Shown: positions 1 to 64,000 of the stretch, piece by piece
Layout: the number at the start of each line of letters is the position of its first letter
How positions within the stretch are numbered: position 1 is the stretch's first letter
From: Flavobacteriales bacterium
Lineage (GTDB): Bacteria > Bacteroidota > Bacteroidia > UBA4408
NCBI GenBank assembly: GCA_040374085.1
Contig: JBEIVB010000001.1
Coordinates: 10,074 to 74,073, forward strand
DNA: 64,000 bases
Direction of reading: 5' to 3'
Made by a program: the position numbers and the translations under genes
Notes under the pieces: generated by a model
Told to the model about the DNA's origin: nothing
The model's input: only the letters and a program-made list of their open reading frames with translations
Databases searched by the model: none

Positions 1-17
1 GTCCTACCTTTGTAGTC

Positions 18-1994
18 ATGCATCTAGGTAAATCAACGTATTTAATTGGGCTATTTTGGTCCTATTCCATTTGGAGCTTAGCTCAAACAACATGCGGACC
101 AACGGAGTCGAAAAAAGCGGAGAAATTATTTGAGAAAGGAATCAATCGGAAAGCCTACGACACAGAAGAGCGCATTGATTTTCTGAGAAAATCAGTTGAG
201 GAAGATCCGGAATTTGCTCAGGCTTGGCATGCACTTGGATTGTGTTTGGTTGCTAAGGCAAAGGCAATGGGAACTGGAATTGAGCCGAGTAAAAAAGCTT
301 TTGAACAGACCATAGCCCTATGCCCGGAGGGGTTTGCTTATGCCTACTTCTATTTGGGGAAACTCGCATGGATTTCGGGTGATTATAAAAATGCATCGAC
401 GCATCTAAAAAAATTTAACGAGCTGGAAGCGGAGGGAAAGAAGGAAGATGACGTAGTTTGGGCTACCGAATATGCTCAAAGAGCTCGTGCTTTAGATGAT
501 TTACGATCGAAGCCTGTACCCTTTGACCCCTCTCCTATTAGCGGCATTTCAAGTTCTGAAGACGAATTTTTACCCAGCCTTTCTCCTGATAATGAGTGTA
601 TGTTTTATACACATCGGTATATGAAGCAGAGCAGAAATGAGTTGGTGCCTAAACAAACCGAGGAGCTAACCCAGGCTTTTCAATCTGACCAAGATTACAT
701 AAAGCCTATACCTCTCGATAAGCCATTTAATATTCCGGGCGAGGGGTTTGGAGGGGCCACACTTAGCCTTGATAAAAAAGAAATGATTATAACGATTTGC
801 AAAACGGGTAAAAACGGCAAAGTGAACTGTGACCTTTACTCAACGCGATTGGTGGAAGGCAAATGGAGTGCATTCCAAAACTTGGGAGATCTGGTAAATA
901 CGGCAGATGGATGGGAATCGCAGCCCAGCTTATCGGGCGATGGCAAAACCTTATACTTCGCAGGTGCTCGGGCAGACAGCAAAGGCGGCATGGATATTTT
1001 CAAAACCCAGAGGCAGACGAATGGTGAATGGGGAGCAGCCGAAAATCTCGGCGCGCCGATTAACACAAAAGGGAATGAAAAATCACCGTTCATTCATCCC
1101 GACAGTCAAACCTTATACTTTTCTTCTGATGCCCATCCCGGAATGGGTGGATACGATTTGTTCTTTTCCAAGCAAAGCAGTAGCGGATCGTTCAGCACAC
1201 CTCAAAACCTTGGTTACCCAATAAACACCGATCAAGATGAAGTAGCGTTTTCCGTAAGTCTGGATGGGAAACGGGGTTTTTTTTCAACCAACCTTTTAAA
1301 GGGTAAAGGAAGCGGCGGTTGGGATATTTATTCGTTTCCTTTATATGCAGATGCTCAGCCGGAGAAGGTGATCTTTTTTAGGGGCCAAATGGACCTTCCC
1401 AAAGATCAATCTGCAAGAGGAACCAAGCTCCGCATTCAGGGTCTTGATCCACTTCGAGCCTCTGAAATTTCGGTAGACTCGCTTTCCGGAGCTTATTTGG
1501 GCTTGCACACCATTTCAAAATCGGAAACATCCATAACCATCACCCTTCAATCGGAGGAACTGGCCTTCTCCTCTCAGCGCATGGAGGTAAAACCAGATGC
1601 GCCTTTAGAGCCTAGATCAGTTGCCATAAAAGCGCAAAAATTAGAGGATGGAAAAGCCTTTCCAATTTCCGATCTTCAGTACGGAACAAACGCCTCTGAT
1701 TTGGACCCTCTGAGTTATCCGATTTTGGAGTCTTTTGCAGACTATTTGCGCCAACATCCGATGTTACGCATAGAGATTCGTGGCCATACCGATAACAAAG
1801 GTGACCCAGCATCAAACTTAGCCCTTTCAACGGATCGAGCTTTTACGGTGTATGCTTACTTGTTGAATAAGGGTGTACAGAAAAATCGCTTGTCTTTTCA
1901 TGGATACGGGGATTCCAAGCCGGTTGATTCCAATTTAACCGATGCAGGCAGGGCTCGAAACCGGAGAACCGAGTTTTATGTCATGAAACCCTAA
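18..1994 (+). CDS. Outer-membrane-associated protein: TPR-like N-region, TolB-like (PD40) beta-propeller repeats, C-terminal OmpA-like domain
   Basis: 658-aa ORF starting ATG at 18 with hydrophobic signal-like N-terminus. Repeated NLG..(I/V)NT...DG.TLYFSS motifs are typical of PD40/TolB repeats. C-terminus RIEIRGHTDNKGD...LSTDRA...NRRTEF matches the OmpA-family peptidoglycan-binding motif. Confidence 0.7.
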   Translation: MHLGKSTYLIGLFWSYSIWSLAQTTCGPTESKKAEKLFEKGINRKAYDTEERIDFLRKSVEEDPEFAQAWHALGLCLVAKAKAMGTGIEPSKKAFEQTIALCPEGFAYAYFYLGKLAWISGDYKNASTHLKKFNELEAEGKKEDDVVWATEYAQRARALDDLRSKPVPFDPSPISGISSSEDEFLPSLSPDNECMFYTHRYMKQSRNELVPKQTEELTQAFQSDQDYIKPIPLDKPFNIPGEGFGGATLSLDKKEMIITICKTGKNGKVNCDLYSTRLVEGKWSAFQNLGDLVNTADGWESQPSLSGDGKTLYFAGARADSKGGMDIFKTQRQTNGEWGAAENLGAPINTKGNEKSPFIHPDSQTLYFSSDAHPGMGGYDLFFSKQSSSGSFSTPQNLGYPINTDQDEVAFSVSLDGKRGFFSTNLLKGKGSGGWDIYSFPLYADAQPEKVIFFRGQMDLPKDQSARGTKLRIQGLDPLRASEISVDSLSGAYLGLHTISKSETSITITLQSEELAFSSQRMEVKPDAPLEPRSVAIKAQKLEDGKAFPISDLQYGTNASDLDPLSYPILESFADYLRQHPMLRIEIRGHTDNKGDPASNLALSTDRAFTVYAYLLNKGVQKNRLSFHGYGDSKPVDSNLTDAGRARNRRTEFYVMKP

Positions 1995-1999
1995 CCCCC

Positions 2000-2587
2000 A
2001 TGGAGCTTGTTTTAGCAACCCATAACAAAGGCAAAGCTCGGGAGTTTAGTCAAATACTGTCACAGTTTTTGCCTGATATCATTGTATTGAGTCTTGACGA
2101 TTTGGGTATTCCAGGGCCACTAAAGGAAAATGGAAATACCCTAGAGGAGAATGCTGTAGAGAAAGCACTTTGGGTTTATCTGCAAACCGGAAAACCATCT
2201 CTATCCGATGATTCCGGATTGGAGGTTGATGCCTTGGGTGGGGCACCGGGGGTTTACAGCGCGCGCTTTGCAGGCCCGGAAGCAACAGCGGCCGAGAACA
2301 ACAACAAATTGCAGCAATACATGCTTGGTGTTGCCAATCGCCGGGCAAGGTTTAGAACTGTATTGTGTCTGGCTGAGGCTTCCGGCCATAGAACCTGGGA
2401 TGGGGTATTGGAGGGTGAAATTGCGACAGCGCAAAGAGGATCAAAGGGATTTGGATACGATCCATTGTTTATTCCACACGGAACCACTCTAACATTTGCC
2501 GAACTTGAGGAAGAAGAAAAGAATCGAATTTCTCATAGACGGATGGCTTTATCGAAAATGGCCAAACATCTTGTCGAAGAAATTTGA
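2000..2587 (+). CDS. rdgB: Non-canonical purine NTP pyrophosphatase (dITP/XTP pyrophosphatase), RdgB/HAM1 family
   Basis: 195 aa. N-terminal LATHNKGKAREF motif and GFGYDPLF motif are characteristic of the Ham1/RdgB family. Confidence 0.85.
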   Translation: MELVLATHNKGKAREFSQILSQFLPDIIVLSLDDLGIPGPLKENGNTLEENAVEKALWVYLQTGKPSLSDDSGLEVDALGGAPGVYSARFAGPEATAAENNNKLQQYMLGVANRRARFRTVLCLAEASGHRTWDGVLEGEIATAQRGSKGFGYDPLFIPHGTTLTFAELEEEEKNRISHRRMALSKMAKHLVEEI

Positions 2588-2641
2588 TGCTTTATACGCG
2601 TTTTAAAGCCATTTAACCAAACCAACTCATAACTTTGCAGT

Positions 2642-3421
2642 ATGAGAGGAGTGATTTTGTTTGCGTTTTGTTTAATGGGCCTTACGCTCCTTCTTGCGTC
2701 TTGGAATCCTGTTTGGGGTCAAACCGAAAAAGATCTATTCGAAAAAGGCATGCGGTGCCGAAAGGAACACGATTACAAAGATGGCATTTTGAGTTTCCAG
2801 AAATTGATGAAACTGGATTCAGGTAATGCCACCTATGTATCGCAGGGAAGTTACTTCTATAGTCGGTACGGATATTCATTTGCGGAACCAGAGAAAAAAA
2901 CAGCATTTTATAACATTGCAACTTATTTAGCGAGAAAAGCAATTCGCTTAGATCCTACTTTAGCTGAGGCACATTACGCTTATGCCCTCGCTTTAGGAAG
3001 GTTAAACGAAAATGCAAGCACCAAGCAAAAAATTGCCAATTCCAAACTCATAAAATCAGAGTTAGACAAAACGCTTAAGCTGCAACCCAAACATGCAGAT
3101 GCATACCACATATTGGGTCGCTGGCATAGAACCATTGCGGGATTTAATGTTTTTGAAAAACTGGCCATCAATACCTTATTCGGTGGAGTACCGGAAGGAG
3201 GATCCTATGAAGAGGCTATTCAATGCTTCCGAAGTGCAATTTCATACGATCCGACGTATAAACTGCATCATTACGAATTAGCCTTTACCCTAAAGGAAAT
3301 GGGCAAGGAAAAGGATGCGAAAATATGGGCTCAGCGCTGTGTGGCATTACCCACAAAAACACTCGACGATAAAAACACCGACATCAAGGCGAAAGCACTG
3401 TTGGAAGATATAGGTAAATAA
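2642..3421 (+). CDS. Secreted TPR-repeat protein (hypothetical)
   Basis: 259 aa with signal-peptide-like N-terminus (FAFCLMGLTLLLASW). TPR-like helical repeats (AEAHYAYALAL, ADAYHILGRW, EEAIQCFRSAISYDP). Confidence 0.5.
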   Translation: MRGVILFAFCLMGLTLLLASWNPVWGQTEKDLFEKGMRCRKEHDYKDGILSFQKLMKLDSGNATYVSQGSYFYSRYGYSFAEPEKKTAFYNIATYLARKAIRLDPTLAEAHYAYALALGRLNENASTKQKIANSKLIKSELDKTLKLQPKHADAYHILGRWHRTIAGFNVFEKLAINTLFGGVPEGGSYEEAIQCFRSAISYDPTYKLHHYELAFTLKEMGKEKDAKIWAQRCVALPTKTLDDKNTDIKAKALLEDIGK

Positions 3422-3430
3422 GGAATTTAT

Positions 3431-5464
3431 ATGTGTGGCATAGCCGGTATCATAGGATTGCATTCTGAGGCTCAAATTGACCCTGGAATAGGCATAGCCA
3501 TGACGGATGTCCTTCGGCATCGGGGCCCAGATGGCTCCGGATATCTATTGAGTGTATGGAATCCTCCAACTGATTGGGGAAGAAACAGCATCCGAGATGG
3601 TAATCGGCTTTTCTTACACCGCCACTACCCTACCCCATTCTTTTTTGGACATAGGCGCCTAAGCATCATTGATCTAAGCAGTCAGGCCAGCCAACCCATG
3701 GAGGATGCAGACCACCTGCATTGGATTGTTTTTAATGGTGAAATATTCAACCACCGGGAGATTCGCTTGGAATTGCAAGGATTGGGATTTCATTTCAAAA
3801 CAGACCACTCCGATACAGAAGTAATCCTGAACGCATACAAAGCATGGGGGTTTAAATGTCTGGAACGATTCAGGGGTATGTTTGCTTTTGTATTATATGA
3901 CGTGCGAATGGATCGGTTTTGGGTGGTTCGAGATCGCATGGGCATCAAGCCACTGTTTTTCACATCGCACGAAGGTTGTTTTCTTTTTGCTAGTGAAATA
4001 AAAGCCTTGCTGAGATTTCCGGGCTTAAAGCGGGAAATGGATGGCCAGGCTCTTTCGGATTTTTTATCGCTTCAATCGGTTCCGGCACCCCGCACCTTTT
4101 TTAAGGGGATATCCAAACTTCAACCCGGGCATTACCTAACCATTGAGTCCGGTAAGATATCGGAACCACATGCCTATTGGAACCCGCTAAAAATCCCAAA
4201 ATCCAGTGAAGACGCCTCTGCAGCGCGTGAAAACCTAAGGACTATTTTTTCAGAATCGGTCAACCTGAGAAGGGAAGCAGATGTTCCCTATGGTTCATTG
4301 CTTTCCGGTGGATTGGATTCGAGCATTACGTTGGCAACCTTAGCTAAATTGGTTGAACAACCTCCTAAGACGTTTACAGTTGGTTTTCCAGAGAGCGATC
4401 AATACACAAATGAATTTTCATATGCCCGCGAGATGTCGGAGCTGTTTCTCTCGGAACACCACGAAATCATGTTGGGCCCAGAAGATTTTGAGGTTTTTTT
4501 TGATGAGCTCGCTTGGGTGATGGATGAACCAATGGCAGATACCGCCAACATCCCAATTTACCACATTTCTCGACTTGCGAAATCCAAAGGAGTCACCATT
4601 TTAATGGGAGGCGAGGGATCTGATGAAATTTTTATTGGCTACGTATTGTGGAAACATCATCACAATTTTTTGCGTCTCGCCGGAAAGAAAAGGAGAATGT
4701 GGCGTTTAAAAATTCTGGACTTTGTCGTAAATCTGCCCGTTGTGAAAAAGAAGCGACCATTTTATGCTCTGTGGTCAAAACGTTTACTTAACAATCAATC
4801 TTCTTTTTGGGGAGGAACAGACAATTGGGATGAGGATGAAAAGCAGCAACATTTTCAATCCGCTTTTAAAGAGAAGCATCGAATAGCATCTACCTATCAA
4901 TCCATTAGACCCATTCATCAGCGCTTTGTTGCTTCCGGCAGAACTTCCGCTCTTGACTTTATGACCTACTTAGATTTAACCGTTCGTTTGCCCGAACTGC
5001 TCCTAGCCAGGTTAGATCGAATGACTATGGCGGCATCCGTAGAAGGCCGTGTTCCATTTTTGGATCATCATTTGGTGGAGTTTGCATTTAGCTTAAACAA
5101 CAAGCTGAAATTGAAATCCGGCATTGAGAAAGCCATTTTAAAGCATGCATACGAAGGGCAATTGCCTAAACACATTGTTTACCGCAAGAAAGATGGATTT
5201 ACGATACCACTTAAGCAGGTTTTTTCCGGCAAGCTATGGGAAAAGGCAAAAATCATTATACATGAATTTAATAAGCAGGAAAACGTATTCGATCCCTCTT
5301 TTTTAGATGATCTGTTTGCGAGAGAAGCACATCAACAGATTCTGTTTTTGTATGGCATTGCCCGTTGGTGGGAATGCTACATTAAGCCAGAATCATTGGA
5401 CCTTGTTGCTCCTTCGTTGTACAGTGTTAAACAAGAAGCTGGAAAAGTGCCGCCTCAAACCTGA
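3431..5464 (+). CDS. asnB: Asparagine synthase (glutamine-hydrolysing)
   Basis: Starts MCGIAG (class-II glutamine amidotransferase Cys2 nucleophile). PP-loop SGGLDSS in the synthetase domain. 677 aa. Confidence 0.85.
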   Translation: MCGIAGIIGLHSEAQIDPGIGIAMTDVLRHRGPDGSGYLLSVWNPPTDWGRNSIRDGNRLFLHRHYPTPFFFGHRRLSIIDLSSQASQPMEDADHLHWIVFNGEIFNHREIRLELQGLGFHFKTDHSDTEVILNAYKAWGFKCLERFRGMFAFVLYDVRMDRFWVVRDRMGIKPLFFTSHEGCFLFASEIKALLRFPGLKREMDGQALSDFLSLQSVPAPRTFFKGISKLQPGHYLTIESGKISEPHAYWNPLKIPKSSEDASAARENLRTIFSESVNLRREADVPYGSLLSGGLDSSITLATLAKLVEQPPKTFTVGFPESDQYTNEFSYAREMSELFLSEHHEIMLGPEDFEVFFDELAWVMDEPMADTANIPIYHISRLAKSKGVTILMGGEGSDEIFIGYVLWKHHHNFLRLAGKKRRMWRLKILDFVVNLPVVKKKRPFYALWSKRLLNNQSSFWGGTDNWDEDEKQQHFQSAFKEKHRIASTYQSIRPIHQRFVASGRTSALDFMTYLDLTVRLPELLLARLDRMTMAASVEGRVPFLDHHLVEFAFSLNNKLKLKSGIEKAILKHAYEGQLPKHIVYRKKDGFTIPLKQVFSGKLWEKAKIIIHEFNKQENVFDPSFLDDLFAREAHQQILFLYGIARWWECYIKPESLDLVAPSLYSVKQEAGKVPPQT

Positions 5465-5579
5465 AGGTTTCCATTCCGGCAATTCGAAAATTGCACTTGA
5501 GGATTTAATGTAACTAAACACAGAAGTGGCATTTCGCATTGCGAAAATCGAGCCATCTGTAATGCTCAATATGAGGGGT

Positions 5580-6665
5580 TTACTTTTTCTCGTGTAATTC
5601 GGGAACAATCAACCGCATAAGTTGATTGTAGGTAATGTCTGAAATATCGACCTGCCCGTGCTTGCAGTATATACCACCCCAATTGTAGGCAACCCTCCGA
5701 AACTCAGTTTGTCTGCCGTTGAGCAAAACTCGGGTCCTCAACATCATGTAATTAACGCCTTCAATGGTATCTTGTCTGAGGTTCAGAACCGTAACGGAGT
5801 CCTTATGGGAATTCCATTGTTTTAACCTTTCGGCCCTTTCGGATTTCTTCTTTTCATCCGCCTCGACCTTTGCTCTAGCTTCTTGGTCTTTGCGTTCCAA
5901 GGTGGCCTTTCTAATCCTTTCACGTTCCTCCTCCAAATCTGCTTTTCTTCTGTTCTCCTCCTCTTCCCTTTCGGTCTTTCGGGAAGCAATAAAGGGCTTG
6001 GATTGAGCGCCTTTTGTGTCCTCCTTAAATGTGTTGTTTTCGGCCGACTTGCGCTTTTCCAACTCGCTTGCCGCCTTTTCCTCTTGTTTCTTTCGATCTT
6101 CTAATTCCTTTGCAGCCTTTTCCTGTGCTTCAAGCTGTTCTTTTTTTGCCTGCTTTGCCTGCTGCTTTATTTTACGGTCAACCTCATCCTGAAGCTGTTC
6201 CAAACGCTTTTTCAGCATCTTATCCACGGTGTAATCAAAATTCTTCTCCTTGGCGGAGTAAAAGATAGCTCCAATTGGCTGGTTCAAAACCGAAACATCC
6301 AAATCGGGCATTTCTTTGAATAGCCTTATTTCCATAAAAAAACGATAGTCATCTGCAGATGGGTCGTTCACGTTAGAGGTAGAAAGGGTTATCATCTTGC
6401 CAACATAACCTGCCTTACTGCAGCGAATAATCAGCTCTTGGTTGGGCCCAACTTCAAACAAAAAACTTCCGCTGTATCCGGTTTGGCTTGATTTCAGCGA
6501 AGTGCCCCCAGCCAAAATTTCGATGTTGGCATTCTCAATCGGCTTTGTGGTTGCCTCATCTTTTACCAAGCCATCTAGTTTTAACTTCCACTGACCCTGC
6601 ACAGAAAGGCTGAGAAAAACGAACAAAAATAGAAGCCTAAAACAGGGTGCAACAGAAGACGCCAT
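5580..6665 (-). CDS. Secreted hypothetical protein: CarboxypepD_reg-like N-domain, long Lys/Glu-rich coiled-coil segment, conserved C-terminal domain
   Basis: 361 aa. Signal peptide (LLFLFVFLSLSVQG). N-domain (NANIEILAGG...TGYSGSFLFEV...GYVGKMITL) resembles the carboxypeptidase-regulatory-like beta-sandwich. ~130 aa of KQQAKQAKKEQLEAQEKAAKELEDRKKQEEK... charged heptad-like sequence. Confidence 0.5.
   Translation of the reverse strand: MASSVAPCFRLLFLFVFLSLSVQGQWKLKLDGLVKDEATTKPIENANIEILAGGTSLKSSQTGYSGSFLFEVGPNQELIIRCSKAGYVGKMITLSTSNVNDPSADDYRFFMEIRLFKEMPDLDVSVLNQPIGAIFYSAKEKNFDYTVDKMLKKRLEQLQDEVDRKIKQQAKQAKKEQLEAQEKAAKELEDRKKQEEKAASELEKRKSAENNTFKEDTKGAQSKPFIASRKTEREEEENRRKADLEEERERIRKATLERKDQEARAKVEADEKKKSERAERLKQWNSHKDSVTVLNLRQDTIEGVNYMMLRTRVLLNGRQTEFRRVAYNWGGIYCKHGQVDISDITYNQLMRLIVPELHEKK
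5795..6170. repeat. Low-complexity purine-rich (GAA/GAG/AAG codon) coding segment of the K/E-rich protein
   Basis: Nucleotide low complexity is visible as ttcctcctcttcc / ctttc runs on the + strand. It generates three spurious + strand ORFs (5764-6006, 5883-6104, 6029-6268). Confidence 0.5.
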
Positions 6666-6719
6666 AGAACAAATATAGCCTAAAACTGCCCACCAAATTG
6701 GGCTCAGGAGGTTATTTGT

Positions 6720-7313
6720 TTAGGACGAAACCGACGTATGTCCAGAATCAGAAAAAATAAACAAAGCTGACTCTGGCCCAACGTTGAAAAACAAATCGAG
6801 GATGCTCATGAACGGGACAAACGGTCGAGAGTCAGAAAAAACTTGATGATAAAAAGGATGCGGTAGCTCCGAAAAATCATCTATCGTGGAGTCGGCGTGT
6901 CTGTATTGAACAAAGTCCTTACTCATCCTCAACCACTTCAGAATAACATCCATGTGGCGGCGGCTTTGCTCTATAAAGCGCTCGGATGGATCTCGAAACA
7001 AATGGTCAACATCAGGTGCGTAAAAAGGGAAATAAGGGGCTTTTTGGTATGCCGCTTCTATGGTTCGCCAATGTTGAATTGGCCAATTCTCTTTAAATGA
7101 GATGGCTATCTCTTCAACAGGTCCATCGAGTGAGGCGGAAATCAGCGGGATTGATAAGCCATGAGGGCCATCGGCCATGGACACATACATGCGATTTAGC
7201 CCTTGCTGCTTTTTTATTGGGTTTCCAAGATCTACCGTAGGAGGGGCTTGGGAGAACAAGAGTTGATAATAGGCAGGCTTAGCAAACCAAACAGGTGGAA
7301 GACCAACCATCAT
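6720..7313 (-). CDS. WbqC-like family protein (LPS/O-antigen-locus-associated, function unknown)
   Basis: 197 aa. Sequence character matches the WbqC-like family (my recollection of Pfam PF08889). Start overlaps lepB stop by 4 nt. Confidence 0.45.
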   Translation of the reverse strand: MMVGLPPVWFAKPAYYQLLFSQAPPTVDLGNPIKKQQGLNRMYVSMADGPHGLSIPLISASLDGPVEEIAISFKENWPIQHWRTIEAAYQKAPYFPFYAPDVDHLFRDPSERFIEQSRRHMDVILKWLRMSKDFVQYRHADSTIDDFSELPHPFYHQVFSDSRPFVPFMSILDLFFNVGPESALFIFSDSGHTSVSS

Positions 7314-8584
7314 CCTTTAGCAACCTTCTTTTTGCGGCGCATTCTTCCGATTAAATATATGCCCAAACCTATACCCGCGACCGGAAAAAACCAGGATGTT
7401 GTTGAACCATCTGTATTGATGGTGCTGAACACACGGTTGTATCGGATCTTCTGAAACAGATTGGTGGCATAGTTGTTTAGACTCATCCAAATGAATACAG
7501 CCTTTCCCACCACGTGGTCTTCGGGAACAAAACCCCAAAAGCGCGAGTCGAGCGAATTGTGACGATTGTCGCCCATCATAAAGAAATAATTCATTTGGAA
7601 CTTATACTCAGATGCGGGTTTTCCGTCGATCCGAATATTCCCCCCATCTGTGCTTAATGCATGCCCTTCGTACACGGTGATGAGGCGCGCGTACAAGGGT
7701 AGATTCCCCAAGGTCAATTTTACGGTTTTGCCCTTGCTGGGTATTTCTATAGGCCCAAAGTTATCGACATTCCAAACGTTGTTTCCGGATTGAGGAAAAA
7801 TATTGGGGTCTGCATACGATTGGCCATCCTTTTCTATATGAGGCTTGAGCGAAACCACATTGCCAAAACCTTTTATCGCTTCTGCAGCCTTTCCCGTCAT
7901 AAATGCCTGATATTCAGTTCCGGGCGCTTGGCCACTTTCAAACAATTCGTACACATCCAGCTTGCGAAGAGCCTCAGGGTTTAGTGGATTGCCATCGGTT
8001 TGAATATCGTAACGAAGTTGTAAATTCTTGGGACATTCGGCTTTTTTTCCGTTCACCCACAAGACACCTTGCTTCACCTCTAAAACATCGTCCGGAATGC
8101 CTACGCAGCGCTTGATGTAGTTCTTGCGCTTGTCTACCGGACGAAACTCTTCCATTGGATAATTGAACACGACCACATCGTTGCGCTGCACTTTTCCCAT
8201 GCCAGGTAAGCGCATATAGGGTAACTTAAGCCACTCCAGATATGACTTTGAATTGGTTATGGGCATGGTGTGGTGGACAAAAGGAAAAGACAGCGGTGTA
8301 TTGGGAACCCTGGGGCCATAGGAGAGCTTACTTACAAACAGAAAATCACCTATGAGGAGACTCCGTTCCATAGAAGCAGTGGGAATGGTAAATGCCTCAA
8401 ACAAAAACGTGCGGATAAGAGTAGCAGCAATTACTGCAAAAAGAATTGCCTCTGCCCATTCACGTTTAAGTGATTTCTTCTTATTGCTTTTCCGCAGCAG
8501 GAAATACAATCCAAAAGTAATAATACCCAAAATGATTTTTAACCACCAGGGATAGGAAGTATTTTGGGCTTGATTGGCCGACAT
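7310..8584 (-). CDS. lepB: Signal peptidase I
   Basis: N-terminal TM segment. Box B SMERSLLIGD (catalytic Ser) and box D/E GDNRHNSLDSRFWGFVPEDHVVGKAVFIWMS are diagnostic of S26 signal peptidase I. Confidence 0.85.
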   Translation of the reverse strand: MSANQAQNTSYPWWLKIILGIITFGLYFLLRKSNKKKSLKREWAEAILFAVIAATLIRTFLFEAFTIPTASMERSLLIGDFLFVSKLSYGPRVPNTPLSFPFVHHTMPITNSKSYLEWLKLPYMRLPGMGKVQRNDVVVFNYPMEEFRPVDKRKNYIKRCVGIPDDVLEVKQGVLWVNGKKAECPKNLQLRYDIQTDGNPLNPEALRKLDVYELFESGQAPGTEYQAFMTGKAAEAIKGFGNVVSLKPHIEKDGQSYADPNIFPQSGNNVWNVDNFGPIEIPSKGKTVKLTLGNLPLYARLITVYEGHALSTDGGNIRIDGKPASEYKFQMNYFFMMGDNRHNSLDSRFWGFVPEDHVVGKAVFIWMSLNNYATNLFQKIRYNRVFSTINTDGSTTSWFFPVAGIGLGIYLIGRMRRKKKVAKG

Positions 8585-8658
8585 CTGATCAAATTTTGGG
8601 TAAAGAAAACGGTTTTTCGCGGTATATGCGAAGATGCATTAACAGGATTTAACTGCCC

Positions 8659-10323
8659 CTACTTCGTACGCCACTCCAGTATTCGATTTAAAAGCGCTTG
8701 GGTAGATGCATCCGATGCTGAGGGCCTTTGGTTCCCACTTAGGAATGGGAGGAGACGGTTGGCCAAATGTTTTCCCAGTTCAACGCCCCATTGATCAAAA
8801 CTGAACACATTCCAAATTACACCTTGAACAAAAATCCGGTGCTCATAATATGCCACTAGCTGACCCAGCGTCCGAGGTCCCATTTGTTTCGAAAGGAACA
8901 CATTCGACGGACGATTTCCATTAAAAACCTTATAGGGCACCCATGTCTTCCACTCGCTTTCTGGCCTGCCGGTTTTCTCAAATTCAGCGCGCACCTGGTC
9001 CTCCGATTTACCCAGCATAAGTGCTTGAGGCTGGGCAAGAAAATTGGCTAAAAGCATGGGGTGGTGTTGCCCCAACTCTTGAAGGCTATTGGCCGGTGCA
9101 ATAAAATCGACCGGAATCAAACGCGTGCCTTGATGCAAGAGTTGAAAAAAAGCGTGCTGACCGTTGGTACCGGGCTCTCCCCAAATGATGGGACCGGTAT
9201 GATAATCAGTTTGCAGTCCGTTCCTGTCAATGGATTTACCGTTGCTTTCCATATCTGCTTGCTGCAGGTAAGCGGGCAAGCGATGAAGGTATTGGTCGTA
9301 GGGAATAACTGCATGGGCATGAGAGTCAAAGAATTCATGGTACCAGATTCCAAGCATGGCACCAACAACGGGAATGTTTTGGGGGAAGGGTGTGGTGGCG
9401 AAATGTTGATCCATTTCATGCGCACCATCCAGCAAGTCTTGAAACCGATCAAATCCAATACCCAACGCAATGCTAAGGCCTATGGCGCTCCACAAGGAAT
9501 ACCTGCCTCCCACCCAATCCCAAAAACCAAACACACAATCGGCATCGATTCCGAAATCGGCAACTGCGCTCAGGTTTGTAGATAGAGCCACAAAGTGTTT
9601 GGATACTGCCTCTTCGGTTCCAGCTGCCGAAACGAGCCAATCGCGGGCAGATTGGGCGTTGGACATCGTTTCCTGAGTCGTGAACGTTTTAGATGCCACC
9701 AAAAAAAGTGTGGATGCAGGGTCGAGGTGCTTGAGGGTTTCAACAAGATGCACCCCGTCCACGTTAGAAACAAAATGCACCGAGATTCCTTTATCTGCAT
9801 AGGCTTTGAGGGCTTCTGTAACCATAACCGGACCAAGATCAGACCCCCCAATTCCGATGTTCACTACATGGGCAAAAGGTTTGCCGCTGTATCCTTTTCG
9901 ATGCCCGCTGTGGACCTCATCGCAAAAAACGCGCATGCAGTTTAAAACGCGCTGTACTTCAGGCATTACATCCTCACCATCTACCAAAACCTTCTGATGT
10001 GGAGGGGTACGCAAAGCGGTATGCAAAACGGGCCTTCCCTCGGTTCTATTGATGGCCTCGCCCGAAAACATAGCCTGAATTGCGGCTTGCAAACCGCACT
10101 CTTCAGCCCATTTCATCAGCAGGTCAAAGCCTTGTCTGTCAATCCTATTTTTAGAAAAATCGAAGTACCAGTCGTTCCAGAGGAAGGTTAAATACTCCAG
10201 GCGCTTTTCTTCGCTGGCAAAAGCAGCAGAGATCGTGAATGAATCCCATTTGCGGGCAGATTCAGCAAGCTTTTTATAAGATAGGCAATGCTTGGGGTTT
10301 GTATTGGGGAATATCGCACTCAC
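8659..10323 (-). CDS. pgi: Glucose-6-phosphate isomerase
   Basis: 554 aa with PGI-family motifs throughout ([26 protein letters not shown], ...HQGT...). Stop overlaps lepB region, start overlaps GH13 gene by 4 nt. Confidence 0.9.
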
Positions 10324-11663
10324 TGCTTTTCATTCTTGGTTAAAACCTTATAACCATAGGCAGGTATGTCGAGCTTGGAACCGGCTTTTAGGGCTTCCTT
10401 TTTGTTCGAAAAGACATCCATCCAATTGCCAGTTTTACCTTTAGGCACCTCCCAAGAGCGCACATTGCCACCCAAATTGAGTGCTACCAAAACCTGAGAC
10501 AGAGAATTCTCGCGAGAAAAAACCAACATACCGTCCTCTGTTGAAGAATGCCAAACCAACTTACCTGCTTGTTCGCCTGCAAGAAGGGCTGGTTCACTCT
10601 TCTTGATCAAAAACAACCTTTCATAAAACTCGGCAAGAGGATAATCTTTCCAATCAATCGCATCTTTATCAAAGAACTTTAAGTGCTTCTGAGACCTTGA
10701 TTCCTGACCGGAATAGATTAAAGGCATTCCGGGCACAGTGGCCATTAAAACTGCCATAGGCAGATGTGCTTCGCCAAATGCTTCAAACTCGGTAGCATTC
10801 CATGAATTCTCGTCGTGATTGGAAGTAAAGTACATGCGAAAATCAGAGGGAAGGTATTGCTTCGGTTGATCTTCGAAGTATTGCTTCAAGTCTGCAATCT
10901 TTTTCTTGCCTGCAAAATAATCTTTACAGGTGTGATAAAAAGACCATGTATAGGTCATATCAAAGGCCTGGTGAAGTTCGGGTTTCTCTCCTTCTGCAAG
11001 CAATAGAAGAGGCTTTTGTTCTTTGAGCACCCTGCTGCAGGTAATCCAGAAATCGGTGGGAACCATTTCCGCTACATCGCATCGAAACCCATCCACGTTG
11101 GCTTTTTTGATCCAGAAGGTCATGGATGAAATCATTTCATCGCGCAGGGCAGGTTTATCGTAGTTCAAATCCAGGACATCGCTCCAATCGGGAACAGGAG
11201 GAATCATTTTTCCCTGTTCTTGCGTGTAAAATTCAGGATGTTGTGTTACCCAAGGATGATCGGGCGAGGTATGGTTGGCAACCCAATCGAGAATGACTTT
11301 CATACCAAGGTTGTGTGCTTCATTTACCAAGTGTTTAAAATCATCCAAGGTACCATGCTCGGGATTAACCTCGGTATAATCCTTCACCGCATAGTAACTG
11401 CCCAGTGACCCTTTTCGCTGTACCTCACCTATGGGAAAAATGGGCATCAGCCAAAGGATATCAACGCCCATTTTCTTCAGTCTGGGAAGGTGGCTTTCAA
11501 ATGCACGAAACGTACCCTCAGGGGTAAATTGGCGAAGGTTAACCTCGTACATCACGGCGTTGCTTGCCCAATTGGGATGAGCCGGCTGATTGGATCGAGG
11601 AGCTTGGGCATGCATCATTATGGAAATGATATTACACAGGGTGAAGACAGCTGTTTTTTTCAT
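10320..11663 (-). CDS. Alpha-amylase family glycoside hydrolase (GH13), secreted
   Basis: Signal peptide. GH13 conserved regions [11 protein letters not shown] (region I), [11 protein letters not shown] (region II), FTSNHDE (region IV). Confidence 0.8.
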
Positions 11664-14116
11664 GTATTTAGGGTTTTAAAAGAATCTTCATTGGTTTGCG
11701 GAATCTCCAGAGATATTGCCGAAGCAAGATGATTCAGCGCTCGCTCGTACTCTTTTAAGTGAACCGGAACGCTTACTTCACCTTGGGAAGAAAGCAAAAA
11801 AGGCCACACCTTGAACAACTCATTTTGGGCTTGCCACCAATCGGGGGCAATGGACAATCTATTGAGTACGTTGAGGGTGCGGTTGATGTTGGTTACCGCT
11901 TTCAACTCGCCCTTTTTGTTGGGCAAATCACGAATTTCCAACATAATTCTTTTACCTGCCGCAAAGGCAATCTCTTCCTTCTCAAGCGGTACATTCCATG
12001 TTTGCACCTCCCTTGCCAGCTTCTCAATGCGAGCAGGATACAATCGGGCATGATCGAAGCAATGCTTTAGATCTTGGTTTACCACCAAAAACAAATTCTG
12101 CAAAAAGAGACTGGGTACGGGCAAATTGGCTGACCGGAGCACTTGCATCATGTTGTAATTTCGGTTGTAAATCTTGCGGTAGCTGTCTTGGGCTTGTTCT
12201 AAATCTTGATCGACAATTTGCCTGATTACCTTACGCTGCTCGTCTTTAAAAAGATTCCAAAGTGAGAACTTATCTTCGCCAAAGGAATCCTGCATATGGC
12301 CAATGACCTCAGAAACATTGGACGCTTCAAATGCGGCTATAACCTTTTGCTTCATGGCAGCATATTGGTCATCGTTCATCAAAGAAGAAGCATTTCCGAT
12401 GATGTGATTTTGTCCAAGATAAAGTACAGAAAAGTAGAACAACTTTTCTGAATACGTAATGTTTGAGAAAACCTTTGTTTTGCCCACTGCCAATCGAAGA
12501 GATCCAGCATCCATACGTTCGTAATCTTCACTCTCTGCCCGGTAATTGCAAATGGTGAGAGTTTCCGGAAACTCATCAAATAGTGAGGCTACCGCATAAT
12601 GCATGCCCACCTTGGTGAGAGAGAGCTGAACCGGATCAATCTCGGTTCGGAACAATTGGGCTGCATGGGCAATTTCAGGCTTATTACTCGGCACCTGCTC
12701 CAGCAATGTTAGGAAATCGGAGAGCAGCTGTACCTTAGTTTCACTTTCCGCCAATTGAATGGCCCGGGCCGCATATTGCAAAATTTGCACCGTTTCAATT
12801 CCACTTACTTCATCAAAAAACCAACCGCAACTCGTGTACATAAGCAAAGACTGGCGCTGCATTTCCAGCATGCGTATGAACTTAGTTTTTTGAGCCCCCA
12901 TGAGCTGTGCTCCGCAATGCGAAAAAATAAAACGATCGACATTGACTTCCGATCGATCCATCATTACTTCAATATAATGATTTCTTGCTCTCCAAACATC
13001 CGCAACAAAAGGAGATAGCTGCTCTTCAAAAATGGGTGTAAGCCGATCTCGTAACCAATCCAACGCACGGCGAAGAGGGCCTCGCCAGGATTGGTTCCAA
13101 GAAGGATTTCCGCCCGTATTGCAACCGCAATCGGAACGCCAGCGCTCGATTCCGTGCATGCAAGACCATGATGAGCTCTCTTCTATTTGTACTTCATGGG
13201 TGGGTGGAAATCGTTCTAGAAAAGCGGCATAATTGATCAGCTCAACACCTTCTGCTCGGGTCAATTCATCCAAACAAAAGGCAAGAGCCATGTCGCCGTG
13301 CTTGTGATGATGGCCATAACTTTCACCATCGGTTGCGATGTGAACCAGCTGAGGTTCTTCATGCATTTCAAATCGGGAAAGGAGTTCTGAAGCAAAGCTC
13401 TTTCCATCGTCCAAAAGGTGATTGAAAGCCACCTTACGAGAAGATTCTCCATCGTAAAAAAACACTGAGATCGACCGGCCACTCGGTAGATGAACCGCAT
13501 AAGGCCTGGTGGTGTTCAGGGTGTATTCGTTCACCGGTTCCCATACGCCCTGCTGCAATGCCTTCACAGCCCGCGCTTGGCGAGGAGCCAGCACTGTGAA
13601 CCTGATTCCATACTCGGCGAGCACCTCCAGCGTTTCCGTGTCAACAGCGGTTTCAGCAAGCCACATGCCTTCCGGTTTTCGTGCAAAACGATGTTCAAAA
13701 TCCCGTATGCCCCAGGCCACCTGAGTTTCCTTGTCGCGACGGTTTGCAAGCGGAAGAATGATGTGGTTGTAAACTTGTGCAATGGCATTTCCATGCCCTT
13801 GATTTACTGCTGCACTCTGAATGTCTGCATCCAAAATGGCCCGGTAAGCCAAGGGTGCATGCGTTTCTAGCCAATGCAAAAGAGTTGAACCGAAGTTGAA
13901 TGAGATGCCCCGATAATTGTTTACGATGTTGGTGATGAGTCCTTGAGCATTAAGAATGCGACTGAAGGCATTTGGACCATAGCATTCGAAGGCAATTCGA
14001 GAGTTCCAATCGTGAAAAGGGTGGGCCGAATCTTGCTGCTCTATAACTTCCAACCAAGCATTTTCGCGAGGCGGCTGGTAAAAATGGCCATGAATACAAA
14101 CAAAGCGGTTCGACAT
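11660..14116 (-). CDS. Glycoside hydrolase family 57 protein with C-terminal DUF3536-like region
   Basis: Starts MSNRFVCIHGHFYQPPRENAW, typical of the GH57 N-terminus. Listed ORF extends to 14176, but the internal Met at 14116 gives the conserved start. 4-nt overlap with the downstream GH13 gene. Confidence 0.7.
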   Translation of the reverse strand: MSNRFVCIHGHFYQPPRENAWLEVIEQQDSAHPFHDWNSRIAFECYGPNAFSRILNAQGLITNIVNNYRGISFNFGSTLLHWLETHAPLAYRAILDADIQSAAVNQGHGNAIAQVYNHIILPLANRRDKETQVAWGIRDFEHRFARKPEGMWLAETAVDTETLEVLAEYGIRFTVLAPRQARAVKALQQGVWEPVNEYTLNTTRPYAVHLPSGRSISVFFYDGESSRKVAFNHLLDDGKSFASELLSRFEMHEEPQLVHIATDGESYGHHHKHGDMALAFCLDELTRAEGVELINYAAFLERFPPTHEVQIEESSSWSCMHGIERWRSDCGCNTGGNPSWNQSWRGPLRRALDWLRDRLTPIFEEQLSPFVADVWRARNHYIEVMMDRSEVNVDRFIFSHCGAQLMGAQKTKFIRMLEMQRQSLLMYTSCGWFFDEVSGIETVQILQYAARAIQLAESETKVQLLSDFLTLLEQVPSNKPEIAHAAQLFRTEIDPVQLSLTKVGMHYAVASLFDEFPETLTICNYRAESEDYERMDAGSLRLAVGKTKVFSNITYSEKLFYFSVLYLGQNHIIGNASSLMNDDQYAAMKQKVIAAFEASNVSEVIGHMQDSFGEDKFSLWNLFKDEQRKVIRQIVDQDLEQAQDSYRKIYNRNYNMMQVLRSANLPVPSLFLQNLFLVVNQDLKHCFDHARLYPARIEKLAREVQTWNVPLEKEEIAFAAGKRIMLEIRDLPNKKGELKAVTNINRTLNVLNRLSIAPDWWQAQNELFKVWPFLLSSQGEVSVPVHLKEYERALNHLASAISLEIPQTNEDSFKTLNT

Positions 14117-14216
14117 GGAGAGTAAGTTCCGAAATCGAGGCCAAAGTAGGCAATTGTCATGAGAACACTTTGACAATTACTTTGTTCACCCATGAGATTG
14201 CAGTAGATTTGGTGCC

Positions 14217-15974
14217 ATGACTAAGGGGCATTTTGGGCGAGGTTGGTTTGCATTCTGTTTTTTCGTGTTGTTTTCGTCCTGCTTGTATGCTCAAAAAAAC
14301 GCAGTGGTAATCGATTCTGGGTGGGTTTCTCCTTTGGATGTTCCACTTGAGGTTTCGGGAAACTTTGGTGAACTAAGGCGCAATCATTTTCACTCTGGAT
14401 TGGATTTGAGAACCGGCGGAGAAGAGGGCCTGATGGTTCATGCCGTTTCCGGTGGGTTTGTTTCGCGGATAAAAGTATCTGCTGTAGGTTATGGAAAGGC
14501 CATTTACATTACGCATGCCAATGGCTTGGTTAGTGTGTATGCTCATTTGCAACGGTATGCAGATCCTATTGCTCAATGGGTTCGGAACAAGCAATACGAA
14601 CAAGAGTCGTTTGAAGTTGACATTCTGTTGAAGCCGGACCTTTTTCCGGTAAAGCAGGGCGACACCTTGGGCCTTTCCGGAAACTCAGGAGGTTCAGAAG
14701 GTCCTCATCTTCATTTTGAATTGCGGGATGTAAAAACCGAGTGGCCCATTAATCCTGAGCTGTTGGGGTTTCACACATCCGATACCATTCCACCCATTGC
14801 AGTTCAACTTGCTGCAATTCCATTAACGGTATCCAGTTGCGTCAACCGGAGTTTTCACACACGCAAATTCAAGTTCAAAAAAACACCATCAGGTTATCAA
14901 TTGGCAGCAGAAGATACTGTGGTATTACATGGAGTGGTAGGATTTGCCATTGAAGCCTATGACCAAGAGAACGCGAGTTCGAATCGTAATGGTGTTTACG
15001 AAACGGTGATGAAACGCGATGGAAAAATCTTATATCATTCCAAAATACAAAGCTTAGCATTCGAGCAAACGAGGGCCGTAAACGCTCATATTTTATATGA
15101 TGAAAAAATAAACAACGGAGAGTCTATTCAGCGGTGTTTTGTATTACCCGGTAATCCTTTGCCCATATACCCAACCAGACCCAATCGAAACGATTTGCTC
15201 TACGATCGAGACACGGTGCACACCATTTCTTTTGAGCTTACAGATGCAAGTGGGAATCGAACGGAGTTCTCTTTCCCTGTATCCTCGACCTCTGAGGTAA
15301 GGGTGCCCACGTCCATCACAGAGTCTACAGCAGAACCGGTGGCATTTTGGTACAGCAACGTTCCAAATCGGTTTAAACGAGACGGTATTGAAGTGTTTGC
15401 GCCCAAAGGAGTCCTGTATGACGATGTGCCGCTGCAGTTTTCGGTTGAACCCACAAAAGGCATCCTGAAACCGAGCCTCATAAAAATCCATCGGGAAGAT
15501 GTTCCGGTTCATACTGCTTTATCCATTGGCATAGATGCGCGGAACATACCCAAAAAATTAAAACGTTTTGCTTATGTGGCCGGATTGCAGAATGGCGACT
15601 GGGGATATGAAGGCAATGAGTGGGATGCTGCTCAGCATTGGATTCGAGCCAGAGCCAAACACTTTGGCTGTTTTTCTTTGCAGACCGATTCAACCAAACC
15701 AACCATTCAAATGCTGGAGGGACCCAAAAAGGGCAAATACTGGAGTGGAAAGGAAATACGATTTAAAATTTCGGATGCCCAAAGCGGAATTGGCAGCTAC
15801 AGGGGAGTGTTGGATGGAAGGTTCATTTTATTTGCATACGATGCTAAGAGCGCGACCCTTCGGTATGAGGTGGATACACATTTGACCTCCTCTTCAGAGC
15901 TGCACCTATTGAGTTTGGAAGTTGCGGATAGGGTAGGCAACGTACGGCGTTACCGTGTAAAATTCAGGCATTAA
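14217..15974 (+). CDS. M23 family metallopeptidase (peptidoglycan endopeptidase-like), secreted
   Basis: Signal peptide. M23 motifs HFHSGLDL (HxxxD) and GPHLHFELR (HxH). 585 aa with a long C-terminal extension. Confidence 0.75.
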   Translation: MTKGHFGRGWFAFCFFVLFSSCLYAQKNAVVIDSGWVSPLDVPLEVSGNFGELRRNHFHSGLDLRTGGEEGLMVHAVSGGFVSRIKVSAVGYGKAIYITHANGLVSVYAHLQRYADPIAQWVRNKQYEQESFEVDILLKPDLFPVKQGDTLGLSGNSGGSEGPHLHFELRDVKTEWPINPELLGFHTSDTIPPIAVQLAAIPLTVSSCVNRSFHTRKFKFKKTPSGYQLAAEDTVVLHGVVGFAIEAYDQENASSNRNGVYETVMKRDGKILYHSKIQSLAFEQTRAVNAHILYDEKINNGESIQRCFVLPGNPLPIYPTRPNRNDLLYDRDTVHTISFELTDASGNRTEFSFPVSSTSEVRVPTSITESTAEPVAFWYSNVPNRFKRDGIEVFAPKGVLYDDVPLQFSVEPTKGILKPSLIKIHREDVPVHTALSIGIDARNIPKKLKRFAYVAGLQNGDWGYEGNEWDAAQHWIRARAKHFGCFSLQTDSTKPTIQMLEGPKKGKYWSGKEIRFKISDAQSGIGSYRGVLDGRFILFAYDAKSATLRYEVDTHLTSSSELHLLSLEVADRVGNVRRYRVKFRH

Positions 15975-16023
15975 AGGCCTTTTGTTGAGTAAGAAAAACT
16001 TTCTACTTTTGCACTCCCAAGAT

Positions 16024-16098
16024 GGTGGATGTAGCTCAGCAGGTTAGAGCATCAGATTGTGATTCTGAGGGTCGCCGGTTCGAGCCCGGTCTTCCACC
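16024..16098 (+). tRNA. tRNA-His (anticodon GTG) with genomically encoded G-1
   Basis: Cloverleaf folded by hand: acceptor GTGGATG / CTTCCAC (one T-T mismatch), D-arm GCTC-AGCAGGTTA-GAGC, anticodon arm TCAGA-TTGTGAT-TCTGA, T-arm GCCGG-TTCGAGC-CCGGT, discriminator C73 pairing with extra 5' G-1. Confidence 0.85.
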
Positions 16099-16103
16099 CT
16101 AAG

Positions 16104-16134
16104 AGGCCTCCCAACGCGGAGGCCTTATTTTTTT
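16104..16134 (+). terminator. Rho-independent terminator downstream of tRNA-His
   Basis: Perfect 8-bp stem AGGCCTCC / GGAGGCCT with 6-nt loop, followed by TATTTTTTT. Overlaps the stop codon region of the convergent DUF3109-like gene. Confidence 0.6.
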
Positions 16135-16703
16135 GGGTGCAGCAAATCGGCCGCAACCTTAAGTTGGCGGTACCAAGCTGCTCCATATTTGCGTTCGAGA
16201 GGAGCCTTTAAAAACTCATAAACCTTAACACCCAGCTTTGCGCCGCAGCCTGTTGCAGGCTTGCAGACCTCCCAACGATCGTAGCGCAGAATGTCGAAGG
16301 CAGCCTTTTTCTGAACGCGAATGGGATACAGGTGGCAGGAAATGGGCTTTTGAAAAGAGGATTTCCCTGCCTGATACGCCTCTTCCATGCTGCATTTCGC
16401 CACCCCTTTGGTATCAAAAAAAACAAAGGCACAGGGGCCTTTGTCCGGCATGAGGGGGGTTACCCAATCTCCATCGTCATCTTTAATGCAAACGCCTTGA
16501 TCGGTCACTACTTGCTTTCCTTCTGCCGTCATGTATTCACCAATGGCATCCAGATTGTCGAGGATGAGATTCGCTTCGTCGAGCTCAAGTGGAGCTCCAG
16601 AGTCCCCCGCCACACAACAAGCACCCTTACAGGCGCTCAAATCGCAAACAAAGGCCTCCTGAAACAGAGCCTCATCAACAAGAGTTTGATCGATGGATAT
16701 CAT
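16125..16703 (-). CDS. DUF3109-like protein with Cys-rich CxxCxGxCC putative metal-chelating N-domain
   Basis: 192 aa. N-terminal CDLSACKGACCVAGDSGAPL resembles the CxxCGxCC zinc/iron-chelating (UPF0153-like) motif found in Bacteroidota DUF3109 proteins. Confidence 0.5.
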   Translation of the reverse strand: MISIDQTLVDEALFQEAFVCDLSACKGACCVAGDSGAPLELDEANLILDNLDAIGEYMTAEGKQVVTDQGVCIKDDDGDWVTPLMPDKGPCAFVFFDTKGVAKCSMEEAYQAGKSSFQKPISCHLYPIRVQKKAAFDILRYDRWEVCKPATGCGAKLGVKVYEFLKAPLERKYGAAWYRQLKVAADLLHPKK

Positions 16704-16705
16704 GT

Positions 16706-17467
16706 TTATGCGATTGAGGAGGTGGGGTTAAAGATCAGGTTTAAGGCCGGCATGCCTTCATGCCAAGGGACAAGGGCGCGGCCATCGAAGATAAAAACGC
16801 TGTATCCCATAGGCAACAAAGATTCCAATACTTGTTTGCGGTTCTCTGAATCCCACAATTCTGCTACCACCCATGGCTTCCAAAGGCGGAGGGTGGAAAT
16901 GGCACCTTTAATCACCGAAGATTCGAAATTCTCAACATCCAACTTAATAGCCGCAACGGGCACATCAGCATAATGGGCAGCCAGGAAATCATCCAGGGTA
17001 TCTACCGGTACGCTTTCCACCTCATCCTCTGAGCCGGCCGGCATTTCATTGGATACCACATGGCTGAGTCCTTGTTTTTTAACGCCTTTCAGGGTTGGCA
17101 TAGCCATGCTTAAGGTTCCTTTGCGGTCGCCCAAAGCAAGGGCATAAATGGAAAGGTTATGAATGCCATACGTTTCTCTTATACGCTGCAAAACCTCTCT
17201 GTTCTTCCGCATGGGTTCAAAAGCAAGCACCTGCTGTTTGGGATGAATGCGGCACATGTGCACACTCAAAATACCCAGGTTGGCACCCACATCCAGAATC
17301 AAACCCTCCTGAGGTACACAATCCAGAAAAGGAAATATGTGTCGCTCGGCTTTGTCCCATCGAAGGGTAAGTACTTTGAATTTGCAGAACCAAAATAGAT
17401 ACCGCTCAAAGCCCAGCAAACGCTGTAAAACAAACTGAAGCCACGCCTTCATTTCATCCGGACGCAA
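16706..17467 (-). CDS. FkbM-family SAM-dependent methyltransferase
   Basis: 253 aa. LDVGANLGILSVHM motif and overall FkbM (Methyltransf_21) pattern. 2-nt spacing to the DUF3109-like gene. Confidence 0.7.
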   Translation of the reverse strand: MRPDEMKAWLQFVLQRLLGFERYLFWFCKFKVLTLRWDKAERHIFPFLDCVPQEGLILDVGANLGILSVHMCRIHPKQQVLAFEPMRKNREVLQRIRETYGIHNLSIYALALGDRKGTLSMAMPTLKGVKKQGLSHVVSNEMPAGSEDEVESVPVDTLDDFLAAHYADVPVAAIKLDVENFESSVIKGAISTLRLWKPWVVAELWDSENRKQVLESLLPMGYSVFIFDGRALVPWHEGMPALNLIFNPTSSIA

Positions 17468-17495
17468 AGTCCAATATGGCAGTAGATGTATAACA

Positions 17496-18389
17496 TTATG
17501 GAAATGTTACCTCCTTAATCACAATGGATTCGGCACAAAACCAACCCACTGCGCGTACATTGGAATTTTTATTTTGGTTAAGCACGTTGGTGGGCACATT
17601 TACGGGCGGCCGGGCAAACAAACCGGTATTGGTCATTTGATTCTGAGCCAGGTTCAGAAAGGTATAAGTTGGAACACCAATGGAGTGCAGTTCAATGCGT
17701 GCCTTCTCTCCGGATTTGTACCGCTCTGGGGTGAGGCGAAAGATAATAGGAGGAATAAACTGAACTCCATCGGAACCGGGTCCAAACGCGCCATCATAAG
17801 CCAAATTCATATCCTGTGGATCATTGAAAAACACCCCGTTTCGGTAAGCTTTAAACCAATAGGCGTTGGCTTGCCCGGGAATATCTTTTGCCTTCATGGT
17901 TAACTGATAACCGGCCTCCAAGGTGTCTGGTCCACGCGTTTCAGCAGGCTTGTATTCATACCCCAAACTGTCTATATCCGGAACACTGTCCATCTTGGCT
18001 GCAGAGGTAAACTTTTCACCTTTGTAATTGATTTCGAGTACATATACATTGGGTGGAATGCCAAAAGGAATGGTTTGGCCCGGTGAGGGATTCCAAACAT
18101 AATCGCCGTTGGCATCGTCGTCTTTAAATTCAAAAACACGACCCAACAAGTCGGTGATTTTTACCGTTGCACCCAGCGCAGGTGGCAGTGGCGCATTGTT
18201 TAAATAAGGAGTGGTCATGCGCAAACGAATGACCTGAGTTCCGGGAAGATTATTTACAAATGCATCAACCTGGAGTTGCGGCTGTCCCTCGGGTGCAGCA
18301 ACGTCAACGCGATCTTCGCAGCCGGGAAACAGAACAACTGCTGCCAACAGCAACGCAACAAAAATCGGCATGTGAATTTTGGTGTTCAT
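17496..18389 (-). CDS. DUF4249-like lipoprotein (partner of CarboxypepD_reg TonB-dependent receptor)
   Basis: Signal peptide with lipobox LFPGC. Located 2 nt downstream of a TonB-dependent receptor, the usual Bacteroidota arrangement for DUF4249. Confidence 0.45.
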   Translation of the reverse strand: MNTKIHMPIFVALLLAAVVLFPGCEDRVDVAAPEGQPQLQVDAFVNNLPGTQVIRLRMTTPYLNNAPLPPALGATVKITDLLGRVFEFKDDDANGDYVWNPSPGQTIPFGIPPNVYVLEINYKGEKFTSAAKMDSVPDIDSLGYEYKPAETRGPDTLEAGYQLTMKAKDIPGQANAYWFKAYRNGVFFNDPQDMNLAYDGAFGPGSDGVQFIPPIIFRLTPERYKSGEKARIELHSIGVPTYTFLNLAQNQMTNTGLFARPPVNVPTNVLNQNKNSNVRAVGWFCAESIVIKEVTFP

Positions 18390-18391
18390 GA

Positions 18392-20779
18392 TCAGAAGTT
18401 GAAGTTGTAGGTAAATGATGGTACGATTGAACCAATTACGCTGAATTGTATGGCCTCGGTTTGCAAAGGGTTTTGGTTGTTGGCCTGAAAATAAATGCTG
18501 AACGGGTTTCTCCGATTGTAAACATTGTAAACAGAAACAACCAAATTGTGATGATATCGGCCCTTGAATTTATCTCTAAGCTTATATTGCATAGACACAT
18601 CGAGACGATGGTATGCCGGGATTCGAGTATTGTTTCGAGAATAATTGGCGTTTTGAGGAACCACATAACCTTGAATGACCATTCGGTTGGTTGGAAAGGT
18701 AGCAGGGGTACCCGAAGCCAGCACAAAAGTGGCCGACAAGCTTAATCGCTTGTTTAGATCGTAACTGGTTACTATGTTAAGATTGTGAAGGCGATCGAAA
18801 CGAGATGGGTACCAGTTTCCGTTGTTTAGTGGATTGGTAAGACGTTCGGTTCGTGCAATGGTATAGCTAACCCATCCGGTGAAGTCACCCTTTGCCTTTT
18901 TCACATAGAACTCTGTACCGTATGCCCTACCCTTCCCTGTAAGGAGCTCCCCTTCAAGGAGTTTATTTAGAAAAAGATTGGCACCGTTTACATAATCAAT
19001 TTGATTTTGCATCCACTTGTAATACCCTTCTACACTTGCCTCCCAATCTTCGTCTTCGCCGAAATTGCGGAAATAGCCCACTGCCACCTGATCGGCCAAT
19101 TGAGGGCGGATGTTGTTGGTGCTGGGTGTCCATACATCAAATGGAGTAGATGCGGTGGTATTGGAAATCAAATGCACCGTTTGTGTCATACGATTGTACG
19201 ATGCTTTAACCGAGCTTTTGTCGTCTACATCAAACTTGAGAGAAAGTCTGGGCTCAAGATTGTTGTATGATTTCATAACCTGTCCGCTGCTGAACGCACG
19301 AGAGCTAATGGTGTCTCGGGTAAACTCCGAAACCGTATCGCGGTAGGTATAGGCGGTGCCGGGCCCTAAGTAATTGTAATTGCTGAAGCGCAAACCGGCC
19401 TGAATGGTAAGCCTTCCGTTAACGGCAAATTCATCGCCGGCATACAGGGCATTTTCGAGGGAGTATTTATTCCGATCGCCCAACTGACGGCGCTCTCCGT
19501 CGCTAAAGAAAATGAGGGTACCCGGATCGAAGGTATAATAGGTAGCTTGTCCACCAAATGTAACTGTGTGCCTTGAGTTTGGATACCAGGTAAACTCGGG
19601 CTTTACGGAGTAGGTTTTGATTTTTGCCTGCCAATCGAAACCACTTTGTTCGTTTCCAACACCCAATTGATAATCGTAATTGCTGTATATCAAAGAAACG
19701 TTTGAGAACAAACGCTGACCAAACAAATGATTGTAGCGGAGTGTCGCGGTTTGGTTTCCGTTGTTCCATCCGAAACCTCCGGCTCCTCCAAACTTGAATT
19801 TATCCCGGCCTATGTAACCCGATAGGTAAAGACGATTCTTTTCGTTGATGATCCAATTTGCTTTCGCTGTAAAATCGTAGAAATAGACCGTTGCCCCTTT
19901 GATGTTCTGATCGTTTACGAGCGGGAAAAAACGGTCTACATAACTTCTTCTTCCGGCCAAAATGAACGATGCCTTTTCTTTCACGATGGGGGCTTCTATG
20001 CTGAAACGGCTGAAGATGGGGCCAATGCCACCGTGAAATTCCGGGCGTTTGCTGTTTCCGTCTTTCATGCGCACATCCAGGAGCGAAGAAAGTCGGCCAC
20101 CGAACTGTGCGGGTATTCCTCCTTTCAAAAGCTTCACATCCTTTACCGCATCCGGATTAAAAATGGAGAAGAAGCCAAACAAGTGTGCAGAATTGTACAC
20201 CGGTGCATCGTCGAGCAGGATTAGATTGTGATCGATGGAACCGCCTCTAACGTTGAAACCGGTTGCCCCCTCTCCTACCGTAGTCACTCCGGGCAGCAGC
20301 TGTACAGACCGTACCACATCCACTTCTCCCAAAAGGGCCGGTATTTTCTGTATCGACTTTATGTCGAGCTTGGCAACGCTCATCTCCACTCTTCTGAGGT
20401 TATCGCCTTTTTTCTCAGCCTTTATCTCTACGGCCTTCAGCTCCTGAACCGACTCTTTCAATTCGATTGCCAGTCGGGTATCTTCTTTCAATTGAACCTG
20501 CTGTTCGAAGGGCAAGTAACCTATGTACGAAACCCGCAGTGTGTATGTACCTGCCGGAGCCGTGAGAGAGTAAAAGCCGAAGGTATTGGTGGCTATCACG
20601 GCTTTTGCCTCCACCAATTGCACCGGGGCACCAATAAGCACCTCACCGTTCTTCGCATCCTTTACGGTTCCACTTATGGTAATGGTGTTTTGGGCATTAA
20701 TCGCATTCATCCAAAGCAGGAGAATGAAACCGAAAGCATACTTCATATATGGTGAGATTAGAGGCGCAAAGCTATGCAA
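18392..20779 (-). CDS. TonB-dependent outer-membrane receptor with N-terminal carboxypeptidase-regulatory-like domain
   Basis: 795 aa. CarboxypepD_reg-like ITISGTVKDAKNGEVLIGAPVQL...YTLRVSYIGY, then a plug and beta-barrel. C-terminal aromatic residue (NFNF). True start may be the internal MKYAF... signal peptide 11 codons downstream. Confidence 0.8.
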   Translation of the reverse strand: MHSFAPLISPYMKYAFGFILLLWMNAINAQNTITISGTVKDAKNGEVLIGAPVQLVEAKAVIATNTFGFYSLTAPAGTYTLRVSYIGYLPFEQQVQLKEDTRLAIELKESVQELKAVEIKAEKKGDNLRRVEMSVAKLDIKSIQKIPALLGEVDVVRSVQLLPGVTTVGEGATGFNVRGGSIDHNLILLDDAPVYNSAHLFGFFSIFNPDAVKDVKLLKGGIPAQFGGRLSSLLDVRMKDGNSKRPEFHGGIGPIFSRFSIEAPIVKEKASFILAGRRSYVDRFFPLVNDQNIKGATVYFYDFTAKANWIINEKNRLYLSGYIGRDKFKFGGAGGFGWNNGNQTATLRYNHLFGQRLFSNVSLIYSNYDYQLGVGNEQSGFDWQAKIKTYSVKPEFTWYPNSRHTVTFGGQATYYTFDPGTLIFFSDGERRQLGDRNKYSLENALYAGDEFAVNGRLTIQAGLRFSNYNYLGPGTAYTYRDTVSEFTRDTISSRAFSSGQVMKSYNNLEPRLSLKFDVDDKSSVKASYNRMTQTVHLISNTTASTPFDVWTPSTNNIRPQLADQVAVGYFRNFGEDEDWEASVEGYYKWMQNQIDYVNGANLFLNKLLEGELLTGKGRAYGTEFYVKKAKGDFTGWVSYTIARTERLTNPLNNGNWYPSRFDRLHNLNIVTSYDLNKRLSLSATFVLASGTPATFPTNRMVIQGYVVPQNANYSRNNTRIPAYHRLDVSMQYKLRDKFKGRYHHNLVVSVYNVYNRRNPFSIYFQANNQNPLQTEAIQFSVIGSIVPSFTYNFNF

Positions 20780-20805
20780 ACCTCCTCAACCGCTTTGTCT
20801 TTGCG

Positions 20806-20827
20806 AGAATAAGACCCTACTTATTCT
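20806..20827. promoter_or_regulatory. Perfect 8-bp inverted repeat AGAATAAG-N6-CTTATTCT in the TBDR/dinB divergent intergenic region (candidate operator or RNA hairpin)
   Basis: Read directly from sequence. Lies ~30 nt upstream of the TBDR start and ~140 nt upstream of the dinB start. Confidence 0.3.
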
Positions 20828-20966
20828 GCCTTGCCGCCTCTTGGAGTGCGCACTTCCGAAAAGGTTAAAAATGGAATCTTTTTATTTTTAGCCTTAAACT
20901 TAATTAAGTTTTTAACGATATTTGTGGCGCAATATAATCTTTTAGTCAACCCAACATTGTGCACAC

Positions 20967-22130
20967 ATGAACGCGGGCCGCAGCATCGTTCACCTAGACC
21001 TCGATACCTTCTTCGTATCGGTGGAACGGCTCCGCAACAGCAGTTTATCCGGAAAACCGGTAATCATTGGAGGCAGCAGCGACCGTGGGGTTGTGGCAAG
21101 CTGCAGCTATGAGGCGCGGCACTTTGGCGTGCGCTCAGCCATGCCCATTCGAATGGCCCGACAGCTTTGTCCGGATGCTTTTTTTTTAAAAGGCGATTAC
21201 GAGCAGTACAGTCACTACTCCGACTTGGTTACCGAGATCATTGCCGAACGTGCGCCCTTATTTGAAAAAGCGAGCATAGACGAGCATTACATTGATGCTA
21301 CAGGAATGGAGCGTTTTTTTGGCACGGTAAAGTGGGCACAAGAACTGCGGACAACCATAGAAAAAGAAAGTGGCTTGCCTATATCCTTAGGCTTATCCAT
21401 AAACAAAACGGTGGCGAAAATGGCCACCAATGAATGTAAGCCTCACGGGGAATATCAGGTTCCTGCACATGGTGTTCAACCCTTTCTCGATCCCCTCTCG
21501 ATTCGAAAAATACCCATGATTGGAGCAAAGACCTTTCAGCGTCTCCGGTCTATGGGCGTAAGCACCATTGCGACACTCCGTGATATTCCGATGGAGCTCC
21601 TTGAACAAGTGTTGGGAGAACATGGACGTCTGATTTGGCTTAAGGCAAACGGCATCGATCAAAATCCGGTGATCCCTTACAGCGAACGGAAATCCATTGG
21701 CACCGAACATACCTTCGACCAAGACACTACCGACCTACAATTTTTAGAAGCTCGGTTGGTAGGCATGTGCGAAGAAATAGGCTTTCAGATGAGGCAGGAG
21801 CAAAAACTATGTTCCTGCGTTACGGTAAAGCTTAGGTACGCCGACTTCAATACCCATACCATGCAACAACGCATTCCCTATACAGCGTTTGACCACAAAC
21901 TGATTGAAGTAAGCAAAAATTTATTATCTAAACTATATAACAGAAGATTGCGAATACGACTTATCGGAGTGCGCTACACCCATTTGGTTCATGGCTCGCC
22001 GCAAATTCATCTTTTTGAAGACAGCGAAGAACTCATTAACCTTTACCAAGCTGTAGATCGCATGAAGGCCAAATACGGAGAACATGCGCTCTTAAGGGGG
22101 TGCAGTTTAAAAAAGAAAAATACGGAATAA
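20967..22130 (+). CDS. dinB: DNA polymerase IV (Y-family translesion polymerase)
   Basis: 387 aa. N-terminal IVHLDLDTFFVSVE and GKPVIIGG motifs, characteristic of the DinB/UmuC Y-family. Confidence 0.85.
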   Translation: MNAGRSIVHLDLDTFFVSVERLRNSSLSGKPVIIGGSSDRGVVASCSYEARHFGVRSAMPIRMARQLCPDAFFLKGDYEQYSHYSDLVTEIIAERAPLFEKASIDEHYIDATGMERFFGTVKWAQELRTTIEKESGLPISLGLSINKTVAKMATNECKPHGEYQVPAHGVQPFLDPLSIRKIPMIGAKTFQRLRSMGVSTIATLRDIPMELLEQVLGEHGRLIWLKANGIDQNPVIPYSERKSIGTEHTFDQDTTDLQFLEARLVGMCEEIGFQMRQEQKLCSCVTVKLRYADFNTHTMQQRIPYTAFDHKLIEVSKNLLSKLYNRRLRIRLIGVRYTHLVHGSPQIHLFEDSEELINLYQAVDRMKAKYGEHALLRGCSLKKKNTE

Positions 22131-22141
22131 TGTGAAGTGCG

Positions 22142-23656
22142 TTACTTTGTAGCTGGCGACAATCCTATAACCTTAAAATTATTACCGGAGAATAAAACGT
22201 CAGCATGCGGAAAAGTAACATTCAAGAAAGAAGATCCTGAAAACTCAGGGGAATGCACTATGTATTGTATCTTGTCTTGAGCAACAGCTTGCTCAAAGTC
22301 GCGGTATTGGAATGGCGATTGCGATGGAACAAGATCGAGATTAGGGAAAATAGCTCGCTTGGGCATCATAATGTTTACATAAACATTGGTTGAAAACATT
22401 CGGCCCTCTGCAGATAAGTGAGCATTCATCCACGAAGCAACCCTTTGCGGTTCATCGTAAACAGACTTGGGTGTTCTCACGTGATTCATGTGCTCATGCA
22501 TCAACTTTTGAAGTAGAACGGCGGGAAAAAAAATCATCAAACTTAAACAAGCGAACCAACCCAATCTGCCCGACAGAGGATTTTGAAAATCATGATCTGC
22601 ACTTGAACGCAACCAAAATCCAAGAAACAAAAGAGATGACATAATACTTTCTTGATAATAGTTAATCCAAGAACCTTCTTTCATACTGGTTAGAAAAGCA
22701 AAACAAAAAAACACCAAGTTGCATAGCCCTAACCAGAGCACAATAGGGTTTCGGGGAAAGCGAAACATCCAAAGAATACTGAAAAGAGCCAATGCAAACA
22801 CAAACTCGCTCTTCAGGTAATAGTGTGAAAAAACATCATAGGCCCTAAATGGAATAAGCCCGTTACGAATGCCTTCAAACGTATTCTTCCAAAACCAATC
22901 TCCCCAAATAGAACGGCAAGTAAAGTATCCTATTGCAAATAGTCCGACATATCCAAATGAAAAAACAAGAGCTGGTTTCCAAAGACGCCTTAAAAACAAA
23001 AACAACACTACCAGAGGGGGCAGAACCATCCCGGTTTGTTTGGTAAAAAGTGCTAGGCAAGCCAAAAGGGATACCCAAAGCCAACTGTATACACGAGATC
23101 CTATATAAGTTTGATCTGAAAGGTGAAGCACATACAAGACAGTTGCAAGGCTGACAAGAGCAAACAAAGAATCAGGGCGGGTGGCAAAATGTATTCGCGT
23201 TAGAAAATAAAACTCCAAAGCACAAATAACAAAACACCAGGCAGTATTTAACTGCCATTTACGACGTAAAAAGAGCCACAAAAAGATCACCCCTGCTAAA
23301 TCAAAAAACAAGCTCACAGAACGACCCAAAACAAAAAAATCATGAGCATTTTGAAGGGATTGCAATCCGAAGATCTTTGCCAATGCTACAACAATGAGAT
23401 AGTAAATTGGAGTATACTGTGTAATGTCGTAATGGAATCGCTCAGGATCCTGATATAAAGGCTCACCGGAAACAACTTTAGAAATGGAAAAGATCACATT
23501 TTGCTCGATTCCACCCAAATCAACAGCGTAGGAACCAACCAACAAAATCCGAAACAGAAGCATAATCAGGAAAGAGGCAACTGCAATCCAACCGCTTAAG
23601 CGGAGAGGACCTTGTTGCACAAGCCAGGTGAATACAGGGGAAAGTATGTTGGTCAT
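22142..23656 (-). CDS. Polytopic (~12 TM) membrane protein, GT-C-fold glycosyltransferase-like (ArnT/PMT/oligosaccharyltransferase-like), function unknown
   Basis: 504 aa with many hydrophobic helices, a first large loop containing acidic residues (DLGG...DPERFHYD), and a soluble ~110-aa C-terminus. Start codon overlaps the upstream methyltransferase stop (4 nt). Confidence 0.4.
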   Translation of the reverse strand: MTNILSPVFTWLVQQGPLRLSGWIAVASFLIMLLFRILLVGSYAVDLGGIEQNVIFSISKVVSGEPLYQDPERFHYDITQYTPIYYLIVVALAKIFGLQSLQNAHDFFVLGRSVSLFFDLAGVIFLWLFLRRKWQLNTAWCFVICALEFYFLTRIHFATRPDSLFALVSLATVLYVLHLSDQTYIGSRVYSWLWVSLLACLALFTKQTGMVLPPLVVLFLFLRRLWKPALVFSFGYVGLFAIGYFTCRSIWGDWFWKNTFEGIRNGLIPFRAYDVFSHYYLKSEFVFALALFSILWMFRFPRNPIVLWLGLCNLVFFCFAFLTSMKEGSWINYYQESIMSSLLFLGFWLRSSADHDFQNPLSGRLGWFACLSLMIFFPAVLLQKLMHEHMNHVRTPKSVYDEPQRVASWMNAHLSAEGRMFSTNVYVNIMMPKRAIFPNLDLVPSQSPFQYRDFEQAVAQDKIQYIVHSPEFSGSSFLNVTFPHADVLFSGNNFKVIGLSPATK

Positions 23657-24438
23657 GCCACCCTATTCTTTTGCCTACAGATGAAAAACACACTGCTTCC
23701 CCACACAGCATTCCGAAGAAAAGGCATCCATTGCCTATACTCCGGATAAGGATATAAGGCCGGTAAAAGAACGTGTTCAATTTCAAAATGAGGCGCAATC
23801 AACTTCTTCCAATTGGAAACCCGATAGTATCTCAAATCATGTAAAACAGTGGCTCCTTCTACACTGTGAGATGGGGTAAAGAGGATGTTCTTCACGCTTC
23901 CTTTTCCGGTGCTGATCCATCTACCCAAAAAAGCATTAATGATGCGATGCGGGGTGGTCATTAAAAGCAGCCCAAACCAGCCGATGAGCGCCATACAAGC
24001 CGTGGGCATGCCAATGATGAGGACGCCATCGGGCTTCAGAACGCGCGCCATTTCTTTCAAGCTCCCATCCACAGATTGAACATGCTCTAAGACATGCGAA
24101 GAATACAAAACATCGAAATGGGCATCGGAAAAGGGTATAGATTCGGCAAAGGCCTGTCTGATTTCCATAGCTTCTAAGCTATAATTTGAGCCGTCGCGAC
24201 CAACTCCATGAGCTCCTGGCGATGGATCAATTCCATAAGACGTTAGACCCAGTTCCCGTGCTCTTTGCATGGCGTAACCGGCTCCACAACCCACATCAAG
24301 AAACATTCCGGGGCGGATGAAAGGCACAACCGCAGCCCATTCCACATCCCTAATGCGTTTTTGATTAACGTTGGTTGCTTCCTTACTCAGGAAGGGAAAC
24401 TGATAAAGCTTCAAAAGAAAAGATTTCAAACTGCCCAT
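23653..24438 (-). CDS. Class I SAM-dependent methyltransferase (Methyltransf_11-like)
   Basis: LDVGCGAGYAMQRARELG motif I. 261 aa. Overlaps GT2 gene end by 13 nt and GT-C gene start by 4 nt. Confidence 0.75.
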   Translation of the reverse strand: MGSLKSFLLKLYQFPFLSKEATNVNQKRIRDVEWAAVVPFIRPGMFLDVGCGAGYAMQRARELGLTSYGIDPSPGAHGVGRDGSNYSLEAMEIRQAFAESIPFSDAHFDVLYSSHVLEHVQSVDGSLKEMARVLKPDGVLIIGMPTACMALIGWFGLLLMTTPHRIINAFLGRWISTGKGSVKNILFTPSHSVEGATVLHDLRYYRVSNWKKLIAPHFEIEHVLLPALYPYPEYRQWMPFLRNAVWGSSVFFICRQKNRVA

Positions 24439-25328
24439 CGCTTACTTTTAATAAAATCATACAACAAATAGATCTTCTTTTTGGTGGTAGAGGAAACAGG
24501 ATCCACCAAAATAGACCTTAACACAAACCAAACCGTAGGAAAAAAACGCCCCATTAAATGGTGATGACGCGCTATTCCGAAATAACTGTCACTAATCAAA
24601 TGCCTTTTTAAAGCAGGGTTTACCTTATCAAGCATATCAGGTTGGGAAAACAGTTTACGCAAACCCTTCAAACGAGGCAGAAAACAATTCTTCGCAATAT
24701 CTACAGAGTTATCATCATGGAGATGATAAAGCACAGTACGGGCCTTTAGCTGAATAATCGGATAACGAGTGGCAATTGTACACCACAGCACGGTGTCTTC
24801 CACAATGACAATGTCGGTCCTAAACTGAAACACCTGAAAAATAGACGCAGAAACACAAACACGCGCAGGAATTATGGAGTTGCGCAGAAAAAAATCGATT
24901 GGATCACTGCCCATTTCAGTTATTACCTGAGCTTCGCGTTCCGATCCTCGCAGATAGTAGCAATGAGTAAAAACTAAAGCATCCGGAAAATCTTGTTCAG
25001 AAAGTAAGTTAAACAACTTCTGTAGATGATCGGGCAGGTAATAATCATCGCTATCCAGAAAACAAATATACCGCCCTTTGGAATTCCTAGCACCGTTGTT
25101 TCTGGCAGCACTCCTTTCTGCATTCACCTGAAATACATAATGAATGCGGGCATCTGCTCGAGCAATTTCTTCAACCACCTGGCGCGTGTCGTCGGTTGAA
25201 CCGTCATCTACAACCCATAATTCCCAATTCTGAAACGCTTGATTCTGAACGGAAGAAATTGTGGAAGGCAACAATCCTGCTCTATTGTAAGCAGGAATTA
25301 CCACGCTAAAAAAAGGCTGGTCCATCAT
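24426..25328 (-). CDS. Family 2 glycosyltransferase
   Basis: FSVVIPAYNRAGLL...VVDDGSTDDT and DSDD motifs (GT-A fold, GT2). 300 aa. Confidence 0.8.
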   Translation of the reverse strand: MMDQPFFSVVIPAYNRAGLLPSTISSVQNQAFQNWELWVVDDGSTDDTRQVVEEIARADARIHYVFQVNAERSAARNNGARNSKGRYICFLDSDDYYLPDHLQKLFNLLSEQDFPDALVFTHCYYLRGSEREAQVITEMGSDPIDFFLRNSIIPARVCVSASIFQVFQFRTDIVIVEDTVLWCTIATRYPIIQLKARTVLYHLHDDNSVDIAKNCFLPRLKGLRKLFSQPDMLDKVNPALKRHLISDSYFGIARHHHLMGRFFPTVWFVLRSILVDPVSSTTKKKIYLLYDFIKSKRWAV

Positions 25329-26158
25329 AAAGCAACCTCCTCCTCAAACCAAGCATCAGGTACGATGTTAACCGGATAAGGTTGACCGACTTTAAATCCT
25401 AAAAAATTGCGCGGTACATGAACTTTCTTGCCCGGGACCTTATTTAACCAAGCCGCCCACCAACTGAATGTGCTGTGTGCATTAATACAAACATGTGCAT
25501 GCTGAATGAACTGAAAATCTACAATAGGGTCCTCTTTTGAAAAAATGGCACCGGGAACATCACTAAATACCTTAGCCAATGCATCCGGCTCATCAGATAA
25601 AAAAACAACTTGATAGCAAGTTAAATCGTATCGACCCAAAAGATTATGGTAATAAGACCATGGCAAACTAAGATCAGGACCGCCCAAATAATCTGGACCG
25701 AACGTTCGATAATCTTTCAAACGAATGTGAACTGTAAGCAATGGCTTCACAATTCCTAGACGCTCAATAGCCTTTCCATAAAGCTCTTTATACACTCGCT
25801 TGATGTTAAAACACGCTGCAATGTCCTCATCCCTGCCGAAAAAATATCGTTCTCCTTGAAAGTATCCATAGAACCAATGATTAGCGCCTTGGAGGTTTAA
25901 CATTGAGTTGGAATAGTCGGTGCGGTTATCCTGAAAATGGTGAAATCGGTAACCCAATCCCGGAATCTTGTTAAACAGGCGAAATCGCTGATACCGGAAA
26001 CTATTTCGACTACGCTCGCCGGCAGACAACTCGAAAAAGCGAAGGTGATGCAAATCACTTAACGCATAGGGCATCTTCAACCGAGCTGAAAGTGATCGAG
26101 CACAAGCGTAAATAAACATTTGATTCCCCATTTGACAATGGGAGTGAAAAACAAGCAT
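25325..26158 (-). CDS. Family 11 glycosyltransferase (alpha-1,2-fucosyltransferase-like)
   Basis: GT11 motifs HIRLKDY (HxRRxD-like) and STFSWWAAWL. 277 aa. 4-nt ATGA overlap with the GT2 start. Confidence 0.7.
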   Translation of the reverse strand: MLVFHSHCQMGNQMFIYACARSLSARLKMPYALSDLHHLRFFELSAGERSRNSFRYQRFRLFNKIPGLGYRFHHFQDNRTDYSNSMLNLQGANHWFYGYFQGERYFFGRDEDIAACFNIKRVYKELYGKAIERLGIVKPLLTVHIRLKDYRTFGPDYLGGPDLSLPWSYYHNLLGRYDLTCYQVVFLSDEPDALAKVFSDVPGAIFSKEDPIVDFQFIQHAHVCINAHSTFSWWAAWLNKVPGKKVHVPRNFLGFKVGQPYPVNIVPDAWFEEEVAL

Positions 26159-26169
26159 AACTCCGGTTC

Positions 26170-28197
26170 CTATTTGCTCAAGATTTTTATCTCCGTTCTA
26201 CGATTCATCTGCCTGCCCTGTTCGGTATCATTGGATGCTATGGGTATGCTAAAACCATAACCAACGGCTTGCAATCGATTCGCCTTTATACCCTTCGAAA
26301 TGAGGTAATCCATAACCGATTGAGAGCGACGCTGACTTAAATCAAGGTTATACCGCTCCGATCCTTTATTGTCGGTATGACTGGACAACTCAATCCTCAT
26401 TGTGGGATAATCGTTTAGAATTTTAACGAGAAGATTCAGTTCCACGATTGATTCCTTTCTCAAAGTAGCCTTATCAAAGTCATAAAACACGTTGCGCAAC
26501 ACCATGCGGGTTCCGGCAGATAAGGACTTAAGACGGATTTCTTTAATGATCTCCTGATTCTCGACCTGAATGGAAAGATCAATGTTCTCAGAATGAAAAA
26601 GATGAGACGGGGCTTGAACAGCAATACCATAATTTTTTCCTGATGGAAGAGAAACCAAAAATTTACCGGTTTTGCTGTTCGATTGGAAGGAAGCCACCTC
26701 TTTTCCTTTTGCATTATCCGTTACAGAAATAGTTGCTTCAAGCGGAACTCCCGTATCATCATCCAATATGACTCCTTTCAAAATTATGACATTGTTGGAG
26801 CTTATCTGCTCGGCTTTTGCCATCATCTTTCCTGTCTCTATAACGGGTTTAGAAATGCCTGCCAATAAGACATCCTCATTGGTAAGCACAGGAATCTTTT
26901 CTTTACCCATGAAAGTAATAAGATAGATATCTCTCAAACCATACCCCTCCTTTCGAACAGATGCATAATAACCATGTCGGCCGCTTGCAGATAATACAAA
27001 TGCCATATCATCGTCTGGGGTGTTAACCGGATAACCAATGTTCACCGGCTTTTTAAAATTGCCGGAGGTATCCATTTCGGCTTTAAAAATATCGAAGCCT
27101 CCCATGGTTTCATGTCCTTTAGAACTGAAATACATGGTTTTTCCATCGGGCATCATAAAAGGAGTTTGTTCATCGTAAGGAGTGTTAATGGATGGCCCCA
27201 GATTGCGAACCTCTCCCCATTTGCCCTTTTCATCGAGAGAACATGCATAAATATCGCTTCCCCCCAATCCACCGCTGCGATCAGAAACAAAAAAAAGCGT
27301 TTTCTCATCGAAAGAGAAAGATGCCGCAGACTCATGATCCTTCGAGGATATCTGGCGGGGAAAAGCCTCCGGATTCGACCACCTATCTCCTTCGAGTTTA
27401 CACACATAAATGTTTCCGGAGCCATTGTCATCGATGTAAATCAACAGCTTCTGACCATCGGAAGATAAATTAATGGTAGCATCATGGCCGGGAGTATTAA
27501 CCGGAGGGCCTAAATTCTCAGGAAGACTCCATGTATTGTTGAATCGATTGGAAACAAAAATATCTTCAAAATACTCGTCGTAATTTGGATCAATTTTTCC
27601 GCCGGTGGTATTGATTCTTCTGGATGTAAACATCAACACCGATTCATCTGCTGAAATTACCGGGCTATAATCGGTAAAAGGCCCATTTATTCCGGATCCA
27701 AGATTTTCAACCTGTGCACGTATGGGAGATTCAACTAGCTTCCTGCCCACGGCAACTTCCTCTAAACGCTTGGTAACTTCAGCAAACTCTTGCCGCGATT
27801 CCTTCTTCCCGAGCTTAAGGTTCGATTTAAATGCTTCATAATCAACCTGGGCCTGATCCCATTTTGAATCCAGGTGATAACAAAAGCCCAAATAATAATG
27901 AACATCGAATGCAACGTTAGCATTCATTTCAAACGCCTTCTGAAAATAAGCTTGGGCATTGTACTTAAGAGGCGAGTTGAGGTAGCATCTTCCTATCCGG
28001 TATTTGATCTCGGCCCTGCTTCCATCCATGCTATCTGCCCTCAAATAAAAGACGAGAGCCTTGCGATGCATGTTGGGACCTTGATCATAAAATTCATCGC
28101 CACTTAAAACTGCTTCTTTGTACAACCTAGACTGGGCTGCAAGATTACTCCACATTAGAGCACAAATAAAACACACGAGAAAAAATCCGTTTTTCAT
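26170..28197 (-). CDS. TPR / TolB-like PD40 repeat / OmpA-domain protein (paralog of the 18-1994 protein)
   Basis: 675 aa. Signal peptide. Same repeat motifs (NLGPPVNTPG...DG.T.YFSS) and C-terminal OmpA-like HTDNKGSERYNLDLSQRRSQSV...NRRTEI. Confidence 0.7.
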   Translation of the reverse strand: MKNGFFLVCFICALMWSNLAAQSRLYKEAVLSGDEFYDQGPNMHRKALVFYLRADSMDGSRAEIKYRIGRCYLNSPLKYNAQAYFQKAFEMNANVAFDVHYYLGFCYHLDSKWDQAQVDYEAFKSNLKLGKKESRQEFAEVTKRLEEVAVGRKLVESPIRAQVENLGSGINGPFTDYSPVISADESVLMFTSRRINTTGGKIDPNYDEYFEDIFVSNRFNNTWSLPENLGPPVNTPGHDATINLSSDGQKLLIYIDDNGSGNIYVCKLEGDRWSNPEAFPRQISSKDHESAASFSFDEKTLFFVSDRSGGLGGSDIYACSLDEKGKWGEVRNLGPSINTPYDEQTPFMMPDGKTMYFSSKGHETMGGFDIFKAEMDTSGNFKKPVNIGYPVNTPDDDMAFVLSASGRHGYYASVRKEGYGLRDIYLITFMGKEKIPVLTNEDVLLAGISKPVIETGKMMAKAEQISSNNVIILKGVILDDDTGVPLEATISVTDNAKGKEVASFQSNSKTGKFLVSLPSGKNYGIAVQAPSHLFHSENIDLSIQVENQEIIKEIRLKSLSAGTRMVLRNVFYDFDKATLRKESIVELNLLVKILNDYPTMRIELSSHTDNKGSERYNLDLSQRRSQSVMDYLISKGIKANRLQAVGYGFSIPIASNDTEQGRQMNRRTEIKILSK

Positions 28198-28200
28198 GCT

Positions 28201-29286
28201 TTAATGTTCAGTTGTTGGGCATTCCATCAAATAGAATTTCGCATTCTCAGAACCCTTCTTAGCAGCAATCGACCAATCCTGACAGGCCGATGAAAATTCA
28301 CTGATCATTTCCTTTGCAATGCCTCGATTCAAAAATGCGTTGGCAAGATTAGGATCGAGGCGAATGGCCTGAGAACAGGCATCAATGCAACCGTGGTAGT
28401 CTTTGTTTTTGAACCGCGCAACGCCAAGGTTAGAAAAGGCAATTGCATATTGAGGGTCGATCTGTGTTGCAGCTTTGAAGTCGTCGGCGGCCAAATCAAG
28501 CTTTCCAAGTTCTAGGAGAACAGAGCCTCTGTTGTTGAGGGTCTGTATGTTTTGGGGATCCATGGAAAGAGCTTTGGTGTAGGCATCAAGCGCAGCGGAA
28601 TAGTCTTGTGTTATGCGCATCAGACTCCCCAGGTTGCTCCATGCCAAAGAAAATTGGGAATCCAGCTCAATTGCTTTTTGGTAATCACGTTTTGCGCCTT
28701 GAAAATCTCCTTGCTGACGCTTGGTGCTGCCCAGATCATTCCATCCAAAAGCAAAATCCGGCTTCAATTCTACTGCGCGGGTAAATTCTTGAGAGGCCTT
28801 TTCGAAATCACCCAAGCTGAAATAACACATGCCACTTTCGTAATACGGCAAATGGTTAGATGGAGTACGCTCTTTCAACTTGGAAAACATTTCAACTGCC
28901 TCTGTGAATTTTTTTTGATTGGAAAGAACTCGCGCTAAACCCAGCTGAGCCGATTCAGAGGAGGGATTGATTCTCAACACGGCCTCGAAATCGGATTGAG
29001 CAATGGCATATTCTCGAAGCTCCATACATACCAAGCCACGATTCAACAGCGCCTTTTCAAATCCAGGTTTAGATTGCAGAGCAAGAGAAAAGGCCGCTTT
29101 AGCACCGGGGTAATCCTTTTGCTGGAAACGAGTAAGGGCAAGGTTGAATGTGCGTTCCGCCTCCTGCGATTCCATAACCACCCCAACCGAAACCAAAGAA
29201 TCGGAATTGCCAACATGTTGAGCCAACAAAACCTTCGGTAAGCAGGTTACCCAAATGGAAAAGAGCATCATCCAGGCGGTTTTCAT
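28201..29286 (-). CDS. Secreted tetratricopeptide-repeat protein
   Basis: 361 aa. Signal peptide. ~8 canonical TPR units (e.g. AQSDFEAVLRINPSS, WSNLGSLM...YSAALDAYTKALSMDPQN). 3 nt upstream of the OmpA-type gene. Confidence 0.7.
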   Translation of the reverse strand: MKTAWMMLFSIWVTCLPKVLLAQHVGNSDSLVSVGVVMESQEAERTFNLALTRFQQKDYPGAKAAFSLALQSKPGFEKALLNRGLVCMELREYAIAQSDFEAVLRINPSSESAQLGLARVLSNQKKFTEAVEMFSKLKERTPSNHLPYYESGMCYFSLGDFEKASQEFTRAVELKPDFAFGWNDLGSTKRQQGDFQGAKRDYQKAIELDSQFSLAWSNLGSLMRITQDYSAALDAYTKALSMDPQNIQTLNNRGSVLLELGKLDLAADDFKAATQIDPQYAIAFSNLGVARFKNKDYHGCIDACSQAIRLDPNLANAFLNRGIAKEMISEFSSACQDWSIAAKKGSENAKFYLMECPTTEH

Positions 29287-29386
29287 GCAATCGTGGATTT
29301 TGGCTAAAGTTAGTAACTAATGTTTATCCAATAACACATGGGATAACTTTGTTGAAGGCTTCAGCTTTTCGTACCATTGCAGGTAA

Positions 29387-31207
29387 ATGAAAGCCTTTCT
29401 GAATCCCCTTGCCCTTTTGGTTTGTATAGGGTCGTTTTTGGGTTGCAACCCGAATGCGAAAAAGAACAAACAACCCAATGCTAAGCCGTCGTTAACCCAA
29501 TTTCTCGATTCCTTGTTCGAGGCTCAGCTTCGGGATAATCCTCAATACCAAACCACCCTTGGCGTGCGCACCCAGGATAGCCTTTGGACCGATGCTTCGG
29601 ATGCCTACCAACAAAAGTCGTTTGAACGAACAAAAAGGGAATTAACGGCATTGGAAAATCGTTTCGATCGTAAACAACTAAACGCTCAAGACGTCATTTC
29701 GTATGACCTTTTCGTGCAATCATGCACAGAACAGATGGAGGCATTTCCGTTTCGTTTCCACAATTACCCGCTGAACCAGATGGAGGGGCTGCATGCCTCC
29801 ATCCCTTCTTTCCTCATCAACATGCACACCATTGAGGAGGTCCGTCATGCACAAACCTACCTGGCAAGATTGGCCGGCATACCAAAGCAGCTTAGGGATT
29901 TGCAAGTGCAACTCGACACTCGTCTTAAAATGGGAATACTGCCTCCAGCTTTTGTTTTTCCTAAAGTTGAAGAAGATTGTCGAAATCTTTTAAAAGGAAA
30001 ACCCTTCGACAATTCCTCCACCGATTCACCCCTTTTCGAGGATTTTTATAATAAAGTAAACGCAGTAAAATCCATTCCGCCGAACGAGGCTGAGGCCCTT
30101 ATAAAAAGAGCAAAAAAACTGCTTGTAGATTCTGTAGCTCCCGCTTACCGCAACCTCATTCTGTACTGGAAAACCCTTGCGCAAAAAGCAGATGATCGAG
30201 ATGGGGCATGGAAGTTTCCCGATGGTGAAAAGTTTTACGCAATGGCTTTGCGCCACACAACCACTACGCCATTAACCCCCGATCAAATTCACGACATAGG
30301 CTTAGCTGAAGTTGCGCGCATACATGATGAAATGGAATCCATAAAGAAAAAGGTTGGGTTCAAAGGATCACTGAAAGAGTTTTTTACCTTCATGCGCACA
30401 AGCAAAAAATTCTATTTCCCTTCAACCGAAGAGGGCAAGAAGTCTTACTTAAACGCAACCAATGCCATCATAGATAACATGCGGGGCAAGTTGGATCAAC
30501 TTTTCATCACCAAGCCCAAAGCGGCGCTGGTGGTTAAACCCGTTGAGCCTTTCAGAGAGCGCTCTGCCGGCGGTGCATTTTATGAAGAACCTGCCCTGGA
30601 TGGATCCCGTCCAGGACGTTACTACATCAACCTATATACCTTAAACGATCAACCTACTTACCAGATGGAGGCTTTGGCTTACCACGAAGCCATTCCCGGT
30701 CATCACATGCAAATTGCCATTGCCCAAGAATTGAAAGAGCTACCCAAATTTCGAACCTTGGGAGGGAACACAGCCTATGTAGAGGGTTGGGCTTTATATG
30801 CAGAGCGTGTACCGAAAGAAATAGGTCTATACACCGATCCCTATGCAGACTTTGGGCGCTTAGCTATGGAGGTTTTCAGGGCCTCACGATTGGTCATCGA
30901 CACCGGAATTCACTTTAAAAAGTGGACCCGAAAACAAGCTTACCAATACATGATAGACAACACGCCAAATCCCGAAGGCGATTCTCAGAAGGAGATAGAT
31001 CGTTACATCGTTTGGCCCGGCCAAGCTACTGGTTATAAAATAGGCATGATAAAAATATTGGAACTGAGAAGCAAAGCGCAGAAGGCCTTAGGCAGCAAAT
31101 TCGATTTGCGCACCTTTCACGATGTAGTTTTAACAAATGGCTCGGTGCCTTTGAATATGCTGGAAAACTTGGTTGACCAATACATCAACAAGGCAAAAGC
31201 ATCATGA
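29387..31207 (+). CDS. DUF885 family protein (putative metallopeptidase-like, secreted/lipoprotein)
   Basis: 606 aa. Signal peptide. Conserved YHEAIPGHHMQ motif typical of DUF885. Confidence 0.65.
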   Translation: MKAFLNPLALLVCIGSFLGCNPNAKKNKQPNAKPSLTQFLDSLFEAQLRDNPQYQTTLGVRTQDSLWTDASDAYQQKSFERTKRELTALENRFDRKQLNAQDVISYDLFVQSCTEQMEAFPFRFHNYPLNQMEGLHASIPSFLINMHTIEEVRHAQTYLARLAGIPKQLRDLQVQLDTRLKMGILPPAFVFPKVEEDCRNLLKGKPFDNSSTDSPLFEDFYNKVNAVKSIPPNEAEALIKRAKKLLVDSVAPAYRNLILYWKTLAQKADDRDGAWKFPDGEKFYAMALRHTTTTPLTPDQIHDIGLAEVARIHDEMESIKKKVGFKGSLKEFFTFMRTSKKFYFPSTEEGKKSYLNATNAIIDNMRGKLDQLFITKPKAALVVKPVEPFRERSAGGAFYEEPALDGSRPGRYYINLYTLNDQPTYQMEALAYHEAIPGHHMQIAIAQELKELPKFRTLGGNTAYVEGWALYAERVPKEIGLYTDPYADFGRLAMEVFRASRLVIDTGIHFKKWTRKQAYQYMIDNTPNPEGDSQKEIDRYIVWPGQATGYKIGMIKILELRSKAQKALGSKFDLRTFHDVVLTNGSVPLNMLENLVDQYINKAKAS

Positions 31208-32439
31208 TCAAAGAAGTTCCATCTGGCAAAAATGTAATGTTGCCTATATTCCTTACGGTTTTTCTCGACATGTTGGGTGTTGGCATTGCCGTTCCCATCG
31301 TGCCTACCCTCTTCTTGGATCCCGTTCATGGTGTGATGCCTTTGGGAACAAGCATGGAACTGCGCAACATCACCCTAGGTTTTTTGTTGGCAACCTTCCC
31401 TCTGTTTCAATTTTTCGGCTCACCTGTGTTGGGAACGCTTAGCGACCGTCACGGCCGAAAAAAAATGCTGTTCCTCTCCTTAGTCGGAACCGCATTGGGC
31501 TATTTCCTTTTTGCCTTCGGCATCAGCCAGAACAGCTTAGTACTGCTTTTTTTTGCCAGAGGGCTCGATGGGTTTACCGGTGGCAATGTATCCATAGCCC
31601 TATCCGCCATTTCCGATTCTTCCGATGATAAAAACAAAGCTCGCAATTTTGGCATGGTGGGTGCGGCTTTCGGCTTGGGCTTCATTTTAGGTCCTTACAT
31701 CGGAGGAAGGCTTGCCGACTCTACTCTGGTAAGCTGGTTTACGGTGTACACCCCATTTCTGTTTGCAGCAATTCTAGGCATACTCAACCTCGCACTCATC
31801 CTATTGGTATTCCCCGAAACGCTGCACACCCGCACGCACAAGCGGGTTGATTTTCTGGCCGGATTCAGAAACATGCGCATAGCTTTCTTGAATCCAAACC
31901 TGAGCCGTTTGTTTGTAGTGGTATTTTTATTAACGCTGGGTTTTAATTTTTTTACTCAGTTTTTTCAGGTATTCCTCATCCATAAGTTCAATTTCAGCAT
32001 CGGTCAAATTTCCGATTTCTTTGCCTACATAGGTTTGTGGATTGTGTTGGCTCAGGCTGGCCTCATGAGACCTATGTCCAAGCGCTTTTCACCGGAAAAT
32101 CTGGTCCTCTGGACTTCCCTTTTTTTGGGCATCTCGCTTTTTGTTGTGATACTACCCAACCAACCCTATCAGCAATATTGGGTGGCCCCCTTGGTTGCCC
32201 TTTCACAGGGTTTGCTTACCCCCAACCTAAGTGCGTTGGTATCCTCTAAAGCCGGCCCATCCGAGCAAGGAAAAATTATGGGACTCAACCAAAGTGTTCA
32301 GGCTGCCGCTATGGCGATACCGCCCATTTTGGCCGGGTTTGCCACCAACATCATGTATCAGCTACCGGTGTATTTGGCATCCGGTTTTACCCTGATGGGA
32401 TGGGTAGTTTTGGCCTCGCGAAACAGACTTGCCACATGA
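31204..32439 (+). CDS. MFS transporter (Tet/drug:H+ antiporter-like)
   Basis: 411 aa, 12 predicted TM helices. N-terminal LDMLGVGIAVPIVP and GxLSDRxGRK loop motif (GTLSDRHGRKK). Confidence 0.8.
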   Translation: MIKEVPSGKNVMLPIFLTVFLDMLGVGIAVPIVPTLFLDPVHGVMPLGTSMELRNITLGFLLATFPLFQFFGSPVLGTLSDRHGRKKMLFLSLVGTALGYFLFAFGISQNSLVLLFFARGLDGFTGGNVSIALSAISDSSDDKNKARNFGMVGAAFGLGFILGPYIGGRLADSTLVSWFTVYTPFLFAAILGILNLALILLVFPETLHTRTHKRVDFLAGFRNMRIAFLNPNLSRLFVVVFLLTLGFNFFTQFFQVFLIHKFNFSIGQISDFFAYIGLWIVLAQAGLMRPMSKRFSPENLVLWTSLFLGISLFVVILPNQPYQQYWVAPLVALSQGLLTPNLSALVSSKAGPSEQGKIMGLNQSVQAAAMAIPPILAGFATNIMYQLPVYLASGFTLMGWVVLASRNRLAT

Positions 32440-32960
32440 AAATTTTCCTCTGGGGAATGCCCGGTGCGGGCAAATCAGCGGTGGGTCAACAACTGGCCGA
32501 GTTCCTCAAGGAACCATTCTCAGATTTGGATCAACTCATTCAGACACAAACCGGGCGCAGCCCAGCCGAATGGATTGCCCAGGAAGGAGAGCACGCTTTC
32601 CGGATTCAGGAGCGCCGGATGCTGTTGGGATGGACGCCGAATCAGGGAGTCCTTGCATGCGGTGGCGGAACACCCTGTTTTTATAACCAATATGAATGGA
32701 TGAATCAACAAGGCATCACCTTTTGGTTGAATCCATCCTTAGCTATCATTCAAAACAACTTAGCTCAATCAAAAGAAGATCGTCCCCTACTAAACGCTTC
32801 CCATAAACAAACCCTGCAAGACCTGCTGCAACAGCGTAAGCACCATTATGCACAAGCCCACCTAACACTTAAATGGGAAGACAATGCATCACCAAAAGAC
32901 CTTGTCCAGCGCATGCTCATTCATTTGCACAACGCAGGGCTGTGGCCGCCTTCACGATGA
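32436..32960 (+). CDS. aroK: Shikimate kinase
   Basis: Starts MKIFLWGMPGAGKS (Walker A), then LDQLIQTQTGRS. Listed ORF begins 12 codons earlier, but ATG at 32436 gives the canonical start and a 4-nt overlap with the MFS gene. Confidence 0.8.
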   Translation: MKIFLWGMPGAGKSAVGQQLAEFLKEPFSDLDQLIQTQTGRSPAEWIAQEGEHAFRIQERRMLLGWTPNQGVLACGGGTPCFYNQYEWMNQQGITFWLNPSLAIIQNNLAQSKEDRPLLNASHKQTLQDLLQQRKHHYAQAHLTLKWEDNASPKDLVQRMLIHLHNAGLWPPSR

Positions 32961-34071
32961 GTTCGCGTGCACGAATGACCTCATCATGTTCGGTAAACCG
33001 ACCTAAGCTGATGCGCACCGTTTCCGCAATCTCCGATTCTGTTATGCCCATTGCCAGCAAAACAGGCGAGGGCTTTTCTTTCTGACTTGAGCATGCCGCT
33101 CCAGCGGAAATACACACCTCCGGTAGTGCGCGAAAAAGAGACCGATTGAGCACTCCCGGCATCGCTAAGTTGGTGGTGTTGCACAAGCGATGCCGTGTGG
33201 AGCCGTGCACCACAGCACCCACTTCAACCACCAGTTGCTGCTCCAGCCAAGTGCGCCATCGACTCAATCGAACGCCCTCATCCCACCACGCAGATTCCGC
33301 AAGCTCCATAGCCGCCCCCATGCCCACAACCGCCGGCACATCCAGAGTGCCCGGCATAAGGCCCTTTTCCTCTTTCCCTCCATTGAAATAAGGCACCAAC
33401 TCCAGGTTGGGTTTTCGCTTGCGCACCAAGAGGCCTCCGGCACCTTTTGGCCCATAAAACTTGTGGGCGCTCCAAAAGGCCATGGAAACCTGCCACTCGT
33501 TTACATGAATGGGCATCTTACCAATGGCTTGGGTAAAATCACTGATGAAAAGGGAACCCCTCGAGCGAACCAGAGCTCCTATTTCATCCATAGGAGCCAT
33601 AACACCGGTTTCATGATTTGCGGCGGAAACAACAACACCCAATGCAGGTTTCTTGAGGGCTTCGCGCAATGCTTCCATAGAAGGAAGGCCCTCCTGATCA
33701 ACGCAAAGTATTTCTACCTCTGCACCCCATGAAGCCATTTCAGATAAGGCATCCAAAACAGCGGAATGTTCGGTGGCAAAAGTCAACCAACGCTTACATT
33801 CCAGCTCGTATCGCTTGTGCAAGCCAAACAGTCCGGTGCGAATGGCATCGGTTGCACTCCGTGCAAACACAACCTCTTCCGGTGCAACACCCAATACACC
33901 GGAGCATTGCAAACGGGCATGCTCAACCGCATGACGCGCAAGCACTCCTTCTGCATGATGAATCGATGCCGCATTACCGGGATGCCTCGTAAACCAAGGC
34001 ATCATAGCTTCCATCACCTTCGGGTCAACCGGGGTTGAAGCATTGTTATCCAAATAAATTGAATGGCTCAT
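32917..34071 (-). CDS. Cysteine desulfurase (class V aminotransferase, IscS/NifS-like)
   Basis: Canonical start MSHSIYLDNNASTPVDP. PLP-lysine region SAHKFYGPKGAGGLLVRK. Listed ORF extends 35 codons further upstream (to 34176), probably non-coding. Confidence 0.8.
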   Translation of the reverse strand: MSHSIYLDNNASTPVDPKVMEAMMPWFTRHPGNAASIHHAEGVLARHAVEHARLQCSGVLGVAPEEVVFARSATDAIRTGLFGLHKRYELECKRWLTFATEHSAVLDALSEMASWGAEVEILCVDQEGLPSMEALREALKKPALGVVVSAANHETGVMAPMDEIGALVRSRGSLFISDFTQAIGKMPIHVNEWQVSMAFWSAHKFYGPKGAGGLLVRKRKPNLELVPYFNGGKEEKGLMPGTLDVPAVVGMGAAMELAESAWWDEGVRLSRWRTWLEQQLVVEVGAVVHGSTRHRLCNTTNLAMPGVLNRSLFRALPEVCISAGAACSSQKEKPSPVLLAMGITESEIAETVRISLGRFTEHDEVIRARELIVKAATALRCANE

Positions 34072-34102
34072 TTTATTGCGCCCAAAACTACATATTTGCG
34101 TT

Positions 34103-34897
34103 ATGCTCGAGCCCGAAGCCCTTTCCAGTCCACAGAACCCAAAAGTTAAACATGTTTGGAGCCTGCTCAACGACAATGCCTACCGCAAAAAACAAAATCA
34201 GATGGTGGTGGAGGGAAAAAGGGAATGCAGTTTGGCCCTGAAAGGCGGGTGGAAGCCCTTGGGCATTTTCCATTGTCCGGAAATATCCCCTTCCCTACCC
34301 GATACCTGGCTGCACAGCCAAGCCAAGGTTTACTCGGTTACGAAAGCCATTTATGAGAAGCTGGCATACCGAAAAACCACCGAAGGCATGATGGCATGGT
34401 TTGAAGGAAGAACGCACCGGCTTAAGGATTTGTCCCTTGGAGAGAAGCCCCTGATTGTGGTCTTGGAAGGAATTGAAAAGCCCGGAAACTTAGGCGCAAT
34501 GCTGCGTACGGCAGATGCCGCAGGCGTTGATGCCTTAATCGTATGCGATCGAAAAGCCGATTTGCATCACCCCAATGTTATACGTTCCTCCATCGGATGC
34601 GCCTTTACCGTTCAGGTGGCAGTGAGCGACTCCTCCGAGCTTCAAAGCTGGCTGGAAGAAAGGAAGATTGCATGGAAATCGGCCACCCTCAGCACCCAAA
34701 GCCCTTACACCAATGCCGACCTCAGTGGCCCTCTGGCTTTAATCTTCGGAACAGAGGCTACCGGCTTAAGCCCCATCTGGTTAACGCCCGCTGAAAATCA
34801 AATTACCATTCCCATGAGGGGGCAGATAGACTCCCTCAACGTTTCCGCCGCATGCGCCGTGCTCACCTTCGAAGCCGTTCGGCAGCGTGGTCTTTAG
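34103..34897 (+). CDS. TrmH/SpoU-family RNA 2'-O-methyltransferase
   Basis: SpoU motifs LEGIEKPGNLGAMLRTADAAG and IPMRGQIDSLNVSAACAV. Start uncertain (ATG at 34076 or 34103). Confidence 0.75.
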   Translation: MLEPEALSSPQNPKVKHVWSLLNDNAYRKKQNQMVVEGKRECSLALKGGWKPLGIFHCPEISPSLPDTWLHSQAKVYSVTKAIYEKLAYRKTTEGMMAWFEGRTHRLKDLSLGEKPLIVVLEGIEKPGNLGAMLRTADAAGVDALIVCDRKADLHHPNVIRSSIGCAFTVQVAVSDSSELQSWLEERKIAWKSATLSTQSPYTNADLSGPLALIFGTEATGLSPIWLTPAENQITIPMRGQIDSLNVSAACAVLTFEAVRQRGL

Positions 34898-34936
34898 CGA
34901 TGGGTTTCGTTACCTTTGCACCCTCAACCATTTCTT

Positions 34937-36625
34937 ATGTCAGACGATAAAAAAGTTATTTTTTCCATGGTGAAGGTTTCCAAAACCCTCAATACAGGAA
35001 AAACCATTCTCAAAGACATTTACCTTTCCTTTTTCTACGGAGCCAAAATTGGCATCATAGGATTGAATGGATCCGGAAAATCAACCCTCCTTAAAATCAT
35101 TGCCGGCTTAGAGAAATCCTATCAGGGTGATGTTGTTTTCTCACCGGGATACCATGTGGGTTATCTCGAGCAGGAACCTCAGCTTGATGAAAACAAAACC
35201 GTTAAGCAGATTGTCATGGAAGGCGTTCAGGAAACAGTAGATTTGCTAAACGAATTCGAGGAAATCAACCATAAATTTGGATTGCCTGAATATTATGAAA
35301 ATCCTGAGGCTATGGAAAAGCTGATGAATCGGCAGGCAGCCATACAGGATAAAATTGATGCAGTAAACGCATGGGATTTAGACAACCAACTGGAGGTCGC
35401 AATGGATGCGTTGCGATGCCCCGATGGCGACACCCCAATTCATGTTCTTTCGGGTGGTGAACGGCGGAGGGTTGCCCTTTGCCGACTTCTGCTTAAAAAG
35501 CCGGAAATCCTGCTGTTGGATGAGCCCACCAACCACCTCGATGCCGAGTCGGTTGATTGGTTGGAGCAGTTTCTGCACAACTATGAAGGAACGGTTATTG
35601 CCGTTACACACGACCGTTACTTCTTGGACAACGTTGCGGGATGGATTCTTGAACTAGACCGCGGAGAAGGCATCCCTTGGAAAGGAAATTACTCCTCTTG
35701 GCTCGAGCAAAAAGGCAAACGCCTTGCTCAGGAAGAAAAAACCGAGAGCAAACGCCAGAAAACCCTAGCCCGAGAATTGGAATGGGTAAGGCAAGGTGCA
35801 AAAGGAAGACAAGCCAAGAGCAAAGCTCGCTTGGCTGCTTACGATCGAATGCTCAGCGAAGATGTGAAGGCCAAAGAAGAGAAACTCGAAATCTTCATAC
35901 CCAACGGTCCCCGACTTGGAAATGAAGTAATCGAATTCGAAGGCGTTTCAAAAGCTTATGGAGATAAAGTTCTGTTCGAGAACCTTAGCTTCCGTCTTCC
36001 ACCCGCCGGCATCGTGGGCATCATCGGACCAAACGGTGCAGGAAAATCAACCTTGTTTAAAATTATTATGGGCTTGGTAGAGGCAGACAAGGGTAAGGTT
36101 ATCATTGGAGATACGGTGCGCATCAGCTACGTAGACCAAAGCCACAAGGATATCGAGGCCGATAAATCGGTGTTTGAAGTCGTGGCGCGCGGAGCCGAAC
36201 TCATTGAAATGGGCGGCAGGCAAATGAACGCAAGGGCATTCCTCTCACGCTTCAACTTCAACGGAGCCGACCAAGGCAAAAAATGTGGAGTGTTGTCAGG
36301 AGGAGAGCGCAACCGATTGCACCTGGCCATGGCACTTAAAGCAGAAGGCAATGTGCTGCTCTTGGACGAACCCACCAACGATATAGACGTAAATACCCTG
36401 AGGGCACTCGAAGAGGGCCTTGAAAGCTTTGCAGGTTGCGCAGTAATCATATCACACGACCGTTGGTTTCTCGATCGGGTGTGTACACACATACTTGCTT
36501 TTGAAGGAGATTCGCAAGTGTTATACTTCGAAGGGGGATACTCCGACTATGAAGAAAATAAAAAGAAGCGATTGGGCGATGTGCAACCAAAACGTTTGCG
36601 CTATAAAAAACTTACCGTAAGCTGA
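34937..36625 (+). CDS. ettA: ABC-F ATPase, energy-dependent translational throttle protein EttA
   Basis: Two ABC ATPase domains (GLNGSGKST, LSGGERRRVAL; GPNGAGKST, LSGGERNRLHLA) with the typical EttA N-terminus MSDDKKVIFSM.... Listed ORF starts 7 codons earlier. Confidence 0.85.
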   Translation: MSDDKKVIFSMVKVSKTLNTGKTILKDIYLSFFYGAKIGIIGLNGSGKSTLLKIIAGLEKSYQGDVVFSPGYHVGYLEQEPQLDENKTVKQIVMEGVQETVDLLNEFEEINHKFGLPEYYENPEAMEKLMNRQAAIQDKIDAVNAWDLDNQLEVAMDALRCPDGDTPIHVLSGGERRRVALCRLLLKKPEILLLDEPTNHLDAESVDWLEQFLHNYEGTVIAVTHDRYFLDNVAGWILELDRGEGIPWKGNYSSWLEQKGKRLAQEEKTESKRQKTLARELEWVRQGAKGRQAKSKARLAAYDRMLSEDVKAKEEKLEIFIPNGPRLGNEVIEFEGVSKAYGDKVLFENLSFRLPPAGIVGIIGPNGAGKSTLFKIIMGLVEADKGKVIIGDTVRISYVDQSHKDIEADKSVFEVVARGAELIEMGGRQMNARAFLSRFNFNGADQGKKCGVLSGGERNRLHLAMALKAEGNVLLLDEPTNDIDVNTLRALEEGLESFAGCAVIISHDRWFLDRVCTHILAFEGDSQVLYFEGGYSDYEENKKKRLGDVQPKRLRYKKLTVS

Positions 36626-36629
36626 ACCC

Positions 36630-37355
36630 ATGAGCCAAGAACACCGGGAAAATCAACCCCGGGTGCTGTTGGTTGAGGATGAAGAACACCTGCTCGAAAC
36701 CATCACCCTAAACCTGGAGCTCGAGGGCATGGAAGTGATCCGTGCAGTTGAAGGGAAACAGGCCCTGAAGTACTTTCACAGCGCCCGATACGATCTCATC
36801 ATACTGGATGTGATGCTCCCAGAAATAGATGGTTTCACCCTGTGCCGAACGATGCGCAAAGAAAACCCTTTGGTGCCCATACTCATGCTCACAGCCAAGG
36901 GAAGCAACCAAGATCGAGTGGAAGGCTTGAAACTGGGCGCAGATGATTACCTAACAAAACCATTTCACTTGGAAGAATTCCTGCTCAGGGTTCACGGACT
37001 CATACGGCGGGGACGGCAGCAAAGTCCGAGCCCGTCTATAGAGCAATACCGATTCGGCCCAAACCAAGTCGATTTCCGATCCTACCGCGTAATCTGCGCA
37101 GATGGAACCGAACAAACGCTTACAAAAAAGGAAGTGCAGCTTCTGAAGCTCCTCATTGAAATGGAAAGCCAAGTGGTGTCACGCGATGCCATTTTGGAAT
37201 TGGTCTGGGGCTACGAAATATACCCCACCGCCCGCACCATCGACAACTTCATTTTAAATTTTAGAAAGTACTTTGAGCCCAATCCCAAGCAACCCATCTA
37301 TTTTCACTCCATTCGTGGAGTGGGATACAAGTTTGTAAAGAACGGAGGCATTTGA
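36630..37355 (+). CDS. Two-component response regulator, OmpR/PhoB family (no cognate kinase nearby)
   Basis: Receiver domain (LLVEDEE...DLIILDVMLP...LTAKGS...GADDYLTKPF) and winged-helix output domain. Only 4 nt after ettA. Confidence 0.85.
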   Translation: MSQEHRENQPRVLLVEDEEHLLETITLNLELEGMEVIRAVEGKQALKYFHSARYDLIILDVMLPEIDGFTLCRTMRKENPLVPILMLTAKGSNQDRVEGLKLGADDYLTKPFHLEEFLLRVHGLIRRGRQQSPSPSIEQYRFGPNQVDFRSYRVICADGTEQTLTKKEVQLLKLLIEMESQVVSRDAILELVWGYEIYPTARTIDNFILNFRKYFEPNPKQPIYFHSIRGVGYKFVKNGGI

Positions 37356-38419
37356 GTTTCTCTCTACACGAGGCTGGCATGGGTAATTTTGTGTATTTTG
37401 CGCGATTGAATATGGCGAGAAGTCTTATCTTCCTGATTCTGTGGTGCTTACCTTTTATAGGGCTTGCTCAAACCCCAACCGTGCAGGTTTGGATGCAGGG
37501 TGCGGGGTACCGCGATTCTTCGTTTTATGACATTCTTCCTCTTTCCGGGGGGGATTGTTGGGTTGCCGGCAAATACGGCATTCTCAAAAAGGTAACGCCA
37601 GATGGGAAAATAGACAATGTGCCCTACCCCACGCTCGGCTTAGACATTTACCGCCTAGGTGCGTTCGACGAAGATCACCTCATTGCGTGCGCAGACAAAG
37701 GGGTCGTTTATCTCCATCAACCTTCCACAAAAAACTGGAATACCGTTAAAGTTAAGGGTTATGAAAAGTCTTGTTTTTACAGCCTAAAAGTGGTAAACAA
37801 AAGCACGGCTTTCTTGTGCGGTGGCAACAGCAAAATTGCACATTCCCAAAAAGCAATTCCACGGGGCTTTATTCTAAAATCGGAAGACGGCGGGCTTACA
37901 TGGAAAGAGGTTTACAGGAATGTGGGACAGATGGTTTGGGATGTGGCTTGGGATTCGGAAAGAAATTCATGCACCGCACTGGTTTACAGTCCAAACAAAA
38001 CCAGGCTCTACCGCTCCGATGCCCAAGGAGAAAATTGGAAAAATGAAAAAAAACTCGGGCAAGGTATTTTTTACCAAGCCGGGTGGAACAACGGCCAACT
38101 TGCCTGTACGGGCGGAACATTAAAAGGCGATGGGCGTATTTTCGAGGAAGGTCACGATGAGATTTTCAGAAAAGTTGGGTTGATATGGAGTGCAAAAAAA
38201 AATGGGGCTAAAGAGGTCTTTACTGGCAGTAGGTCCACGCTCCTCTTGAGGGAAGGTTCCAACCAGCCCCTTCAAGTTTTTTCCACCGGACTTACCAAAC
38301 AATACAACCTATACCGAGCTCATTTTCTAAGCGACTCTAAGGTTTTGGTTGTGGGCAGCGGAAAAACGATGCTGCTGCTCGAATGGCCCTATCCGGCGGA
38401 AGCCCGCCAAAAGCCATAG
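37352..38419 (+). CDS. Secreted BNR/Asp-box repeat beta-propeller protein (Ycf48/sialidase-like fold), hypothetical
   Basis: Asp-box motifs SEDGGLTWKEV and SDAQGENWKN. Signal peptide MARSLIFLILWCLPFIGLAQ, so the real start may be the Met at 37412. The listed start overlaps the response regulator stop by 4 nt. Confidence 0.5.
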   Translation: MSFSLHEAGMGNFVYFARLNMARSLIFLILWCLPFIGLAQTPTVQVWMQGAGYRDSSFYDILPLSGGDCWVAGKYGILKKVTPDGKIDNVPYPTLGLDIYRLGAFDEDHLIACADKGVVYLHQPSTKNWNTVKVKGYEKSCFYSLKVVNKSTAFLCGGNSKIAHSQKAIPRGFILKSEDGGLTWKEVYRNVGQMVWDVAWDSERNSCTALVYSPNKTRLYRSDAQGENWKNEKKLGQGIFYQAGWNNGQLACTGGTLKGDGRIFEEGHDEIFRKVGLIWSAKKNGAKEVFTGSRSTLLLREGSNQPLQVFSTGLTKQYNLYRAHFLSDSKVLVVGSGKTMLLLEWPYPAEARQKP

Positions 38420-38421
38420 CT

Positions 38422-39774
38422 TTAAGGCTCTCTTGCCAAAAGCTCGGCATACAATGCCGTTGTTAGGCTGGAGGATCGAAAAAAAAGACAGTTTCTTACT
38501 ACCGTTCCTCCACTGAAAAAAACACCGCCGGGCAAATACGCTTCCTCTCCATTCGAAACTACCTGAGTTTCTAGAAAAGCTTTGGCCTTGGATAAGGCTT
38601 TTTTAGCCTGCTCATCCTCTTTCCCCAAAATGGAAAGAGCCAGAGCAGCATAAAGGGTGTTTTGTATGCGATCTCCTTTTAGAATACGATGCCTGCCTTT
38701 ATAAGATCCATCAGGTCTTTGGGTACGCAGCAAATGCTTCAATGCCGTATGCCTAGCCTCATTGAGCTCCGGGTTTCCAGCATCCCAAGCCCGAGCAATG
38801 GCCAAATGAAAAGTATACCGATTGGGATAATACGTTCCTCCTCTTGACCAACGTCCGGTTCGCGCTTTTTTATTGATTAAACGTATAGCACCCGCTCTCG
38901 GGCAAATGGAATCCGGTACTCCAGCTTTTCCCAGGTATGTAAGTACATTACAATTAACCACTCCATCGAATTCATTTGCTCCATAAGGAATGTACTCTCT
39001 TTTGCCATCTGGATAACACGAACTCCACGGTGCAAAAAACCAGATGTTTGCCCATAAAGTTTTATATATACTCCAACCACCAGGATATTGGTGCTCATCT
39101 GACAGCCAGGTTAAGAATGCGCCTCTCCCATAAGACAGATCAAATGAGTAATTGTACCAGTGGAAGTTTTTTCGATTCTCATCTGTATAGCAGCTCATGG
39201 GTATTTGCGCAGGGGGCTTTGCTCCATGCCACCACTCCGCGAGCAGCCCGGTAGAAGTATCATCAGCATCTGGAGCCACATTGGCTGCATGATTGATGAA
39301 CGGTTTTTTTAAGGGGAAGCAGGTAGGTCTTATTACCGAGTCGGGAGGGCTCTTGCCCCATCCGGGATTGGGCTTCAGATGCTTCCAAAAATAATACCGC
39401 CCGTTCCGTTTATAGGTGAGCAACTCCCGATAGGAATCATCCATCATCTTCTTCACAAAGGCCTCCACCTCGTTCCTCTGAACTACCTCGCAAAGAGCAT
39501 TGTGAACGGCAATGGTTGTAAACGCGTTCGAATCTCGAAACCTACCCTTCTTGCCCAACATAACAAAGGCAAATTTTAATTCCATAGAACCGGGCCATTC
39601 CCCCTGAAAAGCAGTATCGGCAACAGATTGGGTAACCTGCTGGTGATAAAGGTAGGTCAGCAAGGAACTCAACCTTGCAGAGGGCTTAGCAAGCACCTGA
39701 GCACCCAAAGGTCTGCTGCTCGCAAACACCAAGATGATCAGCCAAAGAATAAGACCCGCTCGTTTTAGTATCAT
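38422..39774 (-). CDS. Secreted hypothetical protein with QW-like repeats and a DxDD(T/S) motif (prenyltransferase/squalene-cyclase-repeat-like alpha/alpha-toroid candidate)
   Basis: Probable start MILKRAGLILWLIILVFASSRPLGAQV (signal peptide). The listed ORF runs to 40050 but overlaps the divergent GT gene. Motifs DADDTS, EHQYPGGWS, LRTQRPDGSYKG. Confidence 0.4.
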   Translation of the reverse strand: MILKRAGLILWLIILVFASSRPLGAQVLAKPSARLSSLLTYLYHQQVTQSVADTAFQGEWPGSMELKFAFVMLGKKGRFRDSNAFTTIAVHNALCEVVQRNEVEAFVKKMMDDSYRELLTYKRNGRYYFWKHLKPNPGWGKSPPDSVIRPTCFPLKKPFINHAANVAPDADDTSTGLLAEWWHGAKPPAQIPMSCYTDENRKNFHWYNYSFDLSYGRGAFLTWLSDEHQYPGGWSIYKTLWANIWFFAPWSSCYPDGKREYIPYGANEFDGVVNCNVLTYLGKAGVPDSICPRAGAIRLINKKARTGRWSRGGTYYPNRYTFHLAIARAWDAGNPELNEARHTALKHLLRTQRPDGSYKGRHRILKGDRIQNTLYAALALSILGKEDEQAKKALSKAKAFLETQVVSNGEEAYLPGGVFFSGGTVVRNCLFFRSSSLTTALYAELLAREP

Positions 39775-39796
39775 TGCAACAAAGGTAATCAAGCCA

Positions 39797-40849
39797 ATGT
39801 CGCACTCCCACAAGGTATTGATCGCAGCACTGCATTGGGGCATTGGCCATGCCAGCAGGTGCATTCCCATTGCCAGAGCGTTCGAGGAGCTTGGCTGGGA
39901 GGTGACGGTGGCTTCGGATGGAGCTGCATTGGACCTTTTGCGGATTTCTCTACCGCATTTGGAGGCCTTAGAGATGCCGGGGCTGGAGGTATCGTATTCG
40001 CCAGAACCCTTTTCAAGTCTGGGGCATTTGAGTTTGGTTCCGCGACTCATTCGTCACATCAACAAAGACCAAAAATGGCTTAAGAGCCTAACTCAAACGA
40101 ATAACTTTGATTTAATCATCAGCGACCACAGGCTGGGGATTTGGCACCCACGTATTCCTAGCATTTTGGTCGCACACCAGCTCAGCATTCCCTTTCCCGT
40201 TGGCCTTCAGTTCCTCAATCGCTTTCACCATCGATTACTGAAGCCTTTTAAAGAAGTGTGGATTCCAGATGCGCCTAATGGAACCCTCTCCGGATCGCTT
40301 TCCGCATGGCCATCAAGCCCTTATCGAGCTTGGAATATGGGTCTACTTTCCCGCTTTTTTCCTGAACCTGCGCCTGCCACTTCTCCTTCCGAGGATTACA
40401 TACTCGGAATGGCGTCCGGTCCTCCACCTCAACGCGAGTTTTTCATCGATTGCTTGTTAAGTTGGGCGCCCAAAATGCCTCTTCCTTTGGTGTTGATTGA
40501 AGGTTCGCCGGGCCAATTACATGAACATTATCAGGGAACCGTTCGATGTTTCAATCACCTCCCCACCGATGAACTAGCGCAATTTATAAGAGGAGCTTCA
40601 TTTGTTGTTGCACGTTCGGGCTATTCGACCCTAATGGATCTTGCCGCCTTTCAAAAACCTGCCTTGCTGGTGCCAACACCGGGCCAATGGGAACAAGAAT
40701 ACTTGGCAAAGTACCTGAGTGCACAATATGGGTTCAGCACCGCAACGCAAAACCCCGGTCAAACTCCAAACTTCAACAATATAAAAAGCAACTGGCCTAA
40801 AAACTTAGCTTTCTTTACAAAAGAGACCCTGGAATTGAAACTAAGCTAA
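39797..40849 (+). CDS. Glycosyltransferase, MurG-like (GT28 C-terminal domain / GT1 superfamily), not the cell-division murG
   Basis: C-terminal ASFVVARSGYSTLMDLAAFQKPALLVPTPGQWEQEYLAKYL matches the GT28-C pattern (R.G..T..E...G.P.ilvP......EQ..NA). N-terminal HWGIGHASRC glycine-rich loop. Start taken at internal Met (MSHSHKV...). Confidence 0.55.
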   Translation: MSHSHKVLIAALHWGIGHASRCIPIARAFEELGWEVTVASDGAALDLLRISLPHLEALEMPGLEVSYSPEPFSSLGHLSLVPRLIRHINKDQKWLKSLTQTNNFDLIISDHRLGIWHPRIPSILVAHQLSIPFPVGLQFLNRFHHRLLKPFKEVWIPDAPNGTLSGSLSAWPSSPYRAWNMGLLSRFFPEPAPATSPSEDYILGMASGPPPQREFFIDCLLSWAPKMPLPLVLIEGSPGQLHEHYQGTVRCFNHLPTDELAQFIRGASFVVARSGYSTLMDLAAFQKPALLVPTPGQWEQEYLAKYLSAQYGFSTATQNPGQTPNFNNIKSNWPKNLAFFTKETLELKLS

Positions 40850-40863
40850 AAGCGATAAGCGCA

Positions 40864-41538
40864 TCAGGGTTCGTACTTGTAACCTATGCCCTTTATGGTT
40901 TTAATGTAGTTTTCTCCCAGCTTTTCACGCAATTTTCGGACGTGCACGTCTATGGTGCGATCTCCTACTACCACGTCTTCTCCCCAAACCTTGTTGAGGA
41001 TGGTAAGTCGGGTAAACACATGACCGGGTTTCGACATCAACAAATCGATCAATTCGAACTCTTTTTTGGGCAGCTGCAGAGGCTGGCCATCCTTAAACAC
41101 CACAAACTTGGCCCGATCGGCACGCAATCCCTCATTGCTTGGCATTTCCTCTTGGCTATCCAACCGTCTCAACAAGGCCTGCAGTCGACTGATGAGAACC
41201 CTTGGCTTGATGGGCTTCGTAATGTAATCGTCGCCTCCCGATTCGAACCCGCTGATCTGCGAATAATCCTCGCCCCTGGCGGTGAGAAAGGCAATGATAA
41301 CTTTGTTGTTTCTTAACCCAACTCTAATTTCACGGGTCGTTTCCATGCCGTCCATTTCAGGCATCATCACGTCCATAAGAATCAAATGGGGATTCCAAGA
41401 TCGGGTTAGAGTAATCGCCAATTTGCCATTTTCGGCGGTCTCCACTTGATACCCCTCTTTACGTAGGTTGTGCTCCAAAATTTCACGAATGTCTTCCTCA
41501 TCGTCAACAATTAGGATTCGGATGTCGGCTGGATTCAT
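40864..41538 (-). CDS. Two-component response regulator, OmpR/PhoB family (no cognate kinase nearby)
   Basis: ILIVDDEEDIREIL...LILMDVMMPEMDG...LTARGED...GGDDYITKPI receiver. Winged-helix C-terminus (TRLTILNKVWGEDVVVGDRTIDVHVRKLREKL). Confidence 0.85.
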   Translation of the reverse strand: MNPADIRILIVDDEEDIREILEHNLRKEGYQVETAENGKLAITLTRSWNPHLILMDVMMPEMDGMETTREIRVGLRNNKVIIAFLTARGEDYSQISGFESGGDDYITKPIKPRVLISRLQALLRRLDSQEEMPSNEGLRADRAKFVVFKDGQPLQLPKKEFELIDLLMSKPGHVFTRLTILNKVWGEDVVVGDRTIDVHVRKLREKLGENYIKTIKGIGYKYEP

Positions 41539-41586
41539 GGAGTGGGATATTTTTGCACGAAGGTATTCGCCTTAAACCATTTCTGA

Positions 41587-42525
41587 TTGAAACGCACCGT
41601 TAAGAATTCGTTATTACCGCTGTTGAGGCTCTGGTTGCTTTGCCTGATGGGCGCTCAACCCCAAACGTTAAGGGCCCAGGACGATTGGGCCTGGTGGAAA
41701 AACCGTCACCGTTGGCCGGGTGATCGTTCCCCGCTCGAGTACATTGTTCGTGCACCGGGTCGTATGGGCCCCAACGCCTTGCCCATACCAGGCATTCCCG
41801 ATCCGAGTATTGGATACCGCACCCGGTGCTGGCTTGCCGGAAACTGGGCGGGAGGAAGAGGCGACCAGACCCTAAATCCAGAGATTGGCATTTATTTTCC
41901 TTTACTCAAAAACCGTTTGGCTCTGGAAGCCCGCACCAATGGGTTCGAATACTACCGAATGAGCGCCGAAACGAGGGATTTCAGAATGGCCAAAGACAGC
42001 ATAGGCGAGGGATTTTCGAAATCTGAAACTTACCTAACCATCCTTGCACGGCTTTGGTCGGAATCCAATGCCAGACCGGCTTGCTCAATAACCTTCTCTG
42101 TAAAACCAACTACAGGAAAAAACCTGGAAAACGCCCGTCACATTAATGCACCGGCCTATTCATTTGCATGGTGCAGCGGTGGAAAATTGGACTGGTTGGG
42201 ATTTTCAGGATGGTCGTACCGCGCTCAAATCGGGGGTATGATTTGGCAAAAAGGAGATGATGCACAAAACGATGCATGGATTTATGGCTTGGGTGTTTCC
42301 CGGCATTGGGTCAATCTTACCGCTTCCATGTTTTGGCTCGGAATGCAGGGTTATACCGGGTTAGGCGACCGGCCTCAGGTGCTCCGCGGAACAATCAACT
42401 ATGGTTGGAAAAAATGGGAGTTGGAAACCGGTTGCCAATATGCACTCCGCGATTTTGTACCCTGGTTTGCCCAAGCAAAACTCATTTGGAAATGGGATTG
42501 GGCTGATAGAACCAATTCCTATTAA
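41587..42525 (+). CDS. Secreted Trp/Gly-rich hypothetical protein (putative outer-membrane beta-barrel)
   Basis: 312 aa. Apparent TTG start 48 nt from the divergent response-regulator start. Signal peptide LLPLLRLWLLCLMGAQPQTLRAQ. Alternating aromatic/hydrophilic pattern and C-terminal aromatic-rich end. Confidence 0.4.
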   Translation: MKRTVKNSLLPLLRLWLLCLMGAQPQTLRAQDDWAWWKNRHRWPGDRSPLEYIVRAPGRMGPNALPIPGIPDPSIGYRTRCWLAGNWAGGRGDQTLNPEIGIYFPLLKNRLALEARTNGFEYYRMSAETRDFRMAKDSIGEGFSKSETYLTILARLWSESNARPACSITFSVKPTTGKNLENARHINAPAYSFAWCSGGKLDWLGFSGWSYRAQIGGMIWQKGDDAQNDAWIYGLGVSRHWVNLTASMFWLGMQGYTGLGDRPQVLRGTINYGWKKWELETGCQYALRDFVPWFAQAKLIWKWDWADRTNSY

Positions 42526-42580
42526 AAATAAAAAAGGCCATCATCTGGTGATGATGGCCTTTTTGTTTTCTAAAATGAAA

Positions 42581-42769
42581 TCAGAGAAGATCTACAATGT
42601 CCATCTTAAGAACGCGTGCAATCCGCTTTGCAGTAGAAATGCGCATGTCAACTTCCTTGGTTTCGTAGCGCTGGTAGGCCGCTTGGCTGATGCCGAGCTT
42701 TTTGCCAACTGCTTCCTGCGAAAGGCCCATTTCTATCCTTCGCTTGTAGATTTTTTTGAATGGTTTCAT
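42581..42769 (-). CDS. Small HTH_XRE (Cro/C1-type) transcriptional regulator
   Basis: 63 aa from Met MKPFKKIY.... HTH LSQEAVGKKLGISQAAYQRYE. The listed 80-aa ORF has an unlikely hydrophobic leader. Confidence 0.6.
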   Translation of the reverse strand: MKPFKKIYKRRIEMGLSQEAVGKKLGISQAAYQRYETKEVDMRISTAKRIARVLKMDIVDLL

Positions 42770-43142
42770 GTGATGAGGTTGTTTTTTGTTGTCGCAAAGA
42801 AAAAAAACATTTGTTATACTCAAACAACATATTTTTTAATAGACGAAAAATAGATATTAGACTATGGTTTTTAATAATTCGTCGACGATTTAATACCAAT
42901 TACACAAAAACAAAATCTTACTAATAACAACATGAAAGCAAAGTCGGAACCAATAACTTATATATGCAGACTGATGCTTTCCAATGAGGTCTCCAATAAA
43001 CTATAAATATTTAAAAATCAACAAGTTAATAGTTAGTCACAAAGAAAAAAAAACCAGAAATAGTCCATCTTTTGGTTTTATGTAAGAATAAAAGCAATGC
43101 AATAAGAAAAGCCCAAGGGCCCTACAAGTGCTTATAAAAGGA
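42770..43142. other. Markedly AT-rich ~370-nt non-coding region (candidate regulatory region / ncRNA / former integration scar)
   Basis: No ORF of 60 aa or more on either strand. Visibly lower GC than all flanking DNA, with long A/T runs. Confidence 0.5.
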
Positions 43143-43170
43143 AAAGCCCCTCCGACAAGAGGGGCTTTTG
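43143..43170 (-). terminator. Rho-independent terminator downstream of the CAT-anticodon tRNA
   Basis: AAAAGCCCCTC-cgacaa-GAGGGGCTTTT palindrome (9-bp GC-rich stem) followed on the minus strand by TTTTCCTTTTAT. Confidence 0.6.
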
Positions 43171-43173
43171 AAG

Positions 43174-43247
43174 TAGCGGGGACGGGAATTGAACCCGTGA
43201 CCTCAGGGTTATGAATCCTGCGCTCTAACCACCTGAGCTACCCCGCC
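43174..43247 (-). tRNA. tRNA with CAT anticodon (elongator tRNA-Met or lysidine-type tRNA-Ile2)
   Basis: Reverse complement folds as GGCGGGG-TA-GCTC-AGGTGGTTA-GAGC-G-CAGGA-TTCATAA-CCCTG-AGGTC-ACGGG-TTCAATT-CCCGT-CCCCGCT-A. C11:G24 argues against initiator type. One A31:C39 mismatch and G1:U72 wobble. Confidence 0.8.
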
Positions 43248-43257
43248 AAAAGGCGCG

Positions 43258-43265
43258 CAAATATA
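43258..43265 (-). promoter_or_regulatory. Putative Bacteroidota-type -7 promoter element (TATATTTG = TAnnTTTG) ~10 nt upstream of the tRNA 5' end
   Basis: Minus-strand reading TATATTTG matches the Bacteroidetes sigma-A -7 consensus TAnnTTTG. No convincing -33 TTTG was seen. Confidence 0.3.
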
Positions 43266-43281
43266 GAAGTTTTTTTTCCGC

Positions 43282-44220
43282 TTAATCACCCAGAATCGCA
43301 ACCTGCTCCAACTCTCCTTCTATCCACCATCCTCTATACATCCCAGGAGTGTTGAATACCATTATGGGAGGCCCCTCCTTCCCAATCGAAATCAGGCCCC
43401 CTTCACCTCCTTGCGCCTTCAACACCTTCATTACCACATCATGAGAAGCGGTTTCGACATCCACTCCGGCCAATCGAACGCGCGCCGCAACCTCGTGTGC
43501 AACCACATTTCGGAGAAAAAACTCCCCGTGCCCTGTGCAGCTTACGGCTACCCAATCGTCGGCAAAAGTTCCGGCTCCAACAACCGGGGTATCTCCTACC
43601 CTGCCGTAGCGCTTGTTGGTCATTCCTCCCGTAGAAGTGGCCGCAGCTAAGTTTCCGCTCGCATCGCGGGCAACAGCACCTACCGTGCCGAACTTCTTTT
43701 CAGAGGTATGATCGAGTTGAACCCGATCCAAAACCAGGGCCTCCTGCCATTGACGAAAACGATACGGCTCAAAAAAGTAGTCCCGGTCCACAAACGTAAA
43801 CCCTCTTTGGTCAGCAAAATTTTCGGCCCCTGAACCGCAAAGCAAAACATGCTCACTGTGCTCCAAGACTTCCTTGGCCAACAATACAGGATTCGCAATC
43901 CTTGAAACACCCGCTACAGCGCCAGCACGCCCCATAGCACCGTCCATCAAGCTGGCATCCAGCTCGTGACCTCCTTCATGCGTAAGAACTGCGCCCCGAC
44001 CGGCATTAAACATAGGAGAATCCTCCAGTACACGAACAGCCTCTACCACTGCATCCAGAGCATTTCCTCCATTCGTTAACACCCTCTTGCCAGCCTTTAG
44101 GGCAATGGAAAGAGCCTCCTCATAATAAGCTGCACGCTCTTGAGTAAGCTCTGACCTTAAAATTGTTCCGGCTCCACCATGGATGGCCAGAGCAGGAGTT
44201 GTTTCAGATTTGTTTTTCAT
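43282..44220 (-). CDS. Isoaspartyl peptidase / L-asparaginase (Ntn-hydrolase, asparaginase-2 family)
   Basis: ALAIHGGAGT N-terminus. Autoproteolytic/nucleophile region GTVGAVARD. GAGTFADDWVAVSCTGHGE. Start taken at MKNKSETTPALAIHGG. Confidence 0.8.
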   Translation of the reverse strand: MKNKSETTPALAIHGGAGTILRSELTQERAAYYEEALSIALKAGKRVLTNGGNALDAVVEAVRVLEDSPMFNAGRGAVLTHEGGHELDASLMDGAMGRAGAVAGVSRIANPVLLAKEVLEHSEHVLLCGSGAENFADQRGFTFVDRDYFFEPYRFRQWQEALVLDRVQLDHTSEKKFGTVGAVARDASGNLAAATSTGGMTNKRYGRVGDTPVVGAGTFADDWVAVSCTGHGEFFLRNVVAHEVAARVRLAGVDVETASHDVVMKVLKAQGGEGGLISIGKEGPPIMVFNTPGMYRGWWIEGELEQVAILGD

Positions 44221-44324
44221 TTCGTGGACAAAGGGACAAAACACCCAACAGAAAAAAAAATTAAGTCAAAAACGAAACTTGAAAAAGTTTTCAACTATAT
44301 TTGCGTCATCAATCGCGAAACAAA

Positions 44325-45104
44325 ATGAAGGAAACCGACAACAACCGACTCAAAGCTTTCCGGCAATCAACCGGCCTGCAACAAGGTGAATTTGCACAAC
44401 GGTTAGGACTGAAGCAGGGCTCTTACAGTGACATTGAGCGAGGGCGTAATGCCATCTCTTACCCTGTGCTGAAAAAGGCTATGCTGGAATTTGATTTGAA
44501 TCCGAGTTGGCTCATTTCCGGAATCGGCGGCATGACGGTGGCAGAAGATGAAGCCCTCGAAGCTGCAAACAGAAAGCACTCAGAGATTAAGGACCCGGAA
44601 GACAACATCATTTTGGTGGAGCAGAAAGCTGCTGCAGGCTACCTTCAGGGCATTCAGCAAGACGTTGCATACGCATCTAAGCTTCCAAGTTTTCGACTCC
44701 CCGGTTTTTATGGCATTTCGTACCGTGCGTTTGAAGTAACCGGTTACTCCATGCTACCGAGCTTAAATCCCAAAGACATTCTGGTTTGCAAGCGTTTGGA
44801 AAGCCCGGCAGATATCAAACGCGAGAAGGTATACGTGGTGGTTATGCAAGATGGGTCGATTGTTGCCAAACGCCTTCAGTACCATAAGCGCGACCACTAC
44901 TTCACCGCCATTTCAGACAATGCGGAGGAATATCCTGCGTATGATTTCACAATTCAAGAGGTATTTGAAATCTGGCAGGCCGAAGCGCGCATCACCAACA
45001 AGCTCGAGACGGACGATCAACCTCAGGCCAAACTTGGTGAGCTTGAAGCACGTTTGCTCAAGCTCGAGAAAATGCTCAGACTCAACGGCATCAATAAATT
45101 GTAG
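44325..45104 (+). CDS. HTH_XRE + peptidase S24 (LexA/phage-CI-like) self-cleaving repressor
   Basis: N-terminal HTH LQQGEFAQRLGLKQGSYSDIERGRNAIS. C-terminal S24 domain with catalytic Ser context FEVTGYSMLP and Lys context VAKRL. Listed ORF starts 8 codons earlier. Confidence 0.7.
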   Translation: MKETDNNRLKAFRQSTGLQQGEFAQRLGLKQGSYSDIERGRNAISYPVLKKAMLEFDLNPSWLISGIGGMTVAEDEALEAANRKHSEIKDPEDNIILVEQKAAAGYLQGIQQDVAYASKLPSFRLPGFYGISYRAFEVTGYSMLPSLNPKDILVCKRLESPADIKREKVYVVVMQDGSIVAKRLQYHKRDHYFTAISDNAEEYPAYDFTIQEVFEIWQAEARITNKLETDDQPQAKLGELEARLLKLEKMLRLNGINKL

Positions 45105-45147
45105 CATTGTGCTGGTTTGAGTAAATTCGCGGTTCTTTTTCGGAACC

Positions 45148-45594
45148 ATGAGCGAATTCATACATTCCAGCAAAGCACCGGAGCCCGTTGGGCTTTATCC
45201 CCATGCGCGAAGAGTTGGAAATTTACTTTTTCTATCCGGCGTGGGGCCACGGGAGCGGGGCACAAAAAAAATACCCGGTGTAGAGCTGGATGAGCAAGGC
45301 AACATTGCGTCTTACGACATCGAAATCCAGTGCCGCAGCGTGTTCCAAAACATCCGCTACATTCTGGAAGACTCGGGAAGTCGTTGGGAAGACATCGTAG
45401 ACGTAACGGTATTCCTTACCAACATGAAAGACGACTTTCCGATTTACAATCGGGTATATGCCGAGTACTTTAAAGACAACCAGCCTTGTCGAACTACCCT
45501 CGAAATCAACTGCCTGCCAACCCCCATTGCCATTGAACTAAAGGTAATTGCCCACATTCAAAATCCATTGACCGACTCGGCATCCCATACATGA
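45148..45594 (+). CDS. ridA: RidA/YjgF/TdcF family reactive-intermediate deaminase
   Basis: 148 aa. Conserved LFLSGVGP...V.VTVFLTNM..DF...N.VY..YF...PCRTT.E...LP motif pattern of the YjgF/chorismate-mutase-like family. Confidence 0.8.
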   Translation: MSEFIHSSKAPEPVGLYPHARRVGNLLFLSGVGPRERGTKKIPGVELDEQGNIASYDIEIQCRSVFQNIRYILEDSGSRWEDIVDVTVFLTNMKDDFPIYNRVYAEYFKDNQPCRTTLEINCLPTPIAIELKVIAHIQNPLTDSASHT

Positions 45595-48500
45595 AGCAAT
45601 TTCCTGAATACAAATCACTGGACCTGGTAAAAATTGCCGAAGAGACCCTTCATTTTTGGAAAACCAATCGGATTTTTCAAGCCAGCATAGACAATCGCAA
45701 AGAAGCACAACCCTTTGTGTTTTACGAAGGACCACCCTCTGCGAATGGATTGCCGGGCATTCACCATGTGATGGCCCGAACCATAAAAGACATCTTCTGC
45801 CGCTACCAAACCCAACAAGGAAAGCAGGTGCAACGAAAAGCTGGCTGGGATACTCATGGATTGCCTGTTGAACTGGGCGTAGAAAAGGCATTGGGCATCA
45901 CCAAGGACGACATAGGGAAATCCATTTCCATTGCCGAATACAACGCGGCTTGCAAGAAAGATGTCATGAAATATACCGACATCTGGAACCGGCTCACCGA
46001 ACAAATGGGGTACTGGGTAGACATGGATCACCCATATGTAACCTACGACCGGAACTACATGGAGAGTGTATGGTGGTTATTGAAAAGGTTATATGAAAAA
46101 GAACTTTTATACAAGGGATACTCCATTCAACCCTACTCACCTGCAGCCGGAACCGGACTCTCCTCACATGAGTTGAATCAACCCGGATGCTACCGAATGG
46201 TTAAAGACCAATCAGCAGTGGTTATGTTTCGCTTGCAGGAGCAGAGTCAGGCAAAGCTTAGCCAATCCCTCGGGAGTTCCCTGCCTCATCCTACCTACAT
46301 TCTGGCTTGGACCACCACCCCATGGACGCTGCCCTCCAACACCGGCTTAGCGGTTGGCCCTTCCATTTCCTATGACCTGATTGAAACCCGGCATCCATTT
46401 TTTTATGAACCCATAATTCTGGTGGTTGCTACTGCCCTTACCGAGCGTTTTTTTTCGGCCAAGAATGCAGAATTGCCATGGGATTCATTCGAACCCGGAC
46501 AAAAGGCCATCCCTTTCAGAAAACTCGCTACTTTAAAGGGAGAGGAGCTTATTGGATTACGCTACGAACAACTTTTGCCCTATACTCAACCCAAAAATGG
46601 GGATCCCTTTCGAGTGGTTGGAGCCGATTTCGTAACCACCGAGGATGGCACAGGCATTGTTCACCTTGCCCCTAGTTTTGGCGCCGACGATTTCAGAGTT
46701 GGCCAGCTGCAAAACTTGGGAAGTCTTACCTTGGTTGATCGTCAAGGTAGGTTTACTGAAGAAATCGAGGACCCTGTATTTCCATTAAAAGGACGTTATG
46801 TAAAAGATGCCTACTTAACCGATGCAGAAAAAGCAACGGACTTTGAGATTCAAAAAAATCAGTTATCGGGGGTTATCCGTGATTTAAAACAGCACCTCAG
46901 CGCAGATGAACTTTTAGTTATAAAACTTCAGCAGGAAGGTAAGCTTTTCCGGAAGGAAAAATACGAGCACAGCTACCCGCATTGTTGGAGAACCGATAAG
47001 CCTGTTTTATACTATCCATTGGATTCTTGGTTTGTGCGCACCACTGCGGTAAAAGAGCGCATGGTGGAACTGAATAAAACGATACAATGGAAGCCCGAAT
47101 CAACGGGAACAGGGAGGTTCGGCAACTGGTTGGAAAACTTGGTTGACTGGAATCTTTCACGCTCTCGTTATTGGGGAATTCCGCTGCCCATTTGGCGCAC
47201 GGAAGATGGAAAAGAAGAACGCTGTATTGGTTCGGTTGAGGAATTGCGTCAGGCCTTGGCCGAAGCCCGCGCAGCCGGAATTTCTACTCCCGATGATGTT
47301 TCAGATTTACATCGACCGTTCGTTGACGATCTCGTTTTGGTTTCTCCTACTGGGAAACCCATGAAGCGTGAACTCGACCTGATTGATGTGTGGTTCGATA
47401 GCGGGGCTATGCCCTATGCTCAGTGGCATTATCCTTTTGAACATGCAGAAGAAGTTGAAAATGGAAATGTTTTTCCTGCGGACTTCATCGCAGAAGGAGT
47501 AGATCAAACACGAGGTTGGTTTTTCACCCTGCACGCCATTGCCACCATGGTTTTCGATCAAGTTGCATTCAAGCGTGTGGTTTCCAACGGATTGGTCCTA
47601 GACAAGTTTGGAAACAAAATGAGCAAGCGGCTGGGCAATGCTGTTGACCCCTTTGCAACGCTTGAGCGGTACGGACCGGATGCAACCCGCTGGTATATGA
47701 TTACCAACGCATCCCCGTGGGACAATTTGAAATTCGATGAGCAAGGCATCGTGGAGTCTCAGCGCGGATTCTTTGGCACGTTGCACAACACCTACGCTTT
47801 TTTTGCCCTGTATGCCAACATCGATGGGTTCACGCACAAAGAGGCCTCCATTGGAGTATATGAACGTCCGGAACTCGACCAATGGATACTCAGTGAACTC
47901 AACAGCCTCATCCTCCGGGTTACGGATGCATACAACCAATATGAGCCCACCCGTGCCGGGAGAGAGATGAATCATTTTGTGGATCATTACCTGAGCAATT
48001 GGTACGTGCGCCAATCCAGGCGAAGGTTTTGGAAAGGGGAATACACCTCTGATAAAGTTGCAGCATATCAAACGCTTTATACTTGTTTAACTGTCTTGGC
48101 CAAAATGATGGCGCCCATTGCCCCATTCTATGCTGAGCGCCTTTACGGGGACTTGAATCGGGTTTGCGGGTTGGAAGCGCCTGTTTCGGTGCACCTTACC
48201 GACTTTCCGATTACCGATACCCACCTTGTTCAACCCAATTTGGAGCGCAAAATGGAATTGGCGCAGAATGTGTGCTCATTGGTATTTTCCATCCGAAAAA
48301 AAGAAAACATACGGGTTCGTCAGCCTCTTAATGTGTTGCGCATCCCTATCATACATGGCACCTTCCAATCCGATCTTGAAGCCATGCGCGACATCATTTG
48401 TTCGGAAGTTAATGTGAAGCAACTCGACCTAGTTTCGCCCGATCAGGTTCAACTGGTAAAGAACTTAAAATTGAATTTCAGGACCCTTGGCAAGCGCTAT

Positions 48501-48986
48501 GGATCTGCCATGAAGGCAATTCAAAACTATGCACTTACCCACTCTGATCTCATTATTCAGGCACTGGAAACAGAGGGTGTTTTTCGTACGGTTTTGGAAA
48601 ACGAGGAGGTGGAAATACAACCTTCGGATGCCGAAATCCTTCCAGTTGATTTACCCGGGTGGAAGGTGGCCAACCATGGCTCTCTCACCGTTGCCTTGGA
48701 CGTTAGCATTTCAGACGATTTAAGGGCTGAGGGACTGGCCCGGGAGTTGGTCAACCGCATTCAAAAACTCAGGAAAGACAAAGGTTTTGCGGTAACTGAC
48801 CGCATCAAAGTGGGGATAGAAACAGCTCCATGGGTAAAAAAGGCCCTCGAAGCCAATTTGGATTATATTAGCGCAGAAATTTTGGCCGACCACCTTACTC
48901 TTGGTGTTCAGGAAAATCAAACTGAAAAATGTGTTGAAGTTGAACTGGAAGAGGGCCTAACTGCTCTCGTGTCGGTCGAAAAATAA
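45591..48986 (+). CDS. ileS: Isoleucyl-tRNA synthetase (type 2, long form)
   Basis: 1131 aa. HIGH-region PPSANGLPGIHH. KMSKS motif KMSKRLGN. Anticodon-binding and C-terminal extension. 4-nt overlap with ridA stop. Confidence 0.9.
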   Translation: MKQFPEYKSLDLVKIAEETLHFWKTNRIFQASIDNRKEAQPFVFYEGPPSANGLPGIHHVMARTIKDIFCRYQTQQGKQVQRKAGWDTHGLPVELGVEKALGITKDDIGKSISIAEYNAACKKDVMKYTDIWNRLTEQMGYWVDMDHPYVTYDRNYMESVWWLLKRLYEKELLYKGYSIQPYSPAAGTGLSSHELNQPGCYRMVKDQSAVVMFRLQEQSQAKLSQSLGSSLPHPTYILAWTTTPWTLPSNTGLAVGPSISYDLIETRHPFFYEPIILVVATALTERFFSAKNAELPWDSFEPGQKAIPFRKLATLKGEELIGLRYEQLLPYTQPKNGDPFRVVGADFVTTEDGTGIVHLAPSFGADDFRVGQLQNLGSLTLVDRQGRFTEEIEDPVFPLKGRYVKDAYLTDAEKATDFEIQKNQLSGVIRDLKQHLSADELLVIKLQQEGKLFRKEKYEHSYPHCWRTDKPVLYYPLDSWFVRTTAVKERMVELNKTIQWKPESTGTGRFGNWLENLVDWNLSRSRYWGIPLPIWRTEDGKEERCIGSVEELRQALAEARAAGISTPDDVSDLHRPFVDDLVLVSPTGKPMKRELDLIDVWFDSGAMPYAQWHYPFEHAEEVENGNVFPADFIAEGVDQTRGWFFTLHAIATMVFDQVAFKRVVSNGLVLDKFGNKMSKRLGNAVDPFATLERYGPDATRWYMITNASPWDNLKFDEQGIVESQRGFFGTLHNTYAFFALYANIDGFTHKEASIGVYERPELDQWILSELNSLILRVTDAYNQYEPTRAGREMNHFVDHYLSNWYVRQSRRRFWKGEYTSDKVAAYQTLYTCLTVLAKMMAPIAPFYAERLYGDLNRVCGLEAPVSVHLTDFPITDTHLVQPNLERKMELAQNVCSLVFSIRKKENIRVRQPLNVLRIPIIHGTFQSDLEAMRDIICSEVNVKQLDLVSPDQVQLVKNLKLNFRTLGKRYGSAMKAIQNYALTHSDLIIQALETEGVFRTVLENEEVEIQPSDAEILPVDLPGWKVANHGSLTVALDVSISDDLRAEGLARELVNRIQKLRKDKGFAVTDRIKVGIETAPWVKKALEANLDYISAEILADHLTLGVQENQTEKCVEVELEEGLTALVSVEK

Positions 48987-48998
48987 AAGAAAAGTGAT

Positions 48999-50456
48999 AT
49001 GGCAAAAAAAGCTGAAATTAAAAAGAAGCCGTTAAAAGCATCTGGAAAGAAAGATGTGAAAACCCCGGCTAAAAAAGCCGCTGCAGCACCTGCAAAAAAA
49101 GCAGCTCCGGCAAAGGGTAAACCCGCCACAAAGGCTGCTTCGGTAAAAGCGAAGGCAACCGTAAAAAAGTCAACTCCCTCAAAGGCCGTTGCTCCTCCAA
49201 AAACAAAAGCTGTGGCAAAAGCCCCTGCAGCAAAGGCAAAAGCTGTGGTAAAAGCCCCTGCAGCAAAGGCAAAAGCACTTGCCAAAGCGAAACCGGTAAC
49301 TGCAAAAACCACTCCGACCAAAGCAATTTCTGCAAAAGGCAAAGCCCCAGCGAAGTCTGCTCCGGCTAAAGGAACATCTTCTAAAGCCAAGAGTCCGCTG
49401 AAGGCTGCCCCACCGAAGACCGGCCCTTCTAAAGGAAAAGCCACCGTAAAGGCTGCTCCGAGCAAAACATCACCTTCCAAAGTAAAACCCAACGAGAAAA
49501 AAAGCGTCGCAAGTTCTGCAACTCCAAGCAGCAAAAGCCAAATTAAGGTAGCACCTGCTGTGGTAAAGCCCTCGAATAAAGTTTCAGCATCAAAAGAGAA
49601 TACAACTAAAAAACCTGCGTCTTTACCCACCAAGCCTGTTGCCAAAACGGGTTCTCAGGGCCAGAAGGCAGACAAAGCAGTTGGGTCCAAGAAACCGACA
49701 CCTGCTGCGGAGAAAGCTGCGCCAATCAAAGCTGCAAGCGCACCCAAACAACCTGCAAAACCCTCAAAAGGCGCCACCTCCGGAACTTCGGTCAAGCCCG
49801 GGAAAGAGGCCGCACCAGGTACTCCCAAAACAAAGAAAACCGATGCTGCAGATGGAGAAGAACCGGTGGTTTTAGAGAATCTAGCATTCTTGGAGGAAGT
49901 ATTGCCGCCTGAACCAAAAAAGCGAGGTAGAGAAAAATCGAAAAAATCAGGTGATGTGGTCATCAATCGAAATCCGGAAGTCATTCGGAAGGAAATTGAA
50001 GCCGCCAAGCAAATCAACTTTCATCTACCCAGCAATCTTCCACCGGCACCTCCGAAAGCAAAACCGAACCTGCAACCTCTTGAGCGGACCAAGTTCAGCG
50101 AAATAGAACTGAAAGAGTTCAGAGATCTCATCAACAAAAAGCTGGCTGAAGCTCGTAATGATTATGAGCTGTTAAAGGACACGCTATCGCACCGTGACAA
50201 CAATGGTACCGATGATACCTCGCCTACATTTAAGTTATTGGAAGATGGTTCGGAGGTTCTCTCAAAAGAAGAAACCACCCAATTGGCCATGAGGCAACAA
50301 AAGTTCATCCAGAGCTTAGAAAATGCCCTGCTCCGCATCGAGAATAAAACTTACGGAATCTGCAGGGCAACCGGCCAAATGATTTCTAAAGAAAGGCTAC
50401 GTTCGGTTCCACATGCTACCCTCAGTATCGAGGCCAAACGAATGCAACAAGATTAA
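48999..50456 (+). CDS. dksA: DksA/TraR-family regulator with ~360-aa Lys/Ala/Pro-rich histone-H1-like N-terminal extension
   Basis: C-terminal ~120 aa (FKLLEDGSEVLSKEETTQLAMRQQKFIQSLENALLRIENKTYGICRATGQMISKERLRSVPHATLSIEAK) is a typical Bacteroidota DksA/TraR. Residues 1-330 are KKAAPAKGKP/AKAKAVVKAP repeats. Single uninterrupted frame from ATG 48999. Confidence 0.7.
   Translation: MAKKAEIKKKPLKASGKKDVKTPAKKAAAAPAKKAAPAKGKPATKAASVKAKATVKKSTPSKAVAPPKTKAVAKAPAAKAKAVVKAPAAKAKALAKAKPVTAKTTPTKAISAKGKAPAKSAPAKGTSSKAKSPLKAAPPKTGPSKGKATVKAAPSKTSPSKVKPNEKKSVASSATPSSKSQIKVAPAVVKPSNKVSASKENTTKKPASLPTKPVAKTGSQGQKADKAVGSKKPTPAAEKAAPIKAASAPKQPAKPSKGATSGTSVKPGKEAAPGTPKTKKTDAADGEEPVVLENLAFLEEVLPPEPKKRGREKSKKSGDVVINRNPEVIRKEIEAAKQINFHLPSNLPPAPPKAKPNLQPLERTKFSEIELKEFRDLINKKLAEARNDYELLKDTLSHRDNNGTDDTSPTFKLLEDGSEVLSKEETTQLAMRQQKFIQSLENALLRIENKTYGICRATGQMISKERLRSVPHATLSIEAKRMQQD
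49207..49286 (+). repeat. Tandem 33-nt coding repeat (gcccctgcagcaaaggcaaaagc...) encoding APAAKAKAVVK/APAAKAKALAK
   Basis: Two adjacent near-identical 33-nt units, at 49221-49253 and 49254-49286, within the KAP-rich region. A related partial copy lies just upstream. Confidence 0.6.
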
Positions 50457-50510
50457 CCATTGTTCCACATCAACCCTTAAAGCGATTAAGCAATTAATCG
50501 CTTTTTTTTT

Positions 50511-51146
50511 ATGAAAAGAAACATCCTCATCATTGTGATCTTGCTGTGTGTCGATCAGGCGCTTAAGCTCTACATAAAAACACATTTTATGTTAGGAGAA
50601 CAAACTGCCGTTTTCGGCAATTGGTTCTACTTGCATTTCACTGAGAACAACGGAATGGCCTTCGGCATGGAACTGGAGGGAACCGCAGGCAAGCTCCTCC
50701 TCTCCACCTTCCGCATCCTGGCCATTGTTGGTCTCGGCTATTACCTCTACCACTTGGTTCAAAAGAATGCAAGCCGCCTTCACCAAACATCAGTTGCGTT
50801 GGTATTTGCCGGAGCTCTGGGCAACATCCTCGACAGCACTTTTTATGGCTGGATGTTTTCCGACAGTTATGGGAAAGTGGCGCAACTGTTTCCAGAACAA
50901 GGATACGCCCCCATGCTGTTTGGAAAAGTGGTAGACATGCTCTATTTCCCTATGTGGCAAGGGGTTTTCCCAAGTTGGTTTCCCATTTGGGGTGGAGAAC
51001 CTTTTGAGTTTTTTCGACCGGTTTTCAACATTGCAGACACCTGCATCTCCACCGGAGTAGGCCTAATGGTGGTGTTTCAAAACCGGTTTTTCGGCGAAAC
51101 AAAAACCACAGATCCTACTTCAAAAGAAACCAACAAAATTCAATAA
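50511..51146 (+). CDS. lspA: Lipoprotein signal peptidase (signal peptidase II)
   Basis: 211 aa, four TM segments. Conserved NNGMAFGM and FNIADTCI(S) motifs of LspA. Conserved position after dksA. Confidence 0.85.
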   Translation: MKRNILIIVILLCVDQALKLYIKTHFMLGEQTAVFGNWFYLHFTENNGMAFGMELEGTAGKLLLSTFRILAIVGLGYYLYHLVQKNASRLHQTSVALVFAGALGNILDSTFYGWMFSDSYGKVAQLFPEQGYAPMLFGKVVDMLYFPMWQGVFPSWFPIWGGEPFEFFRPVFNIADTCISTGVGLMVVFQNRFFGETKTTDPTSKETNKIQ

Positions 51147-51154
51147 GTCAAAAC

Positions 51155-53248
51155 TTATTGAACCATAACCTTACGAACAACGGATCCGGTTGGAGTATAC
51201 AACCGAACAAAATACATGCCGGGCACCAAACCTTCTCCAAGATGATTTAAGGTGTGTCGGCCGGGAGACAAGCGGCCCAAATCGCGATGTTCAACTTGTT
51301 CACCCAATGCATTCAATACGCTCAAATTGGCCTGATGAGATTCTTCAAGCGAAAAAGTAAAATCAAACGCGTCCTGAGCAGGATTTGGAAATGCCAATGC
51401 ATCTGAAACACCACTCAACGTTTCCCAACCGGTTGTGGCACTGCTGATGTTTATATCATCCAAATAAAGGTTGTTTCCATCCCCGGAGGTAAATACAAAC
51501 TTGAGGCGGAAATTCGCAGAGGTATTTGGGGTTAGGTTGATGCTGCGCGAGGCCCAAGCGGTTGCACTGGGCGTAAAAGCACTATTAACAGCGGTTGTGG
51601 TTGCCAATGTGGTTCCGGTAGCAGTGGAGCGAATGGCCCAAGTCCGTCCGCAATTCTGAGATACTAAAACCTGAAGACGATTGGATGAAGCAAGGCTCGT
51701 TGTCTTTTGTGCATAGGCAACCTTGTAGGTTAGGGTAGGCACCGAAATGGTGGTCAAATCAATGGTGGGGCCGATAAGCTCATCAACCTGCAAATCAGAA
51801 CTGTTGAAGTTATCCATTTTAATACAAGCACTTCCACTGGCCGAGGCGTTGGTTACCCGCGAAAAGGTAGCGGTGCCTGATACGTTATTGAATACGGTCC
51901 AGTCGTTGGTAAACTGCGTTGCATTTTCAAATCCCTCCTGATAAACCGGGCCTGAATATTCTGCCGCTAAGGGCATTACAACAACCAAGGCGTTTCGGGT
52001 GATGGTGTTGTTCCCAGCAGCATTGCTGGCAGTAAGAGAAACATTATAGGTGCCAGGGGTAGAATAGGTTACCACCGGAGAGGCCGCCAAAGAGGTGGCA
52101 GGACTGCCTCCTTGAAAACTCCAACTGTAAGCGGTTGCATCACCTCCAAAACATGCTTGGGTAAAGGTTACGGTGCCTCCTGCACACAAATAGGTTGGTA
52201 GGTTGGGGGTAAAATCGGCGCGAGGAGAACAGGTGGTTGGAGGGGTTCCATCGGTACCAGTGGCAACTAGGTTGGCAGATGACCATAATGTACTCCTTCC
52301 ACTTACACTGCTGTTCAAAGCAGCATTCATGCGTGTTGCTTGACCGGCTGAAAAAACGTTCTGACAGTTGCCGGTGGTGTAATCCATGTAGTTGGTAAAC
52401 ATCTCTCCGTTGGGTCCATTGTTGCAGGAAATTTTGGGAAATGTTGGACAATTGCTCTGGTTTGCAGCTTGTTGAGTTGGAGTATCGGATACGTTGTCGT
52501 TGCCACAGGTAGCATCACCCCAAATGTGTCTGAGATTGAGCCAGTGTCCAACTTCATGAGTTGCCGTCCTACCTGCATTGGAGGCATTTGAAGTTCCGAT
52601 TACACCTACAAAATCGCCACGCAACACAATTCCATCGGTGGCAGAATTGCCTCCGGGAAATTGAGCAAATCCTATAACATAACCTGTACCACCCGTTGAG
52701 CTTTCTATGCTCTTTACTACCCAAATGTTTAAGTACTTGCTGGAGGGCCAGTAAATCAAACTTTTTACATTGTCACGGGCATTGTTGGTGAGGGGTGAAT
52801 ACAATCGGTTGATTCCATCTGTGCAATTGCCATTTGGATCTTTCTGCGCCAATCGAAACTCAATGTTGGCATCTGCTGCTATAGGTCTAAATGCTGCTGG
52901 AGTATTTCCGGTGTCGGCATTCAGCCTCCGAAAATCTTTGTTCAGAATTTCCAATTGGTTCAAGCATTGCTGACGCGAAATGTTCTCCGTGCCATACTCA
53001 TGGATGATGTGGAACACTACCGGAATAATTTTGGGAACGCTAGATGAACTGCGCCCTTGCTGAAGCGATGCCGCTTGCGTTTCCATTTCCAGCGCTTGCT
53101 GGTTTGCCCTAAACTGAGGATCGCGCTCCAACATCTCCTGATATATGGTATGCGCAATACAAGGTTCCGTTTGTTGAGCATACGAAACCTGGAGGAAAAT
53201 CAAAACAAAAGAAACCGTAAGAAGTAACTTGGAGGTTGTGTTGGACAT
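51155..53248 (-). CDS. Secreted M43-family (pappalysin/cytophagalysin-like) zinc metalloprotease with T9SS C-terminal sorting domain
   Basis: Signal peptide. Zinc site HEVGHWLNLRHIWGD (HExxHxxGxxH-type). Middle Ig/PKD-like beta-rich regions. C-terminal ~80 aa ending ...GMYFVRLYTPTGSVVRKVMVQ, typical of a T9SS type-A CTD. Confidence 0.7.
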   Translation of the reverse strand: MSNTTSKLLLTVSFVLIFLQVSYAQQTEPCIAHTIYQEMLERDPQFRANQQALEMETQAASLQQGRSSSSVPKIIPVVFHIIHEYGTENISRQQCLNQLEILNKDFRRLNADTGNTPAAFRPIAADANIEFRLAQKDPNGNCTDGINRLYSPLTNNARDNVKSLIYWPSSKYLNIWVVKSIESSTGGTGYVIGFAQFPGGNSATDGIVLRGDFVGVIGTSNASNAGRTATHEVGHWLNLRHIWGDATCGNDNVSDTPTQQAANQSNCPTFPKISCNNGPNGEMFTNYMDYTTGNCQNVFSAGQATRMNAALNSSVSGRSTLWSSANLVATGTDGTPPTTCSPRADFTPNLPTYLCAGGTVTFTQACFGGDATAYSWSFQGGSPATSLAASPVVTYSTPGTYNVSLTASNAAGNNTITRNALVVVMPLAAEYSGPVYQEGFENATQFTNDWTVFNNVSGTATFSRVTNASASGSACIKMDNFNSSDLQVDELIGPTIDLTTISVPTLTYKVAYAQKTTSLASSNRLQVLVSQNCGRTWAIRSTATGTTLATTTAVNSAFTPSATAWASRSINLTPNTSANFRLKFVFTSGDGNNLYLDDINISSATTGWETLSGVSDALAFPNPAQDAFDFTFSLEESHQANLSVLNALGEQVEHRDLGRLSPGRHTLNHLGEGLVPGMYFVRLYTPTGSVVRKVMVQ

Positions 53249-53299
53249 GCGAAAAGGTTTGAATAACTAAATCGAGGTACGAAACTCAGAGTATAACCG

Positions 53300-54451
53300 T
53301 TAGACAACGATTTTGTTTAAGGCTTGAGACAAGTCATCAATAAGGTCTTCGGGATCTTCAACGCCAACCGAGAGACGCAAAAGAGAGTCCACAACACCAG
53401 CACGCTCACGCTCTGCCTTAGGAATAGAGGCATGGGTCATGGAGGCCGGATGTCCGATTAAACTTTCAACCCCACCCAGAGATTCTGCCAAGGAAAAAAC
53501 GGTGCAAGATGAGGCCAAATGAAATGCATCTTCGAGTTTGTTGCCTTTCAGTGAAAATGAGATCATGCCTCCAAATCCGCGCATCTGTTTTTTGGCAATT
53601 TCATGGTTTGGATGGTCTTCAAAACCAGGCCAGTACACACGATCTACTTTAGAATGCTGCCGAAGAAAATGAGCAACAGCAGCTCCGTTGCTGCAATGAC
53701 GCTCCATGCGCAGATGAAGAGTTTTAACGCCTCTTAGCACCAAGAAACTATCCATAGGCCCAGGCGTTGGTCCGCAGGAATTGGTTAGAAACGCCAATTG
53801 CTCATACCAAGCATCGTCGTTGAGGCAAAGGGCCCCCATCACCAAATCGGAATGTCCACCAAGGTATTTGGTTGCAGAATGCATCACCAAATCAGCACCC
53901 AAATCCAAAGGTGTCTGAAGGTAGGGCGAAGCAAAGGTATTATCAACGCAAAGTTTTAACCCCTTGGCTTTTGAAATAGCAGCCAATGCCGCTATGTCGA
54001 TGATTTTTAAGGTTGGATTGGTAGGCGTTTCAGCCCAAATCAATCGAGTATTCTCGTTGAGGAAGGGTTCCACCGATCCCGCTTCCTGAAGCGGCACAAA
54101 GTGAAACTTGATGCCCATCGGTTCATACACTTTGGTGAAAAGACGGTAGGTGCCACCGTACAAATCATCTCCCGCAATTACCTCATCGCCGGGCCGCAGG
54201 GTTTTCATAACGGTATCGATCGCTCCCATGCCGCTGGAAAAACACAATGCATGACGCGCATTTTCAAGCGCTGCAAGATTTTGTTCCAAGGCAACACGGG
54301 TTGGATTTTTTCCCCGAGCGTATGCATATCCTTTATGACTTCCGGGCGAAGCCTGGACATAGGTTGAGGTTTGAAAAATGGGCGTCATAATGGCCCCCGT
54401 GGTTGGATCGGGCTCCTGCCCGGCATGAATGGCTTTGGTTCCGAAACGCAT
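53300..54451 (-). CDS. PLP-dependent Cys/Met-metabolism enzyme (cystathionine beta-lyase / gamma-synthase / methionine gamma-lyase family)
   Basis: 383 aa. PLP-lysine motif HSATKYLGGHSD. Family-wide conserved N-terminal GAIMTPIFQTSTY. Confidence 0.8.
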   Translation of the reverse strand: MRFGTKAIHAGQEPDPTTGAIMTPIFQTSTYVQASPGSHKGYAYARGKNPTRVALEQNLAALENARHALCFSSGMGAIDTVMKTLRPGDEVIAGDDLYGGTYRLFTKVYEPMGIKFHFVPLQEAGSVEPFLNENTRLIWAETPTNPTLKIIDIAALAAISKAKGLKLCVDNTFASPYLQTPLDLGADLVMHSATKYLGGHSDLVMGALCLNDDAWYEQLAFLTNSCGPTPGPMDSFLVLRGVKTLHLRMERHCSNGAAVAHFLRQHSKVDRVYWPGFEDHPNHEIAKKQMRGFGGMISFSLKGNKLEDAFHLASSCTVFSLAESLGGVESLIGHPASMTHASIPKAERERAGVVDSLLRLSVGVEDPEDLIDDLSQALNKIVV

Positions 54452-54452
54452 A

Positions 54453-55109
54453 TCAAAGTTTGGTTTTTTCGTGATCAGCTAAAAACGTGGCCAATCCAGA
54501 ATCGGTTAAGGGATGCTTCAACAATCCGGTAATCACATTGAGTGGACAGGTGGCCACATCGGCACCTGCCTCAGCGCATTGTATAAGATGCATAGTATGA
54601 CGAATGCTTGCAGCCAACACCTGGGTCTCGAATCCGAAAGTGGTATATATGTCAACGATCTGGTGAATGAGCTCAACCCCATCGTAAGAAATATCATCCA
54701 AACGCCCTACAAAAGGAGAAACATAGGTGGCTCCCGCCTTAGCGGCAAGCAGTGCCTGTCCAGCAGAAAAAACAAGGGTACAGTTTGTCTTTATTCCTTT
54801 TGAAGAAAAATAACGAATGGCTTTTATTCCATCGCGAATCATCGGAATTTTAACCACAATGCGTGGATGAAGAGAGGCTAGATTTTCACCTTCCCGAACC
54901 ATGCCGGCAAAATCGGTAGCAATTACTTCTGCACTAACGTCACCATCTACCAATTCGCAGATGTCAACATAATGCTTCAGCATGTTGTTGGTGCCTTTGA
55001 TGCCTTCCTTGGCCATAAGAGAGGGGTTGGTGGTAACCCCGTCCAAAACACCCAGTTCTTGGGCCTCTTTTATCTGAGCCAGATTGGCGGTATCGATGAA
55101 GAATTTCAT
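54453..55109 (-). CDS. Transaldolase-like / fructose-6-phosphate aldolase (Tal/FSA subfamily 3B)
   Basis: 218 aa. Starts [10 protein letters not shown]...GVTTNPSL. Schiff-base lysine region in IVVKIPM. Confidence 0.8.
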
Positions 55110-55194
55110 AGTGTGAAGTTGAGTGGCCGAAATAAGACAAAAAAGCCGAATCCTATGTAGGATCCGGCTATGATTTAGTAGACTTGATTTGTTG

Positions 55195-56058
55195 TTAACC
55201 CAGATAGGCCTTCAAGAGCTTGCTTCGGCTGGAGTGCTTAAGGCGCTTGATGGCTTTTTCCTTGATCTGACGAACACGCTCACGGGTTAGATCAAATTTA
55301 TCGCCAATCTCCTCCAACGTGTATTCGTGGTTGTACCCAATACCGTAAAAAAGCTTTACCACATCGCGCTCCCGATCGGTAAGCGTGGCAAGAGACCGCT
55401 CTATTTCTTTTTGAAGCGATTCGTTGATGAGAGCATTGTCGGCACGAGGGGAATCGGTGTTTACCAAAACGTCCAAAAGGGTGTTCTCCTCACCTTGCAC
55501 AAAAGGGGCATCCATTGAAATGTGCCTACCGGAAACTCGCAAGGTATCGGCCACTTTGTCTTCGGCAATATCCAGAATCTCAGCCAACTCCTCAGCAGAT
55601 GGCGTACGCTCAAACTCCTGTTCGAGTTTGCTGAAGGCTTTGTTAATCTTGTTCAATGAACCAACCTGATTCAAGGGCAAACGAACAATGCGCGCCTGCT
55701 CAGCCAAGGCTTGAAGGATGCTTTGACGAATCCACCAAACGGCATAAGAAATGAATTTGAAACCGCGGGTTTCATCGAAACGCTTGGCAGCCTTGATTAG
55801 GCCTAGGTTCCCCTCGTTGATGAGGTCGGGAAGACTCAATCCCTGATTCTGATATTGCTTGGCAACGGAAACCACAAAGCGGAGGTTGGATTTGGTCAGC
55901 TTTTCCAATGCTGCCTGGTCGCCCTCACGAATCCGCTTTGCTAAAACCACCTCTTCTTCTGCACTGATCAATTCCTCGCGACCAATTTCCTGCAGGTACT
56001 TGTCCAAAGAAGCACTCTCGCGGTTGGTAATGGATTTGGTGATTTTTAGTTGTCTCAT
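55195..56058 (-). CDS. rpoD: RNA polymerase primary sigma factor (Bacteroidota short sigma-70/SigA)
   Basis: 287 aa. Regions 2 ([36 protein letters not shown]), 3 and 4 ([28 protein letters not shown]). Length typical of Bacteroidota sigma-A. Confidence 0.85.
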
Positions 56059-56151
56059 CCTTTACTTTTTTAGGTAGACCCTTATACGTTCAGATCCCGT
56101 ATTTGGTTTCCGACTTTCCAATTTTTTTTTCAACCCATTGATTTTCAATGC

Positions 56152-56181
56152 AAAAAAAATGGGGGCCACACAGGACCCCCA
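56152..56181 (-). terminator. Rho-independent terminator downstream of htrA
   Basis: Minus-strand hairpin GGGGGTCC-tgtgt-GGCCCCCA followed by TTTTTTTT, immediately after the htrA stop. Confidence 0.6.
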
Positions 56182-56201
56182 TATGTTGGGTGAGCTTTTG
56201 T

Positions 56202-57668
56202 TTACAAACCAAAACCGTAATACCCCCTCACCCCATTTTGATACACACCCTCCAACAACACGCCGCCTTTTTTGCCTTCCAGATAATTTACCAAATCATC
56301 TACAGAGTCAACCGGGCGTTTGTCAACGTGTGTAATGATAAAGCCTTCACGAATGCCGCTGCTCATCAATTTACCAGACTCCATGCGCACAACTTTTAAA
56401 CCGTTGCCAATGCGCAACTTCCGCTTGTCTTCCGCGTTTACCGATTCAAAAGAAGCGCCTAAGGCAAGGTTGCTTTTTTCTGCAGCGCTCACATTTCGAA
56501 TGATCTCCGTTTCGCCGTTTTTGTTGCGAAGGGTTACCTCAATTTCTTTGGCTTCGCCATTTCGCAGCACCTGAACCTGAATGCGATCTCCGGGTCTGTA
56601 GCGACTCACCTGCTCCTGCAGCTCTGGAGTGGTTTTTATCGGCGACTCACCGATTCGCGTAAGAACATCTCCCTCCCGAATTCCGGAACGCTCGGCCGCA
56701 CCTCCGCTGGTTACGCCTGCAACGAAAACACCCTGAGTGGTTTTCAAACCTTTTTCCTCAGACAATTTGCTGTCGATGTCGCGAATGCTTACTCCAATAA
56801 ATGCGCGTTGCACAGAACCAAACTCCTTAAGATCGCTCATCACCTTTCTTACAATGTTCACCGGAATGGCGAAAGAATAGCCTGTGTAGGATCCGGTGTT
56901 GGAGGCGATGGCAGAATTGATGCCCACCAGTTCACCATTCGTGTTTACAAGCGCACCACCACTGTTACCGGGATTTACAGCAGCATCGGTCTGGATGTAG
57001 GACTCTATGGAATATTTGCCGTTGGCGGGATCGTTGTCGAGCGCATTTATGTTCCGACCCTTTGCCGATACTATGCCGGCCGTGACTGTGGAGGTGAGGT
57101 TAAATGGGTTACCCACAGCCAGAACCCATTGCCCGACTTTAACTTCATCTGAGTTTCCAAAATGGATGAAAGGCAAACTTTTTTCATCGATTTTTAAAAG
57201 GGCCAGATCTGTGGTTGGATCTTTGCCAATGACATCCGCTGTGTAGGATTTGTTGTTGTTCAGAATCACCTCAATTTTATCTGCCTCCTGAATCACATGG
57301 TTGTTTGTGCAGATGTAGCCATCGTCTGAAATGATTACACCGCTGCCAGAACCCGCACTTGGTGGCGTCATAATCTGATAGCCTCCTCCTCCGAAAAAGA
57401 AGTTGCGGACCGGATCGGCAAAAGGATCGCGGGTGATGGTTTTACCGTTGGTTACAGTTTTAATGTGCACCACGGCATGAACAGTCAAATCGGCGGCTTT
57501 TGTAAAGTCAATGGCGTTCGAAGGTAAACCACCAGAGGTGAGTTTAACTGGTAACGGTTGCTCTGCAGAGAAAGGGCGCGCATCCGAGCTTTTTGTCCAG
57601 TGGCTGATGGCAGCTACGGTAATTCCTCCCAACAAGGAGGCAGCCAATAAATTCCCAAATCTATTCAT
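56202..57668 (-). CDS. htrA: Periplasmic serine endoprotease DegP/DegQ/HtrA family with two PDZ domains
   Basis: 488 aa. Signal peptide. Catalytic triad contexts TNNHVI, DLALLKI, GNSGGALVN. Two PDZ-like C-terminal domains. Confidence 0.85.
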   Translation of the reverse strand: MNRFGNLLAASLLGGITVAAISHWTKSSDARPFSAEQPLPVKLTSGGLPSNAIDFTKAADLTVHAVVHIKTVTNGKTITRDPFADPVRNFFFGGGGYQIMTPPSAGSGSGVIISDDGYICTNNHVIQEADKIEVILNNNKSYTADVIGKDPTTDLALLKIDEKSLPFIHFGNSDEVKVGQWVLAVGNPFNLTSTVTAGIVSAKGRNINALDNDPANGKYSIESYIQTDAAVNPGNSGGALVNTNGELVGINSAIASNTGSYTGYSFAIPVNIVRKVMSDLKEFGSVQRAFIGVSIRDIDSKLSEEKGLKTTQGVFVAGVTSGGAAERSGIREGDVLTRIGESPIKTTPELQEQVSRYRPGDRIQVQVLRNGEAKEIEVTLRNKNGETEIIRNVSAAEKSNLALGASFESVNAEDKRKLRIGNGLKVVRMESGKLMSSGIREGFIITHVDKRPVDSVDDLVNYLEGKKGGVLLEGVYQNGVRGYYGFGL

Positions 57669-57805
57669 GGTTGTTAACGGTTTAGGGTTGTTGGTCGAAT
57701 GGCAAAAGTAAGACCAAAGCCTTGCAGTATTTCCTAAGAAATTGCAAAGTTCGGTTAAGGACTGTTAACCTCAAATCGCATACCTTAGTCCGGATTTTGT
57801 GACGT

Positions 57806-58549
57806 ATGAGCGATCGAAAAGTTCGAATTCTATTTTTTGCCCTTGGCTTGTTTCTGGGGGTCATCCTTGGTGGATCTGTTGTGCGGGTTTATGCAGACAA
57901 GGTGATGGCAGAAAACACCATTTCCAAAAACTTCATGACACGCATGTTGGGAAAAGTACTGGGGCTGATTTACAGTCGAGAACGAAAAACGAGTGCACCG
58001 GAGCAAATGTCGAACCCAGGGGGGGGTACACCCGGAACCCCAACAGCGTCGGATTCCGTTTCTACGGAGGACGATGCAGGAGCTCAGGAGGCCTTGAATG
58101 CTGCTCCCACTGCAACCGTAGATTCCGTTACTGCCCAAAGTTCCAATCGCGGAGATGACAATATTGTTGTTTTAAAAGATCAGTTGGTATCTTCGGTTCA
58201 GGTGCCGGTGATTCAGGTATTGATGACAAGTAGAACGGGTGCAGACACGCTCAATAGAAAAGGTCAAACTCAAAAACTCATGCTCTCCGGCCCCAATCCA
58301 TTCCACGTGGAATTCTGGCAGTCGCCATTGAATTATAAAGGATATCAACTGGGGAAAAACAAACTCATCCTTTACGGATTAAATGAAAGCGAGCAGTTGC
58401 ACCTCTTCTCCTGGAATGGAGGGTTGTTCCTAAAAGTTCAAGAGCAATTTGTCCGACTGGATCGGAAAGGAGAGTTTAAATCTTTTGAGAAAATAACCGA
58501 TCCCGCTTTGCTTGCACCACTTCAAGCAGCAGCCGCCCAGCAAAAGTAG
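57806..58549 (+). CDS. Membrane-anchored hypothetical protein (N-terminal TM, Gly/Pro/Thr-rich linker, C-terminal globular domain)
   Basis: 247 aa. N-terminal TM ILFFALGLFLGVILGGSVV. Linker NPGGGTPGTPTASDSVSTEDD. No recognisable motifs. Confidence 0.4.
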   Translation: MSDRKVRILFFALGLFLGVILGGSVVRVYADKVMAENTISKNFMTRMLGKVLGLIYSRERKTSAPEQMSNPGGGTPGTPTASDSVSTEDDAGAQEALNAAPTATVDSVTAQSSNRGDDNIVVLKDQLVSSVQVPVIQVLMTSRTGADTLNRKGQTQKLMLSGPNPFHVEFWQSPLNYKGYQLGKNKLILYGLNESEQLHLFSWNGGLFLKVQEQFVRLDRKGEFKSFEKITDPALLAPLQAAAAQQK

Positions 58550-58552
58550 AGC

Positions 58553-59341
58553 ATGGCAAAGACATTGGACTTTTCTAAGTACCAAGGCACCGGCAATGAT
58601 TTTGTTTTGTTGGACAACCGCAGCGGAAATGCAGAATTTCTGACTCCCCAACTGCGTGCGCTGCTCTGCCATCGAAAATTTGGCATAGGTGCAGATGGAC
58701 TCATTTTTTTAGAGGAAAACGATCAAGGTTTATACATGCGTTATTTCAATTCCGATGGAAATACCGGAAGTCTCTGTGGTAACGGAAGCCGATGTTTCGT
58801 TCGATTTTGTATGGACTTGGGCATTTGGAGGGAGGAGGGCTTTTATGCCTACGATGGCCATCACAAGGCACGATTGATGAGCAAAGATCGAATAGCAATT
58901 GCCTTGTCGAATGTAAGCTTGCCGGAGGAGCATGGTCGAGACTGGTTTCTGAACACAGGCTCACCTCACGTTGTCCGTCAGGTTCAGGACCTGGAAGCGT
59001 TGAATGTTTATGCAGAGGGCACTCTAACCCGCCATGCAGGACGCTATCAGCCCGGAGGAACAAACGTAAATTTCATTGAGGAAAAACAAGGCCGCTTGCA
59101 CATCCGAACTTTCGAGCGTGGCGTTGAAGACGAAACCCTTTCCTGCGGAACCGGTGCAGTGGCCTCTGCCTTGGTGTGGGCCAGCTTGAAAAAAACTGCC
59201 GGAAAACACCTTCAACTCCTCGAAACCCGTGGCGGCAGATTGGAAGTAGACTTTACTTTCGATGGCGCCAAATTTCATGACGTTTGGCTTATAGGCCCTG
59301 TAGTTCATGTTATGGACGGCAAGTGGATGCGTCCAGAATAG
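58553..59341 (+). CDS. dapF: Diaminopimelate epimerase
   Basis: 262 aa. N-terminal FSKYQGTGNDFVLLDN (GNDF motif). Catalytic Cys contexts GSLCGNGSRC and LSCGTGAVAS. Confidence 0.85.
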   Translation: MAKTLDFSKYQGTGNDFVLLDNRSGNAEFLTPQLRALLCHRKFGIGADGLIFLEENDQGLYMRYFNSDGNTGSLCGNGSRCFVRFCMDLGIWREEGFYAYDGHHKARLMSKDRIAIALSNVSLPEEHGRDWFLNTGSPHVVRQVQDLEALNVYAEGTLTRHAGRYQPGGTNVNFIEEKQGRLHIRTFERGVEDETLSCGTGAVASALVWASLKKTAGKHLQLLETRGGRLEVDFTFDGAKFHDVWLIGPVVHVMDGKWMRPE

Positions 59342-59507
59342 GTACCTGTATCGTTGGCAAAACCCAAATGGCCAGCGATGGTCCTAATAGCCTTGGGAGC
59401 CACAACAAAAAACAAGTAAAAAACTCGGTTCTACCGGTTCGATCTTCCTCAATGAACTGCTTTCTTGTGCCTTTGTTTAGTATCTTCATGCTCTACCCAA
59501 CCACCAC

Positions 59508-61448
59508 ATGCCCGTAAAACCCAAACCCATAAAGAAGGATGTAACCTCTACCTTTTCCCTTTGGACCGATTACGATGTTTATTTGTTCAAAGCAGGAAAG
59601 CATCATCGTTTGTATGAGAAAATGGGGTGCCACCCGATTGACCATAATGGGGTAAAAGGGTGCTATTTTTCAGTTTGGGCACCCAATGCTGCATCCGTTC
59701 ATTTGATCAGCGACTTCAATGGTTGGGATAAATCTGCGCATCCGCTTCAGACCCGATGGGACGAAAGTGGGATTTGGGAACTTTTCCTAGCCGGATTCCC
59801 TCAAGGCACTTCATATAAATTTTTTATTATAAATCGAGACAGTGGCATTGGACAAGAAAAATTTGACCCCTTTGCGCAGTTTGCTGAAGTTCCACCGCGC
59901 ACCGCGAGCGTTAGCCATCGGTTTTCTCCAGATTGGAAGGATGCGGATTGGATGCGAAGTCGAGGCAATAAAGGATTATCTCAAGCATTCAGCATTTACG
60001 AGGTTCACCTGGGTTCTTGGCGGAGAGTGCCCGAAGAGGATAATCGGCCCCTCTCCTATCGTGAGTTGGCGGAGGTTTTGGTTCCATACGTGTCCGATTT
60101 GGGATTTACCCATGTAGAGTTTCTACCGGTAACCGAACATCCTTTTTATGGGTCATGGGGGTATCAATCAACGGGGTATTTCAGTCCAACCAGCCGTTAT
60201 GGAACACCGGAAGATTTTGCACATCTGATTGATGCATTCCACCGGGCCGGAATTGGTGTAATTTTGGATTGGGTGCCCTCGCATTTTCCTTGCGACGCCT
60301 TTGCACTCGGGGATTTCGATGGCACACACTTATATGAACACGACGATCCTCGAAAAGGCTTTCACCCTGACTGGCGGAGCTACATTTTTAACTACGGTAG
60401 GTTTGAAGTGAGAAGTTTTCTGATCAGCTCAGCTATTTTCTGGCTCGATCAATTTCATGCAGATGGCATTCGTGTAGACGCTGTTGCCTCTATGTTGTAC
60501 CTGGATTATTCTAGGAATGCAGGAGAATGGGTTCCAAATGAACATGGAGGCAATGAAAATTTGGAGGCAATTTCGTTTCTAAAAGAGCTAAACGAAGCTG
60601 TTTATATGAACTTCCCTGATGTGCACACCATAGCCGAAGAATCGACGGCTTGGCCGGGTGTGAGTAGGCCGACCTCAGCGGGAGGCTTGGGATTTGGCAT
60701 GAAATGGATGATGGGTTGGATGCACGATACGCTGGCTTATTTTCAACGAGATCCGATTTACCGAAAACACCATCAAAACCAAATTACCTTCAGCATACAC
60801 TATGCGTTTCATGAAAATTTTTGTCTTCCTCTTTCGCATGACGAAGTGGTGCACGGCAAAAAATCCTTGTTGAGCAAAATGCCCGGAGATTTATGGCAGC
60901 AATGCGCCAATCTTCGGCTGTTGTATGCCTATATGTTTACACACCCCGGCACAAAATTACTCTTTATGGGTGCTGAGTTCGGACAGTGGACAGAATGGAA
61001 TCACGATCGAAGCTTAGATTGGCATCTCTTGCAAGAAGAGCCACACAAAGGCATCCATAAGACCATAAAAAAATTGAACGAAATTTATAAAAACAAAAGA
61101 GCGCTACATGAATGGAATTTTCAGCAAGAGGGTTTTGAATTCATCGATATTCAGGACGCGGAACAGTCGATCATTTCCTACATGAGGAAATCCTCAGAGG
61201 GGCAAACCCTAGTGGTTGTCTGCAATTTCACCCCTATACCAAGACCAGCCTATCGCGTTGGCGTGCCATTCGGAGGCACGTATCGATTGGTACTGAATAC
61301 AGACTGGCAAGACCTTGGCGGCAGCGGTGCGGGGCAGCAAACAGACTGCGACAGTGAGTTGTTTGCATATCATGGTAGAAACCAATCGCTCCTGATTGAT
61401 CTTCCACCCTTGGGCTGCTTGATTTTGGAAATCAGCTCGTTGGGGTAA
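59508..61448 (+). CDS. glgB: 1,4-alpha-glucan branching enzyme (GH13_9)
   Basis: 646 aa. N-terminal CBM48-like region. GH13 regions GIGVILDWVPSHF, DGIRVDAVASMLY, AEESTAWP. YEVHLGSWRR motif typical of GlgB. Confidence 0.85.
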   Translation: MPVKPKPIKKDVTSTFSLWTDYDVYLFKAGKHHRLYEKMGCHPIDHNGVKGCYFSVWAPNAASVHLISDFNGWDKSAHPLQTRWDESGIWELFLAGFPQGTSYKFFIINRDSGIGQEKFDPFAQFAEVPPRTASVSHRFSPDWKDADWMRSRGNKGLSQAFSIYEVHLGSWRRVPEEDNRPLSYRELAEVLVPYVSDLGFTHVEFLPVTEHPFYGSWGYQSTGYFSPTSRYGTPEDFAHLIDAFHRAGIGVILDWVPSHFPCDAFALGDFDGTHLYEHDDPRKGFHPDWRSYIFNYGRFEVRSFLISSAIFWLDQFHADGIRVDAVASMLYLDYSRNAGEWVPNEHGGNENLEAISFLKELNEAVYMNFPDVHTIAEESTAWPGVSRPTSAGGLGFGMKWMMGWMHDTLAYFQRDPIYRKHHQNQITFSIHYAFHENFCLPLSHDEVVHGKKSLLSKMPGDLWQQCANLRLLYAYMFTHPGTKLLFMGAEFGQWTEWNHDRSLDWHLLQEEPHKGIHKTIKKLNEIYKNKRALHEWNFQQEGFEFIDIQDAEQSIISYMRKSSEGQTLVVVCNFTPIPRPAYRVGVPFGGTYRLVLNTDWQDLGGSGAGQQTDCDSELFAYHGRNQSLLIDLPPLGCLILEISSLG

Positions 61449-61454
61449 GTCTCC

Positions 61455-62228
61455 TTAAAGAATGCGCTTTAGCAACCGAAGCTGATGGGAATAGCTGCGT
61501 GTCTCCTCGTTGTAAATACCCTGATGGTCGAGGCGATCGATGCGCACTTTGCCTGATGCGTGAATGATTTGCTGTTTAGGAAGCACCATTCCAACATGAA
61601 TGATGTGCCCTTCCTCATTGTCAAAAAACGCCAAATCACCCGGATCCGCCTCTTCCACAAAACTTAAGGTTGTCCCTTGATCGGATTGTTGCGCTGCATC
61701 GCGCATTAAAAAAATCCCATGAAGCTTATATACCATTTGTACCAAACCTGAACAGTCGATTCCAAAAGGACTTTTGCCGCCCCATAAATAAGGGGCGTTC
61801 AGATAGGATAGTGAGGTGGCAACAAGACTTCTCCGTTGAGCAGGATCGGCTTGAAAAACCGCACCATCGTATTGGTAAGCATCATTTTCGATGTGGAAAA
61901 TTTTTCCATCCCAAAATGGAAGAGATGAACCCAAAACCACTGGGATTGTTTCTCGTTTGGTTTGATTTTCCACCACCGAAACCAAATTATCGGTATACAC
62001 GCGGGGCTGGTCGTTGATCCTATCAAAGGTCTTCTCCGAAATAAACTGAAACTGCTTAGAGCCAATCCAGCCCTCATATCCATCACAGGATAAGCGAATC
62101 TGAACCCATCGCTCGGTGCGCTCAAGCACTTGAAAAACATCACCGAAAAGGAGTTGGGTAACCATTTCGCTGCGATCGTTGGGCTCTTTTCGAACCGGAA
62201 TGAGGGATAGTGGAGCGATACCAAACAT
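61455..62228 (-). CDS. NlpC/P60 (C40) family peptidoglycan peptidase with N-terminal SH3-like domain
   Basis: 257 aa. Catalytic Cys context YLWGGKSPFGIDCSGLVQ. His context GHIIHVGM. Confidence 0.75.
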   Translation of the reverse strand: MFGIAPLSLIPVRKEPNDRSEMVTQLLFGDVFQVLERTERWVQIRLSCDGYEGWIGSKQFQFISEKTFDRINDQPRVYTDNLVSVVENQTKRETIPVVLGSSLPFWDGKIFHIENDAYQYDGAVFQADPAQRRSLVATSLSYLNAPYLWGGKSPFGIDCSGLVQMVYKLHGIFLMRDAAQQSDQGTTLSFVEEADPGDLAFFDNEEGHIIHVGMVLPKQQIIHASGKVRIDRLDHQGIYNEETRSYSHQLRLLKRIL

Positions 62229-64000
62229 TTAATGAGCAATCATCAAGCGTTTAACTTTGAATGGTGATTGGGCATCGGAAAATCCTGAAAGCTGAACCGA
62301 ATAAAACCCAGGTTCCAGTTGAGCCACCGATACCTGCTCACCCGAATAAATACCTTGATGCAAAACCAATCTTCCAAGAGCATCAAAAATGCTGATCTGA
62401 CAGGATCCAACAATGGGAATCACCAAGGTTACACCCTTGTTTGCAGGGTTTGGAAAAAGTTGCCAATCGGCTATTTCATCCTTCAAAATTCCGCTGGGCA
62501 AACCACCGGGACAGGACCCGACCCAAGGACGCATCATCCATGATCCTGAAAACTGAGTATTGAACCAACCCGACCCGGGCTGACGGAACCAATGCTTGAA
62601 CTGATTGTTATGATTTCGGTCGAATCCAATGTTTAAAGGAAGAGAAGAACTGCAACGAACTCCAGCATAGTAGGTGCCCGAAGGTAAAACCAATGCATTG
62701 GGCAAAGCGTAACGGGTGAAACCGTTCACCCCATTTGCATAGGAAGGAAGAAAAAATCCTCCCGCAAAGAGGGAATCTCCGGGAAAATCGCCGACACCTT
62801 TTTTTCGAACCACCAATTCAAATGGAATTTCAGAAGCATCGTCCAACACGGGGTTAAAATAGATGCTGAGACCACGAAGTGTGTCCGACTGAAGCAAGGA
62901 AAACTCCGTTAACATTTGAGTGCCCGGGCTGTTTACAAAGCCATAAGCAGCCTCTGCACTGCCGTCATCCAAACAAAATTCATCAGCAAAACGTTGTACA
63001 TAACGCAACGTATCGTTGCTCCGTTCTGCCTGAAGCGAGAGCGGTTGTATGTACTGAGTAATCAAATACTCAGAGCAAGGACCCGCAGATGGAAACGCAT
63101 AACCCAGGCCGTTGAGCGGGTTGATAACTCTTGTGCAAAAATCGCAGCTGTTTATGCTGGTTGGATTGAACACCACGTTATCCACATCGAATCCTGTTTG
63201 CGGATTACCGCCGAAATAATCGGTAATGCGAAAGCGGTAGCTGAGGTTTTGTGTGGTTGTTGACGTGTTTCGAATGCGATTTGTTTGAACCGAAGCCATC
63301 ATAGCCGGAACGTAATGCCGTACCGGTAAACTCTGGTAATCCTGAAGAATACTCGTCATTGGGTAAACAAAGGCCACATCGGCAAGAGAAGTATCGCTCA
63401 CGTTTGCCACCACCTGCACTTGATCGAGGTGCCAATGGTCGGTGCTGCCGCTTAATGTTGCATAATTCCGAAAGCGAAACTGAAATCCATTCTTAAGCCA
63501 AGCCGTATCTGTGATGTGCAACATTACCCTGCGGAAATTGGTATCGTTGCCTAAAGGAAATCCGGTCTTCGACCAAACATGAGACCATTCCCTGCCCGGA
63601 GATTTGAATTCGAGCACAAGCGTATCCTTCAGCTCAGGATCGTTTCCAAGTCCCTGCGGTTGGTAATAAAAACTCAGATAGGCGCCTGTAAGCGGACTGT
63701 AGTTTAGGTTAATGGGCTTGGAAGTAAGCGTATCTGCCGAGCCATAACTCGATGGTATGAAATTATAAGTCCTACCATTCCACGCCATACCATCAAATTT
63801 GGCAACGCCAATGGTTGGCGGATTTACCGGAAAAGTACTGTTGAGGAATACGCTTTTCTTGCGGTTCATCCACAAACCGGGCAGAGCGCCCATGCGCACC
63901 CGGTCGAAGGGGAACGAAATAACCGTGTCTCTGAGAAAATCTAACACCGGAATGGTATCCTGAATTCCGCCTGGCTTAATGATAATGTTATAGGGCCTAA
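62229..64000 (-). CDS. Large secreted protein with T9SS C-terminal sorting domain, 5'-partial (continues beyond window end)
   Basis: C-terminus LFPNPANKGVTLVIP...FYSVQLSGFSDAQSPFKVKRLMIAH is a T9SS CTD. The listed start at 63947 is a GTG with no signal peptide. The reading frame stays open to position 64000, so the true N-terminus is outside the window. Confidence 0.6.
   Translation of the reverse strand, partial: RPYNIIIKPGGIQDTIPVLDFLRDTVISFPFDRVRMGALPGLWMNRKKSVFLNSTFPVNPPTIGVAKFDGMAWNGRTYNFIPSSYGSADTLTSKPINLNYSPLTGAYLSFYYQPQGLGNDPELKDTLVLEFKSPGREWSHVWSKTGFPLGNDTNFRRVMLHITDTAWLKNGFQFRFRNYATLSGSTDHWHLDQVQVVANVSDTSLADVAFVYPMTSILQDYQSLPVRHYVPAMMASVQTNRIRNTSTTTQNLSYRFRITDYFGGNPQTGFDVDNVVFNPTSINSCDFCTRVINPLNGLGYAFPSAGPCSEYLITQYIQPLSLQAERSNDTLRYVQRFADEFCLDDGSAEAAYGFVNSPGTQMLTEFSLLQSDTLRGLSIYFNPVLDDASEIPFELVVRKKGVGDFPGDSLFAGGFFLPSYANGVNGFTRYALPNALVLPSGTYYAGVRCSSSLPLNIGFDRNHNNQFKHWFRQPGSGWFNTQFSGSWMMRPWVGSCPGGLPSGILKDEIADWQLFPNPANKGVTLVIPIVGSCQISIFDALGRLVLHQGIYSGEQVSVAQLEPGFYSVQLSGFSDAQSPFKVKRLMIAH

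Follow-up and report, generated by a model that had tools for sequence, protein, structure and literature searches.

A candidate mosaic operon of envelope and surface-glycan genes in a Flavobacteriales genome, ending in a putative Gtr/ArnT-like GT-C glycosyltransferase

Six adjacent genes in a 64-kb stretch of Flavobacteriales DNA (64,000 nucleotides; here called the window) on balance appear to form a mosaic operon of three separable layers, the last of which, gene 6, would be a Gtr/ArnT-like transferase using an Und-P-sugar donor. Gene 6 is most likely a further case of known machinery and not a new protein-glycosylation system; periplasmic glycosylation by a Und-P-sugar synthase together with a GT-C enzyme has already been described (PMC11127046). 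The original prediction interpreted the genes as one module, an interpretation that holds only in part since comparative genomics separates the operon into three layers.

Layout of the six-gene block

Within 22142-29286, exactly six ORFs reach 250 aa, all on the minus strand (Table 1), and all other ORFs of at least 80 aa in this region are out of frame and nested within the six genes. A seven-gene operon had been announced, yet the title of that prediction itself names six products. The predicted strand and spacing were correct at all junctions, which in gene order are gaps of 3 and 11 nt followed by overlaps of 4, 13, and 4 nt. The bordering genes are DinB, which is convergent with the block and stops at 22130, and DUF885, which is divergent and starts at 29387; neither terminator-like nor promoter-like sites occur inside the block above chance. 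It is plausible from this layout that the six genes form a single transcription unit. Co-transcription had been called very likely and is probable. Gaps of at most 13 nt are found in 20 of the 32 same-strand neighbour pairs of the window. As tight spacing is thus usual in this genome, spacing alone gives little indication of functional linkage. In the divergent intergenic region, TAACTTTG, an exact Bacteroidota -7-like element, is located upstream of DUF885 on the plus strand (29344-29351), while on the operon strand the motif occurs with one mismatch at best, as TAACTTTA, located ~20 nt upstream of the ATG. These elements might conceivably serve as promoters of the DUF885 gene and the operon; the -7-like motif is not enriched across the window.

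Table 1 Features of the six-gene block and its upstream region (window coordinates).
Feature	Position	Strand	Assignment	Supporting match or remark
Intergenic region	29287..29386	.	Divergent region common to operon and DUF885 gene	100 nt, presumed operon promoter region
Gene 1	28201..29286	-	361-aa periplasmic TPR-repeat protein	TPR_1 E 1.5e-56
Gene 2	26170..28197	-	675-aa PorE/CHU_0125-like envelope protein	PD40 E 3.5e-22, OmpA E 6e-20
Gene 3	25325..26158	-	277-aa divergent GT11, alpha-1,2-fucosyltransferase-like, cytoplasmic	PF01531 E 1e-3
Gene 4	24426..25328	-	300-aa soluble GT2 (GT-A fold)	Glycos_transf_2 E 9e-35
Gene 5	23653..24438	-	261-aa class I SAM-dependent methyltransferase (MT)	Methyltransf_11 E 3.7e-23
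Gene 6	22142..23656	-	504-aa GT-C-fold membrane glycosyltransferase	Unnamed Bacteroidota family

Envelope pair and glycan cassette

Gene 1 begins with a hydrophobic, signal-peptide-like N-terminus ending in LLA/Q, and the N-terminus of gene 2 also resembles a signal peptide, with no obvious lipobox when read from the sequence. Gene 2 starts with a TPR region, continues with a PD40 beta-propeller and a CarboxypepD_reg-like domain, and ends in an OmpA-type domain for peptidoglycan binding. It aligns end-to-end with the NCBIfam family CHU_0125_OmpA (351 bits, cut-off 620, E 9e-105) and, best over residues 10-426, with T9SS PorE (316 bits, cut-off 600, E 6e-94). Each score reaches only about half of its curated cut-off, so gene 2 is a paralog of the two families, in a third group, and a member of neither. 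Within a search of at most 8000 candidates, more than 3900 homologs with ~50% identity were found at E<=1e-60 across Bacteroidota. In L023, L024, L025, L051, and L052, the gene immediately preceding the PorE-like gene is an ortholog of gene 1 (phmmer E 1e-162 to 1e-60). Throughout Bacteroidota the pair is kept, in most cases next to a divergent DUF885 gene and with no GT genes; for example, the more distant genomes L025, L051, and L052 carry the pair only. The TPR and PorE-like proteins thus appear by sequence comparison to be an ancient, widely conserved envelope pair. Judging by the OmpA_C domain and the published phenotypes of CHU_0125 and PorE, this first layer most likely anchors components of the outer membrane to peptidoglycan.

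The second layer is predicted to act at the cytoplasmic face, with gene 3 as a deoxyhexosyl/fucosyl-type enzyme. Although gene 3 scores 18.9 bits against PF01531, under the Pfam gathering threshold of 23.9 bits, all 17 of its orthologs match this family (best E 4.6e-17). Their alignment displays an invariant G11-N-Q-M-F-I-Y-A and R146..D149, with H144, S229, W233, and W234 conserved. The N-terminal GNQMF-x-YA, central H-I-R-x-x-D-Y, and C-terminal S-T-F-S-W-W-A-A-W-L of gene 3 correspond to the three classic GT11 motifs. The best PDB relatives of gene 4 are chondroitin synthase K4CP, GalT1, heparosan synthase, and PglI. A role of gene 4 as a GtrB/ArnC-type polyprenyl-phosphate sugar synthase was considered and rejected, the match to ArnC reaching only E 4.5e-5 in the N-terminal part. 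GT11 orthologs were found in 15 metagenome loci, followed by a gene 4 ortholog in 11 of them, as also in L023, and gene 5 orthologs follow GT11 or GT11-GT2 in L023, L024, L026, L027, L033, L036, and L037. Gene 5 is probably a sugar O-methyltransferase that shares its glycan substrate with genes 3 and 4. In 11 other loci, GT11-GT2(-MT) neighbours genes for DegT aminotransferases, an epimerase, a methyltransferase of the TylF type, GT4, or a GtrB-like protein. The cassette is mostly found amid sugar-nucleotide and GT genes and follows a PorE-like gene only in the lineage of the window, where it may have been inserted just downstream of the envelope pair. Genes 3-5 thus resemble a portable cassette, separable from the envelope pair. 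They may extend and methylate a lipid-linked surface glycan, either an LPS/O-chain or the outer part of an O-glycan, whose core machinery would be located elsewhere. In L035, a GT-C-like membrane protein is encoded after the GT11 ortholog.

The closest syntenic relative is L023, whose PorE-like protein is 82% identical to gene 2 and whose order is TPR, PorE-like, GT11, GT2, MT, and then DinB, without a GT-C gene. L024, L026, and L027 contain PorE-like, GT11, and MT, an order that holds in five loci down to ~60% protein identity. The link between envelope pair and GT genes is therefore real, but limited to one lineage (the window, L023, L024, L026, and L027). Conservation of the operon, suggested as a check of the original prediction, was accordingly found for this link within the lineage, yet not for gene 6, and elsewhere the pair is kept without GT genes. 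Gene 6 thus appears to have been added to the operon's 3' end in a lineage-specific event.

The GT-C membrane protein and its relatives

Gene 6 spans the membrane with ~12 TM helices and carries an alpha/beta domain of ~110 aa on the periplasmic side at its C-terminus. Its fold is GT-C, with ArnT as the best structural match and both ArnT and ALG12 outscoring PMTs, yet identity to ArnT is only 12-13%. Sequence searches against PDB returned no match, even at E<=10, and gene 6 does not resemble known Gtr GT-C enzymes or any curated family in sequence. Among 58 relatives, D46 is D/E/N in 95% and E51 is D/E in 95%, both just after TM1, while R160, D162, K206, and Q207 are invariant. The acidic residue after TM1 and D162, in the second periplasmic loop, would be placed like the catalytic Asp pair of ArnT reported by Petrou et al. 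2016. The fold and the conserved residues argue for a catalytic protein rather than a non-catalytic transporter or permease. Conserved acidic residues after TM1, a feature that the original prediction proposed to look for, are thus present, and the domain calls were confirmed for all six genes (TPR; TPR/PD40/CarboxypepD_reg/OmpA; GT11; GT2; methyltransferase; GT-C fold). The family comprises 496 representatives at E<=1e-30, all ~500 aa, and two narrow peptide patterns matched only 15 loci in a scan of 185,579 species genomes.

In nine distinct loci, the GT-C relative adjoins a GtrB/ArnC-type Und-P-sugar synthase, often with a 4-nt overlap. In L001, for example, the GT2 whose gene overlaps that of the GT-C homolog matches Synechocystis GtrB (5ekp) with E 9e-60 and ArnC with E 5e-38 over the full length, including two C-terminal TM helices. 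This arrangement recurs in L004/5, L006, L009, and L012, where the synthase is upstream; the synthase is immediately downstream in Pedobacter L017 and L019 as well as in L018, and close by in L010. In L017 the pair is part of a cluster encoding Wzx, GT4, GT2, GT8, GT14, and an acyltransferase, and in L006 and L009 it adjoins transposases. A GT9 heptosyltransferase-type gene adjoins the pair in L004, and MlaEF adjoins the GT-C gene in the Cytophagales loci L007 and L014, which, like the closest relative L008 (35% identity), have no adjacent synthase. No GT-C relative is located beside GT11, window-type GT2, or MT. As the relatives pair with a Und-P-sugar synthase, the donor is likely a single-sugar monophosphate and not an Und-PP-oligosaccharide. 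No GtrA-like small flippase ORF is present within 5 kb in 13 of 14 loci, leaving the canonical three-component layout incomplete. Neither the operon nor the window encodes a GtrB/ArnC-like synthase, an initiating phosphoglycosyltransferase, or a flippase such as Wzx, and the donor synthase would thus be encoded outside the window.

Gene 6 is best read as a single-sugar transferase of the periplasmic side and not as an oligosaccharyltransferase for a fucosylated, methylated glycan. As the last addition to the operon, it would take one sugar from an Und-P-sugar donor after the donor has been flipped to the periplasmic face and attach it, as a late side-branch, to a glycan or lipid that has already been exported, in the manner of Gtr and ArnT. 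D46 and E51, together with the R160-x-D162 and K206-Q207 loops, would form the catalytic and phosphate-binding sites. On the other hand, the 4-nt overlap with the MT gene might mean that gene 6 acts on the product of genes 3-5.

Alternative readings and known systems

That overlap also fits the dedicated module originally proposed, in which genes 3-5 build a lipid-carried fucosylated, methylated glycan and gene 6, as O-oligosaccharyltransferase, transfers it as a whole to envelope proteins, for instance the products of genes 1 and 2. Deoxyhexoses and O-methyl groups do occur on Bacteroidota O-glycans (PMC8698959), and the O-OTase and glycan ligase of the phylum are still undiscovered (PMC12871550). 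Yet this reading is very improbable, as L023 keeps the other five genes without the GT-C, the relatives of gene 6 pair with Und-P-monosaccharide synthases and not with GT11, window-type GT2/MT, or Wzx alone, and initiating transferase and flippase are missing from the window, while the envelope pair occurs without GTs elsewhere. Nor is the Bacteroidota O-glycosylation sequon D(S/T)(A/I/L/V/M/T) enriched in the two envelope proteins, where it occurs once in each against 0.9 and 1.9 expected by chance. The GT-C family is also too patchy for a phylum-wide essential system (~500 clusters, against the far more numerous PorE-like matches at a stricter E-value). Patchiness and the absence from L023 equally weaken a PMT-like role, in which gene 6 would attach the first sugar, e.g., mannose from Und-P-Man, to periplasmic Ser/Thr. 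Here, a GtrB/Ppm-like partner would supply Und-P-Man, and gene 6 would belong to the undiscovered core-glycan step of Bacteroidota, which a 2025 review likens to eukaryotic O-mannosylation. The weak Pfam PMT_2 match (18.9 bits, E 2e-3) and the dolichol-P-mannose-synthase-like GT2 of the relatives are consistent with this, but the L001 partner is nearer GtrB, an Und-P-Glc synthase, than DPMS (E 1e-13), and gene 6, outscored as a PMT by ArnT and ALG12, has no MIR domain or canonical DE dipeptide. Both parts of the PMT-like reading are therefore improbable.

Somewhat less remote, though still unlikely, is a role in modifying lipid A or LPS core in the manner of ArnT, with a sugar from a Und-P donor being placed on a phosphate or on a sugar of the core, and equally unlikely is its corollary that genes 3-5 independently decorate the LPS core or O-chain. 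Size, the small C-terminal domain, the ArnC-like partner, and the GT9 and MlaEF neighbours agree with such a role, whereas no ArnA, ArnB, or ArnD-type genes are found near any family member, PDB sequence searches were empty, and in Pedobacter the surroundings are those of a Wzx-type glycan cluster, not of a lipid A locus. This reading is a special case of the favoured Und-P-sugar transferase, differing in the acceptor alone. Finally, genome compaction could have joined three functionally unrelated layers, with read-through transcription of no functional meaning. The spacing elsewhere in the window, the occurrence of each layer without the others, and GC3 values of 0.38-0.39 in the GT-C, GT2, and GT11 genes, with flanking genes slightly higher at 0.47-0.51, speak for it. 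Compaction nevertheless has a slim chance of being the whole explanation, as the PorE-like, GT11, MT order outlasts usual random adjacency and a GT-C-like protein follows GT11 in L035 as well.

CHU_0125 is an outer-membrane integrity protein of Cytophaga hutchinsonii (PMC5891637). Gene 2 shares its four-part architecture and that of PorE, but is accompanied by a TPR partner gene of its own and by a DUF885 neighbour, both conserved. PorE is the T9SS protein PG1058. Gene 3 resembles the GT11 alpha-1,2-fucosyltransferases FutC and WbsJ in the family match of its orthologs, yet is very divergent, with the second Arg of their HxRRGD motif replaced (HIRLKDY). ArnC and ArnT (GT83) are responsible for lipid A aminoarabinose transfer; gene 6 is similar to ArnT in length, fold, and periplasmic domain, but differs in its low identity, in lacking Arn pathway genes nearby, and in the partner synthase of its relatives, which is nearer GtrB than ArnC. 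The general O-glycosylation of Bacteroidota relies on the LFG locus, encoding Wzx and GTs including a fucosyltransferase (PMC12871550, PMC8698959). The operon, from the same phylum, likewise combines a fucosyl-type GT, a further GT, and a methyltransferase, which could yield the typical deoxyhexose- and O-methyl-containing glycans, with a polytopic enzyme of a fold suited to periplasmic transfer; unlike that system, it has no Wzx, its cassette and GT-C gene are lineage-specific, and the relatives imply an Und-P-monosaccharide donor. Gtr systems comprise the GtrA flippase, the Und-P-Glc synthase GtrB, and a serotype-specific GT-C Gtr enzyme, and have been extended to GT136 (PMC11127046). Gene 6 differs from these in sequence, in the missing GtrA-like neighbour of its relatives, and in being appended to a GT11-GT2-MT cassette instead of a GtrB partner. 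As in Gtr systems, however, its relatives share operons with a GtrB-type GT2 that has two C-terminal TM helices, and, like seroconversion cassettes, these pairs are located within or adjacent to glycan clusters and alongside transposases.

Gene layout of the minus-strand block

The block at 22142-29286 holds six minus-strand ORFs, one fewer than the seven counted in the original prediction, while the junctions are as first described, with gaps of 3 and 11 nt and overlaps of 4, 13, and 4 nt. With a shared strand and short or negative spacers, the genes have the layout of an operon. Terminator-like hairpins within the block occur at chance (8 versus 8.3 expected), and a motif scan found fewer sigma-70-like promoters inside it than chance would give. 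No promoter for the block itself was identified in scans for sigma-70 and Bacteroidota -7 motifs, which gave hits at or below chance. It is plausible that the block forms a single transcript. The spacing is, in itself, weak evidence for a common function, since tight packing is usual in this genome: of 32 pairs of adjacent genes on one strand in the window, 20 are separated by 13 nt or less.

Features of the block and other genes in the window
Feature	Coordinates	Strand or orientation	Length (aa)	Remark
Gene 1, TPR protein	28201-29286	-	361	
Gene 2, PorE-like protein	26170-28197	-	675	
Gene 3, GT11-like protein	25325-26158	-	277	
Gene 4, GT2	24426-25328	-	300	
Gene 5, methyltransferase	23653-24438	-	261	
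Gene 6, membrane protein	22142-23656	-	504	
DinB-type polymerase gene	20967-22130	convergent		stop 11 nt from block end
DUF885 gene	29387-31207	divergent		100 nt from block start
FkbM-type methyltransferase gene	16706-17467			
ORF	5580-6665		361	no Pfam match, E<=1e-5
ORF	37352-38419		355	no Pfam match, E<=1e-5
ORF	38422-40050		542	no Pfam match, E<=1e-5
ORF	41587-42525		312	no Pfam match, E<=1e-5

The remainder of the window is ordinary housekeeping chromosomal DNA from a member of the Bacteroidota that has a type IX secretion system (T9SS). Among its products are PGI, IleRS, a signal peptidase, DegP/Q, asparagine synthase, a TonB receptor, two response regulators, and a cargo protein carrying the C-terminal sorting domain of the T9SS, and this remainder is neither an LPS nor a capsule locus. 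Among the four ORFs devoid of Pfam matches, the 355-aa one overlaps the stop of a response-regulator gene by 4 nt.

The envelope pair and the glycan cassette

Genes 1 and 2 form an envelope pair. The gene 1 protein consists of TPR repeats throughout and has a signal-peptide-like N-terminus, while the gene 2 protein combines TPR, PD40 beta-propeller, CarboxypepD_reg-like, and OmpA_C domains, an architecture shared with the PorE and CHU_0125 families. PorE is a T9SS component described as peptidoglycan-binding (PMC11611037), and Cytophaga hutchinsonii depends on CHU_0125 to keep its outer membrane intact (PMC5891637). The gene 2 protein aligns end to end with the NCBIfam CHU_0125 model (NF053607, E 9e-105) and matches the PorE model best over residues 10-426 (NF052230, E 6e-94), yet it stays below the curated cut-offs of both (351 vs 620 bits and 316 vs 600 bits, respectively). 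As these scores are about half of either cut-off, it belongs to a separate paralog group. PorE-like homologs number thousands, at about 50% identity.

The loci of relatives from other genomes and metagenomes (numbered L001-L052) carry different subsets of the block. In L023, where the PorE-like protein is 82% identical, the order is TPR, PorE-like, GT11, GT2, and methyltransferase; the GT-C gene corresponding to gene 6 is absent, and a 140-nt spacer lies between the methyltransferase gene and a convergent dinB gene. The flanks of L023 and the window share DinB, TonB receptor, DUF4249, and FkbM genes. L024 (60%) and L027 encode TPR, PorE-like, GT11, and methyltransferase proteins, and the short contig L026 encodes the last three of these. 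At L025 (57%), L051, and L052 (both 50-51%), genes of no relation to the block come after the TPR and PorE-like pair. The FkbM-type methyltransferase gene lies 5 kb from the operon, past the DinB, TonB-dependent receptor, and DUF4249 genes, and has the same place in L023. A DUF885 gene diverges from the pair in the window (pair at 26170-29286), in L051 (2058-8052), and in L052 (2744-8052). That this arrangement is kept at ~50% PorE-like identity hints that the genes have long shared a regulatory region or are linked in function.

The proteins of the envelope pair contain one Bacteroidota O-glycosylation sequon each, at or below chance, and adjacency is the only tie between genes 1-2 and the glycan genes. 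PorE-like and TPR genes found 4 kb from the GT-C homolog of L008 were considered as a conserved link and dismissed, as T9SS cargo genes and a gene for a 2-oxoacid dehydrogenase E2 intervene.

Genes 3-5 form the glycan cassette. With 18.9 bits, the gene 3 protein itself stays below the PF01531 cut-off of 23.9, yet each of the 17 orthologs collected matches this family (best E 4.6e-17). Its family alignment has invariant G11-N-Q-M-F-I-Y-A, R146, D149, S229, W233, and W234 and a nearly invariant H144, residues that sit in the three classic GT11 motifs. Judged by family profile and conserved motifs, gene 3 encodes a divergent GT11; the GT11 alignment profile gave no match among PDB sequences. One database gene call for gene 3 on the source contig is 264 aa long and would lack the invariant G-N-Q-M-F stretch at the N-terminus (region 26119-26158). 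Since the first GT11 motif would be lost with it, the start at 26158, which gives 277 aa, is preferable.

Gene 4 encodes a soluble GT2 of the GT-A type, with K4CP (chondroitin synthase), GalT1, heparosan synthase, and PglI as its nearest solved structures, and gene 5 encodes a class I SAM methyltransferase (Methyltransf_11, E 4e-23). It could be speculated that gene 4 encodes a synthase, free of TM helices, of the undecaprenyl-phosphate-sugar (Und-P-sugar) donor for gene 6, as GtrB/ArnC-type GT2s do. Its match to ArnC, however, covers residues 7-106 only (E 4.5e-5), GtrB-like queries score 26 bits, and full-length likeness to GtrB/ArnC, including the C-terminal TM helices, is lacking. This role was rejected, as the orthologs of gene 4 accompany GT11 without a GT-C gene and its nearest structures are ordinary GT-A enzymes.

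When metagenomes were searched with the gene 3 protein, 15 orthologous loci came up, with identities of 47-56%. The window-type GT2 gene directly follows the GT11 gene in 11 of them, whereas the window-type methyltransferase gene follows GT2 in three and comes straight after GT11 in L026 and L027. A PorE-like gene is located upstream of GT11 in only two of the 15. Other neighbours include epimerase/dehydratase, split transketolase, TylF-type O-methyltransferase, DegT aminotransferase, and GtrB-like GT2 genes in L030, DegT in L038, GT4 in L031 and L033, and FkbM methyltransferase in L037. These varied neighbours argue that genes 3-5 are a portable glycan-decoration cassette, and the relatives' loci indicate that its site behind the envelope pair is confined to one lineage. 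The L030 neighbours run co-directionally with the GT11 and GT2 orthologs (489-7886), and the string looks like an entire modified-sugar branch pathway. In L037, the FkbM gene is immediately upstream of the GT11-GT2-methyltransferase cassette.

The membrane protein encoded by gene 6

Sources that name the gene 6 protein label it "hypothetical protein". Its Pfam hits to PMT_2 (18.9 bits against a cut-off of 26.1) and Acyl_transf_3 are sub-threshold, and no NCBIfam model matched. Nor did it exceed any curated family threshold for ArnT (GT83), PMT (GT39), or STT3-PglB (GT66), and its profile found nothing at E<=10 among all PDB sequences. An exhaustive profile search gave 2671 cluster representatives at E<=1e-3, 496 of them reaching E<=1e-30; among the best 150 representatives listed, nearly all are about 500 aa and match over their full length. 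A word-index search with the 504-aa protein returned 8 homologs, and a query with a 58-sequence alignment gave no more; it took the exhaustive search to bring out the family. In addition, a genome scan found 15 loci, all in Bacteroidota (Bacteroidia, Saprospiraceae, Crocinitomicaceae, Spirosoma, Pedobacter, and Bacteroidales), a number that undercounts the family as the scan used a 4-sequence alignment and two narrow peptide patterns.

An AlphaFold2 model of the protein, made from an 8-sequence alignment (mean pLDDT 82, pTM 0.85), has roughly twelve membrane helices, and its C-terminal alpha/beta domain comprises about 110 residues. In a Foldseek comparison with the PDB, each of the first 40 matches is a GT-C enzyme, and ArnT ranks at the top (5F15, E 2e-6, TM 0.60/0.56); the protein has a polytopic membrane fold with the conserved N-terminal GT-C module. 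The GT-C fold suggested for the 504-aa protein in the original prediction is thus borne out by the model. The N-terminal extracytoplasmic loop also has an acidic motif of the kind that the prediction proposed to look for: D46-x-G-G-x-E51 follows immediately past TM1, and in 58 family members position 51 is D/E in 95%, while position 46 is D/E in 83% and D/E/N in 95%. D162 is located in the next outward loop and is invariant in the 58 members, together with R160, K206, Q207, and G328; K326, G49, Y68, Q80, Y81, and R112 are nearly so. We infer catalytic roles for D46, E51, and D162. From model and sequence, gene 6 looks like it encodes a catalytic GT-C glycosyltransferase and no permease.

The GC content of gene 6 is 0.406, against 0.465 for the window. 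A recent acquisition was considered on this basis and set aside, since genes 2-4 are about as low and composition is a weak hint. In L013 (5984-7538), the GT-C homolog is present as two overlapping ORFs, reflecting either a pseudogene with a frameshift or a misassembly.

Neighbourhoods, proposed mechanism, and comparison with known systems

Members of the gene 6 family are paired with an Und-P-sugar synthase in nine distinct loci. A GT2 gene encoding 305-315 aa precedes the GT-C homolog, mostly with a 4-nt overlap, for the homologs P0002 (L001-3), P0003 (L004/5), and P0004 (L006) and in L009 and L012. The GT2 of L001 matches Synechocystis GtrB (5EKP, E 9e-60) and ArnC (E 5e-38) over its whole length and ends in two hydrophobic helices. 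In Pedobacter L017 and L019, and also in L018, a 300-aa GT2 is encoded directly downstream; the L017 protein has GtrB and ArnC as its only PDB relatives and carries two C-terminal hydrophobic helices. In L010, such a GT2 gene lies about 3.7 kb from the GT-C homolog. The L017 pair is part of a cluster encoding Wzx, two GT4, four more GT2, GT8, a GT14-like "Branch" protein, and acyltransferase_3. No GtrB-like gene is present in the 64-kb window, and none is adjacent to the homolog in the closest relative, L008, or in the Cytophagales loci L007 and L014. Orthologs of the window GT11, GT2, and methyltransferase are absent from all 22 GT-C loci. By a crude hydropathy screen of 14 loci, 13 have no small polytopic ORF resembling GtrA within 5 kb.

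Several of these neighbourhoods have features of their own. In L006 (5099-16604), IS66, IS91, and IS21 transposases flank the GtrB-like/GT-C pair together with integrase fragments, and in L009 (8120-8908) the pair comes straight after an IS110-family transposase; it may move as a cassette. In L007 (6312-9894) and in L014, from a Spirosoma MAG (6286-9893), two Pfam-less proteins of 445-454 and 698-706 aa precede the GT-C homolog, and MlaF and MlaE genes follow on the opposite strand in conserved synteny. In L035 (10834-15184), the genes after a GT11 ortholog encode a membrane-anchored SGNH/GDSL-like protein of 478 aa and two polytopic paralogs of 411 aa (+) and 499 aa (-); both paralogs have a "DE" motif after TM1. 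The 411-aa protein matches the GT-C family profile weakly (E 3.4e-7), and L035 may be a second instance of GT11 beside GT-C-like enzymes.

The original prediction was that the operon could encode a dedicated envelope-glycan or protein O-glycosylation module, with gene 6 encoding the transferase of a fucosylated, methylated glycan. Its background is sound: GT-C enzymes act periplasmically on lipid-linked donors, and Bacteroidota O-glycans contain deoxyhexoses and methyl groups (PMC8698959). Transfer of this glycan en bloc within a dedicated module is contradicted by the missing gene 6 of L023, by the pairing of relatives with GtrB, and by the lack of initiating and flipping functions. The block is a mosaic of three layers: an ancient unit of DUF885 divergent from the TPR and PorE-like pair, an inserted GT11(-GT2)-methyltransferase cassette, and a terminal GT-C gene that would be specific to this species. 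By analogy with the Gtr/ArnT logic of periplasmic sugar addition from Und-P-sugars, as reviewed in PMC11127046, the best-supported mechanism for gene 6 would be the late addition of one sugar on the periplasmic side, drawn from an Und-P-sugar donor; the synthase of this donor would act in trans. As their substrates are nucleotide sugars and SAM, genes 3-5 must work on the cytoplasmic side, on a lipid-linked intermediate; the genes for its initiating transferase and flippase would lie elsewhere. The glycan decorated by genes 3-5 may also serve as the gene 6 acceptor, as hinted by the 4-nt overlap with the methyltransferase gene and by the GT-C-like pair beside the GT11 ortholog in L035.

For Bacteroidota O-glycosylation, no OTase, ligase, or core-glycan machinery has yet been discovered (PMC12871550), and any uncharacterised Bacteroidota GT-C family is a candidate for the periplasmic transferase. 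The gene 6 family could provide an Und-P-Man protein O-hexosyl (core) transferase or a "ligase" for joining or decorating the outer glycan, which would explain the Wzx/GT clusters in Pedobacter and the fucosyl-type GT and methyltransferase here. That it is one of the missing periplasmic enzymes of the general system strikes us as very improbable, because its distribution looks patchy (496 clusters at E<=1e-30, 15 species genomes in the scan with two narrow patterns, and absence at the syntenic site of L023). With such a distribution, the family is unlikely to be the answer to the missing transferases. The analysis offers a testable donor hypothesis for the family, an Und-P-monosaccharide from a GtrB-type partner, with D46/E51, R160, D162, K206, and Q207 as residues for mutagenesis.

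The analysis defines a sizeable Bacteroidota GT-C family of about 500 clusters at 50% identity that is unnamed in curated databases. The operon joining envelope scaffolds to glycosyltransferases, originally noted as unusual, probably reflects stepwise insertion behind a conserved gene pair, and operon-based guesses of function need comparison with relatives. In Gtr-type three-component systems, synthase, flippase, and GT-C enzyme are encoded together, whereas the window has neither synthase nor flippase, and the relatives of gene 6 have the synthase in nine loci, short of the full co-encoded set. Gene 6 is best filed as an unnamed new family inside the known GT-C kind, located in a mosaic operon.

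Follow-up and report, generated by a model that had tools for sequence, protein, structure and literature searches.

What does an exported protein with an apparent class II terpene cyclase motif do outside the cytoplasm, and which neighbouring gene product does it work with? The question is raised by one gene of the window (here, the whole 64,000-nucleotide stretch of Flavobacteriales DNA that was analysed), which a sequence-only reading had tentatively placed in a periplasm-facing module of terpenoid or lipid cyclisation and glycosylation, together with a secreted Asp-box propeller and a MurG-like glycosyltransferase (Table 1).

Table 1. Features of the toroid locus in window coordinates; residue numbers refer to the toroid precursor unless stated, and fractions are counts over its full-length relatives.
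Feature	Coordinates	Strand	Details
Propeller gene (BNR/Ycf48-like, exported, seven-bladed predicted)	37412..38419	(+)	Alternative starts 37352 (TTG) and 37379 (ATG)
Canonical Asp-box SEDGGLTW in propeller	37880..37903	(+)	Regex S.D.G..W on translation
Toroid gene	38422..39774	(-)	450-aa precursor; predicted exported beta-domain-only class II terpene-cyclase-like toroid
C-terminal motif GGVFFSGGTVVRN	38491..38529	(-)	G417 and F420 near-invariant
QW-type repeat RTQRPDGSYKG	38695..38727	(-)	aa 350-360; Q352 208/235, G356 225/235
YYPNRY motif (Y315, Y316, Y320)	38815..38832	(-)	Y315 234/235, Y316 235/235
FDGVVNCNVL helix (D270, N274, N276)	38941..38970	(-)	N276 232/235
YTDENR (D198 to R201)	39166..39183	(-)	Invariant Asp/Arg; aligned with the YFDDNR368 segment of AsDMS
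DADDTS, predicted DxDD general-acid motif (D169, D171, D172)	39253..39270	(-)	aa 169-174; essentially invariant
Toroid signal peptide	39697..39774	(-)	aa 1-26, MILKRAGLILWLIILVFASSRPLGA/Q; read from sequence
GT-B glycosyltransferase (PF04101 + PF13528, TIGR00661-like)	39797..40849	(+)	Divergent neighbour, outside the conserved unit

The toroid protein begins MILKRAG. Its open frame extends to position 40050, and some public gene calls use the resulting 542-residue version, but homologues begin at the MILKRAG methionine. The signal peptide already seen in the first reading is of Sec type, with K4/R5 followed by a hydrophobic core and then LGA/Q; in a diverse set of 49 relatives, 42 have a comparable hydrophobic stretch at the N-terminus, and three distant members of that set carry a lipobox. 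A HAD domain was sought in the protein and found no match, the signal peptide being all that lies N-terminal of the barrel. A scan of positions 36500-41700 for sigma-70 promoters and terminators returned fewer sites than shuffled sequence and is thus uninformative, as expected for Bacteroidota.

The family comprises at least about 680 (681) sequence clusters at 50% identity, mostly from aquatic Bacteroidota, and the 235 full-length relatives over which we counted residue conservation span at least two phyla. Its distribution among Bacteroidota is patchy. The nearest genome loci encode proteins ~42% identical to the window's toroid, and identical proteins come from metagenome contigs. There is no Pfam or NCBIfam model for the family, and a literature search for the activity, substrate or localisation of any member found no reports. 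Among distant relatives of 500-640 residues, the gene contexts inspected contained no conserved neighbour and so offer no functional clue; one of these distant relatives adjoins a CrtI-like amine oxidase gene, and a PAP2 gene lies near another.

Fold comparison assigned the toroid protein an (alpha/alpha)6 beta-domain fold, settling the choice between toroid and non-toroid that the first reading had left to structure prediction, and its best Foldseek match was AsDMS, the drimenol synthase of Aquimarina spongiae (Bacteroidota). A family profile built from 49 toroid sequences and searched against PDB sequences matched AsDMS (E = 8.2e-7), OSC (8.3e-7), Rv3377c (2.9e-6), SsDMS (2e-5) and SHC (3.1e-5), with weaker matches to AstC, MstE and ent-CPS (~5e-4) and to 6ij1 (0.1). 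Only class II cyclases were significant, and no other class fell below E = 0.1, so that the cyclase likeness first suggested by short motifs now holds at profile level. The single sequence scores below the Pfam cut-offs for SQHop_cyclase_N/C (14.6 and 13.9 bits against 26.2 and 26.1) and below that for TIGR01787 squalene cyclases (16 bits against 322.7).

The DADDTS motif itself, the core of the earlier proposal, withstood the homologue alignment that had been suggested as its check. From the composition of the protein, ~0.003 motifs of this type would be expected, and D169 is present in 235/235 relatives, D171 in 234/235 and D172 in 222/235, with Thr in 11. Because the motif is not due to chance and is conserved across the 235 relatives, the toroid protein is, judged by profile and motif, a genuine member of the class II cyclase superfamily, strongly diverged and made up of the beta domain only. 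The two QW-like motifs fared unequally. RTQRPDGSYKG stands, holding a single conserved Q-x3-G-S-[FYW] repeat (residues 352-358) onto which the weak Pfam/NCBIfam TED and squalene-cyclase (SQHop_cyclase) matches map; EHQYPGGWS (residues 227-235) is rejected as a QW motif since E227 is its sole conserved residue. A better second candidate is an interrupted QW-like element, YLxxxQ...GEW (Q46, G58-E59-W60).

By alignment, the class II acid machinery appears to be retained, with DxDD (D171), N276 and Y320 in register, alongside many invariant aromatic residues. In characterised enzymes the middle Asp of DxDD, the counterpart of D171, serves as the general acid. The local alignments that place DADDTS on D321-L-D323-T of AsDMS and D374-V-D376-D377 of SHC are each weak (5.7 and -1.3 bits), and they owe their credibility solely to collinearity with the significantly matching part. 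Searched on its own against PDB, a sub-profile limited to the DxDD region gave no significant match (ribosomal L20 noise at the top, ent-CPS residues 293-325 at E 0.87), so the motif register rests on the full-profile alignments. Toroid D171, N276 and Y320 align with D376, H451 and Y495 of SHC, an Asp-His/Asn-Tyr arrangement in which N276 also falls on Rv3377c H341, the position of the hydrogen-bond partner of the general acid. The C-terminal GGVFFSGGTVVRN motif aligns with the C-terminal LWIAKTLYCSATVVKA of Rv3377c. When the SHC beta domain was fitted to the family model, hmmalign aligned only residues 275-412; we do not claim a by-eye match of the same motif to SHC residues 602-614.

In AsDMS, D323 is the general acid and R368 and Y416 bind phosphate (PMC12232559). 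Sequence alignment makes R201 (227/235; D198, 232/235) and Y315 of the toroid equivalent to these two phosphate-binding residues, and the two proteins have in common, in register, the motifs DxD[DT]T (D171/D323), YrDxnR (R201/R368), VDxVVNxNVL and YYP (Y315/Y416). Both consist of a single beta domain without a gamma domain. AsDMS, at an identity of ~14-16%, nevertheless resides in the cytoplasm and carries a fused HAD phosphatase domain, whereas the toroid has a signal peptide, a propeller partner and no HAD domain, and holds ~55-70 extra residues with invariant motifs between R201 and D270. The comparison covered DMS-1/HAD-like terpene cyclases including fungal AstC (PDB 9mhs, 9m7d and 22ty). 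The Scytonema monodomain meroterpenoid cyclase MstE (PDB 6sbb) differs in carrying a DxD motif, and it and the ~340-residue myxobacterial and actinobacterial monodomain cyclases (8paj, 8pak, 6ij1) are cytoplasmic, ~100 residues shorter and encoded in biosynthetic clusters. The beta-gamma triterpene cyclases SHC and OSC share DxDDT[AS] and, apparently, a QW-type repeat with the toroid, which in contrast to them lacks a gamma domain and a membrane-dipping helix, falls below the family cut-offs and is exported.

The propeller, regarded in the first reading as merely an upstream gene, is the toroid's conserved gene partner: it abuts the 3' end of the toroid gene in 42-43 of 80 related loci, in two orientations (convergent and co-directional) and in deep clades, and in a reverse check starting from propeller homologues three of four loci had a toroid next door. 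About 35 of the 80 loci have no adjacent propeller. In Lacihabitans and Leadbetterella the toroid gene is followed by a gene for 331 residues (cluster 4), which was considered as a divergent propeller and set aside, looking by eye like a zinc-type alcohol dehydrogenase/quinone oxidoreductase. That the window's propeller is a secreted Asp-box protein was read correctly from the start; its signal peptide is MARSLIFLILWCLPFIGLA/Q, and a second, degenerate Asp-box, SDAQGENW, accompanies the canonical one. The AF2 model has seven blades (pLDDT 92.4). In its predicted seven blades, extracytoplasmic location (lumen or periplasm), length of ~330 residues and Asp-box remnants it resembles Ycf48/HCF136-type BNR propellers, and some sources name it 'photosystem II stability/assembly factor-like'. 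PSII_BNR (PF14870) is matched by 5 of 15 orthologues (best 3.8e-8) and not by the window propeller, and no recognisable catalytic family was found for it.

The most plausible guess is that an isoprenoid lipid of the envelope undergoes chemistry set off by protonation. D171 would protonate a C=C bond (or an epoxide) of an isoprenoid lipid in the periplasm, the substrate presumably having an anionic or polar head group and being presented from the membrane, and protonation would start cyclisation or hydration. The toroid would work in concert with the propeller encoded next door, itself exported and predicted to have seven blades, which may be a substrate-delivery subunit or an active-site cap replacing the missing gamma domain. 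Taken as a whole, the account of an exported beta-only cyclase relative that protonates an isoprenoid lipid in the periplasm with its propeller has, in our estimate, an even chance of being right. Several points count against it. Besides the weakness of the local alignments that place the DxDD motif and the ~35 loci with no adjacent propeller, the family conserves numerous polar residues (E59, D81, N83, D198, N208, E227, N267, D270, N274 and N318), a larger set than a cyclase acting purely on hydrocarbons would require; to our knowledge, undecaprenyl-PP is the sole isoprenoid diphosphate to be expected outside the cytoplasm; and in the loci compared, genes of isoprenoid biosynthesis were not among the conserved neighbours.

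In another role the toroid would be coupled to the elongasome and, on the periplasmic face, would bind or process lipid II, undecaprenyl-(di)phosphate or a related polyprenyl-linked intermediate, and would not make a terpenoid natural product. Undecaprenyl-PP is the isoprenoid diphosphate expected at that face, and the matches of R201 and Y315 to phosphate-binding residues would suit it. Gene order adds a hint of the cell-wall lipid-carrier cycle: in one clade, 11 loci have mreD - mrdA (PBP2) - rodA - toroid - propeller on one strand, with rodA-to-toroid gaps of -29 to +44 bp, and in other clades the immediate neighbours of the toroid include a YkuD L,D-transpeptidase, a PAP2-superfamily protein and a beta-lactamase-family protein, in addition to the PAP2 gene near a distant relative. 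The rodA linkage is, however, confined to a single monophyletic clade and so amounts to about one event; the remaining neighbours vary by clade, and these genomes are rich in envelope genes. An essential elongasome role is disfavoured by the patchy, non-core distribution of the family in Bacteroidota, and we know of no enzyme that cyclises or hydrates the undecaprenyl carrier. We regard this role as unlikely, although it would overlap with the preferred explanation should the polyprenyl chain be what is protonated. A bolder form of the preferred explanation, to which we attach a small probability, would make the toroid an extracytoplasmic class II cyclase with a dedicated propeller subunit, protonating a polyprenyl lipid and cyclising (or hydrating) it on the outer side of the inner membrane, where the substrate could be undecaprenyl-(di)phosphate released by RodA/PBP2.

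Less probable than the lipid-carrier role is a periplasmic enzyme that has kept the acid for a non-isoprenoid substrate such as a glycan or unsaturated uronate, in the manner of the (alpha/alpha)6 families GH88/GH105, or that acts on exogenous small terpenoids as periplasmic linalool dehydratase-isomerase does. Profile searches against PDB sequences returned no glycoside hydrolase or lyase even at E = 10, identity to such (alpha/alpha)6 folds is 8-12% against 13-18% for cyclases, and neither SusC/SusD nor other polysaccharide-utilisation genes are conserved beside the toroid. Membership of the (alpha/alpha)6 glycoside hydrolase/epimerase families (GH88, GH105, GH76, GH8, AGE) was rejected, there being no sequence or closest-fold relationship. 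The linalool dehydratase-isomerase of Castellaniella defragrans (PDB 5i3t) has no detectable sequence relationship to the toroid and uses Cys/His/Asp catalytic residues, with no DxDD.

The protein could also be a non-catalytic periplasmic binding or scaffold toroid, complexed with the propeller and comparable to the alpha-2-macroglobulin TED or transcobalamin. A weak Pfam TED_complement match (E 0.0048), the presence of alpha-2-macroglobulin and CD109 among the fold matches and the propeller's lack of a recognisable catalytic family are consistent with it. But the acidic triad and its partners are near-absolute over the 235 sequences, a pattern typical of catalysis, and with the family profile C3d/TED reaches E = 0.2 where cyclases reach 1e-6. 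We rejected TED domain membership (PF07678, 16.5 bits, cut-off 22; no CGEQ thioester motif), and think the scaffold role somewhat more doubtful still.

There remains the glycosyltransferase. Its assignment as a GT28-C/GT1-type enzyme was sound: its scores exceed the Pfam thresholds for Glyco_tran_28_C (PF04101; 33.7 bits against 22) and Glyco_trans_1_3 (PF13528; 29.4 against 25), matches that liken it to GT-B enzymes such as MurG and TIGR00661 (MJ1255/VC2487), while identity as MurG proper (TIGR01133) is rejected (29 bits, cut-off 250.25). Its uncharacterised family, whose homologues have both domains, is Bacteroidota-wide with >1,700 matches, far broader than that of the toroid, and has contexts of its own, beside lgt or diacylglycerol kinase (DAGK). 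None of the 80 related loci has a homologue within 6 kb of the toroid gene. The glycosyltransferase, like two response regulators, is therefore not a conserved partner of the toroid, and glycosylation of a cyclase product lacks comparative support. GT28/GT1 enzymes do act on lipids, the start codon lies 22 bp from that of the toroid on the opposite strand, and toroid, propeller and glycosyltransferase stay together in close relatives at 84-89% identity (a 10-kb contig), but with a cytoplasmic-type GT-B enzyme that has no signal peptide, and with no homologue of it in the 80 related loci, the three-gene module in which it would glycosylate the cyclase product is very improbable.

We know of no characterised class II terpene cyclase that is exported, and a literature search for secreted or periplasmic ones found nothing relevant; as far as the literature searched shows, the known enzymes are cytoplasmic or inner-leaflet and serve secondary or membrane-lipid biosynthesis. 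Export and pairing with a propeller, in a family that has kept the acid apparatus, would widen the range of cellular sites at which terpene-cyclase chemistry takes place, and would offer a third way of shielding the active site of a beta-only cyclase, after the loop of MstE and the long loops of AsDMS. Family genes occur in culturable bacteria, including Emticicia oligotrophica (Emtol_1823) and Runella species. Should the acid have been re-used for other chemistry, the family would clearly exemplify functional drift in the superfamily; should the cell-wall link be true, it would point to a step of the polyprenyl carrier cycle not yet recognised. And if the reading as an extracytoplasmic cyclase is true, the toroid would be the first class II cyclase of its kind and would tie terpene-cyclase chemistry to envelope lipid-carrier homeostasis in Bacteroidota.

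Homology and structure comparisons place the toroid, a 450-aa protein with a predicted export signal, within the class II terpene cyclase superfamily as a divergent, beta-only member. Its AlphaFold2 model, built with a 35-sequence alignment (pLDDT 87.8, pTM 0.88), contains twelve main helices, and its top 32 Foldseek matches were all class II cyclases, led by the drimenol synthase AsDMS. Searched alone against Pfam and TIGRFAM, the protein matched TED (thioester domain), SQHop_cyclase_N/C and squalene cyclase models below threshold, all at aa 328-413, and a profile of its close relatives matched PDB entries marginally. A 49-sequence family profile gave significant PDB matches to class II cyclases only: AsDMS (E = 8.2e-7), lanosterol synthase (8.3e-7), Rv3377c (2.9e-6), SsDMS (2e-5), squalene-hopene cyclase (SHC; 3.1e-5), and AstC, MstE and ent-CPS (each ~5e-4); the next protein class was complement C3d, at E 0.2.

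A word-indexed search returned 141 homologues, all unnamed or 'hypothetical', and an exhaustive profile search returned 681 cluster representatives at E <= 1e-3, 159 of them at E <= 1e-30. The sequence-only reading had noted a DxDD[TS] motif like that of class II terpene cyclases and would have been refuted by variable aspartates; every motif it quoted was found in the sequence, and conservation of the aspartates across the family means that this test does not refute it. When 235 full-length sequences were aligned to the family model, all 235 kept D169, 234 kept D171, 222 kept D172 (11 have Thr) and 212 kept T173 (16 have Ser); R201 occurs in 227 and Y315 in 234. This conservation of DxDD counts for more than the chance expectation of D.DD[TS], ~0.003 from toroid composition. 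The family D-a-D-D-t aligned onto AsDMS D321-L-D323-T-T, R201 with R368, and Y315 with Y416. The putative acid motif hardly varies across the family, and neither do its aligned partners. The structure paper on AsDMS (PMC12232559) identifies D323 as the general acid of catalysis and assigns phosphate binding to R368, R370, R415 and Y416. The alignment pieces bearing DxDD are individually weak (5.7 and -1.3 bits), and gain credibility only from their collinearity with the part that is significant. On an SHC sequence of 631 aa, in which all landmark residues carry their published numbers and which scores 26.4 bits like the 1gsz match, the family model placed DxDD on D374-V-D376-D377, N276 on H451 and Y320 on Y495.

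More distant relatives of 500-640 aa also carry N[IV]PnDADDT[AS]; they have an insertion-rich N-terminal half, keep all core motifs (P0222, P0228, P0236, P0245, P0257, P0258, P0262), and in several cases bear lipoprotein-type signals. Three of their loci (L083, L085, L086) showed neither a propeller neighbour nor a conserved gene context. Because a 490-aa relative comes from Oligoflexia (P0173), the family extends beyond Bacteroidota.

Predicted export signals characterize the family. The toroid begins with a signal peptide of classical type (K4, R5, hydrophobic core, LGA|Q), and an N-terminal hydrophobic 12-mer (Kyte-Doolittle mean >= 1.6) is present in 42 of 49 diverse relatives, the others appearing truncated or mis-started; three distant relatives among the 49 have a lipobox. 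The positive-inside rule would place the toroid domain outside the cytoplasm, with or without cleavage of the peptide.

Features of the window and of related loci (L-numbers)
Feature	Position	Strand	Remark
Response regulator, OmpR-type (Response_reg + Trans_reg_C)	36630-37355	+	left flank of the three genes
Propeller gene	likely start 37412 (MARSLIFL...), end 38419	+	longer frames from 37352 and 37379
Asp-box SEDGGLTW		+	in propeller
Toroid gene, 450 codons	38422-39774	-	between propeller and glycosyltransferase genes
DADDTS	aa 169-174, nt 39253-39270	-	toroid
EHQYPGGWS	aa 227-235	-	toroid
RTQRPDGSYKG	aa 350-360	-	toroid
Glycosyltransferase gene	39797-40849	+	divergent from toroid gene
Response regulator, OmpR-type (Response_reg + Trans_reg_C)	40864-41538	-	right flank of the three genes
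mreD-mrdA-rodA-toroid-propeller loci	~350-8400 in each		freshwater Bacteroidota MAGs; L042, L046, L047, L048, L051, L060, L063, L067, L071, L075, L078
YkuD-type (YkuD_2) L,D-transpeptidase	immediate neighbour, upstream of toroid		L036, L040, L061, L066
Secreted PAP2-superfamily protein	immediate neighbour, upstream of toroid		L043, L050, L070, L074
Beta-lactamase-family protein with DUF3471	immediate neighbour, downstream of toroid		L024, L029, L031, L032

The conserved gene partner of the toroid is the propeller, predicted to be an exported, seven-bladed BNR/Ycf48-like protein. We compared gene contents within 6 kb of the toroid gene across 80 loci (Runella, Emticicia, Lacihabitans, Leadbetterella, Jiulongibacter, Chitinophagaceae, Saprospiraceae, Flavobacteriales MAGs and Marivirga); in 42-43 of them the propeller gene directly adjoins the 3' end of the toroid gene, and no other gene family is common to more than 11. 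Convergent pairs, as in the window, occur at 23 loci spanning Cytophagales and Chitinophagales (L001-L066), with stop-to-stop distances of -30 to +12 bp at 21 of them, and co-directional pairs at ~20, mostly with toroid-to-propeller gaps of 0-67 bp. In a neighbour-joining tree of toroid proteins, each arrangement occupies deep clades and the propeller has apparently been lost from several sub-clades; approached in reverse, from propeller homologues, three of four loci had a toroid gene next door. Because adjacency recurs, both arrangements are deep and the reverse search agrees, toroid and propeller form the conserved unit.

Two toroid paralogues occur in each of Emticicia sp. BO119 (L018/L050), Emticicia sp. 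SJ17W-69 (L025/L044) and E. aquatilis (L031/L065); the propeller adjoins one paralogue and not the other in BO119, and in the remaining two genomes both paralogues lack a propeller within 6 kb. The propeller-adjacent toroid of a Spirosomataceae MAG (L092, 4989-6215, minus strand) is called as two fragments (237 + 77 aa), with residues 59-443 covered by tblastn; the split may come from a frameshift or an error of assembly, or mark a pseudogene.

In the window, 2 bp separate the tail-to-tail propeller and toroid stops (38419-38424). Convergent stops this close leave no room for a terminator, so that the transcripts must either form antisense overlaps or terminate within the gene opposite; the only nearby terminator-like hairpin lies within the toroid coding region (38584-38599, plus strand). 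The divergent toroid and glycosyltransferase starts are 22 bp apart, and the promoter of each must therefore sit within the other gene. TACCTTTG at 39781-39788 (minus strand) fits TAnnTTTG, the Bacteroidota -7 promoter element; its position, only 6 nt before the toroid ATG, points to an mRNA with no leader or a very short one. The toroid frame is open as far as 40050, and some public gene calls run to 542 aa (P0001, P0451); these 92 additional codons (39775-40050, minus strand), which cross the glycosyltransferase start on the opposite strand, are an over-extension, as homologues start at the MILKRAG methionine.

At 11 loci of one clade, mreD, mrdA (PBP2), rodA, toroid and propeller follow one another on one strand with operon-like spacing (rodA-to-toroid gap -29 to +44 bp), and toroid and propeller seem to belong to the elongasome operon there. 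Together with the immediate neighbours that differ between other clades (Table), this is suggestive of a recurring cell-envelope theme, which we treat as a lead rather than evidence of function because every case is confined to one lineage and genes of this kind are common.

We propose that in the periplasm D171 would serve as the general acid towards an isoprenoid lipid, at a C=C or an epoxide, that the conserved Arg and Tyr residues may point to an anionic head group on this substrate, and that the propeller could be a subunit that either delivers the substrate or forms a cap in place of the gamma domain. One rival, which overlaps with this explanation, is a function in the lipid-carrier cycle of peptidoglycan, to which the elongasome genes are relevant as a lead. 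Acid catalysis on a non-isoprenoid substrate and a non-catalytic binding protein are further, less probable rivals.

The cyclisation-glycosylation module of the sequence-only reading is contradicted by the comparative data, since none of the 80 loci holds a homologue of the window glycosyltransferase within 6 kb of the toroid gene; that reading was half right, its cyclase-like toroid standing and its module not. The glycosyltransferase is a GT-B enzyme (PF04101 and PF13528 above cut-offs) of a TIGR00661-like family with >1,700 matches across Bacteroidota; MurG was ruled out by equivalog score. Its homologues in three other genome contexts lie directly upstream of lgt (prolipoprotein diacylglyceryl transferase; twice), or by a prokaryotic diacylglycerol kinase and a polysaccharide deacetylase (L087, L088, L089 and L091, ~5001-6100; L090), neighbours that suggest a general function in membrane glycolipids or the envelope, with no tie to the toroid. 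The 312-aa, signal-peptide-bearing product of 41587-42525 (plus strand; no Pfam or NCBIfam matches) likewise had no homologue within 6 kb at the 80 loci, and the flanking response regulators, neither with a histidine kinase beside it, gave two weak matches ~4 kb from the toroid gene and are not conserved beside it elsewhere.

Described beta-only cyclases comprise MstE-type monodomain enzymes and HAD-fused DMS-1 enzymes only, for which water exclusion by loops is a problem to solve (PMC12414744). Unlike these, the toroid carries an export signal and has a propeller as gene partner, a form absent from that account and from the literature searched. A known enzyme superfamily thereby gains a form predicted to be exported, of moderate to clear interest to terpene enzymology and to the envelope biology of Bacteroidota.
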